Shown here piece after piece: positions 1 through 64,000 of a stretch of DNA of 64,000 nt (its first letter is position 1; each line of letters begins with the position of its first letter). The stretch comes from Kordiimonas sp. (lineage in GTDB: Bacteria > Pseudomonadota > Alphaproteobacteria > Sphingomonadales > Kordiimonadaceae): the NCBI RefSeq assembly GCF_965216265.1, contig NZ_OZ244153.1:2785147-2849146 (forward strand), in the 5' to 3' direction. A program made the position numbers and the translations under genes. The notes beneath the pieces are model-generated. The model worked only from the letters and a program-made list of their open reading frames with translations. It was not told the origin of the DNA and ran no database searches.

Positions 1-750
1 AAACGGCGGGGGAATATGCATGCGCTCCTCAGCACACCTGAGGGCGGGGCAACGGGCCGTGCGGTTGTGCTCATTCATGGCGGGCCGGTCAAGCGGGTAA
101 CAGACAGCTATTCACCGATCGTGAGCTGGCTAACCGCCAACGGGTATAGCGTGCTGCAACCCAACTTCCGGGGCTCAAGCGGGTTTGGTATGGCGTGGCA
201 GCGCGCGGGCTACACCGAGTGGGGCCGCGACATGCAGGACGATGTGCGTACCTCGCTTGAATGGCTGGTGGAGATGGAGATCGCAGCACCGCAGCGAATC
301 TGTGCCGTTGGTGGTTCTTATGGGGGATACGCATCCCTGATGTCTGCGATCAAGGATGATGACCTGATCGCCTGCGCAGTTAGCTTGAACGGTGTGACCT
401 CTCTGCCACTGCTGGTGAACTATCTTGAAACCCGCCGTTTCCATGACCTCACGGTGCCGCGAATCAAAGGGCGTCTTTCAGATTATGCGCTGAGGCGGCG
501 GTCACCCTTGAACCGGGCAGACCTTGTGCGGGTGCCGGTTTTGCTGTTGCACGCAACAGAAGATGCCAACGTGCCTTATATTCATGGGCAGTTGATGACA
601 AGGGCGCTGAAAAATTTGGATAAACCCCATAACTTCATTGTGCTTGAAGGGGCGGAACACCAGCTGAGACGCGCGAGTGATAAGCGCACTTATTATGGCA
701 GCATGCTCAATTTCCTCGACACTCACATCGGTTTGCGCGCGCTGAAGTGA
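1..750 (+). CDS. S9 family (prolyl oligopeptidase-like) serine peptidase, C-terminal part; 5'-truncated by the window edge
   Basis: Motifs HGGP, NFRGSSGFG, GGSYGG (nucleophile), D(ANV) and EH. The frame is open from base 1, so the ATG at 16 is probably not the true start. Confidence 0.85.
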   Translation, partial: KRRGNMHALLSTPEGGATGRAVVLIHGGPVKRVTDSYSPIVSWLTANGYSVLQPNFRGSSGFGMAWQRAGYTEWGRDMQDDVRTSLEWLVEMEIAAPQRICAVGGSYGGYASLMSAIKDDDLIACAVSLNGVTSLPLLVNYLETRRFHDLTVPRIKGRLSDYALRRRSPLNRADLVRVPVLLLHATEDANVPYIHGQLMTRALKNLDKPHNFIVLEGAEHQLRRASDKRTYYGSMLNFLDTHIGLRALK

Positions 751-982
751 TGCCATCTCAAGGCTCACTAGACAGCGATGTCATCGGCTCTGCTTCAGCA
801 GTTATTCTGGCTTGGCGGGCATGCAGGGCATATGAAAATGGCGTGTTTTCCCCAATTTTTCTTTCTCCCAATCCCAATTTATGGTTTTTAGAATGCTGTG
901 CCCATCATAAGGGCACACTGGGGAGAGGTCGCTGACTTAAAAAAAGCAAAAAGCGGCCCTGTACATAATATAAGGGGTGAAG

Positions 983-2527
983 ATGTCCGACACAGTCGTT
1001 TCGACCGAAGGGTCGCAGGAGCGCGAGCTTCTTGGCCACCCGATCGGGTTGGTGGTATGCTTTCTGACAGAAATGTGGGAGCGATTCTCCTACTATGGCA
1101 TGCGCACAATCCTTGTGCTTTATCTGGTGAAATATCACCTTTTCAGCGCTGAAAAAGCCAGCATGATCTACGGGGCCTATGCAGGCCTTGTTTACATGAT
1201 GCCAATCATTGGTGGCTATATGGCCGACCGGTACCTTGGCAGCCGCAAGGCAGTAACCTATGGCGCCATATTGCTGGTGCTTGGGCACGGTTTGATGGGC
1301 TTCCATGGTCCCGCCGCCTTCATGGACGGTGAAACCGTCGTCAGGAATGATTTTTACCTGAACCTGTTCTTCCTCGCACTCGCGCTGATTATTGCAGGTG
1401 TTGGCTTCCTTAAAGCCAATATTTCCACCATTGTTGGTGCACTTTATGGCCCGAATGACCCACGCCGGGACGGGGGTTTCTCCATCTTTTATATGGGCAT
1501 CAACGTGGGCTCGCTTCTCTCAACCGCGCTTGTTGGTTATGTAGGCGAGACGTACGGCTGGAACTACGGCTTTGGTCTCGCGGGCATTGGTATGCTGTTC
1601 GGCCTTCTGGTGTTCCTTTGGGGGCAGCGCCTTCTTGACGGTCGCGCCGAGCCGCCAAACCCGGCCGAGCTAAAGGAAAAGTCACCCATCGGCCTTAACA
1701 AGGAATACACCATCTATCTGGGTGGTATTCTCATGGTTATCGCTAGCTGGATCCTGATGCAGTACCAGACCTTTGTTGGTCAACTGCTCGGCTTTTCCGG
1801 TTTTATCATGATCGGTATTATCCTTTTCTACGCCTTTACCAAATGCACGAAGGTGGAGCGGGACCGATTGATGGTCGCGTGTTTCCTGATCGCTATCCAG
1901 TCTGTTTTCTGGGCACTGTTTGAGCAGCAGGCGGCAAGCCTGACGCTTCTGGCGGACCAGCAGTTCAACCTCGACGTGCTGGGCATGAATGTGCTTGCGA
2001 GCCAGGTACAGCTGATGAACCCGCTGTTTATTGTGCTCTTGGCACCTGTAATGGCGTGGCTTTGGGTGGCGCTTGCCAAAAAGAATGTGGAGCCCTCAAC
2101 TCCGGCTAAGTTTGGTATTGCCATGCTGCTGATCGGCCTTGGTTATATTGTCTTCTCATGGGGCATGAGCCTTGACGACAGCGCGAGCAAAAGCTTCCTG
2201 TGGCTTGCGTTCATTTACCTGTCGCTCACATTGGCTGAGCTGTGTCTGAGCCCGGTTGGTCTTTCAATGGTCACCAAGCTGAGCGTTGCCAAAATTGTTG
2301 GCATGCTGATGGGGACATGGTTCCTGTTCACAGCCCTTGGCAACTATGTGGCAGGCTGGATCAGCTCCCTCACCGGTAGCGGTGGTCACGGCGCTGATTC
2401 TGGTACGCTGGATATTCTGGCTACCATCGATGTTTATACGACCATCGGGTATCTGAGCGGCGGCGTGGGGATATTCATCCTCATCCTCACACCATTGCTG
2501 CGTAAAGGCATGCACGGCGTTCACTAG
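983..2527 (+). CDS. POT/PTR family proton-dependent oligopeptide transporter (MFS)
   Basis: EMWERFSYYGM (ExxERFxYY) signature, FYMGINVGS and ELCLSPVGLS motifs, about 14 TM segments. Confidence 0.95.
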   Translation: MSDTVVSTEGSQERELLGHPIGLVVCFLTEMWERFSYYGMRTILVLYLVKYHLFSAEKASMIYGAYAGLVYMMPIIGGYMADRYLGSRKAVTYGAILLVLGHGLMGFHGPAAFMDGETVVRNDFYLNLFFLALALIIAGVGFLKANISTIVGALYGPNDPRRDGGFSIFYMGINVGSLLSTALVGYVGETYGWNYGFGLAGIGMLFGLLVFLWGQRLLDGRAEPPNPAELKEKSPIGLNKEYTIYLGGILMVIASWILMQYQTFVGQLLGFSGFIMIGIILFYAFTKCTKVERDRLMVACFLIAIQSVFWALFEQQAASLTLLADQQFNLDVLGMNVLASQVQLMNPLFIVLLAPVMAWLWVALAKKNVEPSTPAKFGIAMLLIGLGYIVFSWGMSLDDSASKSFLWLAFIYLSLTLAELCLSPVGLSMVTKLSVAKIVGMLMGTWFLFTALGNYVAGWISSLTGSGGHGADSGTLDILATIDVYTTIGYLSGGVGIFILILTPLLRKGMHGVH

Positions 2528-2551
2528 GCTTGAATGCCAGCACCAAAAAAC

Positions 2552-2586
2552 AAGGCCCTGCGGTTTTCTGCGGGGCCTTTTCTTAT
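2552..2586 (+). terminator. Intrinsic terminator
   Basis: AAGGCCCTGCGG-TTTT-CTGCGGGGCCTT followed by a T-rich tract. Confidence 0.8.
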
Positions 2587-2605
2587 GGGTTTTGGCTGGC
2601 GGGGC

Positions 2606-3502
2606 TTAGCGAGCCTGCAGGGTGGTGGCACCTGCGCCCAGGCTTTGCGGAATTATGGCGGGTGATGCGCTCAGGATCGGATAGCGGGACAGGTAATCTG
2701 CCGGCACATAACGCGCGATTGTCTCTGCGTAGGCCTCACTCTGCTGGAAAGCCATAATGGCGTGGTCGAGGCTGTTCATTGTCTTGTCGGATACAGACTT
2801 CTTGCTGAGCATGAAATGGGTCAGGCTGTCATTGACGGGTGACACATGGATGCTGGCTTCCTCAAGGCGACCTGACTTGCTGAGAAGCGTATGGCCATTA
2901 AAAATATCGTCAATCACCACATCCACACGGCCAGCCAGCAGGGCATTATAAAGCGTGTCATAGTTGGCTGACTGCAGGATCTGGCGCCGGAAGGCACTGT
3001 CGTTCTCATAAAGGCGGGCATACTCATAGCCATACCAACTGCCAAGGTGCGCACCGATAACCACCCCGGCATCGGCTGCATTGGCTAAGCGCTGGAAGCT
3101 AGCGCGAGGTTCGTCGTTCTTTCGCATGAACATGACCATCACTTCGCGCCGGTATGGTTGGCTGAAGAAGGCGTATTCCTCCCGGTCTGGTGTGATGGAA
3201 GCGCCCATTGCGATATCTACCAGCCCTGACCTAAGGGCCGACAGCGACCGTTTGAGCGGCATTTCCGTGTAGCGCCAAGTGCAGCCTGCTTTGCGCAGCA
3301 CTTGTTCAAGGATGTCGGTGTCGAGACCGACCACTTGACCGTCACCGTTTCTATGGTGATAGGGGGCAGAGTTGAAATAGACCACGTTCAGCTCACGCTC
3401 ACAGGCGGCATCGGCGGGGCTTGCGCTGCAGGTGAGGCTGCCAAAGATTGAGGCAGTCATGAAGGATAGGGCTCTGATCGTTTTACCGTGCCACCGTGCC
3501 AC
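2606..3502 (-). CDS. Periplasmic solute-binding protein, family 3 (amino-acid type)
   Basis: Signal-like N-terminus; APYH...VVGLDTDIL...AGC; PLKRSL..LRSGLVDI; FFSQPY; second lobe GRVDVVI. Confidence 0.8.
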   Translation of the reverse strand: MARWHGKTIRALSFMTASIFGSLTCSASPADAACERELNVVYFNSAPYHHRNGDGQVVGLDTDILEQVLRKAGCTWRYTEMPLKRSLSALRSGLVDIAMGASITPDREEYAFFSQPYRREVMVMFMRKNDEPRASFQRLANAADAGVVIGAHLGSWYGYEYARLYENDSAFRRQILQSANYDTLYNALLAGRVDVVIDDIFNGHTLLSKSGRLEEASIHVSPVNDSLTHFMLSKKSVSDKTMNSLDHAIMAFQQSEAYAETIARYVPADYLSRYPILSASPAIIPQSLGAGATTLQAR

Positions 3503-3571
3503 TTGTTCACCTCATTCAAGGGTTCAGTGTGCCACAGTTTTGGGCGCTACAAAACGGAAAATTCAATCATA

Positions 3572-4366
3572 TCAGCGACTAAGTAGAAAGTCTGCAAGGT
3601 AGGGTGGCGCGTAGGCACCGAGAAGTTCCGGATAAGCCGGGCTGGCTTTGAAGCTTTGGATCGCTTTGTTGATCTCCAGAATATCGGTCTCAGTTACCGT
3701 GGTTTTGCCAAGCATGAAATACAGGTCGTTTTCATGCACGGTGATGGTTAGCGCCTTGATGTTTTTATCGAGGCCATGCAGTTGGCTCAGGTGGTAACCG
3801 CTCAGAAGATCAATGATTGCGACATCAACAAGGCCTGCCTCAAGCCAGCGCAACAGGGTGAGGAAGTTCTCACTGGTTTGCACGCGCTTGCGAAATGCTG
3901 GTGTATTCATGGCATCAGTGAAGGCATCACCATACCAGCCCCCCAGCACAACCCCCACCTTCTGATCGCCGGTAACAATATCCTCAAAGCTGGTCAAGCG
4001 GCTGGCCGCTTCATCATTTTTGCGGGCAAAAAGGCCGATAATCTCTCGCCGGGTAGGCACAGTGAAATATGCGCTTTCGTCTCGCTCGGCGGTTTTTGAA
4101 ACACCTGGCATGCCGTCCATATGGCCCAGTTTTACATCCCTCAGCCCTCGTTTGAACGGAACTTTGTGCAGGTTATAATCGCAGCCCGCGACCTTCATCA
4201 CGGTCTCCAGGATGCTGGCGTCGAGGCCCGAAACATGGCCCGCCTCGTCCCACGTGAAATAGGGTGGATACTCAAGCATGCCAAAGCTCAGCGTTTTGCT
4301 GCAACCTGCCCAGGCGGGCAGGCTGGAAAGCAACACCGCGATGAATACAAAAAAGCTTTTCCGCAT
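3572..4366 (-). CDS. Periplasmic solute-binding protein, family 3 (paralog of the adjacent gene)
   Basis: Signal peptide MRKSFFVFIAVLLSSLPAWA; YPPY...SGLDASIL..VMKVAGC; PFKRGL..VKLGHMDG. Confidence 0.8.
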   Translation of the reverse strand: MRKSFFVFIAVLLSSLPAWAGCSKTLSFGMLEYPPYFTWDEAGHVSGLDASILETVMKVAGCDYNLHKVPFKRGLRDVKLGHMDGMPGVSKTAERDESAYFTVPTRREIIGLFARKNDEAASRLTSFEDIVTGDQKVGVVLGGWYGDAFTDAMNTPAFRKRVQTSENFLTLLRWLEAGLVDVAIIDLLSGYHLSQLHGLDKNIKALTITVHENDLYFMLGKTTVTETDILEINKAIQSFKASPAYPELLGAYAPPYLADFLLSR

Positions 4367-4445
4367 GCAGTACCACATGAAAGAAGGGGCCGTATCTGTC
4401 TAAGTTATCGTGATGATGCAGCGTACGCCAGCAGGAAATGAGTTC

Positions 4446-4892
4446 TCACGCCAGCCTGATGAGGTCGGCACGTAAGTGTCCGGCATCGCTTGGTGCCAGT
4501 CTGGCGTCAACCTCCTCGTGGGTTTTTTTCCATATCGGAAATGCGTCAGCCAGTAGCTTGCGCCCTGCTTCCGTCAGCTTAAGCCGCCTGCTGCGCCGGT
4601 CGGCTTCGTCGACCGCCACTTCCATCAATTCGCGCCGCGCGAGCGGTTTGATGTTTGCGGTTAATGTGGTGCGGTCCATCGCCAGCAGGTTGGCGACCGA
4701 GCCAACGGTGGGCGGTTCAGGCCGGTTAAGTGACATGAGAAGCGAGAACTGCCCGCTTGTCAGCCCATGGGGGCGCAACGCGTCATCGAACAACCGTGCA
4801 GTTGCTCGAGCAGCACGTTGCAGGTGCATGCACAGGCAGTGATCCCGGACATGGAGCGTGACTTCAAACGGCAATAAATCTTTCTTTGACAT
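4446..4892 (-). CDS. MarR family transcriptional regulator
   Basis: CLCMHLQRAARATARLFD...GLTSGQFSLL; MDRTTLT..IKPL; DRRSRRLKLT winged helix. Confidence 0.92.
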   Translation of the reverse strand: MSKKDLLPFEVTLHVRDHCLCMHLQRAARATARLFDDALRPHGLTSGQFSLLMSLNRPEPPTVGSVANLLAMDRTTLTANIKPLARRELMEVAVDEADRRSRRLKLTEAGRKLLADAFPIWKKTHEEVDARLAPSDAGHLRADLIRLA

Positions 4893-4900
4893 GGATTGAG

Positions 4901-4944
4901 TATGTTGATATCAACGCAAAAGTCAATATGTTGATATCAACATA
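4901..4944. promoter_or_regulatory. Two palindromic operator copies between the divergent MarR and VOC genes
   Basis: TATGTTGATATCAAC (4901-4915) and the perfect 18-bp palindrome TATGTTGATATCAACATA (4927-4944). Confidence 0.75.
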
Positions 4945-5024
4945 ATTGGCTGATTTTTGATGTAGTGAGTGATTGGCGGACGAACGCTCGAGCTTGCGAC
5001 AATGCGAAGAAGAAGAGGATTTAA

Positions 5025-5471
5025 ATGCAACTGCACCCATACCTGAATTTTGATGGCAATTGCCGTGAGGCGTTCGAGTTTTATCATAAGTGCCTTGGGG
5101 GTGAGATCACCCTGATGATTACCTATGGCGACATGCCAGCAGACGAAAATCCCGATGCCCCTGAAGGCTGTGTTGATCCGGCATCGATGGCAGAGTGCGC
5201 CGACCTCATTGCGCATGTGAGCCTTGCCTTTGGGGACGCGGTCCTTATGGCATCTGACAGCCCGCCTGGTTTCTATGAGGCACCTGCGGGCACAGCTTGT
5301 TCGCTTCAAATCTCTGACCCAGTTGAAGGTAAGGCCGTGTTTGACCGCCTGTCTGAAGGCGGCACCGTCAAAATGCCGTTTGGCCCTACAGACTGGGCAA
5401 AGGGTTTTGGCATGTTTAACGATAAATTCGGCGTTCCCTGGATGGTCAACTGTGAAGGTGCTGCGGACTGA
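5025..5471 (+). CDS. VOC/glyoxalase family protein (PhnB/YjdN-like)
   Basis: LHPYLNFDGNCREAFEFY; HVSLAFG..VLMASD; WAKGFGMFNDKFGVPWMVN. Confidence 0.9.
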   Translation: MQLHPYLNFDGNCREAFEFYHKCLGGEITLMITYGDMPADENPDAPEGCVDPASMAECADLIAHVSLAFGDAVLMASDSPPGFYEAPAGTACSLQISDPVEGKAVFDRLSEGGTVKMPFGPTDWAKGFGMFNDKFGVPWMVNCEGAAD

Positions 5472-5570
5472 TCTCCCAAACAGGTCTCCCACAGGGCCCT
5501 CCGCCAGTGTTTCGGTTGGGGGCCTTGATACCCTTTACCGGTAACGGTTGAGCGATAGGAAGGAGGGGGG

Positions 5571-5990
5571 ATGACATATTTCCCGCGCACAATGACGTAT
5601 ACGATGGAGCGCGTTTTCAGCGCGCCGCCTACGCTCGTTTACCGTGCGTGGTCGGATCCGGAGGCCAAAGCCCAGTGGTTTGGGGCGCTCAGGGGGGTGG
5701 ACGCGGATATGAAAGCAGAGGACTTTCGTGTTGGCGGGCGGGAGCGGTTTATCTCGCGCTCCAAGGCAGGGACCGCGACCTATGATATTTTTTACCGAGC
5801 CATTATCCCCGATCAATCCATCGTTTTTGAATGCGAAAGCCGGGAGCCTGATGGTCATGCCGCCAGATCCCTCATCTCGGTGGAATTTCATCCTGAAGGG
5901 GGCGGCACGCGGCTGGTGTTGAAGGAGAAACTACTCCGCCTTATGGCCCAATCCACTCAGCCCCTCAAGGCAGCAGCAGGATTTTATTGA
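5571..5990 (+). CDS. SRPBCC (AHSA1/START-like) domain protein; C-terminus possibly frameshifted
   Basis: ERVFSAPPTLVYRAWSDPEAKAQWF; DFRVGGRE; SLISVEF.PEGGGTRLVL. Confidence 0.7.
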   Translation: MTYFPRTMTYTMERVFSAPPTLVYRAWSDPEAKAQWFGALRGVDADMKAEDFRVGGRERFISRSKAGTATYDIFYRAIIPDQSIVFECESREPDGHAARSLISVEFHPEGGGTRLVLKEKLLRLMAQSTQPLKAAAGFY

Positions 5991-6672
5991 ACGTATATGT
6001 GTAAAGCGTGCCGCGATTGTTTACCTCAAGCTGCCAGAACAGCGACTGACCTGCCGACGTGCGCCAATCCTTCAAGACAAAAACCATGGGGCGGGGGCCG
6101 TCCGGCTCCTGTACCGTAAGGTGATAGCCGAGCATCGCGCTATTGCGCTCATCAAAGAAATAAGCCAGCGCCGCCCCTGAATGTGTTGTACCGCTGACCC
6201 TGAACGCGTGTATGCCGTTAAATTCAACCTCGTCCACGTTGTTGTTCATGGTTTCCAGCTCAAGCCGGGGGAAAAGCGCCCGGCGATGGAATTGATGCCC
6301 GCGCACATATTCTATCATATTGGGCGCAAGATCCCGGCGGTTACCATCTTTGCCTTCATACCAGATTGCCCCGTCTGTCTCGCCGTATGTGGCGGTGCCG
6401 TCCTCGCGTATCATCTGGAAGGTGGCGTCCCCAAGGCCCGTGTCTGTCGCCCGGCCACGCACGAGGGTTTTATAGGAGCTGTCGCCGGTGCGCACATTGG
6501 CCTGAGCTTCAACAGTGGTGATCCCGGCTTTGAGCTTGTCCCAGCCGTGATGCTCGTCAGCGGCGTCAAAAAGCTGGTCAGGCGTTGGAAGCTCTGCGGG
6601 TTGCGCGGTCGCCGTTGCAGTCAGGCAAAACACACCAAACAGTAGTCCAATAGTTTGTTTCCATCTGGTCAT
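5965..6672 (-). CDS. Secreted hypothetical protein (possibly LolA-like beta-sheet fold)
   Basis: Signal peptide MTRWKQTIGLLFGVFCLTATATA from the ATG at 6672 with AAGGA upstream; beta-rich body. The fold is a guess. Confidence 0.6.
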   Translation of the reverse strand: MTRWKQTIGLLFGVFCLTATATAQPAELPTPDQLFDAADEHHGWDKLKAGITTVEAQANVRTGDSSYKTLVRGRATDTGLGDATFQMIREDGTATYGETDGAIWYEGKDGNRRDLAPNMIEYVRGHQFHRRALFPRLELETMNNNVDEVEFNGIHAFRVSGTTHSGAALAYFFDERNSAMLGYHLTVQEPDGPRPMVFVLKDWRTSAGQSLFWQLEVNNRGTLYTYTFNKILLLP

Positions 6673-6909
6673 CAGGGTGTCCTTCCCGTTGTGCCTGGCC
6701 CGTCGTGCATCAGCTCCGCGCGGCGCTATCCGTCCATGATAGACCGTATAGGCAGGGAGAAAAGCGAAATTATGGCTCAACTCGCCGCAGTTATGGAACG
6801 CTTCATCGCAGCACATAGTTGTGAATATCCTTTTTGGTGACTCGTCAAAACCGCGCTGCTAGGCTCGCGCGGCAATTCACCGAAAAAGGTGAAAAAAGGG
6901 AGAATAAAC

Positions 6910-8346
6910 ATGAGGACAACACGCTCGCGGACCACATTGGTCCGTCGTGGGCTTGTGGCAGCAGCGATGGGGCTTTCGCTTGCAGCTTGCCAGCCCGGAG
7001 GAGAGGAGCAGGGAGAATTTGTTAGCATTAACAAAGACCCGTTCCCATCCACCTATACCCCGCTTGAAAGCGGCGTAACTTTCATCACCAACGCAACCGT
7101 GCTTGACGGTAAGGGTGGCCGGATCGACGGCGGCTCCGTGCTGGTTGAAGGCGGCAAGATCATGGCTGTTGGCGCAGACCTTCAGGCACCAGCTGGCGCG
7201 ACCGTGATTGACGCAAACGGCCGCTGGGTAACACCCGGCATCATCGATGTGCACAGCCACTTGGGCGTATACCCAAGCCCGGGCGTAAGCTCGCACTCTG
7301 ACGGCAACGAAGTGGGTGAGCCTGTTACGGCTGATGTGTGGGTTGAGCATTCAAACTGGCCACAGGATCCTGGCTTCATTCGCGCGGCAGCTGGCGGCAT
7401 CACGTCACTTCAACTGCTGCCGGGTTCTGCGAACCTTGTGGGTGGCCGTTCGGTAACGCTCAAAAACGTACCGGGCCGTGTTGCGCAGGATATGAAATTC
7501 CCCGGCGCGCCCTACGGCATGAAAATGGCGTGTGGTGAAAACCCGAAACGTGTTTATGGCAGCGGTAACAATAGCATTGAGTATCGCCCACACACCCGCA
7601 TGGGTAACGTGGCTGGCTATCGCCAGGCATGGGCAGATGCACAAGCTTACCAGCGCAGCTGGGACAAGTATGAGCGTGACTATAAAGCTGGCAAGGACGT
7701 TAACCCGCCAGCACGTGATTTGAACCTTGAAACACTCGCCGGTGTGCTAAGCGGCGAAATCCTCGTTCATATGCACTGCTACCGTGCGGATGACATGGGC
7801 ACCATGATGGATGTGATGAAAGAGTTTGGTTATCAGATCACATCGTTCCAGCACGCTGTTGATAGCTATAAAATTGCTGACAAGCTGGCTGAAAACAACG
7901 TGTGTAGCGCCATGTGGGCCGATTGGTATGGCTTTAAGATGGAAGCTTATGACGGCATCCGTGAAAACATCCCGTTTGTGCACAAGGCAGGTGCTTGCGC
8001 CATCGTACACTCGGACGACAGCAGGGGCATCCAGCGCCTGAACCAGGAAGCTGCCAAGGCGCTTGCCGATGGCCGCAAGGTTGGGGTGGATATCTCCAAG
8101 GAAGAAGCGTGGCAGTGGCTGTCGCTTAACCCGGCCAAATCGCTTGGTATTGCTGACAAGGTAGGTACGATCGAGCCCGGTAAGGACGCAGACATCGTAC
8201 TGTGGTCGGGTGACCCGTTCAGCGTTTACACCAAGGCAGACATGACCTTTGTGGACGGTGCGGTAACCTTTGACCGCAATGATCCAAGCCGCCAGCCGGT
8301 TATGGATTTCGAGCTTGGCCAGCCTGGTGAAGGAGACGTGAAATGA
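6910..8346 (+). CDS. Amidohydrolase family lipoprotein (imidazolonepropionase-like fold)
   Basis: Lipobox LAAC; TPGIIDVHSH (HxH); MKMACGENP; VHMHCYR; FQHAVD; HSDD; GTIEPGKDADIVLW. Confidence 0.88.
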   Translation: MRTTRSRTTLVRRGLVAAAMGLSLAACQPGGEEQGEFVSINKDPFPSTYTPLESGVTFITNATVLDGKGGRIDGGSVLVEGGKIMAVGADLQAPAGATVIDANGRWVTPGIIDVHSHLGVYPSPGVSSHSDGNEVGEPVTADVWVEHSNWPQDPGFIRAAAGGITSLQLLPGSANLVGGRSVTLKNVPGRVAQDMKFPGAPYGMKMACGENPKRVYGSGNNSIEYRPHTRMGNVAGYRQAWADAQAYQRSWDKYERDYKAGKDVNPPARDLNLETLAGVLSGEILVHMHCYRADDMGTMMDVMKEFGYQITSFQHAVDSYKIADKLAENNVCSAMWADWYGFKMEAYDGIRENIPFVHKAGACAIVHSDDSRGIQRLNQEAAKALADGRKVGVDISKEEAWQWLSLNPAKSLGIADKVGTIEPGKDADIVLWSGDPFSVYTKADMTFVDGAVTFDRNDPSRQPVMDFELGQPGEGDVK

Positions 8347-9614
8347 GCATCATGAAAACATTGATGGGTGCTTCGCTTCTCGCGATTTCAGCGGCAAGTG
8401 CAAGTGCGGAAGATATCGCCATCACCGGTGGTATCGCGTTTACAAACGGCGGTAAGGGCAAGGTGGAAAACGCCACCGTGCTGATCCACGACGGCAAGAT
8501 CCAGTCTGTGACAGCAGGCGGTGAAGTGCCAGCGGGTTACCGCAGCGTGGATGCAAGCGGCAAGTGGGTCACGGTAGGCCTCATGGCTGCGGGCACCAAC
8601 CTGGGCCTCATGGATGTTGGCCTTTCCGGCAATATCAATGACGCCCGCGCGAGCGACGCCAAAAACGGTATCGGCCTTGAAGTGTCATACGCTTTCAACC
8701 CGGACACCACCATCATCCCGAACACCCGGATCGAAGGTGTAACCCGAGCGGTGACGGGTTTCAGTGCCAGCAAGGACATGTGGCGCGGCCAAAGTGCGGT
8801 TATCGCGCTGGCTGGTGACGACATGATCGTGCGCGAGCATGCTGTGCTGAGCATCGATATGGACGAAGGGGCAGCCAGTTCAAACGGCGGTAGCCGGGCA
8901 GCCCTTTGGGACAGCGTGATCACCAAGCTTGAAGAATCTCGCCCGAACGGCGATGACGAAGGTGACAAGAAGGATGACGACAAGAAAGACAAAAAGCCAA
9001 AGTACGATAGCGCCAAAGCGGCCCTTGACCGGCTTTTTGCGGGCGAAATACCGCTTCTTGTCGAAGTTGAGCGTAAAGCTGACATCCTGAATGTGATCAA
9101 GCTCAAGGAACGTTTCGGCATTGAAGTTGTCATCACCGCGGGTGGTGAAGCCTGGATGGTTGCGGAAGAACTTGCTGCGGCAAAAATCCCCGTGGTGATC
9201 GACCCGATACGCAATCTGCCTGAGGACTTTGACACCCTTGGTCAAACCGGTGCGGCCGCTGGCCGGCTCGCGGCGGCGGGTGTGAAGGTTGCTTTCCTCG
9301 CTCCTGATACCCACAACACACGCCTTGTTGCGCAGTCTGCGGGCAATGCTGTGGCGATGGGCATGTCATGGGAAGATGCCATGGATGCGCTGACCGTTAA
9401 CGCGGCGGATATCTTCGGTGTAGCAGACAGCTACGGCACGCTTGAAGCCGGGAAGGACGCAGACGTTGTTGTGTGGACCGGTGACCCGCTTGAGCTGATG
9501 ACAACGGCTGACGCCGTGTTCATCCGCGGTGAAGAAGTGCCTATGGTGAGCCGCCAGACCAAGCTTCGGGACCGGTATATGGACCTGCCGCGCTCTCCCG
9601 CTTACGTAAAGTAA
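8343..9614 (+). CDS. Amidohydrolase-fold protein lacking the HxH metal motif; translationally coupled partner
   Basis: ATGA overlap with the upstream gene; signal peptide; DASGKWVTVGLMAAGT where the HxH is expected; GTLEAGKDADVVVWTGDP. Confidence 0.85.
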   Translation: MSIMKTLMGASLLAISAASASAEDIAITGGIAFTNGGKGKVENATVLIHDGKIQSVTAGGEVPAGYRSVDASGKWVTVGLMAAGTNLGLMDVGLSGNINDARASDAKNGIGLEVSYAFNPDTTIIPNTRIEGVTRAVTGFSASKDMWRGQSAVIALAGDDMIVREHAVLSIDMDEGAASSNGGSRAALWDSVITKLEESRPNGDDEGDKKDDDKKDKKPKYDSAKAALDRLFAGEIPLLVEVERKADILNVIKLKERFGIEVVITAGGEAWMVAEELAAAKIPVVIDPIRNLPEDFDTLGQTGAAAGRLAAAGVKVAFLAPDTHNTRLVAQSAGNAVAMGMSWEDAMDALTVNAADIFGVADSYGTLEAGKDADVVVWTGDPLELMTTADAVFIRGEEVPMVSRQTKLRDRYMDLPRSPAYVK

Positions 9615-9630
9615 GCAGTGAGTTAGTTAT

Positions 9631-9659
9631 AAAAGCCGGGGTTATCGCCCCGGCTTTTT
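9631..9659 (+). terminator. Intrinsic terminator
   Basis: AAAAGCCGGGG-TTATCG-CCCCGGCTTTTT. Confidence 0.8.
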
Positions 9660-9691
9660 AGTATCAGGCAGCGATTTGAGGAGAAAGAGCA

Positions 9692-10756
9692 ATGCGTTCG
9701 ATTGCCGTAAGCCTTGTTGCGAGTTTATTTTTATCCCTTCCCCTTTTTGCGAGCCCAGAGGCATGGCAAGCCCTGCCGGCGCCTCTCAAGGCGGAGCTGG
9801 AAGGGGTTGCCATCTCACTTTACGAGCTTGGGCCGGACGGTGGTGAGGTTGCCCTCAGCCGAGGAAATCTGACAGAGACCACACCACTTCGCATAGCCAG
9901 CGTGACCAAAACATTTGTCGCCGCCACAGCGCTCAGGCTTGTTGAAGACGGCAAGCTTGATCTCATGAAGCCCATGACGACCTATGTGGATAAGGCCTTT
10001 ACCGATATCCTGCGTGAAGACGGTTATGACGTTGACGCGATCACGGTCAAACACCTGATGTCCCATACGGGTGGGCTAACCGACCATGCGCAGACCAAAA
10101 CCTTCTTTGATATCATTATCAAGGACCCAAGCCATGTCTGGACCCGTGAGCAGGCGCTAAGGGGCGCGGTCGACTGGTCTGAGCCCAAAGGCGCACCGGG
10201 GGAGAAATTCTCATATTCTGACACTGGTTATATCCTGCTCGGGCATATCATTGAGAAACTGACGGGCAAACCGCTTGCTGCCGCAGTGCGCTTGCAGCTT
10301 GGTCTTGACCAGATTGGCATGCCAGACACCTACTGGGAGCTGGCGGAAGAAAACGAGGATGCCGCCAAACGCCGCGCACATCAGATGCTGGACGGCATGG
10401 ACACTTACGGCTGGAGCGCCACGCTTGATCATTATGGCGGCGGCGGGCTGGTGTCTTCCACGCGGGATATGGCGCGGTTTTTCCAGGCTCTGTTCAGCGG
10501 AAAGGTTTTCAGGAAACCAGAAACCCTGAACCTTATGCTGTCGAACGAGGGTTTGCCCGCTGATAGCCCTTACCGCCTCGGTATTTTCGTCAAGGAAGAG
10601 AAGGGCGTGACCTATTATGAGCATTCCGGCTTCTGGGGCACTGTTGTGCTTTATGTGCCGTCAAGTGGCCGCACACTATCGGGCGCGGTGCTTGATCAGG
10701 CTCACTTCAAGATGATGCGCCAGGGCTTGATGGAGGTGGTAGCCTCAGGGCAGTAG
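9692..10756 (+). CDS. Serine hydrolase, beta-lactamase class C / D-alanyl carboxypeptidase family
   Basis: SVTK (SxxK), LMSHTGGL, FSYSDTGY, EHSGF; signal peptide. Confidence 0.9.
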   Translation: MRSIAVSLVASLFLSLPLFASPEAWQALPAPLKAELEGVAISLYELGPDGGEVALSRGNLTETTPLRIASVTKTFVAATALRLVEDGKLDLMKPMTTYVDKAFTDILREDGYDVDAITVKHLMSHTGGLTDHAQTKTFFDIIIKDPSHVWTREQALRGAVDWSEPKGAPGEKFSYSDTGYILLGHIIEKLTGKPLAAAVRLQLGLDQIGMPDTYWELAEENEDAAKRRAHQMLDGMDTYGWSATLDHYGGGGLVSSTRDMARFFQALFSGKVFRKPETLNLMLSNEGLPADSPYRLGIFVKEEKGVTYYEHSGFWGTVVLYVPSSGRTLSGAVLDQAHFKMMRQGLMEVVASGQ

Positions 10757-10761
10757 TTGGG

Positions 10762-10789
10762 AAAGGCCGGGTTATTCTCCGGCCTTTTT
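10762..10789. terminator. Bidirectional terminator between convergent genes
   Basis: AAAGGCCGG-GTTATTCT-CCGGCCTTTTT. Confidence 0.7.
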
Positions 10790-11512
10790 GATATCATCGA
10801 AGCGCGGTTTAACCAGCAGCAGAAACAGGCTGGCGGCGAGCCCGGCGGCGGCGAACATCATGCACATCACCATAATCTGGTATCGCGCGGCGATCATGGG
10901 TGAAACGCCTGAGAGGATCTGCCCTGTCATCATGCCGGGCAGGGACACGAGCCCCACAGCAAACAGCGAATTGGTGAGCGGGATAAGCGCAGCCTTGAGT
11001 GCGATGCTGCGCGCTCTGGCGTATGGTTCCCCGCGCATGGCTTCCGCTTCAAACCGCTCAGCCGCCAAACTGATGCTGTTCATGGATGCTGCGAATATCA
11101 TACCCGCGAGCGGGATGATATAACGCGGCGCATACCACGGGCTGAGACTAAGCACACCCTGGGTTATAAGCAAAAGCACACTGCCACCCCCAACCAGAAC
11201 AGCCGCAAGCGCAAGCGGGTATAATGTGCGCCGGGGCAGGCGGGTGGTCCTGAGCGCAATCCAGCTTGCCACCAGCATCATCACTGCCAGCACGGCAATA
11301 ATCACAGCCGCATGTTTCGCCTCAAAAATATAAACCAGCACATAGCCGATCAGCGTGAGCTGCAGCAGCATGCGAGCGAAGCCGTACAGCGTTTCGCGGG
11401 CGTCACGCGACCACAGGTGCAGAATGACAATCACGACCAGTACCGGAAGTGCTGCGAGCGCGAGGTCTAGCGGCGCGATCTGGTGAACGGTGGTGTTCTC
11501 GGTCGTGTTCAT
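10772..11512 (-). CDS. fetB: UPF0014 family ABC permease (FetB/YbbM/STAR2-like)
   Basis: RMLLQLTLIGYVL; RYIIPLAGMI..SMN; GLVSLPGMMTGQILSGVSP..AARYQI. Confidence 0.8.
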   Translation of the reverse strand: MNTTENTTVHQIAPLDLALAALPVLVVIVILHLWSRDARETLYGFARMLLQLTLIGYVLVYIFEAKHAAVIIAVLAVMMLVASWIALRTTRLPRRTLYPLALAAVLVGGGSVLLLITQGVLSLSPWYAPRYIIPLAGMIFAASMNSISLAAERFEAEAMRGEPYARARSIALKAALIPLTNSLFAVGLVSLPGMMTGQILSGVSPMIAARYQIMVMCMMFAAAGLAASLFLLLVKPRFDDIKKAGE

Positions 11513-12108
11513 GCCGCTTTTCGCTTTTTACCGCGCCGGTGCGCAATAATGCGGAGGCTGAGCGCTATGAGGCACAGGATAGGTATCCACAGCCGCGCGG
11601 GCTCTGGCCCGTCTTTCACCAATCGGCCAAGGCTGGTGGCAAGGAAAATGAGCCAGATATAATAGCTGCCCACCTTATGCAGGCGTTTCCAGCGTTTTGC
11701 GCCCAGTTTGCGCACAGATGCATTGTTGGAGGTAAGCGCCATAAGGCTAAGAAACAGATATGCGAGGCCGCCCACCATCAGCTCAGGTATGCCGCGACTT
11801 TCTGGTGTTAGCGCAAGGTTTGATAGAACCAGCACCCCATGTACACCGTGCACCAGTGCGAAGGAAAGCCCGATATAGCGGCGGTTGCGCATGAGGAACT
11901 TTGGCCCCGGGCCCGGCGCAAGCCGCGCGAGCGACGATGCGGTAAAGGCAAAAAAGAACAGCACAAAAGCCATATCTGCTGTGGGGGACATAACAAACGG
12001 CAATGCGCCAACATAGCTGCCTGCCGCTGTGATCTGGCTGTAAACAAAACCAAAAAGTATGAGCGCAACCGGTATAAACAGCCGCTTGCCTTCCAGAAGT
12101 CTCGTCAT
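11509..12108 (-). CDS. Ferric reductase-like transmembrane (MsrQ-like heme b) protein
   Basis: Start set to the ATG at 12108 (GGGAGGGG RBS). Motifs RNRRYIGL..ALVHGVH, ALTSN, RWKRLHK. Stop overlaps the fetB-like start (ATGA/CATG junction). Confidence 0.8.
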   Translation of the reverse strand: MTRLLEGKRLFIPVALILFGFVYSQITAAGSYVGALPFVMSPTADMAFVLFFFAFTASSLARLAPGPGPKFLMRNRRYIGLSFALVHGVHGVLVLSNLALTPESRGIPELMVGGLAYLFLSLMALTSNNASVRKLGAKRWKRLHKVGSYYIWLIFLATSLGRLVKDGPEPARLWIPILCLIALSLRIIAHRRGKKRKAA

Positions 12109-12213
12109 TATGCCCCTCCCAAGGATCACTCGTCGCGAGCGTTGCCTTCGCCGCCAAACGCTGAAATAGTTCCACACAATTGAGTATGGGCAAAATTCTT
12201 TGTGAGCAGAGCG

Positions 12214-13191
12214 ATGACGCTGGAGATAAAACCAATATCCGATGACGACCTGCAGGCCTATTTTGAGCTGATGAACGATGAAAGCATTGCGGTGATGGCT
12301 GGCACGGTGCCGCATCCGGTAACATTTGAGTGGGCGAAAGAACGTGTCCTTAAACGCCGGGTGCAGGAGGCGGAGGGCACACTCGCGCAGCGCGGCTTGT
12401 TTGAGGACGGCGTGCTGGTGGGGGACGTGAGCTATTTCTTCTCGGACGGTAAGGTTGAGATTGGCTACGCCATTGGCAAAGCCCATCGTGGTCGCGGTCT
12501 TGCCACGATCGCTGCCCGGTTCGCAGTAGACCTGGTGCGTGAGCATGGCATCACAGGCCCTATCCGTGCAGGCTACGCGCAGGATAACCCAGCCTCTGGC
12601 CGTGTGCTTGAGAAGGCCGGGTTTGTGCCCAACGGTGAAGGTGTGGGCAAGTCTATGGGCCGCGGCGGCGAAATGCCGCTCTATATGGCCATTTACCGAG
12701 ACGATGTGCGCCTGCGGCCACACCGCGCGGAAGATTTTGAAACGCTGGTCACTTTTGTGGATGACGAAGAAGCCTTCTGTCTGGCAGGCGGGGGCACACG
12801 TGATAAAACGGCTGCGGATATGCAGGCCCGCATCGAGGGCTACATCACCAAAGGCGCCTTTTTTCAGGTGATATTGTTCGAGGGCGCGGCCGCTGGTTAT
12901 GTGGCGGCGTTTGAACGCGAGGGCAAGCTTGAGGTCAGCTATTGGCTTGGCCGGGCTTTCTGGGGCAAGGGCATTGCCAGCCGTGCGCTCGCATTATGGG
13001 TTGAACGCTTGAAGGTGTCGCATCAAGCCACCTGCCCGCGCCACCTTTATGCGCGGGTGGCAAAAGACCACCCGGCATCGATCCGTGTGCTGGAGAAGAA
13101 CGGTTTTAAAGCCGTAAGCGAAGACAGCTATTTTTCCGACCACCGAAACGCGGACGTGGCGGAATGGCTGTACCGATTAACTACCGCTTAG
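12214..13191 (+). CDS. Tandem two-domain GNAT (RimJ/RimL-like) N-acetyltransferase
   Basis: Two repeats: EIGYAIGKAHRGRGLAT...NPASGRVLEKAGF and EVSYWLGRAFWGKGIAS...HPASIRVLEKNGF. Confidence 0.88.
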   Translation: MTLEIKPISDDDLQAYFELMNDESIAVMAGTVPHPVTFEWAKERVLKRRVQEAEGTLAQRGLFEDGVLVGDVSYFFSDGKVEIGYAIGKAHRGRGLATIAARFAVDLVREHGITGPIRAGYAQDNPASGRVLEKAGFVPNGEGVGKSMGRGGEMPLYMAIYRDDVRLRPHRAEDFETLVTFVDDEEAFCLAGGGTRDKTAADMQARIEGYITKGAFFQVILFEGAAAGYVAAFEREGKLEVSYWLGRAFWGKGIASRALALWVERLKVSHQATCPRHLYARVAKDHPASIRVLEKNGFKAVSEDSYFSDHRNADVAEWLYRLTTA

Positions 13192-13233
13192 ATAAATTCA
13201 TCTGATCGATTAATGTCAGCATATAATTCAATT

Positions 13234-13369
13234 GGCGCTATCAGTCCGGTGGTGCCATCTTCTCTTTATTGAGTGTTTCCTTAAAAGTTCCTCGCTGGCC
13301 CCTTATGGGGCCGTTCACCCGCTGCCGGTATGTGTCCTCCTAAGTCACACCGGTGGCGGGTTTTCTTTT
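13234..13369 (+). ncRNA. Candidate sRNA with a UCCUCC loop and intrinsic terminator
   Basis: TATAAT at 13222-27; hairpin 13297-13312; stem 13317-13361 with loop TCCTCCTAAGT; T-tract after it. Confidence 0.45.
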
Positions 13370-13485
13370 CCAAAAACATGAGGGAGGGCAGCACATTCTT
13401 TGTCCCATAAACGGGGGGTGCAAATTGTGCACCTTGCTGGAGCTTAGGGGCTAGGGCATCCGGCAAACCGCACGTGGGGAGAGAA

Positions 13486-13902
13486 ATGACAGGCGGCAAC
13501 ATACGCGCCCGCATCCATGAGATGCTGGCTATGCTGGAAGCTGGCGAGTTTTTAAAGACATTTGATCAGTTTTATCGGGACGATGCCCGTTTTTTTGAAA
13601 ATGAATATCTGTTCGCCGAAAGTCGGGAGGAGGCCCGCCAGCGGCAAGCTTCATTCCTGAATACCTGTAGCAGCTTTGTGGGGAAAATTGAGCTGGTGCA
13701 CGCCGATATTGGCCGCCGTATTGCGGTCTTTCACAACAAAAGCCGGTATGAGCATCCCGAGTATGGCGAGGGCTATATCAACGGGGTGCACGTCGCTTAT
13801 TGGCATGACGACCTTATCGTGCGGGAGGAGTATTTCTCCGGCAAGCGGGTGGATGAGGTATTGTCCTTCTGGCGGCTTGTGGGGCGTTCCTCAACGCAGT
13901 AG
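13486..13902 (+). CDS. SnoaL-like / NTF2-like protein
   Basis: MLEAGEFLKTFDQFYRDD..F.EN; VHVAYWHDDLIVREEYF; RBS GGGGAGAG. Confidence 0.75.
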   Translation: MTGGNIRARIHEMLAMLEAGEFLKTFDQFYRDDARFFENEYLFAESREEARQRQASFLNTCSSFVGKIELVHADIGRRIAVFHNKSRYEHPEYGEGYINGVHVAYWHDDLIVREEYFSGKRVDEVLSFWRLVGRSSTQ

Positions 13903-13932
13903 CAGGTTCTTTGTGGGTTTTAGACAAAGGTG

Positions 13933-14401
13933 TCAGTCGCCCGCTGGCACCTTCAGGCTGTTCCATATATCGTGCTGGATACGCCAGACACCGGCTATCT
14001 TGCGCCATGTGATAAGATAAGCGCCCCGGAATGCGCGTTCTTCACCGTCATCATTGGCTGAGGCGCCTTCGAAATAGCCGATATCTGTTGCCACATCGCC
14101 ATGGACAGTGAGCTCCTCTGACGTGATCTCATGCCTGACTGGATGCCATTTAGCCCCGTCACGTGGGGTCCAGTATTGGCGTATCTTTTCCTCGCCTTTA
14201 AGGATGGGGCGGTTAGTGGGCACTATGCTGGCATCCGGCGCATATATGGCCATCAGCGTGTCGGTCTCGCCCGAAACATATGCGCGGGAGAAGGCTGCAG
14301 CCTGCGCCTCTATGGCAGCCCGATCTTCACTGTCATCAGCCGCTTGAACACCTATTGGGCAGGCCATCCAAGATACTGAGCATGATGATGAGTGCGCGCA
14401 T
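13933..14401 (-). CDS. YybH/DUF4440 (NTF2-like) protein whose signal peptide is separated by a 1-nt frameshift near 14368
   Basis: AAFSRAYVSGETDTLMAIYAPDA; GDVATDIGYF; GAYLITWRK..G.WRIQHDIWN. The RBS-linked ATG at 14401 is 34 nt upstream of the ORF-track ATG at 14367. Confidence 0.75.
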
Positions 14402-14412
14402 GGTATTCCCTC

Positions 14413-15315
14413 CTACCCGTGATGGTGCATGACGTCTTTGATGACGTTGCCGAGCGTTTCAAACGTTGCAGCGCGGGGGTTGGTTTTGCGCCATATCAGC
14501 CCGATGGTGCGGGTGGGGATCATGTCTTTGAAGCTGACGATATCAACCCGCGCCTTGTCGGCGAGCCCCGCCTCTACCGCCATGCCCGGCAACAGGGTGA
14601 TACCGTGGCCTGCCGCAACCATTTGAATGATGGTGCCAAGGCTTGTGCCTGCCATCTCCCGCCGTGCGCCGCGGCCTACCAGCTGGCAGGCCTCTAGCGC
14701 GTGGTCCCTCAGGCAATGTCCTTCCTCAAGCAGCATCAGGCGGCTCTCGTCCAGGTCGGTGGTGTTGATGCGTTCACCCGGTGCTTGCCCGTGCGGGTAG
14801 GCCACCATGAAGGGGTCATGAAACAGCGGCATCTCCGCCACATCACCGCAGGCATAGGGAAGTGCAAACAGCACAAGGTCCAACTCGCCGGAGCGCACAA
14901 GCTCACAAAGCTCGGCTGACTTGTCTTCGCGCAAATGCAGTTCCAGGTCAGGCAGCCTTTCATGAATGGCAGGCATGATCCTGGGCAACAGGAACGGTGC
15001 AATAGTGGGGATAATGCCAAGGCGCACGATGCCCTTCAAAGGGTCCTTCGCGGCGGACGCCATGTCGGTCAGGTCATCAACGTCATTGAGGATAACCTGC
15101 GCACGGCGCACGACCTCTTCCCCGAGGGCGGTGAACATAACGCTCCGTTTGGTGCGTTCCACAAGCTGAGTGCCGAGAAGGCTTTCAAGTTCCTGCAGCC
15201 CGGCAGACAGGGTTGATTGTGTTACATGGCTGGCGTCTGCCGCTTTGCCAAAATGGTTAGTGCGGTGCAGCGCAACAAGGTAACGCAACTGTTTGAGGGT
15301 AGGTGGAAAGCTCAT
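14413..15315 (-). CDS. oxyR: Hydrogen-peroxide-inducible LysR regulator OxyR
   Basis: TLKQLRYLVALH...HFGKAA..SHVTQSTLS; LGIIPTIAPFLLP; LLEEGHCLRDHALEAC with both redox Cys; TSLGTIIQMVAAG.GITLLP. Confidence 0.93.
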   Translation of the reverse strand: MSFPPTLKQLRYLVALHRTNHFGKAADASHVTQSTLSAGLQELESLLGTQLVERTKRSVMFTALGEEVVRRAQVILNDVDDLTDMASAAKDPLKGIVRLGIIPTIAPFLLPRIMPAIHERLPDLELHLREDKSAELCELVRSGELDLVLFALPYACGDVAEMPLFHDPFMVAYPHGQAPGERINTTDLDESRLMLLEEGHCLRDHALEACQLVGRGARREMAGTSLGTIIQMVAAGHGITLLPGMAVEAGLADKARVDIVSFKDMIPTRTIGLIWRKTNPRAATFETLGNVIKDVMHHHG

Positions 15316-15368
15316 CGATAATCCCGATCACAGAATTCACTTCTATTTGTTGGATCGATGGTAATCAT
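15314..15368. promoter_or_regulatory. OxyR/LysR-type binding region
   Basis: AGAA-N7-CTAT-N7-ATCG-N7-TCAT at 15332-15368 (consensus ATAG-N7-CTAT-N7-ATAG-N7-CTAT), plus ATCG-N7-CGAT at 15314-28 over the oxyR start. Confidence 0.6.
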
Positions 15369-15385
15369 TCGGCGATAGTCATTCA

Positions 15386-15715
15386 ACAGGAATTCACCGG
15401 CAATGCTTCCTCCCCCAAGGCATTGCCCTGTGCTTCGGCCTGTAACGATCGTGCATTGGTCCCCCTTTGCGCGGTTCGCGGTGACCAAACCGGCAACCCG
15501 ATCCCCTTTGAGGTCATGTGCCTCATTGGAATGCCCAAGGGATATCTATCCGGGCTGGTCACCGCGATGCAAATTCAGAAGGGATTGTGGCGTTCGCAAA
15601 GCCTTCGACCAAAAATCAGCCCGCTGCCCGATTCTCGTCACAATTGGGCGGTCTGATACAAGCGGCCTCAAAGGTGCGAGATTTTCGCGCTCTTTCGGGC
15701 CGCTTTCTGTTTGTA
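15386..15715 (+). ncRNA. Candidate structured sRNA divergent from oxyR (OxyS-like position)
   Basis: Hairpin 15399-15427 with loop CCTCCCCCA; 12-bp perfect stem 15476-87/15556-67; terminal stem 15660-15705 followed by a T-rich tail; no credible protein ORF. The ends are estimates. Confidence 0.55.
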
Positions 15716-15813
15716 TTGTCCCATAGAGTTTACGCGTTCCGTACCGCTATATATGGCGTTCTCGGTGCAGGCTATCGGTAAATCTGGTGATGGGGCTGAG
15801 GTGAGCAGCAGGC

Positions 15814-15921
15814 AAAAAAATGGCCGGGTAAATACCCGGCCCGAGTCACGACAGCGAGGATAGTGCGGCGGCAGTCACGCACACCGCAATAGGAGTGAGC
15901 ACGAACGAGTCGTGCCCTCTC
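15814..15921 (-). ncRNA. Candidate sRNA (~105 nt) with its own promoter and terminator
   Basis: Minus strand: TTGACC (15958-53), two stem-loops, CU-rich linkers (CACTCCT, ATCCTCG), terminator GGCCGGGT-ATTT-ACCCGGCC and a T7 tract. Confidence 0.55.
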
Positions 15922-16154
15922 GCCTGACTAAGAAACCAAATAACGGCCTTCTGGTCAATGCTTGTCTGATCACATTCCGCCAAACACCTGAAAAACAGCC
16001 AAAAAATCCCGTTGCAGTGCAATAAAAAGCATGAATTTGGGGCGTCGGTTATAGAACCTTTTACTGTAAAAAACCGTCAGTGGTCACACACGTCGTAGGT
16101 GATTCGCGACGCTTTAATGACAAAAGGCTCAGTTTTTGCCGATGAAAGCGTCCG

Positions 16155-17135
16155 CTACTTGCCGATGAAGTCGTCCGCTACTTTACAAGCGGCTGGTCCG
16201 ATCAAGACAACAAAGAGCGTGGGCAAGATAAAGAGGATAAGCGGTACTGTCAGTGTGGCAGGAAGTCGCGCGGCTTTTTCTTCAGCTTTCATCAGCCGTT
16301 CGTTCCTGAATTCGGCGGACAAAACCCGGAGCGAAGAAGCAAGCGGTGTACCGTAGCGTTCGCTTTGAATAAGCGTCGTAACCACGCCCCTGAGCGCGGG
16401 CAGGTCCACCCGGTCTGAGAGATTGATAAGCGCCTGGCGCCGCTCTGGCAGGAAACCAAGCTCGATGGCGGCAAGCGAGAACTCGTCTGCCAGCTCGGGC
16501 GACGCCCGGCCCAGTTCCTTTGCGACCCTACCCAATGCACTATCAAGCGTCAGGCCTGCTTCAGCGCACACAACCAGAAGGTCAAGCGCGTCAGGTAGCG
16601 ATTTACGGATCAGGTCTGTGCGTTTTTGTTTCACATTGGTGATGTAAATATCTGGCAGCTTCAGGCCGAGGAAGACCGCAACAACCGAATAGACAGGATA
16701 CATCTGCTCATGCGTGGGCATGTATCTGAACCCATAGAAGAGTATCACCGCGATCAGGCCCACCAGCAGCGGCAGGGTGAGCCGCGCGACCTGATAGATC
16801 ACCACGGCATCTGACGACCTGTACCCGGCCTGCAACAGGCTTGCGGATACTTTGGCGGTTTGTTCCTTCTGCAGGAGTTGCAGCTTGTCTGCCAGCGCCC
16901 GCATGCCGTTAACACCGTCCACCTTGCGCACGGGTGAGCGCCGCTTGGAGGTGGTCATCAGCCCGGCTTTGAGGGAATCACGCCGGTCCTGCAGCGATTT
17001 CACCCGGCCCTTCATGGGGTCACGCACCAGCGCGGTCTGGTAAACCGCCACCATCACAAGAAGGGCAACAGCACCCGCCGCGAAGGAGATAAGGTCGATG
17101 ATCGGTATGCCGATGATATTTTCAATCTCATTCAT
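16155..17135 (-). CDS. tadC: Tad pilus inner-membrane platform protein TadC (T2SS F family)
   Basis: LPDALDLLVVCAEAGLTLDSAL; LIQSERYGTPLA..LRVLSAEFR..R..KAEEKAARLP..LTVPLILF. Confidence 0.93.
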   Translation of the reverse strand: MNEIENIIGIPIIDLISFAAGAVALLVMVAVYQTALVRDPMKGRVKSLQDRRDSLKAGLMTTSKRRSPVRKVDGVNGMRALADKLQLLQKEQTAKVSASLLQAGYRSSDAVVIYQVARLTLPLLVGLIAVILFYGFRYMPTHEQMYPVYSVVAVFLGLKLPDIYITNVKQKRTDLIRKSLPDALDLLVVCAEAGLTLDSALGRVAKELGRASPELADEFSLAAIELGFLPERRQALINLSDRVDLPALRGVVTTLIQSERYGTPLASSLRVLSAEFRNERLMKAEEKAARLPATLTVPLILFILPTLFVVLIGPAACKVADDFIGK

Positions 17136-17137
17136 GG

Positions 17138-18127
17138 CTATACCTCAAACTTGATCATGCGGGACATGATGAAAATGCCCAGTGACATCCATATGAGCGC
17201 GCCAATACCCGCCATGATCGCCTTTGGGTTGGTAAAGAGGATGATGCCGTAATCATAGTTCATCGTCATGATGGCGCCGAGCATGATGAACGGCAGAAGG
17301 CCGACAATCCAGGCGCTTGCCTTGGCTTCGGACGACATGGCTTTCACCTTCAATTTCATGGCCTGCCGCTGGCGCAGGATGTTGGAGAGGTTGCCAAGGG
17401 TCTCGCCCAGGTTACCGCCGGTTTCCCGCTGCACCACGAGCGAGATCACAAAAAACTTGAAGTCTGCGGTGTCCAGCCGGTCTGCGGTTTCCCAAAGTGC
17501 TTCCTCAAGCTGTTTGCCGAGGCGCATGGCGTCTGTGATCTTGCGGAACTCAACGCCCGTGGGTTCCGGCAGTTCCGTTGCCACGTTGGCGATGCATTCG
17601 TTCACCGGCAGGCCTGATTTGAGGCCACGCACCATCAGGTCCATCGCTTCCGGGAACTGTTTGGTAAACTTGTCCTTGCGGGCGGCCATACGGTTTGAAA
17701 CCCACACATGCGGCAGGCCAATGCCTGCGATAACACCAATGGCCAGCGCGAGCATCACCCCGAAACCTGCAAGGAAAAGCGTGAGCGCCGAGAAGGCCGC
17801 GAGCCCGAGGCAAATGGTGGCGTAGCGCGACAGTTCCATCGCGAGGCCAGCCTGTCCAAGGCGGTTTTTGATCTGGTCACGTCGGGGCAGCAGGTCCGAG
17901 AGCATACCGGCAAGCCCGGTTTGTTCCTGATTGACCCGGATCGACCGGCTGCCTTCGCCCTTCAGGATAGTTTTCTGGTCAAAGCGGGCTTTGAAACGCT
18001 CAAGCTTGGCGCGGGTTTCCTTGCGGCCCTTGCTTAGGGTGTTTGAAAGAACGATCATCACGATCAGCAAAACAAACACGGCACCGCCGCCCGCGAGAAG
18101 GATGATGTCAAGGTTTGTATCACCCAT
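17138..18127 (-). CDS. tadB: Tad pilus platform protein TadB
   Basis: QFPEAMDLMVRGLKSGLPV; VQRETGGNLGETLGNLS..LRQR..MKLKVKAMSSEAKASA. Confidence 0.93.
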   Translation of the reverse strand: MGDTNLDIILLAGGGAVFVLLIVMIVLSNTLSKGRKETRAKLERFKARFDQKTILKGEGSRSIRVNQEQTGLAGMLSDLLPRRDQIKNRLGQAGLAMELSRYATICLGLAAFSALTLFLAGFGVMLALAIGVIAGIGLPHVWVSNRMAARKDKFTKQFPEAMDLMVRGLKSGLPVNECIANVATELPEPTGVEFRKITDAMRLGKQLEEALWETADRLDTADFKFFVISLVVQRETGGNLGETLGNLSNILRQRQAMKLKVKAMSSEAKASAWIVGLLPFIMLGAIMTMNYDYGIILFTNPKAIMAGIGALIWMSLGIFIMSRMIKFEV

Positions 18128-19799
18128 TCATGGCCTCCATCAGCGCGCGTTCCAGCCCGAAATATTCTGCCTTGGTGAGGAAGTGTGGCCTCACGCCTGT
18201 TGAGTTGAAGCTGCCAACCAGACGGCCGCTTTCATCCTCGCCGGTAAATTCAAATTTGAACAGGTCCTGCGTGGTGATCACGTCGCCTTCCATGCCTACA
18301 ACCTCGGTGACATGGGTGGTGCGGCGGCCACCGTCGCGCATGCGCTGTACCTGCACAATCAGGTCAAGAGACGCTGATACCTGCTCACGGATAGCTTTGG
18401 CGGGCAAATGCAGCCCCGCCATGTTGACCATATTCTCCAGCCGGGTCAGCGCCTCACGCGGCCTGTTGGCGTGGATGGTGCCCATGGAGCCGTCGTGGCC
18501 CGTGTTCATGGCTTGCAGCATGTCAATTGCTTCACCGCCCCTGATCTCACCGAGGATGATACGGTCTGGCCGCATACGAAGGGCGTTTTTCACCAAGTCA
18601 CGCATGGTAACCTCGCCGCCGCCCTCAAGGTTTGCGGGGCGGGTCTCGAGGCGCACCACATGGGGCTGCTGCAGTTGCAGCTCAGCCGCATCCTCGATGG
18701 TGACAACGCGTTCGCCCTTGTCAATCATGCGGGAAAGTGCGTTCAGCATCGTGGTTTTACCGGACCCTGTACCGCCTGAGATAAGGATATTGAGACGGCA
18801 GGCGCCTGCAATTTTCAATAACTTCGCGAGAGGCGGTGTGATGGAGCCAAACTCGAGCATCTTGTCGAGGGTGATCTTGTCTTTGGTGAACTTCCGTATG
18901 GAGATAGACGCACCATCAATGGCCAGCGGCGGTGCAATAACGTTCACGCGGCTACCGTCTGCAAGGCGTGCGTCACAGATGGGCGAGCTTTCATCCACGC
19001 GCCGCCCCACGGCGGTCACGATACGCTGCGCCACGTTCATCAAATGCTGATTGTCACGGAAGTGTACGTCCGTCAGGCTGATGCGGCCTTTTTGCTCCAC
19101 ATAAACCTGGTTGGGGCCGTTGACCATGATGTCTGAGATGGTGTCGTCCGCCAGCAAGGGCTCAAGCGGGCCAAGGCCCAGCATGTCGTCAAGGAGCAGG
19201 GACACAAGGTCACGTTGTTCCGTGAGGTTCAGGTTGATCTTTTCCTGAACCAAGAGTTCACCCACCACTTCACCAACCTGGTCGGCCAGTTCAGGGCGCG
19301 GCAGGTCTGCCGCTGCCGTGGGGTCGATGTGCTCCATCAGGAGGACCTGAATACGGTCGCGAGCCTCAAACAGCGTCTTTTTGTTGGCGTCCTGCTTCTT
19401 CGGTGTCGAGGCCGAGCTGTCGCCGATAGGGCCGATGTTCTCTTCCGCTTCATTGAGCAGATAGGTCTCAAGATCCTTCTGTTCCTGCGGGCTGAGGGTG
19501 CCGTTTTCCTCTTCCAGAATGCCGACGATCATGGAACCGATTTTTTTGACCACTTCGCCTTTGGTGGCCATGCGCAGCTCATCTGCAGTGAAGTGATCCT
19601 TGAGCCGCTCGTCACCAATTTCTGCGATACGATCGATGAAATCGGTGGGGGCTGATTGTTCATTGGCCGGGCGTGGGGAGAGAGCTTGCTGGGGGGCGCC
19701 TATAAGCGGCTTGGGAACGGCAGCAGTGCTGCCCCGGCCAAAGCTTCCGCCCGCCCGTTGTGGTCCTTGCCGTTTTTTTCCAAAGCCTGTCGGTTTCAT
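18120..19799 (-). CDS. cpaF: Tad pilus ATPase CpaF/TadA with an extended N-terminus
   Basis: GLGPLEPLL.D..ISDIMVNG; Walker A GGTGSGKTT; TIEDAAEL; MRPDRIILGE; MNTGHDGSMGTIHAN. Confidence 0.95.
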   Translation of the reverse strand: MKPTGFGKKRQGPQRAGGSFGRGSTAAVPKPLIGAPQQALSPRPANEQSAPTDFIDRIAEIGDERLKDHFTADELRMATKGEVVKKIGSMIVGILEEENGTLSPQEQKDLETYLLNEAEENIGPIGDSSASTPKKQDANKKTLFEARDRIQVLLMEHIDPTAAADLPRPELADQVGEVVGELLVQEKINLNLTEQRDLVSLLLDDMLGLGPLEPLLADDTISDIMVNGPNQVYVEQKGRISLTDVHFRDNQHLMNVAQRIVTAVGRRVDESSPICDARLADGSRVNVIAPPLAIDGASISIRKFTKDKITLDKMLEFGSITPPLAKLLKIAGACRLNILISGGTGSGKTTMLNALSRMIDKGERVVTIEDAAELQLQQPHVVRLETRPANLEGGGEVTMRDLVKNALRMRPDRIILGEIRGGEAIDMLQAMNTGHDGSMGTIHANRPREALTRLENMVNMAGLHLPAKAIREQVSASLDLIVQVQRMRDGGRRTTHVTEVVGMEGDVITTQDLFKFEFTGEDESGRLVGSFNSTGVRPHFLTKAEYFGLERALMEAMNG

Positions 19800-19820
19800 G
19801 TGCCTGATACTATCCCGCCG

Positions 19821-21038
19821 TTACTTACCCAACAGTTTACCAAACCATGATTTTTTACTGTCACCGATGGTGTCATCCGAGGTGACGGTGCGAAGCAGCG
19901 TCAGGTAAGCATCCGAAATCTTGCTTCTGGGGGCTTCCTCACAAATGACGACGCCTTTTTGGGTGGCCGCCATCATGGCTTTCACATCAAAAGGAACCTT
20001 CACATCAACAGCGTGCTCGATGGAGTTTTCAAAGTCTTTCTCGTCCACCTCATTAGGGACCATACCGACCTTGTTGGCTGCGACATAAACGTCAGCGCTG
20101 GGCGCGATCTGTTTGATGTGCGCCAGAAGGCGAATACAGTCTCGCGCAGAGGTGAGGGAGAAGTCTGTCACCACGATGATATCCGTGGCGGACTTGAGCA
20201 CATCCACGTGTGAGCCCATAAGTTGGCGCGGTACATCCACCACAACACAGTCGAAGTTTTCACCTAGTGCATCCACCAGCTGTTCGAGCGCGCCGTCTGC
20301 CGGGTCGCTCATGCCGCCAATTGGTGCTTCGCAGCCAAGGATGGAAAGTTTCTCATGGGGTTTTACCACGGCCCGCTCAAGGAAAAGGCCATCAACCCTG
20401 CGGGGGTTGTCAAGCGCGTCTGAAAGTCCACGACCGGGTTCAAGGTCAAACTGCATGGCAGAGGTGCCGAAAAACAGGTCAAGGTCCAGAAGCGCAGTTT
20501 TCTTGCCTTGGTCAGCAAAAAGCCAGGCCATGTTGGCAACCAGCGTGCTGGCGCCAATACCGCCTCGAACGCCCACGCAAACAATCTGCCGTGCGTCTGT
20601 CTTGGGGCCTTGCTCCTCAACCTCTTCTTCAACAAAGATCGCGTTTTCCGCCGCCACAACAGCGCTGTGAAGCACTTCTGCGGTGAGGGGTTTGACAAGA
20701 TAGTCATGCACGCCCGCATGCAACAGGTCGCGGTAGAGTGTTACGTCATTAAGCGTGCCAAGCGCCAGCACGACCGTGCCGGGTTCACACACGTCGGCGA
20801 GCGACTGCATGTCTGCGCGAGGGTCCTCGCTGTCGGACAGGTCGACAATCAGAAACTCAGGGCAGGGCATGCCGCCGAGCGCACGGACCGCACCGGCAAC
20901 GCCGCCAGAGAAAATCATGTCCGGGTCCCAACCACGTTCAGTAATGACGGGGTGCAGGATTTGGGATGAAAGCTCATCGCAGATGAACGCGGCGTATGTC
21001 TCGCGCTGATCCAGCTTTACTGCAGATGCGGATGCCAT
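19821..21038 (-). CDS. cpaE: Pilus localisation protein CpaE/TadZ (receiver-like domain plus ParA/MinD-like domain)
   Basis: LYRDLLHAGVHDYLVKP; deviant Walker GVRGGIGASTL; LLDLDLFFGT. Confidence 0.9.
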   Translation of the reverse strand: MASASAVKLDQRETYAAFICDELSSQILHPVITERGWDPDMIFSGGVAGAVRALGGMPCPEFLIVDLSDSEDPRADMQSLADVCEPGTVVLALGTLNDVTLYRDLLHAGVHDYLVKPLTAEVLHSAVVAAENAIFVEEEVEEQGPKTDARQIVCVGVRGGIGASTLVANMAWLFADQGKKTALLDLDLFFGTSAMQFDLEPGRGLSDALDNPRRVDGLFLERAVVKPHEKLSILGCEAPIGGMSDPADGALEQLVDALGENFDCVVVDVPRQLMGSHVDVLKSATDIIVVTDFSLTSARDCIRLLAHIKQIAPSADVYVAANKVGMVPNEVDEKDFENSIEHAVDVKVPFDVKAMMAATQKGVVICEEAPRSKISDAYLTLLRTVTSDDTIGDSKKSWFGKLLGK

Positions 21039-21051
21039 CTCTCACGCCTCC

Positions 21052-21756
21052 CTAGTTATTGCCTTGCACAGGCGCGCCTGGCGTGGGAAGGGGCTGTGTG
21101 ACAGGCGGCATGCCGTCGATCGAGAGGGTCATGGTTGGCCCGGTGGACTGCGGTGTGGGCGTATAGAGCGCGCCAACCGCTGCGGCCGTTGAGTTGCCAC
21201 CATTTTCACCCGCGATCAAATCACGCGGGTTGGCCACCATCATGCCCAGGTTCGAGGTCACCGCGCAGCCAAAATAGCTGCTGGTATTGTTGCGGGTGTT
21301 GTTGCTGGCCTCGCTCGGCCAGCCGCCACAGGCCGGCGGGGTCACGATATAGCGTTCCACATAGAGGTTGATGGTGCCGGGCTGCGGTTCTGCACCAAGA
21401 GGGGCTTCACCTGCATACACAAGGCCGCGCTTTTTGAGGAAAGCAGCGACCGCGTCACGGCGGTTGGGAGAGCTTGCGCTATCCAGCATGATGATATCGC
21501 CGTGGCCCGCGTTAACGCTGGCGAGGAAAGCCCCAAGGGCCGCGAATGTTGCGTTTGAAGGCGTGTCGGTGCCGTCATCTTCCGCCATGATGGTGTGGTC
21601 GAGCCGCACCATAGTGACAGCGTTGCGGTTCACGGTTTCGCCCAGTGTTGGCTCAACCACATTGTCGTGCATGCACGCGGTTGTGGTGAGAAGCGAGAGG
21701 CTGATGGCAAGTGGCTTCAACATAGTGGCCACAGAATTTGCATGAAGGTTTTTCAT
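21052..21756 (-). CDS. cpaD: Pilus assembly lipoprotein CpaD
   Basis: Lipobox-like LTTTAC; PPACGGWP...N..SSYFGCAVTSNLGMMVANPRDL. Confidence 0.88.
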   Translation of the reverse strand: MKNLHANSVATMLKPLAISLSLLTTTACMHDNVVEPTLGETVNRNAVTMVRLDHTIMAEDDGTDTPSNATFAALGAFLASVNAGHGDIIMLDSASSPNRRDAVAAFLKKRGLVYAGEAPLGAEPQPGTINLYVERYIVTPPACGGWPSEASNNTRNNTSSYFGCAVTSNLGMMVANPRDLIAGENGGNSTAAAVGALYTPTPQSTGPTMTLSIDGMPPVTQPLPTPGAPVQGNN

Positions 21757-21771
21757 CGTTCGGGCCTTTCC

Positions 21772-23226
21772 TTAGTCGAGTTGGAAGCCAGCGCGCTTCT
21801 TCAGGGAAGCGCCGTCGGCGTTATCTAGGGTGGAAGCCACATCCGGCTCGGTTGGTACCCAGCGGCGGCCATTGAGGAACCGGTCCATATCCGTTGGGGC
21901 GACAAATTTGTCTGTTGGCAGCACAAGCTGGCGGTCAGACACCGGGCGCACGATATAAGGGGTTACAACGATCAGAAGTTCGGTTTCCTCGCGGCGGAAC
22001 TTCTCGGACCGGAACAGCGCACCAAGGATAGGAATGTCGCCAAGGCCGGGGAATTTGTCCGAATCTTCCACCACATTGTTCTGCAACAGCCCTGCGATCG
22101 CGAAGGATTGGCCGGAGCCCAGCTCAACCGTTGTTTCCGCGCGGCGGGTGCTGATGGATGGCACGCTGATGCCTTCAACGCGGATTGCTCCGGCGGATGA
22201 CAAATCACTGACCTCAGGGCGCACCCGCATGGAAATGCGGCCTGTGTTCATCACCGTGGGGGTAAACTCAAGCTGCACACCAAACTCGCGGTACTGGATG
22301 CCGAGGCCGTCCCGGCTTGGGACCGGAATGGGGAACTCACCACCCGCGAGGAAATTGGCTGTCTGGCCTGTGAGCGCGGTGAGGTTCGGCTCCGCCAGCA
22401 CACGCAGGAAACCCTCCTGGTCAAGCGCGTCAATCGCCCAGTTCAGGTCAAGCCCGCCGCCGCCTACGCTACCCATAAGGCTGAAGGCATCTGCGGCCGG
22501 ATTGAAGACCTTGGTGGGCAGTTCCGTAACCGGGTCGAGGATAATGTCTGCAACGTTACGGGTCTGAAACAACCCAAAGCCTACGTCGCCTGTGCCGTAT
22601 AGCCCTTCCCATGCGAAGCCAAGCTGCTTGACCACGCTGCGGGAAACTTCTGCAATACGTACACGCAGGTTCACCTGTGTTGGTTGGGTCACGTTCAGGC
22701 TGTTCATCACCTGGTCTGTGCCAAGCACGGTATGGGCCAGCCGCTCTGCCAGTGCGGCCTCATCGGGCCCACCCACGTTGCCTTGCAATACGACAAGACG
22801 ACCAAGCGTGGTAACCTCGATGGGCACACCGGGCAGCATGCGGTCGAACGCCGTGCGCAGCGCAGTCAAATTCCGTGTTACCTGGACGGTTGAGCTGTAG
22901 ATTGTATTGTCTTCGCTATCGAGCGCATAGAAGGTGGTTTCGCCCTGTGCCTTGCCAAAGATATAGACAATGCGCGCAGATTTGACCTGAACGTCCGCAA
23001 CCTCGGGGTTTGCGATGAAAATCTCGCTTGCAGGACGATCAAGCCGGATAAGCGTGCCCTTGCTCACCTCGATAGCGAGGTTCTTGTCCGTAGCCGCCAT
23101 GAGGCTCGCACCGTCAACATCGGTGAGCGCATCCGCGCCTGCAGGCACCAGTGCCGCACCAAGGCCGAAGCACAGGGTCAGGCCCATGGCCGCGCGGTGC
23201 ATCATGTGTGGGAGTTGCCTGATCAT
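21772..23226 (-). CDS. cpaC: Tad secretin CpaC/RcpA
   Basis: QVNLRVRIAEVSR; LAEPNLTALTGQTANFLAGGEFPIP; RRAETTVELGSGQSFAIAGL; PGLGDIPILGALFRS. Confidence 0.95.
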   Translation of the reverse strand: MIRQLPHMMHRAAMGLTLCFGLGAALVPAGADALTDVDGASLMAATDKNLAIEVSKGTLIRLDRPASEIFIANPEVADVQVKSARIVYIFGKAQGETTFYALDSEDNTIYSSTVQVTRNLTALRTAFDRMLPGVPIEVTTLGRLVVLQGNVGGPDEAALAERLAHTVLGTDQVMNSLNVTQPTQVNLRVRIAEVSRSVVKQLGFAWEGLYGTGDVGFGLFQTRNVADIILDPVTELPTKVFNPAADAFSLMGSVGGGGLDLNWAIDALDQEGFLRVLAEPNLTALTGQTANFLAGGEFPIPVPSRDGLGIQYREFGVQLEFTPTVMNTGRISMRVRPEVSDLSSAGAIRVEGISVPSISTRRAETTVELGSGQSFAIAGLLQNNVVEDSDKFPGLGDIPILGALFRSEKFRREETELLIVVTPYIVRPVSDRQLVLPTDKFVAPTDMDRFLNGRRWVPTEPDVASTLDNADGASLKKRAGFQLD

Positions 23227-24119
23227 TTCTCGGATTCCTCTTTGGTGCGGCCGAGCGTGACAACAGAACTAACGCTGCCGCGTGCAACCCGAAGCGTTGC
23301 CCCCTTCTCGGCGTCCATCGCCGGGATAAATTCGCTGATCTCATCGCCCATTGTGTGGGAAAGCGTACGGTCAACCGGAGGGCTTTCCGGGTCCGCCGGC
23401 AGGCCGTCTGCGCCGTGCGCAAGGCTTCTGAGACTGAGGGAAAGCGAGCCGATATTCTCCAGCATCGCGACCTTTTCCGCCATTTTTGGCGTGACCTCGA
23501 TGGTTGCGGTTTTTGCAACACGGACCTGATCGCCGGTGGCTGCTGTGCGCTGGTCAACACCCAGCACCCGCACGTTCTGGAACACGGTTTCAGAGATATT
23601 ATAGCGCTCAGTGCGGGATACCTCGACCGCGTGGGTCAGGATCACATCGACACGGTCACCGGGGAAAATGAAACCGCCTATGCCTGAGGTGGCTGATACC
23701 TTGATGGTGGTTGCCCGCATGCCGGGAGTAAGGATAGCCGCAAGGAAGCCGCGCTCGCCCTGGGATACAAGGGCTGTACGGGTAACGGGTTCACCAGCCG
23801 AGATGGGGCTGCGCACCACCTTGCCAGCGAGGCCTTTCGGGGTCTCTGCTTTCTGTTCCTTGGTGTTGCGAGAGGAATAATAAGCCTCCGTCACACCAGC
23901 TTCAGGCCAGGGCTGCCATTTGACATCCTCAGGCTTGATGATGGTGCCAACAGGTAGCTTGCGTGCCGCTACCATGATTTTGGCTGTAGCCACCTCTTGC
24001 CGTGCAACCTGCGCGGTTTGCTGACTTTGTATGCCGCCCAAGTAGCTTCTGGTGAGGAAAACCACCACCATAACGCCAACACCGGCGAGAACGATAAGGA
24101 TCAGACTTCTGGGGTTCAT
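23223..24119 (-). CDS. cpaB: Flp pilus assembly protein CpaB/RcpC (SAF domain)
   Basis: LPVGTII; LTPGMRATTI.VSATSGIGGFIFPGDRVDVIL; FQNVRVLGVDQ; LSLSLRS. Confidence 0.93.
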   Translation of the reverse strand: MNPRSLILIVLAGVGVMVVVFLTRSYLGGIQSQQTAQVARQEVATAKIMVAARKLPVGTIIKPEDVKWQPWPEAGVTEAYYSSRNTKEQKAETPKGLAGKVVRSPISAGEPVTRTALVSQGERGFLAAILTPGMRATTIKVSATSGIGGFIFPGDRVDVILTHAVEVSRTERYNISETVFQNVRVLGVDQRTAATGDQVRVAKTATIEVTPKMAEKVAMLENIGSLSLSLRSLAHGADGLPADPESPPVDRTLSHTMGDEISEFIPAMDAEKGATLRVARGSVSSVVTLGRTKEESEK

Positions 24120-24197
24120 TGCTGCCCCTCCTGGCTTCCAAGTTGCCTACCCAAGGCGTGTGGGTCACGCGCACAAGGGTTAAAAAACTGTCTTAGT

Positions 24198-24689
24198 TCA
24201 GGCAGAAACCGCAGAAATCCTGTGCATACAGACCCAAAGACCACCGGCCATGATGGCAGCCCCGTAGGGGACTTTCATCAGGTTTGGTGACGGCTCTTTC
24301 TCAAACCGTTGCCAAACCAGCATGACTGCGGCAATCAGGCCGCCAAATACCGCGGTATAGAGCACAAACGGGAGGGCAAAAGAGGGCCCGGCCATCAGTG
24401 CCACAGCGGCCAGAAGCTTTACATCACCGCCTCCCATCAGCCCGGCGGCAAAAGCGCCAAGCCCGACAAGGAAGACAAAAAGCCCCGTTGCAAGCGGCCA
24501 GACAAGTGCACTCATAACGTCCACACCCGCCACCAGTCTTGTTATGGCTGCCACCACAAACAAGCCGACAATAAAAAGCGAAAGCCAGTTGGCGATCCGC
24601 CGGGTGCGTATATCGCTGATCGCTGCGGTCAAAAGAGCGCCCGCAAGAGCGATATAAGTGCCTGTCTCAATTATGAATGCTGCCTGCAT
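24198..24689 (-). CDS. cpaA: Prepilin peptidase CpaA/TadV (A24 family)
   Basis: AAISDIRTRRIANW; MGGGDVKLLAA; VPYGAAI. Confidence 0.92.
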   Translation of the reverse strand: MQAAFIIETGTYIALAGALLTAAISDIRTRRIANWLSLFIVGLFVVAAITRLVAGVDVMSALVWPLATGLFVFLVGLGAFAAGLMGGGDVKLLAAVALMAGPSFALPFVLYTAVFGGLIAAVMLVWQRFEKEPSPNLMKVPYGAAIMAGGLWVCMHRISAVSA

Positions 24690-24740
24690 TTTTCTGTGCC
24701 TGAGATCTGAAATTAGGATTACCTGGTCCTGCGTTTCAGT

Positions 24741-24779
24741 AAAAAAGCCGCCGGAAAAATCGTCCCCCGACGGCTTTTT
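24741..24779 (-). terminator. Terminator/stabilising hairpin after the pilin gene
   Basis: Stem AAAAAGCCG..CGG / CCG.CGGCTTTTT with an A6 run (U-tract on the minus strand). It would allow excess pilin transcript over downstream cpa genes. Confidence 0.7.
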
Positions 24780-24812
24780 GATAAGCTTCAGCTTATAGAC
24801 CTTTAAGGCCTA

Positions 24813-25007
24813 TTAAGATGGCTCTGCTTCCGGATCGCCTGCAGTATCAACGGCGTCGCCAACTTCCTCGAACTTCGTGGAAAGATCATCGCCCAGAGTG
24901 TTGAGGGCTGTAATCAGTGCGATTGCGATCAGAGCGGCGATAAGACCATATTCAATGGCGGTAGCGCCTTCTTCATCACGACGGAATTTAGTAAGTAGTT
25001 TCATCAT
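24813..25007 (-). CDS. flp: Flp family type IVb/c major pilin
   Basis: FRRDEEG|ATAIEYGLIAALIA: G/A cleavage site, E+5 and the Flp Tyr. Confidence 0.95.
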   Translation of the reverse strand: MMKLLTKFRRDEEGATAIEYGLIAALIAIALITALNTLGDDLSTKFEEVGDAVDTAGDPEAEPS

Positions 25008-25059
25008 TGGTTTTCTCCAGCTGCCAAGATTGGATGTCCTACTTATAGGCCCACACCCC

Positions 25060-25147
25060 TAAATAAAAAGTTAACGAGGAACCTGAAAAACCTTTTATTT
25101 ACAAATACTTAGTGTAAAATATCAGGTAAATTTACATCAAATTTTAA
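25060..25147 (-). promoter_or_regulatory. Three degenerate CtrA-like boxes upstream of flp
   Basis: TAAA-N7-TTAA (25060-74), TTTA-N7-TTAG (25098-112) and TACA-N7-TTAA (25133-47), versus consensus TTAA-N7-TTAA. Confidence 0.55.
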
Positions 25148-25524
25148 CCAGTGTTCAACGCCTTGAATCCACAAGGAGATTCGGGCCTGGCAAGGTGCGG
25201 TACAGGCCTCATTAAAGCGACTTTCAACTGATTTTGGGCTAGATGCGGGCATGGGGATCGCGCATAACACGCATTTTTTCGCGCCGAAAAAAGCGGAAAA
25301 TGTTTAAAATTTCGGCCTTTTTCATCAATGAAAGCCGATTCCTTTTGCGAATTTAGCCAAAATACGGGTGATTCTCCGGGGCGTAAGGGCCCGAGTCTCA
25401 GGGGGTGAGCAAGAGGGTGTGGCAAAACTGTGCGTGAATGTGCGGCGTGGGTGTGGCGGCTTTGAAGTGGTATTTGAGGCATAGCCTCGGTCCAGCCTCG
25501 AGAAGTGTGGCGGAGCGGGTGCCC

Positions 25525-25619
25525 CAGGGTTGCATTGCTTGCTTTCAGGGTTCCATGGTCGCCCTCAGGGCTCCATTACCTACCTTGGTAGGGCTCTATT
25601 CCTGCCCTTAGGGTTCCAT
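25525..25619. repeat. Five phased copies of an 11-bp motif (YAGGGYTSYAT)
   Basis: CAGGGTTGCAT 25525, CAGGGTTCCAT 25546, CAGGGCTCCAT 25566, TAGGGCTCTAT 25589, TAGGGTTCCAT 25609; periods 21, 20, 23 and 20 bp. Confidence 0.8.
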
Positions 25620-26186
25620 TTCCTGCAAAGAGCCGATACGCGGCCGGAAGAAAGATGCCTTCCTGATCGTGCGCGCGGGGATAAAGTCGAAGATGAGTGG
25701 CTCATACTCATAATATATTTCGGTCGCCAGAATGGTTTCATCATCCCGGAGCGTAAGCCCGTCCGGTAGCGTGACCGGGTCACCTTCCGCACCAAATTCG
25801 CTATCGGCGGACAGCGTGCCACCGCCATTTCGTTGCCAGAAGACAGACGCAACAATATCCTCTGTCTGGCTGATGGCGGAAACAATGGTGACAGAGCGCT
25901 CGTTGGTGGGGAAAGGGGTCAATATCTGCGGGACGGCTTCAAAGATATCGTCGATCACATCTTCCGATATGGTTTCATCCCGCGTGACAAGATCAGCGAT
26001 CGAGACCACCGTATGCTGCAGCTTCAAGGTCATCAGCAGATAGTTTCCCACCTCCACCGTGCCAATAAAAAAAACGAGATAGATGGGGGCCGAAAGCGCA
26101 AGCTCGGTGAGGATAGAGCCGCGCTGGTCTCCAGCCAATCTGCGCGTCGTGCGTTCAAGGCGCTTGATAAACTTAATAAGGCTCAT
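25608..26186 (-). CDS. TadE/TadF-like minor pilin
   Basis: DQRG|SILTELAL pilin-like N-terminus; LQHTVVSIADLVTR; FFRPR near the C-terminus. Confidence 0.85.
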   Translation of the reverse strand: MSLIKFIKRLERTTRRLAGDQRGSILTELALSAPIYLVFFIGTVEVGNYLLMTLKLQHTVVSIADLVTRDETISEDVIDDIFEAVPQILTPFPTNERSVTIVSAISQTEDIVASVFWQRNGGGTLSADSEFGAEGDPVTLPDGLTLRDDETILATEIYYEYEPLIFDFIPARTIRKASFFRPRIGSLQEMEP

Positions 26187-26742
26187 TGCGCACCGCCACT
26201 GTTGCCGAGAGGTTTACCTGGCGCGTCGCCCAGTCAAACAGGCCTGTCATGCTGGGGGCTGCGTAGCTCACGCGGTAAAGCACAATATCCCCGGCTTCCC
26301 CAAGGCCTGCGGTTGCCATGTCGTCATCCCACTGGCCGTTACCGTTCACATCCGTGAAAGGCTCGCCAAACTCGTAAGACCCGCTCTCGTTCTGGTCCGT
26401 ATAGGGTTCTGGTTCGCCAATATCGCCAAACTGCTCATACACCAGCGTCTCGATCTGCACCGCATCCATATCAACCCGGCCAAAGGTTTGTTCGGCGATA
26501 ATCTCTCGCACCTGCTCTTCGCGGGTGGAGCCTTCGTCAATAGACCCGGTGATGCCGAAGCGTGACGCTCGCAGTACAGAGTTCTCAAGCGATGCGGCCA
26601 CGAAGTAAATATTGGTAACCTCAAGCACACCCACAATCATGGCCAATAGGAGCGGTAGACCGAGTGCGGCTTCAACAGCCGCCGCGCCATCTTCACGCCC
26701 CTTAACCTTGCGTAAAAGCCGTATGCCTGCCCGCACCATCAT
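26173..26742 (-). CDS. tadE: TadE-like minor pilin
   Basis: REDG|AAAVEAALGLPLL with E+5; LENSVLRASRFGITG; D.N.NG repeats (DVNGNGQWD); VRNEPY. Confidence 0.85.
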   Translation of the reverse strand: MMVRAGIRLLRKVKGREDGAAAVEAALGLPLLLAMIVGVLEVTNIYFVAASLENSVLRASRFGITGSIDEGSTREEQVREIIAEQTFGRVDMDAVQIETLVYEQFGDIGEPEPYTDQNESGSYEFGEPFTDVNGNGQWDDDMATAGLGEAGDIVLYRVSYAAPSMTGLFDWATRQVNLSATVAVRNEPY

Positions 26743-28241
26743 TTAGAAAGCCTGAGGTTGGAGAGCTGCCGCCCGATCTCCTCAAACGCTTCAGTGAGCG
26801 AATCTGCCGTTGGCGCATGATAATAAAACGCTGGGTTCGAGGCGCAGGCCGCGTAAGCATCCTGGGTGTTCTCGTCCGGTGTTGAGCCGAAGGTGATGGT
26901 GTAAAGCAGAATACCGTCATTCTTGATATTGTGACAGATGCGGTCAAAGCGGTCGTCAAACTCATCGCGCGCGTCATAGATGTTTGAGAACCCAAAATCG
27001 TGCAGGCGACCAAAAGCGGTATAGTCGGAACCACCAAGCTGACTGTCTTGACTGATCAGCTCATTCACACCGTCGGTCAGCATCACGATCACCTTGTCCA
27101 TATAAGGTGTGTCGTGATCAAGCGGCAGGGTTGCCGGGCTGCCGGTCCAGAAACCGCGCCAACGGGGTGATATCACCCGCCAGCCCCATACAAGGCCGTA
27201 GTTGGCCGCCGTGCCGCCAAAGCTCCAGGGCTCCATCACATCAATAGCGTCGAGCAGTTTGGTCTTTTCCGCCACCAGCGGGGTGATCTCGCTCGCGCAG
27301 CCCCGGTTGGGCCCCAGGGCATCGCCGCTGTCGTTCACTTCATCAATCGTTACTGCGCCGGTGCTGTCATTGATCCAGTTGTTATCCTTGTCGACCTTTT
27401 GCCAGTTGCCGCGCCAATCCTTTTTCCAGTAGGGGTCTGTATCGGCCCAATAGAAGGGCTCAAAGGGGGCTTCATCAGGGGGGGTGTCTGTCTCATCTTC
27501 CCCGCCTGCGCGGGCTTCAAGGCAGCCTTTCCATTCGGTGCCATAATACTCATTGTCCACGCGCGTTTTCCCGGCTTCGGAAAGCCAGTCATCATGCGCG
27601 TTGCCCACATTTACGTGGGTGATATAGGGCACCACACCTGCCCACAGGTTGGTGTTGGTTTCGTCGTCGCCATAAACAATGTTGATCAGGTTGGTGGCGG
27701 CGGCCTTCATGGTGCCAATCTTGTTATCCCAGCGCATTGAGCCGGTATTGTCCATCACCAGTACCAGCTCCATACCGCGGGTTTCGCGGCTTACCTCTGT
27801 GCTGGCGCTTACTGTAATCTCACCAAAACCAAACAGCCGCATGAAGGTTGCCTCAACGGTAGCCGTGGCTGATAGCGTGATCAGTTCCTGATCGTCGCTT
27901 ATGTCCACAACCATTTGGCTGCTGGTTGCTACATTGGAGATGGAGGCCACGTTGGCGTTGAAAAACTCATGGGCATCCGCTTCCATGGTATCAACAGACA
28001 TGGCGTGCCCGGCTGCCAGCCCGGCACTGTCGAGCGATTTTTGAAGCACGTCTTTCACGTGATACATGCGCGCGCCGTCTATGGCCACACCGGCAGCGCC
28101 GGTGAGCATCAGTACGCTACCCGCAATCGCGGGCATGAAACCGCCGCGTTCGTCTTTGGAAAAGGCGCTGACCGCTGATTTCACGGCTCGCCACTTTAAC
28201 CCACGTGCCATGGCACTGCGGGATTTGAGTTGATGTTTCAT
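26739..28241 (-). CDS. tadG: TadG-like minor pilin/adhesin with a vWA domain
   Basis: DERGG...AIDGAR..LQKSLDSAGLAAG; vWA MIDAS motif LVMDNTGSM; VMLTDG; LYTITFG. Confidence 0.88.
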   Translation of the reverse strand: MKHQLKSRSAMARGLKWRAVKSAVSAFSKDERGGFMPAIAGSVLMLTGAAGVAIDGARMYHVKDVLQKSLDSAGLAAGHAMSVDTMEADAHEFFNANVASISNVATSSQMVVDISDDQELITLSATATVEATFMRLFGFGEITVSASTEVSRETRGMELVLVMDNTGSMRWDNKIGTMKAAATNLINIVYGDDETNTNLWAGVVPYITHVNVGNAHDDWLSEAGKTRVDNEYYGTEWKGCLEARAGGEDETDTPPDEAPFEPFYWADTDPYWKKDWRGNWQKVDKDNNWINDSTGAVTIDEVNDSGDALGPNRGCASEITPLVAEKTKLLDAIDVMEPWSFGGTAANYGLVWGWRVISPRWRGFWTGSPATLPLDHDTPYMDKVIVMLTDGVNELISQDSQLGGSDYTAFGRLHDFGFSNIYDARDEFDDRFDRICHNIKNDGILLYTITFGSTPDENTQDAYAACASNPAFYYHAPTADSLTEAFEEIGRQLSNLRLSK

Positions 28242-28415
28242 GGTTCGGTTGCCTGAGTTTGTTCAGGGTAGTATCGCGCCATGAATTTGAAAAACCGTAA
28301 ACAGATGCAGGCAATTTTAGCAAAACTGGTGGGGTCACGCCTCACTTTTGCCTTGTGCGCTGGCGTTAATGGTGTCTACCTTTTGAGCCAGAGGAAGTAA
28401 GGGATATCAGGGCAG

Positions 28416-29540
28416 ATGAGTGAAAAAGAAGCTGCGCTTGACGAGAAAGCGCAAGAGACGACAGGCGAAGAACAGGCAACCGTAGCGGCAGGAACGTCGT
28501 CTGGTGCGTCATCGGGCGCATCGCCAAGCGGCCGTCCAGGCCCGGCTTTCATGGCGTTCGCCAAGCAGCATCGCCGCGAGGTGCCGGAAGACTCGGTTTT
28601 CAACTATTTCACCTCAAGCGATGGCGAGCAGATACGCTACGCGCGCTTTCCGGCCAGCAAGGTGATTGAGCCCAAAGGCACGATTATTTTCATGCCCGGC
28701 CGCACCGAATTTATCGAAAAATTCCTGGAAGATGTACATATCTTCAACCAGATGGGCTTCGCCTGCGCGGCGATGGACCTTCGTGGGCAGGGCATGTCGT
28801 ATCGCCCGCACCCGAACCGCGACAAACATTTTGTAAAGTCGTTTGATCCGCATATGGAAGATGTGCATCAGCTGTTCAAACAAAAGCTGGTGGGCAAGAT
28901 GCCCAAACCTTTCATTTTGATGGGCCATTCTGCCGGTAGCCACGTGATCCTGCGGTTCCTGCATGATTTCCCCGGCTTGGCAGATGCGGCCATCACCGTG
29001 GCGCCTATGGTGAAAATTTTTACCGGTGGTTTGCCCAAGTTTATTGTGAACGGCCTGCCGATGCTGATGCGCGCCCTTGGGCGCGGTGCGGGTTATATCC
29101 CTGGCCACACAGCCTTCAAGGAAGGACGCTGGGGATGGCGCAAGAAGCTCACCCATGATGATGAACGCTTCAAGGATGAAGATTATTTCATTCAGGAAAA
29201 AGACCGCCGTTTGGCGGTTGGCGGTGCCACCTATCGCTGGCTGCACGAGGCGATCAAATCCTGCGACAAGCTGAATGAGCCCGGTTACCCGGAAGCGATC
29301 AAAACCCCGGTTCTGATGCTTCAGGCCGAGAAGGACCGCATTGTTGATAATGATGCGCAAACCGCGTTTGCCGCCCGGCTGCCGCATGGCCGCCTTGTGG
29401 TCATCAAAGGCGCGATGCATGAGATCTTGAAAGAAACTGACGAGATCAGGGCCGAGCTTTGGGAAGCTATTGCTGAATTTATCGACCTTGAAAACGGGCC
29501 TGATTTTGGCCCGTTCGTGAAAGCCAGTGAGGGCAAATAG
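28416..29540 (+). CDS. Alpha/beta hydrolase, lysophospholipase L2 (PldB-like)
   Basis: PGRTEFIEK; MDLRGQGMS; GHSAG nucleophile; GAMHEILKE. Confidence 0.85.
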   Translation: MSEKEAALDEKAQETTGEEQATVAAGTSSGASSGASPSGRPGPAFMAFAKQHRREVPEDSVFNYFTSSDGEQIRYARFPASKVIEPKGTIIFMPGRTEFIEKFLEDVHIFNQMGFACAAMDLRGQGMSYRPHPNRDKHFVKSFDPHMEDVHQLFKQKLVGKMPKPFILMGHSAGSHVILRFLHDFPGLADAAITVAPMVKIFTGGLPKFIVNGLPMLMRALGRGAGYIPGHTAFKEGRWGWRKKLTHDDERFKDEDYFIQEKDRRLAVGGATYRWLHEAIKSCDKLNEPGYPEAIKTPVLMLQAEKDRIVDNDAQTAFAARLPHGRLVVIKGAMHEILKETDEIRAELWEAIAEFIDLENGPDFGPFVKASEGK

Positions 29541-29566
29541 CCCTCCAATAGCCCCCAAAAAAACTC

Positions 29567-30373
29567 CTAAGGGTTTTGGGGAACACCCTTCAGGATCGGC
29601 AAAACTTCATCAAGGAGCGCCGGGTCGCCAACAGCGAGCAACCGCCCGCAGTCACCCGGTGCGCCACCTTCCCAATTGGTGGCGCTGCCGCCTGCACCGC
29701 GCAGGACAGGGATAAGCGCCATCATATCATAGGGCTTGAGGCCGGATTCGATCACCAGGTCCATATGCCCGGCAGACACAACCGCATAAGCATAACAGTC
29801 AAGCCCGTAGCGGTTCAGCTTTGACCGCTTGAGGATTTCATCAAACGCCGGGCGCTCATGGTTTTGGAAAAGCGCACTGTCTGTGGTTGAGATTGTCGCT
29901 TCATCAAGGCTTTTGCACGAGCGTGTGGTGATAGGCTCACCATTGAGGCTCGCACCACCTGGCCAGCCAAGGTAACGTTCACGAATATAAGGTTGGTCGA
30001 TCACACCGATGATAGGCACACCGTTATGCCTGAGGCCGATAAGCGTACCCCATGAGGGCAAGCCGGAGATGAAAGCGCGGGTGCCGTCCACCGGGTCCAG
30101 CACCCATTCAAACGGGCCGTCGGTTTTCTTGATGCCGAACTCTTCGCCAAAAATGCCGTGGTCCGGGTAGTGGGCTTCAATCAGCGCGCGGATGGCTTCC
30201 TCCGCCCCTTGATCAGCTTTGGTGACAGGGTCGAAGCCTGCACCTTTGTCCTTGTCGGTCACCGGAATGGTTTTCTTGAAATATTTCAGGGTGACCGCTG
30301 CTGCGGCATCGGCAAGCTCGCAGGCGAAAGCTTTTAAGGTTTCGATTTCCTGTGGGCTGATGGATGATGTCAC
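29567..30373 (-). CDS. hisN: Histidinol-phosphate phosphatase, inositol monophosphatase family
   Basis: FDPVTKAD; GIFGEEFG; WVLDPVDGTRAFISGLPSWGTLI; GLDCYAY; LKPYDMMALIP. GTG start follows an AAGGGGA RBS. Confidence 0.88.
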   Translation of the reverse strand: MTSSISPQEIETLKAFACELADAAAAVTLKYFKKTIPVTDKDKGAGFDPVTKADQGAEEAIRALIEAHYPDHGIFGEEFGIKKTDGPFEWVLDPVDGTRAFISGLPSWGTLIGLRHNGVPIIGVIDQPYIRERYLGWPGGASLNGEPITTRSCKSLDEATISTTDSALFQNHERPAFDEILKRSKLNRYGLDCYAYAVVSAGHMDLVIESGLKPYDMMALIPVLRGAGGSATNWEGGAPGDCGRLLAVGDPALLDEVLPILKGVPQNP

Positions 30374-30510
30374 GGCTTGTCCCCTTGAAGCGTCTGGCAT
30401 TTGATGCGTTTAGAAATTGTTTTCTGTGCGCGCAATGATTTTACCGACCGGTGCCTTGCCATTGCGCTCACTTTAGATCACATATTGCGCAAGCATGAGC
30501 AACGGGAACT

Positions 30511-31653
30511 GTGATGACCGAGACGGATTTTTTGATCATTGGGGCTGGAATAGCGGGGGCCGGTATCGCCTACCGGCTGGCCCCGCATGGTCGTGTGCTC
30601 ATGATGGATATGGAAGAGCAGGCCGGATACCACACCACGGGCCGCTCCGCCGCCTTTTATGCGGAAACCTATGGCGGGCCGAAGTTGCAGCCGCTCACCA
30701 CAGCGTCAAAAGCGTTTTTGCGTCGGCCGCCGGAAGGTTTCACGGACACCCCCCTCATTAATCCCATGGGGGCGATTCATATTTTCCGGGAAGACCAGCG
30801 CGCGGCAGCGGAGCAAACTTTCAAAAGCCTTGTGGCCATTGAGGGTGTGCGCCTGATCACCCGCGCGGAAGTGCTGAGGCGCGCGCCCTATCTGGACGGC
30901 ACCGCCATCGCAGGCGGCATCTGGGACCCGGACTGCGGCAACCTGGACGTAGCCGCGCTGCACCAAGGCTACCTGCGCGCCGCCAAAAAAGCAGGCGCTG
31001 ACATTACCCTAGGTGGCAGGCTTGAAGCCGCCGCCTATGACGGCCAGCGCTGGCATGTGAAAACCAGTACGGGCCAGATCAAGGCAAAATATCTGGTGAA
31101 CTCAGCAGGCGCATGGGCTGATGAAGTGGCACGGCGCGCAGGCGTGCACCCGCTCTCACTTGAGCCGCTCAGGCGGACGATCATCACCATCCCTGCACCT
31201 GAAGGGCGGCCATTTGACAAGCATGGCCCGTTGATTGTGGATGCGGATGAGGATTTCTATTTCAAGCCGGAGGGGGAGGGTTATCTCATCTCCCCGGCGG
31301 ATGAGAGCCTGAGCGTGCCGTGTGATGCACAGCCCGAGATGGAAGACGTTGCCATGGCCGCGAGCTATTTTGAGGGTGCGACCGCAAGCACGGTTTCGCG
31401 CATTGAGGCCAAATGGGCGGGCTTGCGCACCTTCGCGCGCGACAAGGCCCCGGTTGTGGGCTTCGCGCACGATAACCCGGCGTTTTTCTGGAACGCAGGG
31501 CAAGGCGGGTACGGTATCCAGACCTCGCCTGCATGGTCAGACATGGCGGCGCACCTGCTGCTGGGGGGCGCGCTGCCCGCTTACCTCACCCGTGTGGGGG
31601 TGCAGGCTTCTGTCTACACGCCCGCGCGGTTTGGTAAACTGGCGGCAGAATAG
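30511..31653 (+). CDS. FAD-dependent D-amino acid dehydrogenase (DAO family, DauA-like)
   Basis: IGAGIAG; GYHTTGRSAAFY..TYG; WAGLRTF..D..PVVG; AGQGGYGIQTSPA. Confidence 0.85.
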   Translation: MMTETDFLIIGAGIAGAGIAYRLAPHGRVLMMDMEEQAGYHTTGRSAAFYAETYGGPKLQPLTTASKAFLRRPPEGFTDTPLINPMGAIHIFREDQRAAAEQTFKSLVAIEGVRLITRAEVLRRAPYLDGTAIAGGIWDPDCGNLDVAALHQGYLRAAKKAGADITLGGRLEAAAYDGQRWHVKTSTGQIKAKYLVNSAGAWADEVARRAGVHPLSLEPLRRTIITIPAPEGRPFDKHGPLIVDADEDFYFKPEGEGYLISPADESLSVPCDAQPEMEDVAMAASYFEGATASTVSRIEAKWAGLRTFARDKAPVVGFAHDNPAFFWNAGQGGYGIQTSPAWSDMAAHLLLGGALPAYLTRVGVQASVYTPARFGKLAAE

Positions 31654-31665
31654 GCGGCCTGCCTG

Positions 31666-31911
31666 TTACCGGTGCCGCCTGCGCCGGGTTTCCCCAAACA
31701 CATAAACAAGGATCACGGCGCCCACGACGCCCGCGATAATGTCCCCAATAAGCCCGGTTGGGCCAAGGCCGATCATGCCGAACAGAAACCGCCCGACAAT
31801 GCCGCCAAAGATACCAAGCACAATGTTGCCAATGGCGCCGAAACCTTCCCCGCGCATGATATGCCCGGTGAGGAAGCCCACAAGGGCTCCCAGAATAATT
31901 GTACTGATCAT
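31666..31911 (-). CDS. GlsB/YeaQ/YmgE family (transglycosylase-associated) stress membrane protein
   Basis: Gly-rich three-TM pattern IILGALVGFL...GFGAIGNIVLGIFGGIVG...IIAGVVGAVILV. Confidence 0.9.
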   Translation of the reverse strand: MISTIILGALVGFLTGHIMRGEGFGAIGNIVLGIFGGIVGRFLFGMIGLGPTGLIGDIIAGVVGAVILVYVFGETRRRRHR

Positions 31912-31922
31912 GATATTCCCCC

Positions 31923-32129
31923 CTAGTACCTGCTATAGCGGCGGCCGTACTCAAGCTCGCGCCTCAGTTCGTCGTTGCGATACTGGCTGAGCGAATAGAT
32001 CGCCCAGATAGCTGCCACAGGCCACCCAATGATGGTGAGCCACAAAAAGGCGTTCATCAGCCCCTGAAAGGGCCGGTTGATGGTAAAGAATACCAGGGGT
32101 GGAAAGATAATGGCCAAGATCAGGCGCAT
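31923..32129 (-). CDS. YqaE/Pmp3 family small membrane protein
   Basis: LILAIIFPPL.F......LWLTIIGWPVAAIWAIY. Confidence 0.88.
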   Translation of the reverse strand: MRLILAIIFPPLVFFTINRPFQGLMNAFLWLTIIGWPVAAIWAIYSLSQYRNDELRRELEYGRRYSRY

Positions 32130-32330
32130 TTGCTTCTCCTATTTCCTCGCTAAGTCGTCATGTTTATTTGTTTTATAAATATAGATGTGGGAACGCCCGG
32201 CCTGCGTTTCAAGATTTTGGCGGAGGATTAGGCATGCGGCATTTTTTTTGTGCGCGAGCGCCAGTCCTTGTGCTAATGACGCAAAGGTAGGTCGCTGTTG
32301 AATATTTGGTGATGGGGCTAAAGGTCAAAA

Positions 32331-33695
32331 ATGACGAATTTTCTGCGTAAGTTTAAGGTTAACGCGCGCATTTGGGCGCTAACGGTGTTGGCTTTCTTCG
32401 GCATGGCGTTGATCATGTTTGAATATTCTTCCCTTATTCGTGAATTGCAGGCTGGCAAAGTGAGCGATGCCCAGTTCGCGAGCGACCAGCAATTTGTGTG
32501 GGTCCTTACCGGCGTCATGGTGGTGTTGATCCTCACGCTTTCAGTCTCGATCACCGCCAGCATCATGAAGCCGCTGCGTGTGTTGCAAAACGAGCTGACC
32601 GCCCTTTCTGACGGCAAGTATGACAATGCCATCTCTGACCCTGACCACGGCGACGGTATTGCGGCCATGGCGCGCGCCGCCGAGGTAATGCGCCAGAAGG
32701 CGATAGACGCCGCACGGCTCAGGCAGGAGGCAGACGACGCCCGCGCCCAGCGTGAAGCGGAAGAACGAGCGCTTGAAGAACAGCAGCGCGCCGAGGAAGT
32801 ACGCCAGCGCGAGGAAGAAATCGCCCGCGACCGTGCCATGGTGGAAGAGCGCCGTCAGATGCAGCTGGATATGGCGCAAAGCTTTGAGAATGAAGTCTCC
32901 GGCGTGATCCAGACCCTTTCAAGTGCGGTGGCGGAATTGCAGATGGCCGCACACACCATGACCGATGCCATTGAGCAGACGTCGCTTGAAGTGAACGCAG
33001 CCGCGAGCGCGACCGACGCCACCAGCCAGGATATGATCACCGTGGCGGAGGCGGCCGAAGGCCTCACCGGCGCGATTGGCGAAATCAGAACCCAGGTTGA
33101 GCAGGCAAACACCATCACCACAAACGCGATGACCGTGGCGAAGGATGCAGAAGGCCGGGTTGGTTCGCTCTCGAGCGCGTCTGAGCGTATTGCGGAAGTG
33201 ATCCACCTGATTAACGATATCGCAGAGCAAACCAACCTCTTGGCGCTGAACGCCACCATTGAGGCCGCGCGTGCAGGCGAAGCGGGCAAGGGTTTTGCCG
33301 TGGTCGCCAATGAGGTTAAAAGCCTCGCGAACCAGACGGCGCGCGCCACCAAAGAGATTGAAGAGCAGGTTGGCGCCATGCAAACCGCCACCCGCGATAC
33401 GGTGGATGCGGTGAATAAAATTCACAAAACCATCAATCAGGTAAGCGAGATTTCATCCATGATCGCCGCTGCGGTGGTGGAGCAGGAAGCCTCCACGAGC
33501 GAGATTGGCCGCAGCGTGCAGAACGCGAGCCAGGGCACCGCCAACCTTGGCCAGAACGTGGGCCGCGTGCAGGAGATGACGAGCAAAAGCTCAGGCGCCG
33601 CGCAGGTGGTGAACGACAATTCCGGCGAGCTGACAGAACAGGCCAGTGTGCTTGAAAATGCGGTAAACCGCTTTCTGGAGCGTATGCGCAGCTAA
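32331..33695 (+). CDS. Methyl-accepting chemotaxis protein (2 TM, very short periplasmic loop, HAMP)
   Basis: HAMP-like [14 protein letters not shown]...DGIAAMARA; signalling hairpin [34 protein letters not shown]. Confidence 0.93.
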
Positions 33696-33721
33696 GGTTT
33701 GTGCCCTACTGCAGCCAAAAC

Positions 33722-33759
33722 AAAAAGCCCGCGTTCCATATGGAATTTGCGGGCTTTTT
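33722..33759. terminator. Bidirectional terminator
   Basis: AAAAGCCCGC...GCGGGCTTTTTT. Confidence 0.75.
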
Positions 33760-33785
33760 TGTGCGCGGTTTTATCTTACTCAGGC

Positions 33786-34226
33786 TTAATCCGGCGCTTT
33801 GAAAGATGCGATGCGTTCCCTGTACCAGCCGGGGAAACCATAGTCGGATGCCGCCTTGATCAGCCGGTCGATATAAGCACCATCTGCAATGCCGGGCTTC
33901 ATATTGGTGGAGAGATACACCATGGCCGGGGCGATCTTGCCGCCGCGGGTGAACACCAGCATGGCTTCCGGGTGGTAGGTGGCGTCTGTCATCGTGCCGA
34001 GGGCTTTGCCGTAAAGTTCATCAAGCTCGGCGTGCGTCATGTTGGCGAGGATACCGTATACAACACCGTCGCCTGCTTCGGTGATGTTGGCGTGGGGCTG
34101 CACGGTCAGCTCATAGCCATGGATGCAGGCAGGCGCAAACGGGCGCTTCTTCAGTCCCGCTTCTTCCAGCACTTTCAGGTTCATGAAGGACCCGTAGAAA
34201 AACACCTGTACCTTGCGTTCAGCCAC
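33786..34226 (-). CDS. Gamma-glutamylcyclotransferase (AIG2-like) family protein
   Basis: VFFYGSFMN; VVYGIL; AYIDRLIKAA..YGFPGWY. Confidence 0.8.
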   Translation of the reverse strand: MAERKVQVFFYGSFMNLKVLEEAGLKKRPFAPACIHGYELTVQPHANITEAGDGVVYGILANMTHAELDELYGKALGTMTDATYHPEAMLVFTRGGKIAPAMVYLSTNMKPGIADGAYIDRLIKAASDYGFPGWYRERIASFKAPD

Positions 34227-34429
34227 GTCTCACCCTCTCGTTGTTCCAGACAGTAGGTAATGAGTGCATGTAAGCTGGCCCCACGTCAATTTTTTTCCCA
34301 TTTTGTGAGCAGTGTATGACAATTGCCCACCCCTTCATCCAGTTTGACTACAATGCCGCCATAACGGTTGCGCGAACGCTACCCTTGGCGGCATAGTGTA
34401 CCCATGACCAATGCTTTTGGGGACGGGGG

Positions 34430-36079
34430 ATGGCAAGCAGCAATACAGCAGAAACCGAGCATCAGTATATCGACAAGGCGACGGGCAAACCCATCGTGTA
34501 CGCTGACAATGTGCCTGAGTTGCTTAGAGGTGATCTAACGCTGACACCCGAAGAAGCAGCGCTTGTGCCAGAGTTGAATGCCATAGCTAAACGCGCACCT
34601 CTTAATCTTGCAAAGAGAGGCGCAAAGGACTGGAACTTGTGGGTTAGGGCCAACCATTCACGTTGGTTGGATAGACGAGAAGAGGGTCTAGAAGTTTTCC
34701 TCCGAATTAAGGATTCGTCCTTTGGGCTTATTAATACGGGCCGGCACATTGACTTTCGTGTGGGTCAGCCAAAAAATGCTGGTGCCTTACAAATAGCTTT
34801 CAGCCTGTCGGGATTCGTGTTTCCCACGACTGTGACATTTGAACATGTACATTTCATCCCCACGGGCCAACAACAAGACTATTTTGACACCAAGGGTGTA
34901 TTTGCACCCTCAAGCAGTTTTTCAAGTGCCAAGTTCTGTAGCCCAGTATACTTCAAGAGTTGTGTGTTCAGGGGGATCACAGATTTTGAACGAGTAAGTT
35001 TTCTTGCGGATGTTCAGTTTGAGGATATTGAGTTTCGGGGCAATGTTGCTTTTGCGGCTACTCTTTTTTCTGGTCAACTTATGGTGTCTGGGTTGAGAGC
35101 TCGGGGACGTGTTGCAATTGACGGCTGTTCTTTTGGAGACAATATTTCGCTGTTTGATGCGGAGTTCTCTAAAGATCTACAACTGGAGTGGAACTTGTAT
35201 CTTGGCAGCATTTCTTTTCAGGATGCAAAATTCAGCAAGGAAGTGTCATTTGCACATAGTCAAGTTCTAGGAAGCACATGTTTAAGTGTGACAGAATTTG
35301 AGAGCGTTGTTGATTTATCTCGCACGCACTTCGGGCGAAGCACTATCACGCCGGACTTCTTTAAGAATAGAGATTTGGTGGAACGTGTTCCCTTGAGTAT
35401 GCGGACACGATACGAACAAAACTTGGTGCAACCAGATAGTCGTACAGTACCGGATTTTAGAGGAGCAAAGTTCGGTCTCGTACCTAATTTAGGTTCGGCT
35501 CATGTCGCTATTCCAACTTTGGAAAGAGGTCAGTGGTGGCAATGGGGTAAGCATCTTGAAGCCATTTTTTCCACAAAAGGTTATGCTAAAGATGCGGATG
35601 CAGCTGCAAAGCTTCGACGTTTAGGCGAGTTGGCAAACAAGGGCCACCATCATCTGGCTGAGAAGCGTTTCTTTCGTGCTGAGTTGTTGTGCCGCCGGGG
35701 GCATGAGGCAAGGGGGCGTGAGAAGTTGATGATCAACCTGTTCGAGCTTTTCAGTGAGTGTGGCCTCAGTTTCCGTAAACCATTTGGTTGGTGGTTGCTC
35801 AGTTTTGGGATGTTTTTTTTGGTTTACGGGATGGCGTCCGGCATCTTTCAGGCCGGAATAACATGGAAAGAGATACTCCATCTCATCAATTATACATTCT
35901 CGAATGCGACACCGGTTTTGGGGGTGATCAAGATGGGCGATACGGCTGCAATGGCGGCACTGTTTGGCGGTGCACAGGCACCTTGGGTTACGCTGCTCGC
36001 CGGGGCACACAACCTCATCTCCACAGTCTTTCTGTTCTTCGCACTTCTTGCGATCCGAAATTATTTCAAGCTGGGGTAG
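34430..36079 (+). CDS. Pentapeptide-type repeat protein with C-terminal membrane helices; AT-richer than the flanks
   Basis: Run of ~11-residue F/x-F repeats (FERVSF, FEDIEF, FAATLF, FQDAKF, FAHSQV); two C-terminal hydrophobic helices around YTFSNATPVLG. Confidence 0.75.
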   Translation: MASSNTAETEHQYIDKATGKPIVYADNVPELLRGDLTLTPEEAALVPELNAIAKRAPLNLAKRGAKDWNLWVRANHSRWLDRREEGLEVFLRIKDSSFGLINTGRHIDFRVGQPKNAGALQIAFSLSGFVFPTTVTFEHVHFIPTGQQQDYFDTKGVFAPSSSFSSAKFCSPVYFKSCVFRGITDFERVSFLADVQFEDIEFRGNVAFAATLFSGQLMVSGLRARGRVAIDGCSFGDNISLFDAEFSKDLQLEWNLYLGSISFQDAKFSKEVSFAHSQVLGSTCLSVTEFESVVDLSRTHFGRSTITPDFFKNRDLVERVPLSMRTRYEQNLVQPDSRTVPDFRGAKFGLVPNLGSAHVAIPTLERGQWWQWGKHLEAIFSTKGYAKDADAAAKLRRLGELANKGHHHLAEKRFFRAELLCRRGHEARGREKLMINLFELFSECGLSFRKPFGWWLLSFGMFFLVYGMASGIFQAGITWKEILHLINYTFSNATPVLGVIKMGDTAAMAALFGGAQAPWVTLLAGAHNLISTVFLFFALLAIRNYFKLG

Positions 36080-36158
36080 GCGCGTTTGATATAGGCACGG
36101 CAAAAGGCAGCGTGAAGGCTCACGCTGCTCGCATAATCTAAAACCCCATCAGGGTTGT

Positions 36159-36296
36159 TTAGCGGAATTTTTTCCGAAGCTTGGCAAAGAGGCCTTCACC
36201 GGGCTGGTAAGCTTGGTAAGCTTCCATCTCCCGCACCTGACGTGCGTATTCTACTTTGGTGATACCATAGGCCCGTGGCGGTGTTTGCTGTTGCAT
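36159..36296 (-). CDS. Putative 45-aa small protein (below the ORF-track cutoff)
   Basis: MQQQTPPRAYGITKVEYARQVREMEAYQAYQPGEGLFAKLRKKFR; weak GAGA RBS; hairpin-bearing leader at 36324-36369. Confidence 0.4.
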   Translation of the reverse strand: MQQQTPPRAYGITKVEYARQVREMEAYQAYQPGEGLFAKLRKKFR

Positions 36297-36481
36297 TTTC
36301 TATCTCGCTTTTGTCGTTGTCGTCCGGCATTGCCGGTTTTTGTTTTGTTTTTTTACCGGTCGTTGCCGGTCTATCTCATATTGTGAGCTTTAGGTGTATT
36401 ACAAGACTATAACACCTAATTTTTTATAAACCAAATATGGCGCGTGCTGTCATGCGCTGCGCGGTGAAGCGAGTGAGAAAA

Positions 36482-37209
36482 AAGGCGACCCGATTGAAAT
36501 ATCCGGCCTGAGCCGTCACCAACAGATTTAGTTTGCGTCATTCTGCCGTGCGCCAGTAGTGTTCTAAATACACGTGTGAGCGGCTTAAGCTTGCTGCCTG
36601 GCTGATGCGCAAGCCGCATGTATTTCATAATTTGATGAGGGCTCAATGATTATCAAAACGAAGAGAGGTAAAATACTCCTGTACCTCATAGCGGTGCTTT
36701 TGAGCGCGTTGCTAACCTATTGGTTAATGGGGCAGGAGTTGCCGCGCGACAGCTTGATGCTGAAATCATTTTTCGTAAAAGTAATTTTCTGGCTGCTTAT
36801 AGGGGTTAGCCTCCTGCTGGTGGTAAAGTTGCTGCAGGGAAGGCAATATTTAAAGCTCGATGATGAAGGCCTCTTTTATTCAGGTTTCAATAGCGACGTT
36901 ATTTCATGGTCCGATATTGATCTCGTGCGGGAAAGTGCGTTTAGAGGAGGGAGTATGCTTGTAATTCATACCCATCGGGACGCTGAGATCGCTAAAAACA
37001 TGCCCTACATGGAAAGGCGAAAACATGAGTTTAATCATAAGCTTGGATATGATGGACTGTTTCTGCCACCGACTTTTGCGAGCGAGGATCAAAAGCTGGC
37101 GCTGGAGTTTGCTCTTGAAAAACTCAAGTCCCAGCTTGTAGCGGATGAGGACCACGAGATTGACGTGAAGTTCAACAATAAAATCTGAGACCTGAAGGCG
37201 ACCCGATTG
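36482..37209. repeat. 15-bp direct repeat AAGGCGACCCGATTG flanking a single gene
   Basis: Identical copies at 36482-36496 and 37195-37209; the second copy is the left arm of a terminator hairpin. Confidence 0.75.
36646..37188 (+). CDS. Hypothetical 2-TM membrane protein (STM3941/PH-like cytoplasmic domain)
   Basis: Two N-terminal TMs, then LKLDDEGL...ISWSDI..VR...LVIH; AT-rich codon use. Confidence 0.7.
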   Translation: MIIKTKRGKILLYLIAVLLSALLTYWLMGQELPRDSLMLKSFFVKVIFWLLIGVSLLLVVKLLQGRQYLKLDDEGLFYSGFNSDVISWSDIDLVRESAFRGGSMLVIHTHRDAEIAKNMPYMERRKHEFNHKLGYDGLFLPPTFASEDQKLALEFALEKLKSQLVADEDHEIDVKFNNKI

Positions 37210-37249
37210 CGGGCCGCCTTTTGCGTGTGCCTGAAGGGCGTTGCCTTCG

Positions 37250-38386
37250 CTATTTGTCCTTGCTCTTTTTGGTTTTCTCGGTGCTATCATCCACCTCCTC
37301 GACAGAAACAGTGGCTTTCTGGCGGGATTTTTTCTTTTGTACTTTGCTTGCATAGGCGATCACGTGGCCGGGAAAGCCCCTGCCGCCCCGGGCAACCGTG
37401 CGCTCATAGCCCGCAATATCTTCACCCAGGTTGACGCCCATGGTGCGGTCCATCGTGATGCCAAGGGAAAGGTCTGCGATATAATAGTCTTGCGTGTCGG
37501 CGTAGAGTTCTGTGGTCTGCCCCGCAAGAGCGGCATAGCCGGGGTTGAGATACTGGTTCAGGTGAGCCCGCAGGTCATGGTCCCAATTCGGGAACAGGGC
37601 GGCGTTAATCTCGTATAGTTCCGCAACATGCAGTTCGCTGCCATCTGCCACCACACCTCGGATCGAGTTAACAAACTCCTTGGCGTTATCAGCCAGCAGG
37701 TCATAGACGTTCTCTGCCGTATAGGCTTCCCGCCGCAGGTTGGGGCTGCTGACATAGCCGTGAAACAGGCCGTACATGACCAAAGGGTCACGCCACTTTG
37801 GTATCAAAATCCGGTGGTGAATGTCGTTCAGGGAAAGCGGCACACCCGCTACGTTCAGGAGTTTCTGGTCAAGCAGGCTGCCGTCCCCATAGAGGGTGTC
37901 CTGCAGCCGTTTGGTTGGGTAGGTCTTCACCAGATGCTCAACAAGCGTGACATTATAGAGGTTTAGCCAATAGGCCAGTTGCTGGTCGCGGGTCAGGGTA
38001 TCAAAGGCGTACTTTGTGGGCAGTTTTTCCATACGCTCGCGCACCTTGACAAGAGCCTCAAGGTTCTGGTCGTCAAACGCCTGAAAATACAGCCGGTTGC
38101 CTTCCATTGCGGTTTTGCTTTTGTTGCCCCAGCGGGCACGGGAATTGTCCCACTTGAAGGAGAGGTCGTGGCCACGCCGGTCAGAACGGCCAGCATCAAA
38201 GACAGTGGCCTTCAGGATATAGGACCAATAGGGGAACTCCAGCTCCACGGTTTTCTGTTTCGCGTTTTCACGAAACGGCGCTGGTATGCTGCCTTCGGCT
38301 GCAAAAGCACCCGTAGTGGCAAAACCACCCAGGCACATGACGATGCCAGCGATAAGCTTGGCTACGCGTGACGGATGTTTCATCAT
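37250..38386 (-). CDS. DUF547 domain secreted protein
   Basis: Signal peptide; QQLAYWLNLYN; LSLNDIHHRIL..WRDPLVMYGL; SPNL. Confidence 0.85.
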   Translation of the reverse strand: MMKHPSRVAKLIAGIVMCLGGFATTGAFAAEGSIPAPFRENAKQKTVELEFPYWSYILKATVFDAGRSDRRGHDLSFKWDNSRARWGNKSKTAMEGNRLYFQAFDDQNLEALVKVRERMEKLPTKYAFDTLTRDQQLAYWLNLYNVTLVEHLVKTYPTKRLQDTLYGDGSLLDQKLLNVAGVPLSLNDIHHRILIPKWRDPLVMYGLFHGYVSSPNLRREAYTAENVYDLLADNAKEFVNSIRGVVADGSELHVAELYEINAALFPNWDHDLRAHLNQYLNPGYAALAGQTTELYADTQDYYIADLSLGITMDRTMGVNLGEDIAGYERTVARGGRGFPGHVIAYASKVQKKKSRQKATVSVEEVDDSTEKTKKSKDK

Positions 38387-38538
38387 TCACTCTCCCAATC
38401 TCGTAATTGCTACGTTAAGTGGCAGAGTATCGCGTTTTCCGTTTTATATGAACTATTTTTTTATAACAAAAGGCCACCCCGGTATATGCCGGGATGGCCT
38501 TCTAATAGTTATCGTTTATCTGGTTTATTATTCTGCTT

Positions 38539-40371
38539 TTATTCTGCGGCTTTAGCAGCGCGCTTGCGCTCGTGCGGCAGAAGGAAGCGTTTACGCAGGC
38601 GAATGCTGGTTGGCGTTACTTCCACCAGCTCGTCGTCATTGATGTAGGCCAGTGCTTCTTCAAGCGGCAGGATTTTCGGCGTGCTCATCTTGATCGCATC
38701 ATCCTTGCCGCTTGCGCGCATGTTGGTGAGCTGTTTGGCTTTCTGCACGTTCACGTCAAGGTCGTTGTCGCGGCTGTGTTCGCCAATGATCATGCCTTCA
38801 TAAACTTCCACACCGTGGTTGATCATGATGGTGCCGCGGTCCTGCAGGTAGAAAAGCGCATATTGCACGGCCTTGCCGCCTGCGGTTGCCACCAGCACAC
38901 CGCGCTGACGTGCGCGGATGGGGCCCTTATAGGCGTCATAGCGGTCATAAGCGCGGGCCATGATGCCGGTACCGCGTGTGTCGGTCAGGAACTCGCCGTG
39001 ATAGCCGATAAGGCCACGGGCGGGCGCATCAAACGTGAGGCGAACCTTGCCAGCGCCAGAGGGCACCATGCCGGTCAGCTCAGCTTTACGCAGCGACATT
39101 TTCTCAACCACAGCACCTTGGTATTCTTCGTCCACATCGATCTGTACGGTTTCATACGGCTCGAGGCGCTTGCAGTTTTCATCCTGCTTGAAGAGAACAC
39201 GCGGGCGGCTGATTGCCAGCTCGAAACCTTCGCGGCGCATGGTCTCGATAAGGACACCAAGCTGCAACTCGCCCCGGCCTGCAACTTCAAATGCGTCCTT
39301 GCTTTCAGCCTCGGTGATCTCGATCGCCACGTTGCCTTCAGATTCGCGCATCAAGCGGTCACGAATGACGCGGGAGGTTACGTGCTTGCCTTCGCGGCCC
39401 GCAAGCGGGCTGTCGTTGACCATGAAGGTCATCGCGAGCGTTGGTGGGTCAACCGGGATAGCGTGCAGCGCTTTGGTTACCTCAGGCACGGCGATGGTGT
39501 CTGCCACCGTTGCCGTGGTGAGGCCAGCGATTGCGACAATGTCGCCCGCCTGTGCTTCGTCAACCGGTACACGCTCAAGCCCACGGAAGGCGAGAAGCTT
39601 GGAAATACGGCCAGCCTCGATCACCTTGCTGTCACGGCTCAGCGCATGGATGGCATCACCCACCTTCACGCGGCCTGTTTCAACACGGCCTGTGAGGATA
39701 CGGCCAACAAAGTTGTCACGGTCCAGAAGGCTGATCAGCATCGAGAAAGGTTTCTCGATATTGTTGTTGGTCACAACCTTTGGCGCGGGCACATGCTCAA
39801 CGATCTTCTCGAAAAGCGGGTGCAGGTTTTCGCGCGGGCCATCAAGCTCGTTATCGCACCAGCCGTCACGGCCGGAGGCGTACATCACAGGGAAGTCGAG
39901 CTGTTCGTCGTTCGCGTCCAGGTTTACGAAGAGATCGAAACAGAGGTCTGTTGCGGCGTCCGGGTCTCCGTCAGGTTTGTCCACCTTGTTCACAACTACA
40001 ATCGGCTTCAGGCCAAGGGCCAGGGCTTTCATGGTGACGAATTTGGTTTGTGGCATCGGGCCTTCTGCGGCATCCACAAGCAGAACAACACCGTCCACCA
40101 TGGAAAGGATACGCTCAACCTCGCCGCCAAAGTCGGCGTGGCCGGGAGTGTCCACGATGTTCACGCGGGTGTTTTTCCACATCACGCTGGTGCATTTCGC
40201 AAGAATGGTGATGCCGCGCTCTTTCTCAAGGTCGCCGCTGTCCATCGCGCGTTCTTCAACCCGCTGGTTGTCCCGTACGGTGCCGGATTGCCTGAAAAGG
40301 TTATCCACCAGCGTTGTTTTGCCGTGGTCAACGTGCGCGATGATCGCGATGTTGCGAATGTCTTTGCTCAT
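38539..40371 (-). CDS. typA: Translational GTPase TypA/BipA
   Basis: IRNIAIIAHVDHGKTTLVD; ERGITILAK; DTPGHADFGGEVER; GRGELQLGVLIETMRREG; LVEVTPTSIRLRK. Confidence 0.98.
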   Translation of the reverse strand: MSKDIRNIAIIAHVDHGKTTLVDNLFRQSGTVRDNQRVEERAMDSGDLEKERGITILAKCTSVMWKNTRVNIVDTPGHADFGGEVERILSMVDGVVLLVDAAEGPMPQTKFVTMKALALGLKPIVVVNKVDKPDGDPDAATDLCFDLFVNLDANDEQLDFPVMYASGRDGWCDNELDGPRENLHPLFEKIVEHVPAPKVVTNNNIEKPFSMLISLLDRDNFVGRILTGRVETGRVKVGDAIHALSRDSKVIEAGRISKLLAFRGLERVPVDEAQAGDIVAIAGLTTATVADTIAVPEVTKALHAIPVDPPTLAMTFMVNDSPLAGREGKHVTSRVIRDRLMRESEGNVAIEITEAESKDAFEVAGRGELQLGVLIETMRREGFELAISRPRVLFKQDENCKRLEPYETVQIDVDEEYQGAVVEKMSLRKAELTGMVPSGAGKVRLTFDAPARGLIGYHGEFLTDTRGTGIMARAYDRYDAYKGPIRARQRGVLVATAGGKAVQYALFYLQDRGTIMINHGVEVYEGMIIGEHSRDNDLDVNVQKAKQLTNMRASGKDDAIKMSTPKILPLEEALAYINDDELVEVTPTSIRLRKRFLLPHERKRAAKAAE

Positions 40372-40625
40372 GTCTGATTTCCTGCGGGAGCCTTCGGGTC
40401 TGGCCCGGCTGCCCTAATAAAAAAAGCCCCTTCGCCATGAGATCATATCTGATCCGCTCTGGCCGCGGGCTTTGGCACTTTTAAAACTCGCGCGCCTTAT
40501 ACGCGCGATTGCGCTATTCGGCAAGCAGAAAGGCAGTCAGCAGCCGGGCGTGCGTGAATTAAGGTTGCAATTGCCGTAGCATTGGGGAAAGATTAGAACA
40601 AAGAGGGAACGCTATTGGGGGTGTT

Positions 40626-41675
40626 ATGAAGATTGCAATTGGGGAAACGCTTGAAGCGTCTGTTGACCTTGTTTTCAAGAATCTGGATGGACTTCTGAAT
40701 GCCGCAAAGTGGCCATTTGTGGCGGTGGTGGTTTTGTTTATCATCAGTACAGCGGCGGGCGAACTGCTGGACATTTCTTCGTTCCGCATGGGTTTCAGGG
40801 TCGGTGCGGGCATGGAATGGCCGATTAGTTGGCTTGTGTTTCTCGTCCTCAATATGGTAGTGGCCAGTCTGGCCGTTGCGGTTCTTGAGTATAAATGGCA
40901 GCGGTTCATTCTACTTGATTATCTGCCCTTGAATGAAGCTGCACGGCACCTGCCAGTGCGAGGCGAAAATCTGAGGGGTTATCTCGTTAAAAGCCTTGCC
41001 TTGATGGTGCCGTGGTTCGTGTATTTGGGCTCGCTGGGGCCATTGGCCTCTGTGGTCATGACGACGGGCAACTTCTCGCTTTTGTTTATTTTTCTTGCGG
41101 GTGGAATTCTCTTTTTACCCATTTACATGCGGGCTGCGCTTGTGCTGCCTGCGCAAGCAGCAGGGCTTGATAATCAGTCGATTTGGGGCGCGTTCCAATT
41201 CGGCAAGGGTAACGGATGGCGTATCGCTTCAGCAACCATGATCCTGCGTCTGGTCGTTGGCATAACTGCAGGTATTGTTTATTTCATAACGATTATACCC
41301 ATTACGCTCTTTGCCGGGCTATTCGCGATGATCAGCATGGAATTATCGCTTGTGATGGTCGCTCTGCTTGCAGGATTATGTCAAAGTATCTTTCTCGTCT
41401 TTTTCGTGGGGATGACATCGGGCTTGCAAGCGCTCGCATATGCCCAGTTGCATCCTGATTATGATGACCCGCTGCGGGTAATTGCTGATCGCATTGCCAG
41501 TGAGAAGGTATCTGTTCCAAGCGCTGTCCAACCAGCCGAAGAAAAAATGAGTGAAGTGCCTGAGCCACCTAAGTCGGTTGAGATGCCAACGGGTCCGGTG
41601 GTCGTTAGCAAAGTGGCACTATCATCTTCCTCAGATCGTCCGCTCGAATACGGCAGGCGGAAAGGTCGGCGGTAA
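40626..41675 (+). CDS. Hypothetical multi-pass membrane protein (YciC/UPF0259-like architecture)
   Basis: About 7 hydrophobic segments; RAALVLPA.A......IWGAFQFGKGNGWRI pattern; low-complexity cytoplasmic tail. Confidence 0.65.
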   Translation: MKIAIGETLEASVDLVFKNLDGLLNAAKWPFVAVVVLFIISTAAGELLDISSFRMGFRVGAGMEWPISWLVFLVLNMVVASLAVAVLEYKWQRFILLDYLPLNEAARHLPVRGENLRGYLVKSLALMVPWFVYLGSLGPLASVVMTTGNFSLLFIFLAGGILFLPIYMRAALVLPAQAAGLDNQSIWGAFQFGKGNGWRIASATMILRLVVGITAGIVYFITIIPITLFAGLFAMISMELSLVMVALLAGLCQSIFLVFFVGMTSGLQALAYAQLHPDYDDPLRVIADRIASEKVSVPSAVQPAEEKMSEVPEPPKSVEMPTGPVVVSKVALSSSSDRPLEYGRRKGRR

Positions 41676-41772
41676 CGGCGCTTTGGCGCAAGCGTGGTGC
41701 AGTTCGTCGCGGCGGGTCTTGATTGTGGTTGAGGAAGGCGGCTAGAGGGGATGTCTCAGGAGTGGAGTTTTT

Positions 41773-41940
41773 ATGACCTATGACGCAGACAGATCGATCG
41801 ACCTTTCCTACCGCTTCCTGCTGGGGCTGTGGCTTGCGGGTGCGCTGTGCCTTGGCGCCGCACTTCTGATGGATGACGGCGAAACCCAGGACCCGTGCAC
41901 CGTGATGCAGATGCATTTCGATTTCTACTGCAAAGGGTAG
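41773..41940 (+). CDS. Putative 55-aa single-TM protein (below the ORF-track cutoff)
   Basis: Strong GGAGTGGAG RBS; MTYDADRSIDLSYRFLLGLWLAGALCLGAALLMDDGETQDPCTVMQMHFDFYCKG. Confidence 0.65.
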   Translation: MTYDADRSIDLSYRFLLGLWLAGALCLGAALLMDDGETQDPCTVMQMHFDFYCKG

Positions 41941-41982
41941 GTTAGCCTTTCGGGCATCCCGCTCAACAGCCTCAACAAATAA

Positions 41983-42027
41983 GAACAAATAAAGAACATT
42001 GACAATGATGTTTTGTCGACGTTAACT
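41983..42027 (+). promoter_or_regulatory. Alphaproteobacterial LexA (SOS) box abutting a sigma70 promoter
   Basis: GAAC-AAATAAA-GAAC (41983-97); TTGACA (41999-42004), N17, TTAACT (42022-27). Confidence 0.65.
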
Positions 42028-42061
42028 CCTTTGTGCTTGTGCACTTAATTGGGGGGAGATC

Positions 42062-42952
42062 ATGCAAAGCTTTGAACCACAATCGCAATCAGGGTCAAAC
42101 TTATCGTTTGGAAAGGTCGTTGGTGAAGCGCTCGCTCCGCTTCATTCCGAATTAGGCGCCTTTATAAGAGCCGCCTCCGTACATTTTGTGTTTTTGGTGC
42201 TAACGGTATCTGCTGGGGTCACTTTGTTTCAGCAGGCGAGTGTTTCCGGTTATTCAGTATCAGGCCTAATTCTGTTTATCCTTCTATACTGCTTTGCAAT
42301 ATTTACGCTTTTAGATTTCTGGGTGAACTGGGTAAGGGGCTGCGCCTTGGGGCGCGAATACCATATGCCTCTTTTCTCAAGCCCCGCTTCATATACCGGG
42401 CCTATGCGTCGGTTGGTGGCGAAGATGTTCTGGCGAGTTTTGCTCCGGTTAATCATTCTAGGGAGCGTGAGTAATCTCCTGTTATTGATAACATTTTTTC
42501 TAGAGAACATGATGGTGGGGACCGGGCTTGCGTTGCTTGGCGCTCTTCTAGGTTTTCTTGCAACCGCTGTTATAAATATGGTGGTAACCCGGTTTTTAAT
42601 TTCAGTAGCAGCAACAGCTATCATGGCACCAAAACGTAGCTTCCGCGATGCCTGGGCTATGTCGGCAGGTCATAACTTGTCCATATTTGGCATCTTCATG
42701 GTTGTTTATATCTTGTTGTTACTTGTGTTGGGTTTACTGGGCATGGGTCTGCACGGGTTGTCGTTAATCGATGTGGGGTCTGTCAATTTGGGCTTAATCG
42801 TGATCCTGTGCGCAATGATTTTTTTCGTATCTGCCGTAAATGGCAGTTTGATCGTGAGCCTATATAAAGCTTTTTCGCCCGAAGATGTGCGTGATCATAT
42901 TGCAGAAGGTGCATTACGTGAAAACCCTGATGCGAGGCCGGATGCTCTTTGA
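42062..42952 (+). CDS. Hypothetical multi-pass membrane protein, similar in architecture to 40626..41675
   Basis: About 7 TM; TRFLISVAATA.....SFRDAWAMSAGHNLSI parallels the upstream protein; AT-rich. Confidence 0.65.
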   Translation: MQSFEPQSQSGSNLSFGKVVGEALAPLHSELGAFIRAASVHFVFLVLTVSAGVTLFQQASVSGYSVSGLILFILLYCFAIFTLLDFWVNWVRGCALGREYHMPLFSSPASYTGPMRRLVAKMFWRVLLRLIILGSVSNLLLLITFFLENMMVGTGLALLGALLGFLATAVINMVVTRFLISVAATAIMAPKRSFRDAWAMSAGHNLSIFGIFMVVYILLLLVLGLLGMGLHGLSLIDVGSVNLGLIVILCAMIFFVSAVNGSLIVSLYKAFSPEDVRDHIAEGALRENPDARPDAL

Positions 42953-42960
42953 AAGGGGTT

Positions 42961-44085
42961 CTATAGCAGGCGCGCTTTAGCTGCGCCTGCAACAGTGCGC
43001 GCCGGGGCTTCCTCGTAAATTGCGGTGTCGGGGGTGATGCTGAGCGCGTCGAGGAACTGATCGGTTACGATGTCCCAATCATATTTTCGGGCGAAGGCGG
43101 TACAGGAGGTTCTGTCACAGCCAAGTGCGCCTTTTATTGCTGTGCTCAAGTCATCATCAAGGCAGGCGATAGGTGTATGCCAGTCTTCAAACGGGCCGGC
43201 GCCGTCTGCGCCCACCACATCAAGCGGGCCCTGTACGGGATAGGCGGCGACCGGTGTGCCGCACGCCAGCGCCTCGATCATCACGAGGCCGAAGGTGTCT
43301 GTCTTGCTGGGGAAAACAAACACATCAGCGCCAGCGTAGGCGGCTGCGAGCTCTGCGCCAAACTTTGCCCCCAGGAACCGAACATCCGGATAGTCTGATT
43401 GCAGTTTCTTGAGCGCAGGGCCATCACCCACCACAACTTTTGTGCCGGGCACGTCTGTTTTGAGGAAAGCTTCGATGTTTTTCTCAACCGCCACGCGGCC
43501 CACGTAAAGCTGAATAGGGCGTTTGAACGCGGGCGGGAAGGCATCCGCGCGGGCGGCTTCATCTGCGCTGAACTGGGCGGCGTCCACGCCCCTTGTCCAG
43601 CGTATGATGTTCGTGAACCCTTTTGACCGTAGAAGCGTACGCACGGTGGACGTTGCAACCAGCACACCGCTGCTTTTTGCGTGGAAGCGGCGGAAGATTG
43701 GGTAAAGCCAGTCAGCCTTTACGGGGTAACGCGCCTCAACATACTCGGGGAAGGCGGTGTGGTAGGCCGAGGTGAAGCTGCGGCCGTTCTTGATACACCA
43801 GCGCCGGGCGGCCCAGCCAAGCGGCCCTTCGGTGGCAATATGCACAGCATCTACCTGCCAACGGTCAAGAATGCGCTTGCTGCGCATACGGGCGTTCAGG
43901 CTTAACCTGATTTCCGGATAGCTGGGGCAGGGCATGGTTTTGAACATTCTGGGCGTGAGCATATAAACCCGGTGCCCGCGCGCCTTCAGGTGATGGCGGA
44001 GCGTATCAAGTGTGCGCACAACCCCGTTCACCTGTGGGTGCCAGGCGTCGCTTACGATGCAGATTTTCAAGGGACCTTCCCGCAT
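42961..44085 (-). CDS. agt: GT4 glycosyltransferase, Agt-type glycolipid (glucuronosyl/glucosyl-DAG) synthase
   Basis: IVSDAWHPQVNGVVRTL; HIATEGPLG; YVGRVAVEKN; VFVFPSKTDTFGLVMIEALACGTPVAA; lies directly downstream of a plcP-like gene. Confidence 0.8.
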   Translation of the reverse strand: MREGPLKICIVSDAWHPQVNGVVRTLDTLRHHLKARGHRVYMLTPRMFKTMPCPSYPEIRLSLNARMRSKRILDRWQVDAVHIATEGPLGWAARRWCIKNGRSFTSAYHTAFPEYVEARYPVKADWLYPIFRRFHAKSSGVLVATSTVRTLLRSKGFTNIIRWTRGVDAAQFSADEAARADAFPPAFKRPIQLYVGRVAVEKNIEAFLKTDVPGTKVVVGDGPALKKLQSDYPDVRFLGAKFGAELAAAYAGADVFVFPSKTDTFGLVMIEALACGTPVAAYPVQGPLDVVGADGAGPFEDWHTPIACLDDDLSTAIKGALGCDRTSCTAFARKYDWDIVTDQFLDALSITPDTAIYEEAPARTVAGAAKARLL

Positions 44086-44091
44086 GCGGCG

Positions 44092-45117
44092 CTATTCTGC
44101 CGCCACTGGGGTTGGGGTGCGCGGGCCCGCTGCCTGTTTGGTTTTGGTTTTGCGTTCTTTGCGCTGGGTCTTTTTTTCTTCGCGGGCAGCCACTTCATCT
44201 GCCCAGTGAAGAATTTCAAACCGGCCGTCTTCATGTTCAACAAGCGCAGTGCAGCTTTCCACCCAGTCACCGTCGTTCATATATTCGATATCGTCGAAGA
44301 AGCGGCGCTCCGCCTGGTGAATGTGGCCGCAGATCACACCGTCCACACCACGCCTGCGGGCTTCACCTGCCACGGCTTCTTCGAACCGGCCGATATATTC
44401 AACCGCGTTCTTGACCTTGTGCTTGAGGTATTTGGACAGTGACCAGTAGCTGTATCCAAGCTTGCGGCGCACCCAGTTAACAGCGGTGTTGAGCTTCAGG
44501 AGCGTTACATAGGCGTGGTCACCAACATGGGCGAGCCATTTGGCGTATTTTACCACACCGTCAAACTGGTCACCGTGCAGCACCCAGTAGCGCTTGCCGT
44601 TAATGGCTTCATAAACCATCTCTGGCACCAGTTCGACCCCGGCCATATTGTGCCCTTCAAAACCCCTGAGAGCTTCGTCGTGGTTGCCGGGGATATAGAT
44701 CACTTCGGTGCCGTGCTTGGCCATTTTGAGGACACGGCGGATTACGTCGTTATGGGTGGTGTCCCAATACCAGTTCCGCTTCAGTTGCCAGCCGTCGATG
44801 ATATCCCCCACCAAAATAAGCTTGTCGCAGCTTACGGATTTGAGGAAATCCAGCAGCAGGTCTACTCGCGCAGCACGTGTGCCAAGGTGTGTGTCCGATA
44901 TAAAAATAGCGCGGTAATGACGCGCCTGTTTTCTCTTGTCAGATTGTACGCCGACCCCGGGCAGGAGGGAGGTGGGCGATGGCTGGGAGGAAGCCGATCG
45001 CCCACTGGGTTTGAGGCCGGGTATAAGATTGGGGTCTGGCATACCATCTCGGAATAAAGCCTGCTCTCCGGGGGGGGAGAGCTGAGGAAAAAGCAAGTTG
45101 TCTATCAGCTTTGTCAT
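44092..45117 (-). CDS. plcP: PlcP-type manganese-dependent phospholipase C (COG2908 metallophosphoesterase, often annotated UDP-2,3-diacylglucosamine hydrolase)
   Basis: FISDTHLG; LVGDIIDGW; IPGNHDE; LHGDQFD; CGHIH; NDGDWVESCTAL; Pho box upstream and agt downstream. Confidence 0.82.
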   Translation of the reverse strand: MTKLIDNLLFPQLSPPGEQALFRDGMPDPNLIPGLKPSGRSASSQPSPTSLLPGVGVQSDKRKQARHYRAIFISDTHLGTRAARVDLLLDFLKSVSCDKLILVGDIIDGWQLKRNWYWDTTHNDVIRRVLKMAKHGTEVIYIPGNHDEALRGFEGHNMAGVELVPEMVYEAINGKRYWVLHGDQFDGVVKYAKWLAHVGDHAYVTLLKLNTAVNWVRRKLGYSYWSLSKYLKHKVKNAVEYIGRFEEAVAGEARRRGVDGVICGHIHQAERRFFDDIEYMNDGDWVESCTALVEHEDGRFEILHWADEVAAREEKKTQRKERKTKTKQAAGPRTPTPVAAE

Positions 45118-45140
45118 GGGCCGCAATGTGCGCGCGCATG

Positions 45141-45169
45141 GTGACAGCTAGATTGCAGTGATGTGACTG
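45141..45169 (-). promoter_or_regulatory. PhoB (Pho) box, three half-sites at 11-bp spacing
   Basis: Minus strand CAGTCAC-ATCA-CTGCAAT-CTAG-CTGTCAC, versus consensus CTGTCAT-N4. Confidence 0.75.
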
Positions 45170-45387
45170 TTTTTTGAAAAACGAATCTGGTGTGAGTCGG
45201 ACTAGGGATTCTGCGGGTATGTGGCATTAAGACAACACTCGGCACAATTTTTCTTAGAATTATTTTTCAAATGCGATATTTAATTAGGTGATTAAAATCA
45301 GTAGCTTATGGATCATTAAGGAATTTTCAAGGTTTCGTGAACTAGGCTGTGCTTGGAATTTGGTTGCTGAGCAACTATCTTATTCTG

Positions 45388-45467
45388 TAGCGGGTAGCCC
45401 CGCTAATGCCCTCCGTGGGCGTTTCCTCCCTGAGCCTGGGCCACGCGAAAGCGTGGCCTCTTTTTTT
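45388..45467 (+). ncRNA. alpha-r8 / suhB / MmgR family sRNA
   Basis: CCCTCCGTGGGCGTTTCCTCCCTGAGCCTGGGCC core with the family UUUCCUCCCU motif, then terminator GGCCACGC-GAAA-GCGTGGCC-T-tract. Confidence 0.8.
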
Positions 45468-45571
45468 GTGCTTCACCCGTTTATTCTGTCCCGCCGATAT
45501 TTCCTAAGTTTATGCCGTGAGTTGTACACTTGGCTCTCTCCGTCCGGCTGCTGCCCTGCTTTTATGCACGC

Positions 45572-45620
45572 ATAAAAAAGGGGCGCCGAAGCGCCCCGAT
45601 AGGTTTCAGATGGGAAACCT
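45572..45620 (-). terminator. Terminator hairpins after the TonB-dependent receptor
   Basis: GGGGCGC-CGAA-GCGCCCC with an A-run, plus AGGTTTC...GAAACCT. Confidence 0.65.
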
Positions 45621-45640
45621 GATTTATAATTGCTCCTGAT

Positions 45641-48274
45641 TTAGAACTGGTAACGGGCCCGAACGTAATAGGCGCCACCGTTCACACCAAATGGTGCATG
45701 CTCGGAATATTTGGAGCCGACCTCACCTGACCATGGGTTGAGGGTTGGGCTGTTGTCGAACACGTTTTCGGCACCAATGGAGATTTCAAAACCTTCCATC
45801 ACGTTGTAGCCGATCTCGGCATCAAGTGTGACATCAGCCTCGCCATCGATTGGCAGGTCACAGCTGTCTGCGTGCGCGCTGAAATACTTGCCGTGATAGT
45901 TGGCACGGGCAAGAAAGCGCCACTTGCTTGCATTGTGTGTCAGCGTGGACGAGAAGCGATACGCAGGCAGCGAATCTTCAAGGCGCTGAATACGACATGC
46001 ATCAAGTGTTGCAGGGTTGAAGTCGATCACTTCCGTTTTGGTGTAGTTACCCGCGAAGGAAAGCGCTGTTGCGCCGTCATCCGTGAAGTTGAGCGGAAGC
46101 GTTGCAACCACGTCGATGCCCTGGCTTCTTGTATCAAAGTCGTTGACGAAGAAGCGGAAGGCCTGCAGGTCAGCCGCGAAAGCAATACCGGAAGCTACAA
46201 GAGCATCCCGATCAGCTTGTGAGAGTGTGATGGTTGCAGACTGGGTGATGCGCTCGGACAGTTTGATGTTGAAATAATCGACTGTCAGTGACGCGTCCCC
46301 AACATCGGCGACAAAACCGAGGGTGAACGAGTCTGCTTTTTCAGGCCCAAGCGGGTCTGCGCCAAACTCTGCCGCAACCGGGTTGGTTGGCGGGATGGTG
46401 CCGCGCTGTGCCAGTTGCAGGCGGCCGTTTACCGTTTCAAACACTGTTGAAACGTTCACAACCTGTTGCTGCCCCGGTGTTGGTGCCCGGAAGCCCGTGC
46501 TGACGGAGCCGCGCAGGCGGAATGCATCACCAAGCTTATAGAGCGATGTAACCTTGAAGTTGGTTGTAGAGCCGAAGTCCGAAAAGTCTTCCCAGCGGAG
46601 CGCAGCGCCCAAAATCCAGTTCTCGGTGATATCGGCCTCAAGGTCGATATAGCCTGCGATGTTGGAACGGTCCCATGTGCCGGCAACTTGTGGGCTGAAG
46701 CCCGAGAAGCCGTTTGAGCCGATGCCGAAGCCCTGGGTAACGCTCACATTGTCGCCGTCTGCGTTTGTGAGGTTGAAGGACTGCGCAAGCACACCAACCT
46801 CGAAGGACTCTGGCTGGCCTGTACGAGCTTCAAACTGCTCTTCACGCCATTCAAAACCAACTGCAACGTTCAGAGGTGAGTAGAAGCCCACTTCTACCGG
46901 ATAGGAGAAGTCTGCGTTGAAATTTTTCTCAAGCTGAACGTAGGAGCCAAGGTCGAAGAGTGTTGGTGTTGCTGAACCAAGGCTAGGGTTCACCGTATTG
47001 TCGATGAAGAAGTCAGCCTGGTTACGACCAGCATGCATGCTGATGTCATATGTCAGGCCGCTGTCCATCTCGCCGCGGAAGCCCACTGCACCAGCGATAT
47101 CATTGAGCCGACCACCAAAGTTAGGTGTGAAGCCGCCGGGAAACATTTCATTGAAGATGAAACAGTTCGGGTCTGCATTGATAGCCGCCAGTTGCGCCGC
47201 TTCACCTGCTGAGCCGATAACCACAGGGTTAACAACCTGGCCTGTTGTGGCTTCACCTTCGTTGAAGTTGATGCCACCTGGGCAGGTGATACCGTCGTCT
47301 GGTGTCATGTCACCAACGATACGGGTAACGCCGCCGTCGTTTGAGTTCACGCCAGAGCGCGTGTCCGGATTACGGTAGTAGAAGCCGCCGATCACTTCAC
47401 GCTCGGCATAGTTACCGAAAGCATAGATCTCGGAGTTGTTTCCGGTCTCGATACCGAAGTTCACGAAGGCTTTCCAGTCGTTGTTCACTTCTGGTGTACC
47501 CCAGACTTGTGCATAAGGTTCACGCACATCCGAGTTGCCTGCATCGATCAGCGCTTGCGCATCCGCGCGTTGTACGCTGCGGCTGGTTGGGTCAGCTTGA
47601 CGCCATTCGGCCGAGAAATTTACAAAGCCGCTGTCTGTTACTGGCAGACCAACGTTGGCTGAAAACTGGAGCTGGTCGCCGTCGCCTTCATAGGTCGAGC
47701 CATATTTGGCTGACACGCTGCCGCCTTCACTGTCGTCGCGCAACACAAAGTTCATCACGCCCGCAATAGCGTCTGAACCATATTGTGCCGCGGCACCGTC
47801 GCGCAACACTTCAACGCGCTTGAGGGCAATAGCAGGGATCACGCCAATGTCTGGCCCCTGTGCGCCATCAGATACGCCGCTGCCGAGGAAGCTGATAACA
47901 GCCGCACGGTGGCGACGCTTGCCGTTCAAAAGTACCAGTGTCTGATCAGGCGCGAGCCCGCGCAAGTTCGCAGGACGAACCAGCGTTGCCGCATCGTTGA
48001 TCGGCTGTGAGTTAACGTTGTAGCTTGGCACAACCGTGCGCAGCAGGTCGCCCATGTCGCCGCTACCTTGGTTGGCGAAGTCATCGCCGCTGATAACGTC
48101 AACAGGTGCCGGTGTATCTGCTGCAGAACGTGCTGCCCGCCGCGAACCGGTAACAACAACCTCTTCGATTGCCATTGAATCCGCGCTGGTATCAGGTGTT
48201 TCCTGAGCAAATGCACCGCTTGATAGGGTTGACGCCACTGCAACGCAGGACGTGCCCAAAAGCAGTCTCTTCAT
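45641..48274 (-). CDS. TonB-dependent outer-membrane receptor (substrate unknown)
   Basis: Start moved to the ATG at 48274 (signal peptide MKRLLLGTSCVAVASTLSSGAFA); TonB box EEVVVTG; plug NLRGLAPDQTLVLLNGKR; terminal YVRARYQF. Confidence 0.92.
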   Translation of the reverse strand: MKRLLLGTSCVAVASTLSSGAFAQETPDTSADSMAIEEVVVTGSRRAARSAADTPAPVDVISGDDFANQGSGDMGDLLRTVVPSYNVNSQPINDAATLVRPANLRGLAPDQTLVLLNGKRRHRAAVISFLGSGVSDGAQGPDIGVIPAIALKRVEVLRDGAAAQYGSDAIAGVMNFVLRDDSEGGSVSAKYGSTYEGDGDQLQFSANVGLPVTDSGFVNFSAEWRQADPTSRSVQRADAQALIDAGNSDVREPYAQVWGTPEVNNDWKAFVNFGIETGNNSEIYAFGNYAEREVIGGFYYRNPDTRSGVNSNDGGVTRIVGDMTPDDGITCPGGINFNEGEATTGQVVNPVVIGSAGEAAQLAAINADPNCFIFNEMFPGGFTPNFGGRLNDIAGAVGFRGEMDSGLTYDISMHAGRNQADFFIDNTVNPSLGSATPTLFDLGSYVQLEKNFNADFSYPVEVGFYSPLNVAVGFEWREEQFEARTGQPESFEVGVLAQSFNLTNADGDNVSVTQGFGIGSNGFSGFSPQVAGTWDRSNIAGYIDLEADITENWILGAALRWEDFSDFGSTTNFKVTSLYKLGDAFRLRGSVSTGFRAPTPGQQQVVNVSTVFETVNGRLQLAQRGTIPPTNPVAAEFGADPLGPEKADSFTLGFVADVGDASLTVDYFNIKLSERITQSATITLSQADRDALVASGIAFAADLQAFRFFVNDFDTRSQGIDVVATLPLNFTDDGATALSFAGNYTKTEVIDFNPATLDACRIQRLEDSLPAYRFSSTLTHNASKWRFLARANYHGKYFSAHADSCDLPIDGEADVTLDAEIGYNVMEGFEISIGAENVFDNSPTLNPWSGEVGSKYSEHAPFGVNGGAYYVRARYQF

Positions 48275-48686
48275 AATATCCACAGAACCCCTCCGTGTAT
48301 GTTTGGTGTGGTTTAGTTTGTTTTCCGCAGACCCCCCGGTCAGCGGTGAACGCACTCGATACCAACAAAGACGAATGGCCTTCAGCGATTTGGAATAAAA
48401 AGTTGGGAAAAAGGCGTTTTTCTTACAGGCCAGAAATAAATTGTAGTGAAGTGAGGTTTTTGAAACACATGCCAATTTTTTACTATTCTTAAGAAATTTT
48501 ATTTCTTTAATGGTCAAGAAGCAGCGCTTTCAGCGAATCTACATCTTTATATAGTTGCTGGTTTAGCCCAAATTTTAGGGTTTAAGGCAATTCAAAAATG
48601 AATAGCCTTCAGAAAAATGCTATGCCTAAAGTTTATTTTGAATTGGTGGGGAAATGATCATCGCAGGCGGCTAGAGAGTGGCCAAA

Positions 48687-49619
48687 TTATTCGGCAGCAC
48701 GGGGTAATTCGTCGTCCTGGTGAAGACCAAGATGCTTGCCGTAGGCATCAATGAGGTGGTTGACGAACCAGCTCAGCTTTTTCTCCACCTCAGGGAAAGA
48801 CTGCAGGGGCTGCAGGGTGGTTTCATTCATATAAAGGCCGCGGCTGAGCTCGATCTGCAAAGCATGGTAGCCGCTATTGGGGTTGCCATAATTCTGGGTG
48901 GAGAAACCTCCGGAATAAGGCACGTTGCGGCGCACACTGAAGCCCGCCCGAATAAGAAGCTCTTCCGCCAGCGACGTCAGCGCCCGGTCACAGGATGCAC
49001 CCCAGTTGTCACCCAGCACGATGTCGGGCCCGGTGCTGCGTCCGCGCCGCCTGCCCGCCGGGTTTTCTGACGGCATGGAGTGGCAATCGATCAACACCGC
49101 GCGGCCAAACTGCCGACGGCGGGTTTCCAATAAGTCGGCCAGTTTTTCGTGATATGGCCGGTACACATTATTGATGCGGAACAAGGCCTCGCGCGCGGGC
49201 AGGGTGCCGTCATAGATCGGCATGCCTTCCGCGATCAGCTTCGGGATAATGCCAAGCCCCGCTTTCACCCTGTGGGTGATATCAAGCTCATCTTCTTCAA
49301 GTGGCGGATGGAACATATCCGGGTCCAACTCGTTCTCCGCCCGGTTGAGGTCCAGATACGCGCGGGCATGGGTCGCGATGAGGAGGTTGGCCCCAAACTC
49401 GGGTGCGGCGGCAAAAAGCCGGTCCACATATGCGTCCTCAGACATGCGAAGATTGTGCGTCTCAAGGTTAGTGGCTCTGGTTATGCCAATCGGGTAATGT
49501 CGGCCACTATGGGGTGCAGCAAAAACAAAAGCGTTGGGTGTGGTGGCGGATTTCAGCACAAAGGGTGGCGGGATATCACCATCGCCACTTTTATTTTGTC
49601 CGTCCTCAATCATTGCCAT
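48687..49619 (-). CDS. N-formylglutamate amidohydrolase family protein
   Basis: AAPHSGRHYP; SEDAYVD.LF; ARAYLDLNR; VYRPYHEKL; LIDCHSMPS; RNVPYSGG; HALQIELSRGLYM. Confidence 0.9.
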   Translation of the reverse strand: MAMIEDGQNKSGDGDIPPPFVLKSATTPNAFVFAAPHSGRHYPIGITRATNLETHNLRMSEDAYVDRLFAAAPEFGANLLIATHARAYLDLNRAENELDPDMFHPPLEEDELDITHRVKAGLGIIPKLIAEGMPIYDGTLPAREALFRINNVYRPYHEKLADLLETRRRQFGRAVLIDCHSMPSENPAGRRRGRSTGPDIVLGDNWGASCDRALTSLAEELLIRAGFSVRRNVPYSGGFSTQNYGNPNSGYHALQIELSRGLYMNETTLQPLQSFPEVEKKLSWFVNHLIDAYGKHLGLHQDDELPRAAE

Positions 49620-49799
49620 TCTTTTGTCCAACTGGTGAAGCAATAGGCCAACGCTAACGTGAAATGGGGGCCAAGTCACCGAGAAGTTTTGGCAAGTTTT
49701 GACGAGCCCATTGATCTCACATTGTGTTGACAAACGAGACTGGTTCTAAAAGATGGCGGTTGGCGTGATGCACGTTGTGAAACGCCGTTCCTGGGGGAA

Positions 49800-52061
49800 T
49801 TGACTGTGGGCTCTATCTGCAAACGCTGGGTTCAACCATTTTGGGTAATGCTCGTTGGCGCACTTTTTCTAACCCCGGGTGGCGGTGCTGCGCAGGTCTC
49901 TGGCGCAGAAGAAGAGCGGCTTGAACGGCCCAAAATCGGGCTCGTGCTCGCGGGTGGCGGCGCGCGCGGGGGGGCGCATATTGGTGTGCTGAAAGCGCTT
50001 GAGGAACATCAGGTGCCTGTTGACTATATTACAGGCACAAGTTTTGGCGCGATTGTAGGCTCCTTCTATGCGGCGGGCTATACGGCAGACGAACTTGAGG
50101 TTGCGCTTGCGCTGATGGACTGGGAAAACCTCCTCAGCGATAACGCCCCGCGCTCCGGCCGCAGTTACCAGCGTAAGCTGGATGATGACGAAACCGCGCT
50201 CGATTTTGAATTTAGCGTGGGGGAGAAGGGCCTCGCGCTGCCGCAAGGGCTGGTGCGCGGCAACCAACTCAGGCTGATGCTGCGACGGTATCTCTCCCGC
50301 GTGGCGCATATCCAGAATTTTGATGAGTTGCCCATCCCTTTTCGCGCTGTGGCAACCGACCTTGAAACCGGTGGTGAGGTTGTGATGGGCTCAGGCGACA
50401 TTGCAAGTGCTGTGCTGGCCAGCATGGCGGTGCCGGGTCTTTTCCCGCCGGTTGACCGTGAAGGGCACATGCTGGTGGATGGCGGGCTGGTGAACAATAT
50501 GCCGGTCACGGTCGCGAAGGATATGGGCGCAGATATCGTCATTCTCGTTGATATCGGGACGCCGCTCGCCGAGAGGGATGAGATAACCTCCTTCCCCAAG
50601 GTGTTTGGGCAGTTGTTGTCGCTGCTCACGCTCAAGAACAGACAAGCCCAGCTTGATGAGCTGACAGAGAGTGACATTCTCCTCAAGCCCGACCTCAAGG
50701 ACATGAGGCTGACGGACTTTCACCTCGCGACATCCGCCATCCCGGAAGGCTATGCTTCCGCCCAGGAAGTCAGCGAAGCCCTGAACGCCCTTGCGCTGCC
50801 TGACGCTGAGTGGCAGTCTCACAAGACAAGCCGCGTGGTGGAATTTGAACCACCAACCATCGATTTCATCACAGTCGACAATTCAAGCAGCCTGCCGGAT
50901 AAATATATCCGTTCCCTCATTCGTCATGACAAAGACGAGCCGCTGAATGAAGCGCAACTTTCGGATGACCTGACCCGCATTTACGGCACCGGTTATTTTG
51001 ACCGGGTGGAATATCGCATACTCGAACGCGGGGCAGAAACCGGTATCCATATTGAGGCGAAAGAGCGGTCTGTTGGCAAAAAATTCGTGCGGTTCGGGCT
51101 TTCACTGAGCGACGATTTTTCCGGCAATAACCACTATAACATCGCCGCCAGCTATACGGTCTTGGGGCTCAATTCCCTGGGTGCGGAATGGCGGGTTCGG
51201 GCACAGGTGGGTGATATCCTTGCGGCAAACACAGAGTTCTACCAGCCGCTGAACGCCACGCAGGATTATTTTGCCATCACCTCCTTCACGGCAGCAAGCG
51301 TGGTGCGGGGTATCACCAACGACCGGGGCGTGACGGTGGCAGACGCGCGGGTAACAGACGGTGATCTGAAGCTCGGTGTTGGCCGCAACCTGTCCAACAT
51401 TGGCCGCATCACCGTGGGGCTTCAGCGCGGCATTGCACGCGCCAAGGTCTATACGCCTGATTTTGAATTTCCGGCCTTCTCCATCCATTCCGCCAGCATT
51501 TATGCCAAGCTTGAGACAGATACTTTCGATAACGCAGATTTCCCCCACAGGGGCAGCGGCCTGACCATCGAATATTCAGATGGCCGCACCTTCCTTGGCG
51601 GTGAATCTACCGTCAACAAGCTTGAAGCGGCCTACAGCCACACCATGACATGGGGCCGCAATACGCTCACCGGGTTTGTAAGCTCGGGCATGGCCTATGG
51701 TGGCGACGAGACAGAAACGGATAACTTCTCCCTTGGCGGGTTCCTCAACCTTTCCGGCCTTCGGCCAGACCAGATCAGCGGTAAATATTACGGCGTGGCC
51801 GGGCTTGCTTATTATCGCCGCCTGAACCACGGCGGGGTTGCCTCGCTTTTTGGTGTGCCGATATATGCGGGCCTCTCCCTTGAGGCAGGCAATACATGGA
51901 ACCGGTCGTCGGATATCGAATTCAGCAAACTGCGCTATGGCGGCAGTGTGTTTCTGGGCGCGGATACGCCCATCGGGCCGCTTTATCTGGGTTCAGGCTA
52001 TACCACAGGGCAGGCTGATGCCCAGGTCTCCGCCTTCATGTATCTCGGGCGGCCGTTCTAG
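49800..52061 (+). CDS. Patatin-POTRA-Omp85 barrel fusion (PlpD-like, type Vd autotransporter)
   Basis: GGGARGGAHIG; GTSFG; ASMAVPG; LVDGG; central POTRA-like segment; C-terminal barrel ADTPIGPLYLG...MYLGRPF. Confidence 0.88.
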   Translation: MTVGSICKRWVQPFWVMLVGALFLTPGGGAAQVSGAEEERLERPKIGLVLAGGGARGGAHIGVLKALEEHQVPVDYITGTSFGAIVGSFYAAGYTADELEVALALMDWENLLSDNAPRSGRSYQRKLDDDETALDFEFSVGEKGLALPQGLVRGNQLRLMLRRYLSRVAHIQNFDELPIPFRAVATDLETGGEVVMGSGDIASAVLASMAVPGLFPPVDREGHMLVDGGLVNNMPVTVAKDMGADIVILVDIGTPLAERDEITSFPKVFGQLLSLLTLKNRQAQLDELTESDILLKPDLKDMRLTDFHLATSAIPEGYASAQEVSEALNALALPDAEWQSHKTSRVVEFEPPTIDFITVDNSSSLPDKYIRSLIRHDKDEPLNEAQLSDDLTRIYGTGYFDRVEYRILERGAETGIHIEAKERSVGKKFVRFGLSLSDDFSGNNHYNIAASYTVLGLNSLGAEWRVRAQVGDILAANTEFYQPLNATQDYFAITSFTAASVVRGITNDRGVTVADARVTDGDLKLGVGRNLSNIGRITVGLQRGIARAKVYTPDFEFPAFSIHSASIYAKLETDTFDNADFPHRGSGLTIEYSDGRTFLGGESTVNKLEAAYSHTMTWGRNTLTGFVSSGMAYGGDETETDNFSLGGFLNLSGLRPDQISGKYYGVAGLAYYRRLNHGGVASLFGVPIYAGLSLEAGNTWNRSSDIEFSKLRYGGSVFLGADTPIGPLYLGSGYTTGQADAQVSAFMYLGRPF

Positions 52062-52170
52062 GGGGCGGGGCCAGCCTTAAAACTGTAAAAATGATCTTGC
52101 GTGGCTTTTATGTGCGGTGTAAACACGCACCCGTCCTGCATGGTTATGCACGGCTCTTATGAAATGGTAC

Positions 52171-52246
52171 GGTCGGTTAGCTCAGTTGGTAGAGCGCATC
52201 GTTGACATCGATGAGGTCGTTGGTTCGAACCCAATACCGACCACCA
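52171..52246 (+). tRNA. tRNA-Val (anticodon GAC)
   Basis: Acceptor stem GGTCGGT/ACCGACC; anticodon stem CATCG/CGATG with loop TT-GAC-AT; GGTTCGAA T-loop; encoded CCA. Confidence 0.97.
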
Positions 52247-52354
52247 TTTATTTCCCCTGATAAGATTGAGTGAGTTAAGGCGGCGTCACAGGCGTAGGCA
52301 CGTTGTACGGGCTGTATATTTCCTGCGTGCAGCCGAGCGCTAGCCGGGCAAACC

Positions 52355-52426
52355 TTAAAGGTTTATTACCCAACGGGTTTCCGAACGTGTTGCGAATACC
52401 AGTGGCTGAATTTAGTGAACTGTTAA
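52355..52426 (+). promoter_or_regulatory. Two CtrA-like boxes upstream of the chemoreceptor operon
   Basis: TTAA-N7-TTAC (52355-69) and TTAG-N7-TTAA (52412-26). Confidence 0.55.
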
Positions 52427-52526
52427 GGCGTGCTGGCGTATAAGAAAAGGGGGTCGAGCGTTGTTGTGCGGATGAATGAGATCGAAAGAGATCAGCGTCT
52501 GTTCAGCGGGAAGGTCGACCCAGTTC

Positions 52527-52871
52527 ATGCGAGCGTTGATTCCGTCTCTGATTCTGACGGCAGGTATATTTTTGACATTGATGGTGCAGAGCTTTTTACC
52601 CAAAGAAGGCCGGCCGGTTTGGGTGTTGTTCAATCCGGCAATGGGAGAACAGCAGCAAATGCAGGCTATCGTTCTGGCAGACGCGCTTCTTATTGACGCG
52701 GGAGCTGTGCCTGGCTCCTTCCTTTTGAAGGGGGCGGAAAGCGGCGGTATCGGGCGCCTGATGGCGCAAGGTGCGCTGCTTGTTCTCAACCCTGTTGCTG
52801 CCGCTGGGTGCGGCGGCGATGTGGCGGCTGCAAAGCGGCTGGCCCTGAAAATTCAGTCTATTACGGAGTAG
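52527..52871 (+). CDS. Hypothetical small exported/membrane-anchored protein preceding the MCP
   Basis: N-terminal hydrophobic segment [20 protein letters not shown]; ends [19 protein letters not shown]; 7 nt from the MCP start. Confidence 0.65.
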
Positions 52872-52878
52872 AAGGTCC

Positions 52879-54441
52879 ATGTACTCATTGAATGAATTAC
52901 GCGATACAACCGTGAAAATGCTGGCCACGGGTCAGCTGTTGCATGCGCCGATTATGCTGCTCCTTGGGTTTGCCATTGGTGCTGAAGGCACTGTCCTGAC
53001 CACCATTCTTTCACTTGTGGTCGCGCTTGCGGGTTTTGGCCTGTATCGTACCTCCGGCGCGACAGAGATAACACGCTACACGCTGGCTTCAGGTTTTGTG
53101 CTGCAGGCGGCGTTGTTGGTGTTTCTCTTCCGGGGGCACCCTTGGCAAATCGATGCGCACATGTATTTTTTCGCGGCCCTTGCCATGATCGCTGCGCTGT
53201 TTGACTGGCGCGCCATTCTCGTGGCGGCTAGCGTCACGGCGGTTCACCACCTGCTTTTCAATATCATTGTGCCCGCGTGGGTGTTTCCTGACGGCGCAAG
53301 CTTTCTGCGTGTGGTAATGCATGCGGTGATCGTGGTTTTTGAAACCGCGGTGTTGATGTGGCTATCTGTATTGCTGGCTCGTGCGCTTGAGGGTGCCGCC
53401 AGGGCGCATACTGATGCGGTTGCACAAGCTGAGAAGGCAGAACAGTCGATGCGAGCAGCGGAAAGCTCAAAAGCGGAATCTGATGCCGCGCTTGAAGAGG
53501 TGCGCGCTGCCCGTGAAGAGAATGAACATCTTCAGGCGTCGCGCCGCGAAGAGCGGGATCGGCTGGCTGAGGAAGCCGCCCGGAAGCTTAATGACCTTGC
53601 GGAAGAATTTGAGCTGTCTATCGGCACTATCGCGTCTGAGATCCAGCAGGCGAATGCGTCCCTTGAAGAAGGCGGGCAAGGCCTGCAGGCCTCAACCGCA
53701 CGGGCACGCGACATGGTGGGTATGGCCACAGGCGCGACAGATACGGTGAGCCATAGCGCAAGCTCGGTGGCATCAAGCGCGGAACAAATGGCCGCATCGG
53801 TGAGCGAAATTACCCGGCAGGTTTCACAGAGCCGCGATATCGCGGAGAAGGCGCTGGCCCACGTGCAGGATAGCTCGGAAACCATTGCCCGCCTTGCCGA
53901 CTATGCAGACAAGGTAACGAGCGTGATCGACATGATCAGCGATATCGCGAACCAGACCAACCTGCTGGCGCTGAACGCCACGATCGAGGCCGCCCGCGCA
54001 GGCGAAGCAGGCAAAGGTTTTGCTGTTGTGGCAAGCGAAGTGAAAAGCCTCGCGAACCAGTCCGGCACTGCTACCCAGCAGATATCAGACCAGCTTTCGG
54101 CCATGCAGTCTATCAGCCATGAAGCGGTAGAGATGGTGGAGCAGGTGGCGCGGAATATTCGTCAGATATCCGAGAACGCTGTTGGTATCTCAGCGGCGAT
54201 CGAAGAACAGGACGCGGCCACACGTGAGATCGCACGCGCGGCCCAAACCGCCAGCGGTGAAACTGAAAATGCAGCCAGCCAGGTGGGGCAGATCAAATCT
54301 GTGGTGGATGAAGTGGAGCAGTCTGTTGTTGGAACCTTCCAGACTTCCGCGCTCCTTGGTGCCCGCACAGACGATCTGGCCGCACGGTGTCATGATTTTG
54401 CCAATGCGATCCGCAAGCAACAGATAACGCAGAGCAGCTAA
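52879..54441 (+). CDS. Methyl-accepting chemotaxis protein with a ~6-TM His-containing N-terminal sensor
   Basis: Hydrophobic N-terminal 165 aa with [12 protein letters not shown] and VMHA; signalling domain [34 protein letters not shown]. Confidence 0.9.
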
Positions 54442-54446
54442 AATCC

Positions 54447-55142
54447 TTAAGCCTCAACCGCGTGGTGTAGTGCCGCGCGGGCAAGCAGGCGGGTGGAGTC
54501 AAGGGTGGGCAGGCTGGCGTTCTCATCACTGATGATAAGCGGGATTTCAGTGCAGCCCAGCACCACGGCGTCACAGCCTTCCTCAATCCGCAGCCGGTCA
54601 ATCAGCTTCTGGAAATAGGCCACGCTCTCACGCCGGAAGGTGCCGTAAACCAGCTCATCCATAATGATGCGGCCAATTTCCGCCCGCTCCGCCTCATGCG
54701 GGCGTGTAAACTCAAGCCCCTGTGCGCCTAGTTTTGACGGGTACACGTCACTTTCCGTCAGCCATTTGGTGCCGGTCAGGCCAATGCGCTTATAGCCGCG
54801 CGCCTTGGCCTCCTGTGCCACCACTTCGGCAATATGCAGCCACGGCAGCGGTGAACGCTCTTTCACATAATCAAACGCCTGATGGATGGTGTTATCCGGG
54901 CAAATGAGGAAATCTGCGCCCGTGCTTTTAAGCTTATGGACGCTTGTGAGCATCAACTCACCCACACCGTCCCAATCGTTCCGGTAAATACAAGCCGTAT
55001 AATCCGCAAGCGAGGGTGTGTGCATGGAAACTTCAGGGTGCGCATGCGGGCCCATGATATCAGCGCTTTCGGTGCAGATGGTTTTATAACAAAGCGCCGC
55101 GCCTTCAGCGGAGCAACCGACGATACCGATATGTTTGGGCAT
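54447..55142 (-). CDS. Aspartate/glutamate racemase family protein
   Basis: GADFLICPDNTIH; LPWLHIAE; AVVLGCTEIPL: both catalytic Cys present. Confidence 0.9.
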   Translation of the reverse strand: MPKHIGIVGCSAEGAALCYKTICTESADIMGPHAHPEVSMHTPSLADYTACIYRNDWDGVGELMLTSVHKLKSTGADFLICPDNTIHQAFDYVKERSPLPWLHIAEVVAQEAKARGYKRIGLTGTKWLTESDVYPSKLGAQGLEFTRPHEAERAEIGRIIMDELVYGTFRRESVAYFQKLIDRLRIEEGCDAVVLGCTEIPLIISDENASLPTLDSTRLLARAALHHAVEA

Positions 55143-55226
55143 GAATTTTCCAGCGTTTGGTGAGCTTTAAGCTGAAAACATAGGAACGGCAGTTGCTATC
55201 TGCAAGGTATCAAAAGCTTGAGGTTA

Positions 55227-55754
55227 TTACACGCCTGCGAGCAGCAGGCCCGCCATCACAATCATGGCAACGTCTTCTGTGAGGGTGACAGTTGACAGCG
55301 GTACGCTCAAAATATTGCCCATGCAGGGGCAGTCAATATCAAGCCCCTCTCGCAGCGCTTGCCACACGCCAAGGGCGCCAAACGAGAAGACCACAATGGT
55401 GAGAATATAGATAAGGGTTGGTATGAAATAGGCGAGGTAAGCAAGGCCAAGGCCCAGCTCTATAAAGGGATAGATATAGCCATAGGCGGGGGCACGCCGG
55501 GCCAGTAGGTCATACATGGCAAAGCCATCTTTGAAACCGTTCATGTCAAACAGCTTGAGCAGGGAAAAGATAACCAGAAACACACCCATATAGGCATGCA
55601 TGAAAGCTTTCATGCCGGTGGCTGAAAAGCCTGTCGTGACAGCTAGTGCTGCTAGCGCTGTTACAACAACGAGGCAAATAAGTGGCCAAAAGTCAGCCAG
55701 GTGCGTGCCTCTGCCTTCTTCGCGTTTATGAATGCTATCTGTTGCCATGGCCAA
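55227..55754 (-). CDS. MauE/DoxX family membrane redox protein
   Basis: KLFD..GF..GFAMYDLLA; YPFIELGLG; IDCPCMG (CxC); TLTED. Confidence 0.85.
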   Translation of the reverse strand: MAMATDSIHKREEGRGTHLADFWPLICLVVVTALAALAVTTGFSATGMKAFMHAYMGVFLVIFSLLKLFDMNGFKDGFAMYDLLARRAPAYGYIYPFIELGLGLAYLAYFIPTLIYILTIVVFSFGALGVWQALREGLDIDCPCMGNILSVPLSTVTLTEDVAMIVMAGLLLAGV

Positions 55755-55901
55755 CTTCTCCTGGATCTTGTGGGTTATGAGCCCCGAATGCTGCGCCCCC
55801 GGAAATCCGTCCAGTCCAGCGTCAGCACACTGAGGCAGCCGATAATCATCCAGCGCTGTTTGCTACTGGTGAACAGCAGAAGGTCTCCTGATGGAGTTGC
55901 G

Positions 55902-56126
55902 TTATTTTTTCTGCCAGTTGCCATTGTTCTTCTCGTATTTTTCTTTCACCGCCGCCCATGCAACCTTATGGCTGACCTCCTCGCGGGAAGCATCACCGTC
56001 CCTGTCTTCGGGGTCCTTGTAGGTTTCCCAGGCGCTGTTGTAGGCAGCCATGTAAATCTCCTGTGCTTGGGTCGGCAGGTTGTCTTTCACCTGATCGGGC
56101 AGGTCGCTGCGTGAATTATATGGCAT
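55902..56126 (-). CDS. chaB: ChaB family protein
   Basis: MPY....DLP..VKDNLP..AQEIYMAAYNSAW..Y.......SHKVAWAAVK..YEK. Confidence 0.92.
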   Translation of the reverse strand: MPYNSRSDLPDQVKDNLPTQAQEIYMAAYNSAWETYKDPEDRDGDASREEVSHKVAWAAVKEKYEKNNGNWQKK

Positions 56127-56175
56127 TGACTGCGCCTCCTTTTCATCAAGTTCATCAAGCGGTTTCGTTTGCATT

Positions 56176-56209
56176 GGTTCACGATAGAAAGGGGTTCACG
56201 ATAGAAAGG
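56176..56209. repeat. Perfect 17-bp tandem duplication upstream of chaB
   Basis: GGTTCACGATAGAAAGG x2 (56176-92 and 56193-209). Confidence 0.9.
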
Positions 56210-56526
56210 CTGGCCTAAGGGCGCGATTGGTGTCTGCGCCCAGCGCATAAAGAGGGCGTTAATGTCACGTGCCTTGCTGCGGTGATGCATGCAAACTGGG
56301 CACGGCAGGAGAGCAATGAGCTCACAGGCGCATACATGGTCTTGATGAAAAATTTATACCGGGAATATTTTTACCGAATCGAATGTTTACGCCGATGAGC
56401 GTCTTATCATTCTCATAACTTCTTTTGAGATCGGGTTCACCTCTCGTTCAGGCAAGCAAGCGCTTCATGGTGATGCCCGGTGGGGATGGCTGGTTGGGAA
56501 CTGGCCAAAATATGAGGGATAAGACA

Positions 56527-56847
56527 ATGTTGTGGAGCGGACTGGGATCAGTGGCCTTGATGGTTTTTCTGGGTGGACTGGTTGTGGTGACGGGGGCGGA
56601 TTTGATGTCTGTGCCTGCCTATATGGTGCTTTCCGCACCGTTTGTAACTTACCTCGGATATGAGCTGAAGCTGTATTCGGAAGGGCTTTACCTGCGCTAC
56701 AGCGTCGAAGGGCCAGCAGGCACATCGCCTGTGCGCAGTTTCCTTGAGCAGCAGGTTGAACGTGGCCACAAGCCAACGGTGCTTTTTGTGCCGGTCATGG
56801 CATGGGGCCCGATTTTGGCGGCTGTCGGCATCGGCATGGGCGTGTGA
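56527..56847 (+). CDS. Hypothetical membrane protein (~3 TM)
   Basis: GAGGGA RBS; hydrophobic helices MLWSGLGSVALMVFLGG..., LFVPVMAWGPILAAVGIG. Confidence 0.55.
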   Translation: MLWSGLGSVALMVFLGGLVVVTGADLMSVPAYMVLSAPFVTYLGYELKLYSEGLYLRYSVEGPAGTSPVRSFLEQQVERGHKPTVLFVPVMAWGPILAAVGIGMGV

Positions 56848-56854
56848 TCGCGCT

Positions 56855-58132
56855 TTAAAGCATTGCCGCTTTATAAATGGCGTCAATCGCCAGCACGAGG
56901 CCCACACATGTAGCCGCCGCGGCGGGCAAGGCAAAATACCCCATGCCGCGCCACATATCACCCAGCATGCCGGGTTTTGTGATGCCTACGGGGCGATCAG
57001 CGGGCTTGAGCCGCATGGTAAAGATCATCACACCGGTAACAGCCAGGCCGGTGAGGATAATGCCCGCGAAAAACCACAAAAGCCGCACGGCAAAACCCAC
57101 CCCGGGCATGTCGTTGGCGAAAGAGCCGAAATGTAGTGGGTCTGCGCCTTCTGAAATACGCTGGTGCAGGCTAAGGTCCATGCCTTTCTGTACCTGTATG
57201 GCCTCGCCGGTTTCCGGGTTGATCAGCACAGCGTTGCCGCGTTCCCGCATCAGAACGGCTTCCGCCTGTCCCATAACCACAACACCGCCGCGTTTATTGT
57301 CGGGCATATAGATTGAGGTGACCTGAAGCTCAGGATAGGCCGCCCGGGCCGCGTGCACTTGCGCATTCAGCGTTTGGCCGTCAAGGCTTGCCACAGGCAA
57401 GTCCATCTTGGGTCTCATGGCTGCAGGCGCGTTACCGCCGCCCCATTCCACCAGATACCAAAGGCCCGAGACGCCGATTACGGCAATAAACCACATGGAC
57501 CACAACCCCACAAACCGGTGCAGGTCGCCTGTGAAACGTCGTGTGTCGCCTTCACGTTTGCGTTTGCCGGGTTGTCTCAGTTTGGGTAGGCGAAAAAAAC
57601 CACGCCACCATTTTTTGTAAACCACAAAAGCGGTGATCAGGCTCGCGAGAAGCGGCAGCGCCAGAACCGAGACAATCGGGATACCAACCTTGGTGGGCAG
57701 CATGAGGTGGCGGTGCAGTTCGCGGAACAGGCGCTGTGCATTAAACCACCCGGTGGTGCCCTGAACCTCGCCTGTGGTCGGGTTCAGGTAAATGCGGAAC
57801 CGGTCACCGTTGCCATCAACGGCGATGGCTTCTGCGGCGAAGAAAAAATCATAAGGCGCGCTGATGCGTTCAACCCGTGCGCCGGGCGATTTGGCCTCTG
57901 CCGCCCTATTGGCGCTATCGAGCATCATGCCCCAGGTTGCGGGCTCACCCACTGGGGCTGAGGCTCGCATCTCCGGGTGTATCAACCAGTCAATCTCGTG
58001 GGAAAGTGTGGCAAGCGTTCCCGTCGCCAGAATGAAGGTGAGAAAAAGGCTCACCTTCAAACCGGACCAATGATGCACGGTCCACCATAGCGACCGTTTT
58101 TTCTTTGGCTTTACGCCTGCCACTGCTTCCAT
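56855..58132 (-). CDS. PepSY-associated TM protein (PiuB/FoxB-like ferrisiderophore reductase)
   Basis: WWTVHHWSG; FRELHRHL; DLHRFVG; DPLHFG (His heme ligands); two periplasmic PepSY-like domains. Confidence 0.88.
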   Translation of the reverse strand: MEAVAGVKPKKKRSLWWTVHHWSGLKVSLFLTFILATGTLATLSHEIDWLIHPEMRASAPVGEPATWGMMLDSANRAAEAKSPGARVERISAPYDFFFAAEAIAVDGNGDRFRIYLNPTTGEVQGTTGWFNAQRLFRELHRHLMLPTKVGIPIVSVLALPLLASLITAFVVYKKWWRGFFRLPKLRQPGKRKREGDTRRFTGDLHRFVGLWSMWFIAVIGVSGLWYLVEWGGGNAPAAMRPKMDLPVASLDGQTLNAQVHAARAAYPELQVTSIYMPDNKRGGVVVMGQAEAVLMRERGNAVLINPETGEAIQVQKGMDLSLHQRISEGADPLHFGSFANDMPGVGFAVRLLWFFAGIILTGLAVTGVMIFTMRLKPADRPVGITKPGMLGDMWRGMGYFALPAAAATCVGLVLAIDAIYKAAML

Positions 58133-58140
58133 TTTTGGCC

Positions 58141-60288
58141 CTAAAGCTTCCAGCGCAACTCAACAAAGGCTGTGCGGGGTTCTCCGGGGAAGTGCCCATC
58201 GCGGGTGATGAAACCCGACGCCGCATACTCTTTGTTAAAGAGGTTATCAACACGAAGCATCACGGAAACCTGCTCGTTAAGCTGGTGAATGAGCGACGTA
58301 TCGAAAATGGTGTAAGGGCGCACGGTCTGGCCGTCAATGCTTAGGCGCTTGCTGACATACTCAGCGCCAAACGCCAGCGTGGTGTCGATGGGCGCAAATT
58401 CATAGCGCGTCCACAAGCCCGCCTGATGTTTGGGTGAGTTTGCGAACCGGTCACCCACAGCGTTTGTGAGCGACTGACCGGCAACTGTGTCAGTGATGCG
58501 GGCGTTATTGTAGCCGTAGTTTGCTGTCACCACCCAATAGTCAGTGATGTCGGCGGCGACCTCAAGCTCAAAGCCCGTGCTTGTCACCTCGCCGATAGGG
58601 GCAAGGTCGTCTACACCGTCTGAGCTGTTCCCGTTCGGGTCAAGCTGCAACAGGTTCTGGCGTTTGATCTCATACACGGCAGCGTTTGCCTGCACACGGC
58701 CACCCAGAAGCGCAACCTTGATGCCCGCTTCCATTTGCTGGCCGGTCACGGGGTTGAACGGCCCGCCTGCTAGCACATCCTGGCTGCCGATGCCTTGCGG
58801 CTCGAAGCTTTCAGACCAGCTTGCATAGACGGAGATATTATCCTGCGGCTGATAGATCAGCCCGGCGCGCAATGCCCAGTCACCATCGTTGAAACCGTCG
58901 CCTGTCAGGCGGTTCTCGTCGTCGTACCGGTCATAGCGGGCACCAGCAACGGCGATCCATTTGTCGCTCAGGTGCAACTGGTCCTGAATATAAAAACCGT
59001 AACGGGTGGAGCGGCTTTCCGTGGTGCGCAGGGCATAGCTGTCCAGATCATAGAACTGTGCGCCAGAAAGGCCGTAAACCGGGTTTTCAAGGGCAAGAAC
59101 AGGTACGTCACCGTTTGGAACAGTATGCGCCCAGAAATCAGCGTTTTCGCGGTACCAGTCACCGCCTACAAGGATGCGGTTATTCATGCCGCCGATAGGC
59201 TGGTCAATCGTTACGGTGCCGGAAAGGGTCATTCCGTCCGTGTCGCGCTGCTGGTCCCTGAGTTCCCGAAGCGAGCTGTCGAGCGTGCCGTTACCATCGG
59301 TGTCCACAAGGCCGCGTGGCTCATGGTATTGCTGGCGTTCCTGCGCATCAAAATAGCGAACAGCCACTTCCGTGGAGATGTTATCTGTGGGCTGAGCCTG
59401 CAAGCGAGCCTGATAGACCGTTGCCTTCAGGTTGAGGAAGTCGGTCGCTTCATTGGCGTTCCAGCTGATGTCAGTCAGGAAATTGCCGTCATCGTCGGTC
59501 ATTACGCCGCGAAGCCGCGCGCCCTGCATTTTCTGGTCATAGTGCGTGACCTGAGTGATAAGCTTGGCGTCTTCCCCCAGCTTGAAGGTCAGGCCGCTAT
59601 CGAGAATGAGTGACTTCTCGTGCGTGTTGTTGCGGAAGGGTTTCATGTTTTCATAAAACGCACCCACGCGGCCAAGAATGGTGCCCGAATTATTAAGAGC
59701 GCCAGATACCTCGCCCGACGCGCCATAGCGGTTATAGTTCCCGCCGGTCAGCGTCGCGGAAGCGTTGAAATCTTCCGTCGGCGTTTTGGTCACATAGTTG
59801 ATCAGGCCACCGGGCTCGCCGGGGCCATACAGCATGCCAGCGGGGCCTTTCAGCACTTCAACACGCTCAATGTTGAACAGTTTCGGTACCGAGAAAGCGA
59901 TGAACGGGTTGCCGTGAAGGCTATCGTAGAACACCTGATCCTGCCGGAAGCCACGGAAGGTAACACCGGAATAGCTGAACTGGGTGATGCCCGCGATATT
60001 GCGGTACAGGTCCGTCATGTCCCGCGCGCCTTGGTCTTTCATCAGCGCTTCGTTGATGATGGAAACCGACTGCGGGATATCAAGCGGGTCGCCGCTTGTG
60101 CGCCCAACGCTGGTTTCCGATACGCGGTAAAGCTTTTGCGCGCGTCCGGTAACCGTAATTTCGGTGACTTCCTTGTCCGTATTGTTCGATGAAGGCTCTG
60201 CCACAGCTGCGCCGGGGAGGGCGAAGGTTGCGCCAAGGGCAGCAAGGCTGGCTGAGGCCAAGAGAAAACGTGGTGATGAAAATTGCAT
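58141..60288 (-). CDS. TonB-dependent siderophore-type receptor
   Basis: Signal peptide; EITVTG; DIPQSVSII; IERVEVLKGPAGMLYG..PGGLINYVTK; VDNLFNKEY; terminal ELRWKL. Confidence 0.93.
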   Translation of the reverse strand: MQFSSPRFLLASASLAALGATFALPGAAVAEPSSNNTDKEVTEITVTGRAQKLYRVSETSVGRTSGDPLDIPQSVSIINEALMKDQGARDMTDLYRNIAGITQFSYSGVTFRGFRQDQVFYDSLHGNPFIAFSVPKLFNIERVEVLKGPAGMLYGPGEPGGLINYVTKTPTEDFNASATLTGGNYNRYGASGEVSGALNNSGTILGRVGAFYENMKPFRNNTHEKSLILDSGLTFKLGEDAKLITQVTHYDQKMQGARLRGVMTDDDGNFLTDISWNANEATDFLNLKATVYQARLQAQPTDNISTEVAVRYFDAQERQQYHEPRGLVDTDGNGTLDSSLRELRDQQRDTDGMTLSGTVTIDQPIGGMNNRILVGGDWYRENADFWAHTVPNGDVPVLALENPVYGLSGAQFYDLDSYALRTTESRSTRYGFYIQDQLHLSDKWIAVAGARYDRYDDENRLTGDGFNDGDWALRAGLIYQPQDNISVYASWSESFEPQGIGSQDVLAGGPFNPVTGQQMEAGIKVALLGGRVQANAAVYEIKRQNLLQLDPNGNSSDGVDDLAPIGEVTSTGFELEVAADITDYWVVTANYGYNNARITDTVAGQSLTNAVGDRFANSPKHQAGLWTRYEFAPIDTTLAFGAEYVSKRLSIDGQTVRPYTIFDTSLIHQLNEQVSVMLRVDNLFNKEYAASGFITRDGHFPGEPRTAFVELRWKL

Positions 60289-60316
60289 GTCTTTAACTCC
60301 CTGAGGTGGGGAAGTT

Positions 60317-60335
60317 AATAATAAGAATGGTTATC
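60317..60335. promoter_or_regulatory. Fur-like box upstream of the receptor
   Basis: AATAATAAGAATGGTTATC matches 14 of 19 positions of GATAATGATAATCATTATC. Confidence 0.65.
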
Positions 60336-60539
60336 AATTGCAACAGCGGAATCCGGGAAAATGCCCGCGGACGTTATTTTTCGTGAACAGGGTGTGCCAA
60401 AGAGGCGCTCGTGTGCTCAGATATTCATGAATATATGCATTAATATAAGACCATAAGGTCAGTGTACCGGCTGATAATCATGAATAAATATAGCTGTACG
60501 TATGAATCTGCCTTTGCAGACATGAAAGGAAATCATGAA

Positions 60540-61457
60540 ATGAAACGCCGGGCTATTGACTTGAGTATCATAGACGCGTTCGTGAAAAACGGCGATGGGG
60601 GCAACCCTGCAGGGGTGGTGCTGGATGCCGGGAACCTGAGCGAAGCCGATATGCAGGCTATTGCGCTGAAGGCGGGCTTGTCGGAAACCGCCTTTGTCTC
60701 ACCGCACGCAGAGAGCGGGTTTCGGCTTGATTTCTTTACCCCCAATCGGCGTATTGCTCATTGCGGGCACGCAACGATCGCGGTTTTCTCCCATATGGCG
60801 CGGCTTGGTATTGTTGGCCAGGGTGAAACCGTCAAACATACGGTGGACGGCCCGCGTAAAATCATCATTCAGGGTCATCGTGCCTATATGGAGCAGATCG
60901 CCCCGCGGTATGAAAAATCACCTCTTTGGCAAGGGATTAGTGAGGAGGATGTGCTTGCGTCCCTTGGGATTACGAGGAATGACCTCATCGCGGGCGGAGA
61001 GCCTATCCTTGTGAACACAGGCAATAGTTTCATGCTCATTGGCGTGCGAGATGCGGCGGTATTGTCGAAACTGCGGCCAAACCGGGGCGCGGTTGTGGCG
61101 ATAAGTGAAACACTAAATCTTGTGGGATATTATGTGTTTACGCCAAATACGCCGGAAAAAGGTGTGGCGGCCACAGCGCGCATGTTTGGCCCGCGGTATA
61201 GCATTGAGGAAGAAGCCGCCACCGGCATGGCCGCCGGGCCACTTGCCTGCCTGCTGTATGACCGCTTTGGGCTCAAGGAAGACCGGATGGTGATCGAGCA
61301 GGGGCGCTTCATGGCCACACCGTCGATCAGCGAGATTGAGGTACAGCTCAAGACGACAGGCGGACAGATCACCGGCCTGATGGCAGGCGGTGAAGCCCGC
61401 CCGCAGTCAAAGCAACAGATCGTGGTCCAGGCCCCGATTGAACAGGCGGGCTTATGA
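60540..61457 (+). CDS. PhzF family isomerase/epimerase
   Basis: IIDAF....GGNPAGVV; SETAFV; FFTP....HCGHATIA; RMFGP.YSIEEEAATGMAAGPL; EQGRFM..PS. Confidence 0.92.
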   Translation: MKRRAIDLSIIDAFVKNGDGGNPAGVVLDAGNLSEADMQAIALKAGLSETAFVSPHAESGFRLDFFTPNRRIAHCGHATIAVFSHMARLGIVGQGETVKHTVDGPRKIIIQGHRAYMEQIAPRYEKSPLWQGISEEDVLASLGITRNDLIAGGEPILVNTGNSFMLIGVRDAAVLSKLRPNRGAVVAISETLNLVGYYVFTPNTPEKGVAATARMFGPRYSIEEEAATGMAAGPLACLLYDRFGLKEDRMVIEQGRFMATPSISEIEVQLKTTGGQITGLMAGGEARPQSKQQIVVQAPIEQAGL

Positions 61458-62993
61458 AACCTCTGCCGCCTGCATTTTCTCGTCCAGCCGACGTAACCTG
61501 CGCGATGTCAGCATCAGCACAAAACCAACAACCACAGCACAGGTGATGGCCGCCGCCTGGTAGGCATCGATATAGGCCGCGCGGGCTGCAAGCTCAAGCG
61601 CGGTCGCTTGCGCATCCGGCAAGGTTTCCGATGCCGCGATAGCCGCACCCAGGGTGTCCCGCGCCGCATCCGCTACATCAAGCGGTACACCCACCATCGG
61701 GGCATCAACCAAACGGCTGCGGTAGATGGCGGTTACCAAACTGCCGAGCACGGCAATGCCCAAGGCCCCGCCAAACTCTGTTGCGGTTTCCGCGATGCCG
61801 GAGGCAGCGCCAGCGCGCTCCGGCGGTGCTGCGGTCATGATCATGTCGGTCGTGAGCGTAAACACGGGCGCAAAGCCTGCGCACATAAGGGTGTAGGCAA
61901 ACACAAACAGCGGCAGATTATGGCCGTCAATCAAGCCCGCGATGGCAACAAAACCGATCACCGCGAGGGTAAGCCCGCCGCTGATAATGCGTGATGGGCT
62001 TAAGCTGCGCAAAAGCCTTGGCGTCATTGTGGAGCCAATAACAAACACAAGCCCCGTGGGCGCTGACCATAACCCGGCCACAAGGGGCGAAAGGCCAAGC
62101 ACAAGTTGCAGATATTGCGCGAACAACAAGAAGGAGGCAAAGCAGGTGAAAATGCTGAACAGGTTGACCGCCAACCCGGCCGTGAACGAGCGGTTCTTCA
62201 GAAGTGCGAGGTCGATAAACGGTTCCGCAAGTTTCTTTTGGCGCCGAGTGAAAACCATGCCAACCACAAGCCCCAGCGCGATGGTGAGGAAAGGCACGGC
62301 ACTGAAGTCAAATTCAGCAAAGCGTTTGATACCAAAAATAACCCCCAGCACCATGATAACCGAGAGAAAGCCGCTTAGCATATCCGGCTTTCCGGCATTC
62401 GGGTCCTTGAACTCAGGCAAAAGCGCAGGCGCGATAGCGAGCAGAAGCAGCATTATGGGAACATTGATCAGGAACACGGAACCCCAGTGGAAATATTCGA
62501 GGAGGATGCCGCCAAGCACCGGGCCGAGCGCGCCGCCCGCTGAAAAGCTGGCGATCCAGACCCCGATTGCGGTGGTGCGCTCAACCGGGTCATGAAACAT
62601 GTTGCGGATCAGCGACAGGGTTGAGGGCGCAAGCGTCGCCGCCGCCAACCCCAAAAGCGCGCGGGAGATGATCAGCATCTCCACACTTGTGGAGAAGGCC
62701 GCGAGGATGGAGGCAAGGCCAAAGGCGGTCGCACCCCACAGAAGCAACTTACGTCGGCCGATCTTGTCGCCCAGCGTGCCCATGGGGATCAAGGCGCCCG
62801 CGAGAATGAAACCGTAGATGTCCACGATCCACAATAGCTCGGCGCTGGTGGGCTTCAGGTCCGCGCTCAGGTGCGGAACGGCAAGATTGAGGACCGTGAG
62901 GTCCATGGAATAAAGCATGCAGGGCAGGGCCAGAACGGCAAGGCCGATCCATTCCCGGCGTGTTGCCTTGGCGGGTGTTGCTGTCGTGCTCAC
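61452..62993 (-). CDS. DHA2 family 14-TM MFS efflux pump (QacA/SmvA-like)
   Basis: GTG start at 62993 after a GGAG RBS; MDLTVLNLAVP; GTLGDKIGRRKL; GPVLGGILL..FHWGSVFLINVP; ETATEFGGALGIAVLG. Confidence 0.92.
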   Translation of the reverse strand: MSTTATPAKATRREWIGLAVLALPCMLYSMDLTVLNLAVPHLSADLKPTSAELLWIVDIYGFILAGALIPMGTLGDKIGRRKLLLWGATAFGLASILAAFSTSVEMLIISRALLGLAAATLAPSTLSLIRNMFHDPVERTTAIGVWIASFSAGGALGPVLGGILLEYFHWGSVFLINVPIMLLLLAIAPALLPEFKDPNAGKPDMLSGFLSVIMVLGVIFGIKRFAEFDFSAVPFLTIALGLVVGMVFTRRQKKLAEPFIDLALLKNRSFTAGLAVNLFSIFTCFASFLLFAQYLQLVLGLSPLVAGLWSAPTGLVFVIGSTMTPRLLRSLSPSRIISGGLTLAVIGFVAIAGLIDGHNLPLFVFAYTLMCAGFAPVFTLTTDMIMTAAPPERAGAASGIAETATEFGGALGIAVLGSLVTAIYRSRLVDAPMVGVPLDVADAARDTLGAAIAASETLPDAQATALELAARAAYIDAYQAAAITCAVVVGFVLMLTSRRLRRLDEKMQAAEVS

Positions 62994-63031
62994 TATTGTC
63001 TCCGGCGGGTAACCCGCTTCTTCTGGAATTT

Positions 63032-63655
63032 CTAGAATGGCCAGCTTGGGCGTTTTGTTATGTTGGCTGACCACCGTTGCATATGCTCAAGCGACGCCGG
63101 AACGTCAACCTCAAAAAAGCTGGCGACCATCAGGGCTGCCATGCCGGTAATGTCGGCAACGCTAAAGTTTTCCCCTGCAAGGTACGGACGACCATCTGAC
63201 AATTCATTGTCGAACCACTTCAGCTTGCGCGGCATCAGCTCGCGTTGCGCAGTCGCATATTCCGGCACCTGAATAACACGGTCCCTAAAAAACGGGTCGG
63301 AGTGAAAGGCAATGCCGCCGATGTTGGCGAGAATTTCATTCTCGGCCCGTCGTTGCCACATCTCAATCACCGCCTGCTCTTTGGGGGTGGAGCCGAACAG
63401 GGGCACCTCTGGCGACAGTCCGTCAAAGTACCGGCAGATAGCCATGCTTTCGGTGATAATGGTGCCGTCATCCAGCTCAAGCACCGGTATTTGGCCCAGT
63501 GAATTGACCTTGAGAAAGCCGGGAGATTTATGCTCTCCTTTCTCAAAGCTTATTTCAATGCGCTCAATGCCAAGGTCTGCATCGTTTATGCCTTTTTCCA
63601 GCAAAAACGCATGCACACGAAAGGGGTTGGGCCCCTGTCCCATATAGAGTTTCAT
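63032..63655 (-). CDS. Glutathione S-transferase
   Basis: GPNPFRV; NSLGQIPVLELDDG..ITESMAICRY; YLAGENFSVADI. Confidence 0.93.
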   Translation of the reverse strand: MKLYMGQGPNPFRVHAFLLEKGINDADLGIERIEISFEKGEHKSPGFLKVNSLGQIPVLELDDGTIITESMAICRYFDGLSPEVPLFGSTPKEQAVIEMWQRRAENEILANIGGIAFHSDPFFRDRVIQVPEYATAQRELMPRKLKWFDNELSDGRPYLAGENFSVADITGMAALMVASFFEVDVPASLEHMQRWSANITKRPSWPF

Positions 63656-63702
63656 CTGTTTTTCCTCGTCTGTCTGTTTTCTTGTTTTTTGCAGGTTCGG
63701 CG

Positions 63703-64000
63703 TTAAGGGGTTGCGAACAACGCTTCCAGCTTGTCGAGCGCGCCAGACCAGCCTTGGTTATGGCCGTCGCGCGCGGCTTCATCGAAGAACTGCGAGTGAT
63801 AGAGTGTCAGCATAGACCCATCGTCGGTTTTTGTGATCGTGACGGTGACAAGCGATTCCCGCTCCGGCGTGGTGATCCATGCCCAGGAAAACACGAGCTT
63901 TTCATTCTCAACCACTTCCTTATAGGTGCCGCTGACATCGTCCTTTTCGCCGGATGGGTCCTGCATGATCACCCGGAAGCGACCACCAACACGCACGTCG
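63703..64000 (-). CDS. SRPBCC (AHSA1-like) domain protein, 5'-truncated by the window edge
   Basis: DVRVGGRFRV; GTYKEVVENEKLVFSW; SLVTVTI; HNQGWSGALDKL. Confidence 0.88.
   Translation of the reverse strand, partial: DVRVGGRFRVIMQDPSGEKDDVSGTYKEVVENEKLVFSWAWITTPERESLVTVTITKTDDGSMLTLYHSQFFDEAARDGHNQGWSGALDKLEALFATP

Follow-up and report, generated by a model that had tools for sequence, protein, structure and literature searches.

The gap between oxyR and tadC in this Kordiimonas genome carries, on the + strand opposite oxyR, a structured element that is non-coding and whose structure and strand are established by folding and by comparison with relatives. Our preferred reading, held with modest confidence, is that this element is an ncRNA gene of ∼327 nt on the OxyR side of the gap, which would have taken the place of ahpCD, would be transcribed from a divergent promoter and would act in trans. 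It appears the most likely explanation because the slot, the 3' hairpin and the terminator are shared with two loci that carry ahpCD, and the promoter block with one of them; transcription, OxyR control and trans-acting pairing of the RNA are what we infer from the DNA sequence. Throughout, 'the window' means the entire 64 kb stretch that was analysed, and L-numbers are labels of compared loci, L003 being from K. aestuarii, L004 from K. gwangyangensis and L011 from K. laminariae. The comparison set consisted of about 25 Kordiimonas loci, with 20 in the promoter-region alignment and 18 carrying a convergent − strand sRNA that is described further below. The features of the oxyR side are as follows.

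14413–15315, − strand: oxyR coding sequence, a LysR-type regulator of 300 aa with a GHC...EAC cysteine pair (ORF list, Pfam, NCBIfam)
15314–15328, no strand assigned: LTTR box ATCG-N7-CGAT, which fits T-N11-A and overlaps the oxyR start codon (motif scan)
15332–15368, no strand assigned: four-element OxyR-like site AGAA-N7-CTAT-N7-ATCG-N7-TCAT (consensus match)
15350–15379, + strand: predicted divergent promoter with −35 TTGGAT (15350–55), an 18 nt spacer and −10 GATAGT (15374–79) (conserved block)
15359–15387, − strand: candidate oxyR promoter with −35 TTGAAT (15387–15382) and −10 TACCAT (15364–15359) (sequence only)
15385–15712, + strand: predicted non-coding RNA of about 327 nt (fold z-score, architecture of L001)
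15399–15427, + strand: hairpin 1, 10 bp stem with apical loop CCUCCCCCA at 15409–15417 (MFE fold, inverted repeat)
15447–15476, + strand: hairpin 2, presenting UUGGUCCCCCUUUG (MFE fold)
15476–15567, + strand: domain closed by a 12 bp perfect stem, with an inner hairpin presenting GAUCCCCUUUG at 15500–15510 (MFE fold)
15578–15606, + strand: hairpin 4, 10 bp (MFE fold)
15615–15657, + strand: hairpin B', AUCAG / GCUGCCCGAUU / loop CUCGUCAC / AAUUGGGCGGU / CUGAU (genus-wide conservation)
15660–15712, + strand: intrinsic terminator A', 19 bp GC-rich stem (15660–15705) with tail UUUCUGUUUGUAUUG (MFE fold)
16155–17135, − strand: tadC (ORF list)

The regulator showed the Pfam domains HTH_1 and LysR_substrate, and its top NCBIfam model was OxyR (NF008361) at 241 bits, which does not reach the equivalog cut-off of 329 bits and lies far above other LTTR models; its database relatives are labelled 'hydrogen peroxide-inducible genes activator'. 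As the initial annotation had stated, the slot opposite oxyR is without a protein gene, the gap to tadC measuring 839 bp and holding no convincing ORF. The OxyR-spaced motif proposed in the same annotation is indeed present at 15332–68. Set against the E. coli OxyR consensus, ATAG-N7-CTAT-N7-ATAG-N7-CTAT, it scores 11 out of 16 and is the best match within the 64 kb, being the sole site with a score of at least 11 on either strand of the whole window, and a score of 11 was reached by 0.3% of random 150 nt pieces of the window. The same score of 11 was obtained for L001 and 9/16 for both L002 and L003, and no four-element match was found at the corresponding place in many other species among the loci compared. 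The LTTR box, which has just one other match in the 64 kb, has its centre ∼65 bp upstream of the start predicted on the + strand, and its sequence CATCGA...CCGAT is conserved in nearly all of the 20 aligned Kordiimonas loci. This start would lie at ∼15385–15386, on the strand opposite to oxyR, with ∼70 nt between it and the oxyR ATG. Measured from this predicted start, the centres of the putative dyads are at about −65, −47 and −36, the match being weaker in relatives; in the E. coli oxyR-oxyS region the OxyR dyads are centred at −66 (distal), −44 and −35 relative to the oxyS start (PMC5002191). The promoter block TTGGAT-N18-(G/C)AT(A/C/G)(A/G/T)T is conserved in L001–L004, L010, L167 (GATAAT) and L009, in the last of which it sits upstream of ahpC, and the 5' leader CAACAG is likewise common to the element of the window and the region upstream of the L009 ahpC. 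The promoter scan tool did not call the divergent promoter, because its −35 hexamer matches at only three of six positions.

The ahpCD genes are a classic OxyR target. In two species of the comparison set, L009 and L011, which are not sister lineages in the OxyR tree, ahpC-ahpD lie divergent from oxyR, with B' and A' downstream of ahpD, where A' ends the ahpCD operon. Synteny around oxyR was among the checks proposed by the initial annotation; since ahpCD in both loci occupy the slot of the element together with its 3' hairpin and terminator, and in L009 also with its promoter block, the link of the element to OxyR becomes stronger. Relatives accordingly carry peroxidase genes in this slot, and the predicted RNA retains their 3' end and terminator. 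Across the genus the slots form a series consisting of the ahpCD operon, forms with ∼110–170 bp from oxyR to B', medium forms of ∼190–215 nt and long forms of ∼330 nt, the length of the element among species ranging from ∼100 to ∼330 nt; none of the eight further loci reached via OxyR relatives (L166–L173) has the long form. When an ahpC or ahpD pseudogene was sought by tblastn of L009 AhpC and AhpD against 15300–16160, the best alignment spanned 23 aa at E = 0.046, which in so small a database is noise, and the two proteins had no match anywhere in the window. As no coding remnant of ahpCD was found, we infer the descent of the RNA body from the operon from its flanks only.

Folding of the + strand between 15385 and 15715 gave an MFE of −148.1 kcal/mol vs a shuffle mean of −110.1 (z = −7.84), none of 100 shuffles being as stable; the − strand of the same region gave z = −3.99. 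The MFE structure of the + strand contains 111 pairs, 13 of which are G-U pairs and would be A-C mismatches if read on the − strand. All structures drawn in the initial annotation were recovered, namely hairpin 1 at its position (eight perfect pairs, one G-U and one A-U, closing the loop given above), the two further C-rich motifs (TCCCCCTTTG at 15460–69 and TCCCCTTTG at 15502–10), the 12 bp perfect inverted repeat 15476–87/15556–67, which extends to 18 nt with 89% complementarity, and the terminal stem, which is followed by TTTCTGTTTGTATTG.

The nearest relative, L001, is 74% identical in this region and shares the same architecture, with a fold that gave z = −6.15 on the + strand vs −2.01 on the − strand. 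In the RNAalifold consensus of the window with L001, both partners are changed in 10 of the 81 shared pairs (slid controls, 0–3; shuffles, 1/500), so that the structural conservation in relatives anticipated by the initial annotation does hold for L001, the covariation coming essentially from these two sequences, with two others lending partial support. Projected onto L001, the MFE pairs of the window include 15 with both sides changed, and 11 of these are still canonical, vs 43% in slid controls. Hairpin 1 differs in L001 at 5 of its 10 pairs, all of which still pair, and there presents the loop UCUCCCCCA, as read directly from the sequences. The apical 18 nt of hairpin 2 are identical in L001 with compensated changes in the stem, the 12 bp closing stem has three pairs changed on both sides, and hairpin 4 retains its helix with an inner stem of different sequence, again with three pairs changed on both sides. 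L002 and L003 retain a recognisable core of the long-stem domain, CCGGCAAYCCRAUCCCC(C)UU...UGGWAUGCC, a homology that was read by eye, the sequence-only four-way alignment being out of structural register. The + strand MFE was lower than that of the − strand in all five long-spacer loci, and the fold test found no significant structure in short-spacer species. Ten substitutions among strain variants comprised seven at unpaired positions, two G-C/G-U switches tolerated on the + strand only and one that disrupts a pair, with 67% of positions paired.

The initial annotation had described a multi-seed, C-rich RNA, and this description can be kept in part. The C-rich motifs are present in loops, are exposed in the window fold and are kept in L001; L004 and the short forms lack them, and the C-rich body (15399–15612) is limited to a subclade formed by the window and L001 and partly by L002 and L003. 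One UCCCC(C)U loop is common to L002, L003 and the window, and L167 carries a 5' CCUCCCUG. Identity to L001, the closest relative, is 51–77% in the RNA body and 94% in the 3' module, and the body is not alignable beyond L003. Because the body is so poorly conserved, the C-rich 'seeds' are no genus-wide property.

This divergence is what would be expected if promoter and terminator had simply remained after the loss of ahpCD while the filler between them drifted, any RNA being a functionless by-product, an explanation that we regard as unlikely although it survives best among the alternatives. It would account for the low identity of the body compared with the 99% identity to L001 of the neighbouring − strand sRNA and for a length that varies from ∼100 to ∼330 nt with unstructured short forms, and new RNAs derived from mRNAs are in any case expected to evolve rapidly (PMC8825220). 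Drift would, however, not be expected to produce z-scores of −7.8 and −6.2 on the same strand in two diverged species, to retain pairing at 10 pairs changed on both sides, to conserve the loops of hairpins 1 and 2 inside diverged stems, or to let strain substitutions avoid paired positions.

At the 3' end, the hairpin that the initial annotation had treated as mere structure turned out to be the part conserved across the genus, and that view of it had to be abandoned. The core of B', TGCC(C/T)GATT.T.GTCACA(A/T)TT, was found in 18/18 loci carrying the − strand sRNA and occurs once in the 64 kb window, and its stem alternates between CCCG..UGGG and CUGA..UCAG among loci. Terminator A', a hairpin with a U-rich tail, is present in seven loci (window, L001–L004, L009 and L011), where seven pairs covary and several G-U pairs are valid on the + strand only; in L012, U7 follows the B' hairpin itself. 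In 16 of 18 loci the + strand gave the 3' module the greater stability, the mean difference being −6.6 kcal/mol. B' was also considered as a sigma-70 or sigma-54 promoter and rejected, as by eye no conserved partner hexamer stands at the right spacing and in L009 and L011 such a promoter would point into ahpD.

Less probable again is that only this 3' module matters, B' and A' forming a terminator or insulator between convergent units, namely that of the oxyR-side promoter and the − strand sRNA, or a processed regulator of ∼100 nt, with the 5' hairpins as decoration. The identity of the module to L001 as against that of the body, the presence of the B' core in every locus with the − strand sRNA and its uniqueness in the window, the covariation of A' across seven species and the arrangement in L012 all speak for this possibility, as does the report that new sRNAs most often come from 3'-end fragments, OxyS being one such case (PMC8825220). 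It would leave unexplained, however, both the compensated stems and conserved C-rich loops of the window and L001 and the conserved inner hairpin of L002 and L003, and a plain terminator has no need of an invariant 21 nt sequence.

Several identities on the other strand, in the DNA or as protein were also rejected. The −10 of oxyR is a TATAAT-like hexamer (TATAAT, TATCAT, TAGCAT, TAATAT and similar) at a constant distance of ∼45 nt from the ATG in 20/20 loci, and ahpC of L009 starts only 117 nt away, so that the oxyR leader must be short; this and the + strand G-U pairs led us to discard a long oxyR leader or a − strand element. A blastn search with 15380–15810 against the window and 45 loci returned only the syntenic copy, which argues against a repeat or mobile element (REP, MITE). 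ORFs of 87–117 aa exist on the + strand, 15303–15656 and 15403–15726 among them, and are without Pfam match; mismatches to L001 were distributed over the codon phases as 21/25/25, and indels of 1, 1, 1, 3 and 11 nt lie inside the body, with a further 1 nt gap in the last alignment column, so that coding is ruled out because the indels break the frame and codon periodicity is absent. A signal from the other strand or the DNA (oxyR 5' UTR, sRNA read-through, palindrome array, repeat or mobile element) or a small protein would fit the largely strand-symmetric hairpins, the − strand z of −4.0 and these ORFs, yet it is very improbable in view of the oxyR −10 position, the 13 strand-specific G-U pairs, the consistently lower + strand MFE, the single copy in window and loci, and the lack of any coding signature.

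If the element is indeed an ncRNA gene that replaced ahpCD, ahpCD would have been lost from the locus with a residual OxyR-controlled transcript being kept, and in the subclade of the window this transcript would have been elaborated into a multi-hairpin RNA, by the same route as published for OxyS (PMC8825220). Oxidised OxyR would bind the ATCG-N7-CGAT box and the 15332–68 site and activate the promoter under peroxide stress, upon which the RNA would base-pair in trans, its exposed C-rich loops (CCUCCCCCA, UCCCCCUUUG, AUCCCCUUUG) possibly pairing with G-rich ribosome-binding regions and/or pairing proceeding through the B' loop region (GAUUCUCGUCACAAUU) that is conserved genus-wide. Pairing of the + strand RNA with the convergent sRNA was rejected as its duplex energy was not better than with shuffled sRNA, 5.7% of shuffles reaching it, calculated with a duplex tool that permits unrealistically large loops.

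The initial annotation had proposed an OxyS-like RNA. The origin of OxyS has been traced to the 3' end of a peroxidase gene that adjoined oxyR (Krieger et al. 2022, PMC8825220). The likeness to OxyS (RF00035) extends to an adjacent and divergent position with respect to oxyR, the non-coding nature of a structured element, an intrinsic terminator, and putative OxyR-type dyads at a comparable distance from the predicted start; moreover, the element takes the place that an OxyR-controlled peroxidase gene has in relatives, and it keeps the 3' end of that gene. The proposal did not stand as far as family membership is concerned, as the OxyS covariance model gave no match either in 15200–16250 at E values up to 10 or, at gathering score, in the whole window. 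OxyS has 109 nt and three stem-loops, whereas the element has ∼327 nt and six helical elements (hairpins 1, 2 and 4, the branched domain, B' and the terminator), and the gene replaced encodes a peroxiredoxin-glutaredoxin hybrid in the case of OxyS and ahpC-ahpD in that of Kordiimonas. Judged by these sequence comparisons the element is not homologous to OxyS, and as Kordiimonas belongs to the Alphaproteobacteria (Kordiimonadales), the event would be independent of OxyS. An Infernal/Rfam-type scan placed the element in no Rfam family, in line with the earlier statement that no named family was recognised.

CcsR/cuckoo, AbcR and MmgR are alphaproteobacterial sRNAs with C-rich anti-Shine-Dalgarno loops. 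They resemble the element in the C-rich motifs (CCUCCCCCA, UCCCCCUUUG) in apical loops of stable hairpins and, plausibly, in a link to oxidative stress; in contrast to them, the element is much longer and its motifs are conserved in the window subclade only. Their models had no match in the element, the sole mmgR match at gathering score in the window being at 45401–45474. With SorX of Rhodobacter sphaeroides, a 3'-UTR-derived sRNA (PMC8625941), the element is comparable in that, in L009 and L011, B' and A' lie in the 3' UTR of ahpCD, an operon of the stress response, whereas the window lacks the parent operon, whose promoter now seems to serve the RNA as its own.

A separate sRNA candidate, overlooked by the initial annotation and much better conserved than the oxyR-side element, runs on the − strand from 15923 to 15814.

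15814–15923, − strand: candidate 110 nt sRNA with two covarying hairpins, CUCC, the invariant CUAUCCUCGCUGUCGUGACUCG and the terminator GGCCGGGUAUUUACCCGGCC followed by U7 (covariation, terminator call)
15927–15960, − strand: putative promoter-like block CATTGACC-N14-TTTGGTTTCTTAG (conservation)

This sRNA was found in 18 loci with 104–130 bits, is 99% identical to that of L001, and its terminator was called by the scan. Eleven of its 31 pairs are changed on both sides, which none of 500 shuffles reached (z = −4.4), and in the upstream block CATTGACC is invariant and TTTGGTTT.TTAG near-invariant across the 18 loci. Its Rfam matches in a 1 kb search, SorY at 33.5 bits (gathering 111) and SorX at 29.5 bits (gathering 46.6), with E ∼1e−4, are below the gathering thresholds of both families. 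It is like SorY and SorX (RF02651/RF02784) in the layout of the 3' half, in the GGCCGGG-type terminator and in a single-stranded stretch, CCUCGCUGUCGUGACU, which is similar to CCUCCCUGUUG-GACU in both models, and unlike them in an extra 5' hairpin, a helix closing 5' to 3' end and the tadC-oxyR context.

Traces of expression were sought in public runs, among which no RNA-seq of this strain turned up. The only hint of transcription is one identical contig of 151 nt (15405–15555, unstranded, depth 3.8) from run X43, guessed to be RNA, with nothing else across about 40 kb of the window, and runs with the same species label gave no contig within 15000–16400 (1.4 kb). In the metatranscriptomes X27–X30 only the − strand sRNA was covered. 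Contigs of related species cover the − strand sRNA plus flanks, and the X31 and X32 transcriptomes cover neighbour genes evenly; because flanks and neighbour genes are covered too, these do not define transcript ends. Likewise, the ends of the X25 contig (15813–16000) were not taken as RNA ends because both abut homopolymer runs. At least 120 metagenome matches to the 16-mer GAWTCTCGTCACAWTT were discarded as unrelated chance matches.

How new bacterial regulatory RNAs originate and become part of existing regulons is still an open question, and its best-documented case, OxyS, is a single example from one family of the Gammaproteobacteria. We put forward, tentatively, that Kordiimonas independently repeated the birth of OxyS, ahpCD having been lost and their promoter and 3' hairpin/terminator having become an RNA that grew to 330 nt in one subclade. 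If true, this would be a second, unrelated instance in the Alphaproteobacteria and would make the route, in which the enzyme is lost and the OxyR-controlled promoter and 3' end are retained as RNA, a repeatable one and not a historical accident. The genus would then offer a natural series for the birth and elaboration of an sRNA, from ahpCD through short and medium forms to a long, structure-constrained RNA. For this poorly studied marine order, the oxyR-side element and the 110 nt − strand sRNA each represent a new candidate RNA family.

The 839-bp gap between oxyR and tadC was found to be without a credible gene. The GHC...EAC cysteine pair is seen in the translated oxyR product. A DUF4440/SnoaL-like gene (13933-14367, - strand) is situated downstream of oxyR, and a tad pilus cluster that includes tadC (16155-19799, - strand) upstream of oxyR.

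Features of the oxyR locus (window positions)
14413-15315, - strand: oxyR, LysR-family, best NCBIfam match OxyR
15923 to 15814, - strand: convergent sRNA of 110 nt with two covarying hairpins and a canonical terminator
15927-15960, - strand: promoter-like block accompanying this sRNA
16155-17135, - strand: tadC
17138-18127, - strand: second T2SSF-type gene, tad pilus cluster
18120-19799, - strand: ATPase-like ORF, tad pilus cluster

All sequence features which the initial annotation had described beside oxyR were located at their positions, and the Rfam scan that it had proposed yielded zero matches for the element (E up to 10), in agreement with its failure to recognize a named family; the element is outside all named families. 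The + strand of 15385-15715 folded with a minimum free energy of -148.1 kcal/mol and a z-score of -7.84 against dinucleotide shuffles, compared with -3.99 for the reverse strand. Relatives were gathered by a scan with the window OxyR protein, which gave 20 loci from Kordiimonas or Kordiimonadaceae. The nearest one (L001, a MAG; 97% OxyR identity) showed the same helix series despite its divergence (z-score -6.15 on the + strand versus -2.01 on the other). RNAalifold analysis of both sequences revealed 81 pairs in common, 10 of which had both partners substituted and still paired, as against 0-3 with slid partners and a match in only 1 of 500 shuffles. When the pairs of the window structure were checked in L001, 11 of the 15 changed on both sides were canonical (slid controls, 43%). 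Five of the 10 pairs in hairpin 1 (15399-15427) are different in L001 and yet the loop (C/U)CUCCCCCA is retained, the apex UUGGUCCCCCUUUG of hairpin 2 is the same in both, and the inner stem of hairpin 4 has another sequence in L001 with its pairing intact.

Public sequencing runs of near-identical strains contained 10 substitutions in the element, of which seven were unpaired, one disrupted a pair and two were G-C/G-U switches valid on the + strand only, the baseline being 67% of positions paired. Substitutions relative to L001 fell without periodicity on the three codon phases (21/25/25), indels of 1, 1, 1, 3 and 11 nt broke all frames, and no Pfam match was obtained for the ORFs of the element. 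Because of the folding, the pair changes, the strain variants and the frame-breaking indels, we conclude that the element is non-coding and under structural constraint on the + strand; this structure, strand and coding status, like its synteny, are established.

By blastn, 15380-15800 was alignable to L001 only (74% identity), and a small core near 15611-15665 recurred in many relatives. The spacers of L002 and L003 (K. aestuarii) are of similar length to that of the window, with + strand z-scores of -5.9 and -2.4, respectively, and a recognisable core in which a long stem encloses an inner hairpin displaying UCCCC(C)U. Medium forms of ∼190-215 nt occur in L004 (K. gwangyangensis), L166 and L167, the last with CCUCCCUG near its 5' end, and folding of the short-spacer species gave no significant structure. 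The K. aestuarii version also contains a tandem duplication, GATGCCAGAGGAAG(G/A)CGATGCCAGAGGAAGA, at about locus position 3700-3760, which reads on the + strand as purine-rich, SD-like repeats.

The four-element motif at 15332-68 noted initially proved to be the sole site in the 64 kb to reach 11 of 16 matches to the E. coli OxyR consensus, a score attained by only 0.3% of 150-nt pieces drawn at random. When the 100 nt preceding the oxyR ATG were aligned across loci, an almost invariant ATCG-N7-CGAT box stood out, and every aligned locus had a TATAAT-like hexamer as the oxyR -10, ∼45 nt away from the start codon. The window shares a TTGGAT-N18-(G/C)AT..T block with L001-L004, L009, L010 and L167; in L009 it lies upstream of ahpC. 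The block is followed by a CAACAG 5' leader in the window, L001-L004 and L167 (CAACAA in L009). Relative to the predicted start at ∼15385, OxyR-type dyad centres lie at about -65, -47 and -36; those reported for E. coli oxyS are -66, -44 and -35 (PMC5002191).

In only two Kordiimonas loci, L009 and L011 (K. laminariae), which are non-sister in the OxyR tree, ahpC and ahpD are divergent from oxyR, and their operons are followed by B' and A', the pair that ends the RNA of the window.

The ahpCD operons and the shared 3' end
L009:2644-3884 and L011:2552-3763, locus - strand: ahpC-ahpD
15625-15645: B' core, TGCC(C/T)GATT.T.GTCACA(A/T)TT, kept in 18 of 18 loci with the - strand sRNA
15660-15712: A' terminator, GC-rich hairpin and U-rich tail, in the window, L001-L004, L009 and L011

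The B' core occurs once in the window. Across its loci A' showed seven covarying pairs as well as G-U pairs valid on the + strand only, and in 16 of 18 loci the 115-nt 3' module folded more stably as the + strand. The ahpD frame of L009 is about seven codons longer than that of L011, its stop codon falling within conserved B' sequence (GCCTGATTC). No translated AhpC/AhpD remnant was detected in the spacer of the window, nor was ahpCD within the 64 kb.

Nothing else between oxyR and tadC is as well conserved as the - strand sRNA, which is convergent with the + strand element and clear of it. A covariance model found one copy per locus in 18 Kordiimonas loci (104-130 bits) and no further copy in the window; the sRNA was absent from the fetched oxyR flanks of K. 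marina and one Kordiimonadaceae MAG (L006, L016), both loci being rearranged upstream of oxyR and carrying other genes there. Eleven of its 31 pairs were changed on both sides (0 of 500 shuffles had as many), its z-score was -4.4, and both a 40-nt stretch including CUAUCCUCGCUGUCGUGACUCG and a CCUC-containing single strand are invariant. Rfam SorY and SorX matches were sub-threshold. Between tadC and this sRNA (15961-16154, read on the - strand) lie more blocks conserved genus-wide, with CGAATCAC (∼16098-16107) and TTGCACTGCAA (16012-16022) as examples: ∼140 nt ahead of CATTGACC there is a CGAATCA(C) motif, and ∼60 nt upstream one that resembles a palindrome, TTG(C/T)G..(C)CA / TTGTGGTCA(C). 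These blocks could be regulator sites or a piece of a longer precursor. Elsewhere, MmgR (RF00519), an sRNA of Alphaproteobacteria that likewise has a C-rich motif, gave a gathering-level Rfam match at 45401-45474 (+ strand, 57.6 bits).

In four metatranscriptomes the - strand sRNA was the sole covered part of the locus. Run X25, guessed to be RNA, gave just two contigs across 5500-25400, one of 151 nt (24844-24994) and one spanning 15813-16000 over the - strand sRNA region. No RNA-seq run of the strain itself turned up. For the + strand element, another run guessed to be RNA (X43) held one identical 151-nt contig (15405-15555) and nothing more in ∼40 kb of the window, a pattern roughly 1% likely under random DNA coverage, the contig being thin and unstranded; other RNA runs came from related species and were uninformative on the element.

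The most economical reading is that ahpCD formerly adjoined oxyR and was lost several times, that the OxyR-side promoter and the 3' end of the operon fused into a non-coding transcription unit, and that this unit was elaborated in the subclade of the window into the 327-nt structured RNA. We lean slightly towards the element being an OxyR-side non-coding RNA in place of ahpCD. It is presumably transcribed under OxyR control and may pair in trans through its C-rich loops and/or the B' loop; a specific anti-Shine-Dalgarno mechanism is less probable than the existence of such an RNA. The initial proposal of an OxyS-like, peroxide-induced multi-seed sRNA holds in part, namely for the structured non-coding + strand element and the OxyR-type site, now placed in an evolutionary frame, and that the element works like OxyS is our best guess. 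OxyS took the place of a peroxidase gene beside oxyR, was built from its 3' end and terminator, and thereby acquired OxyR control (PMC8825220). The scenario for Kordiimonas matches this published origin; its RNA has no homology to OxyS and would therefore be an independent case.
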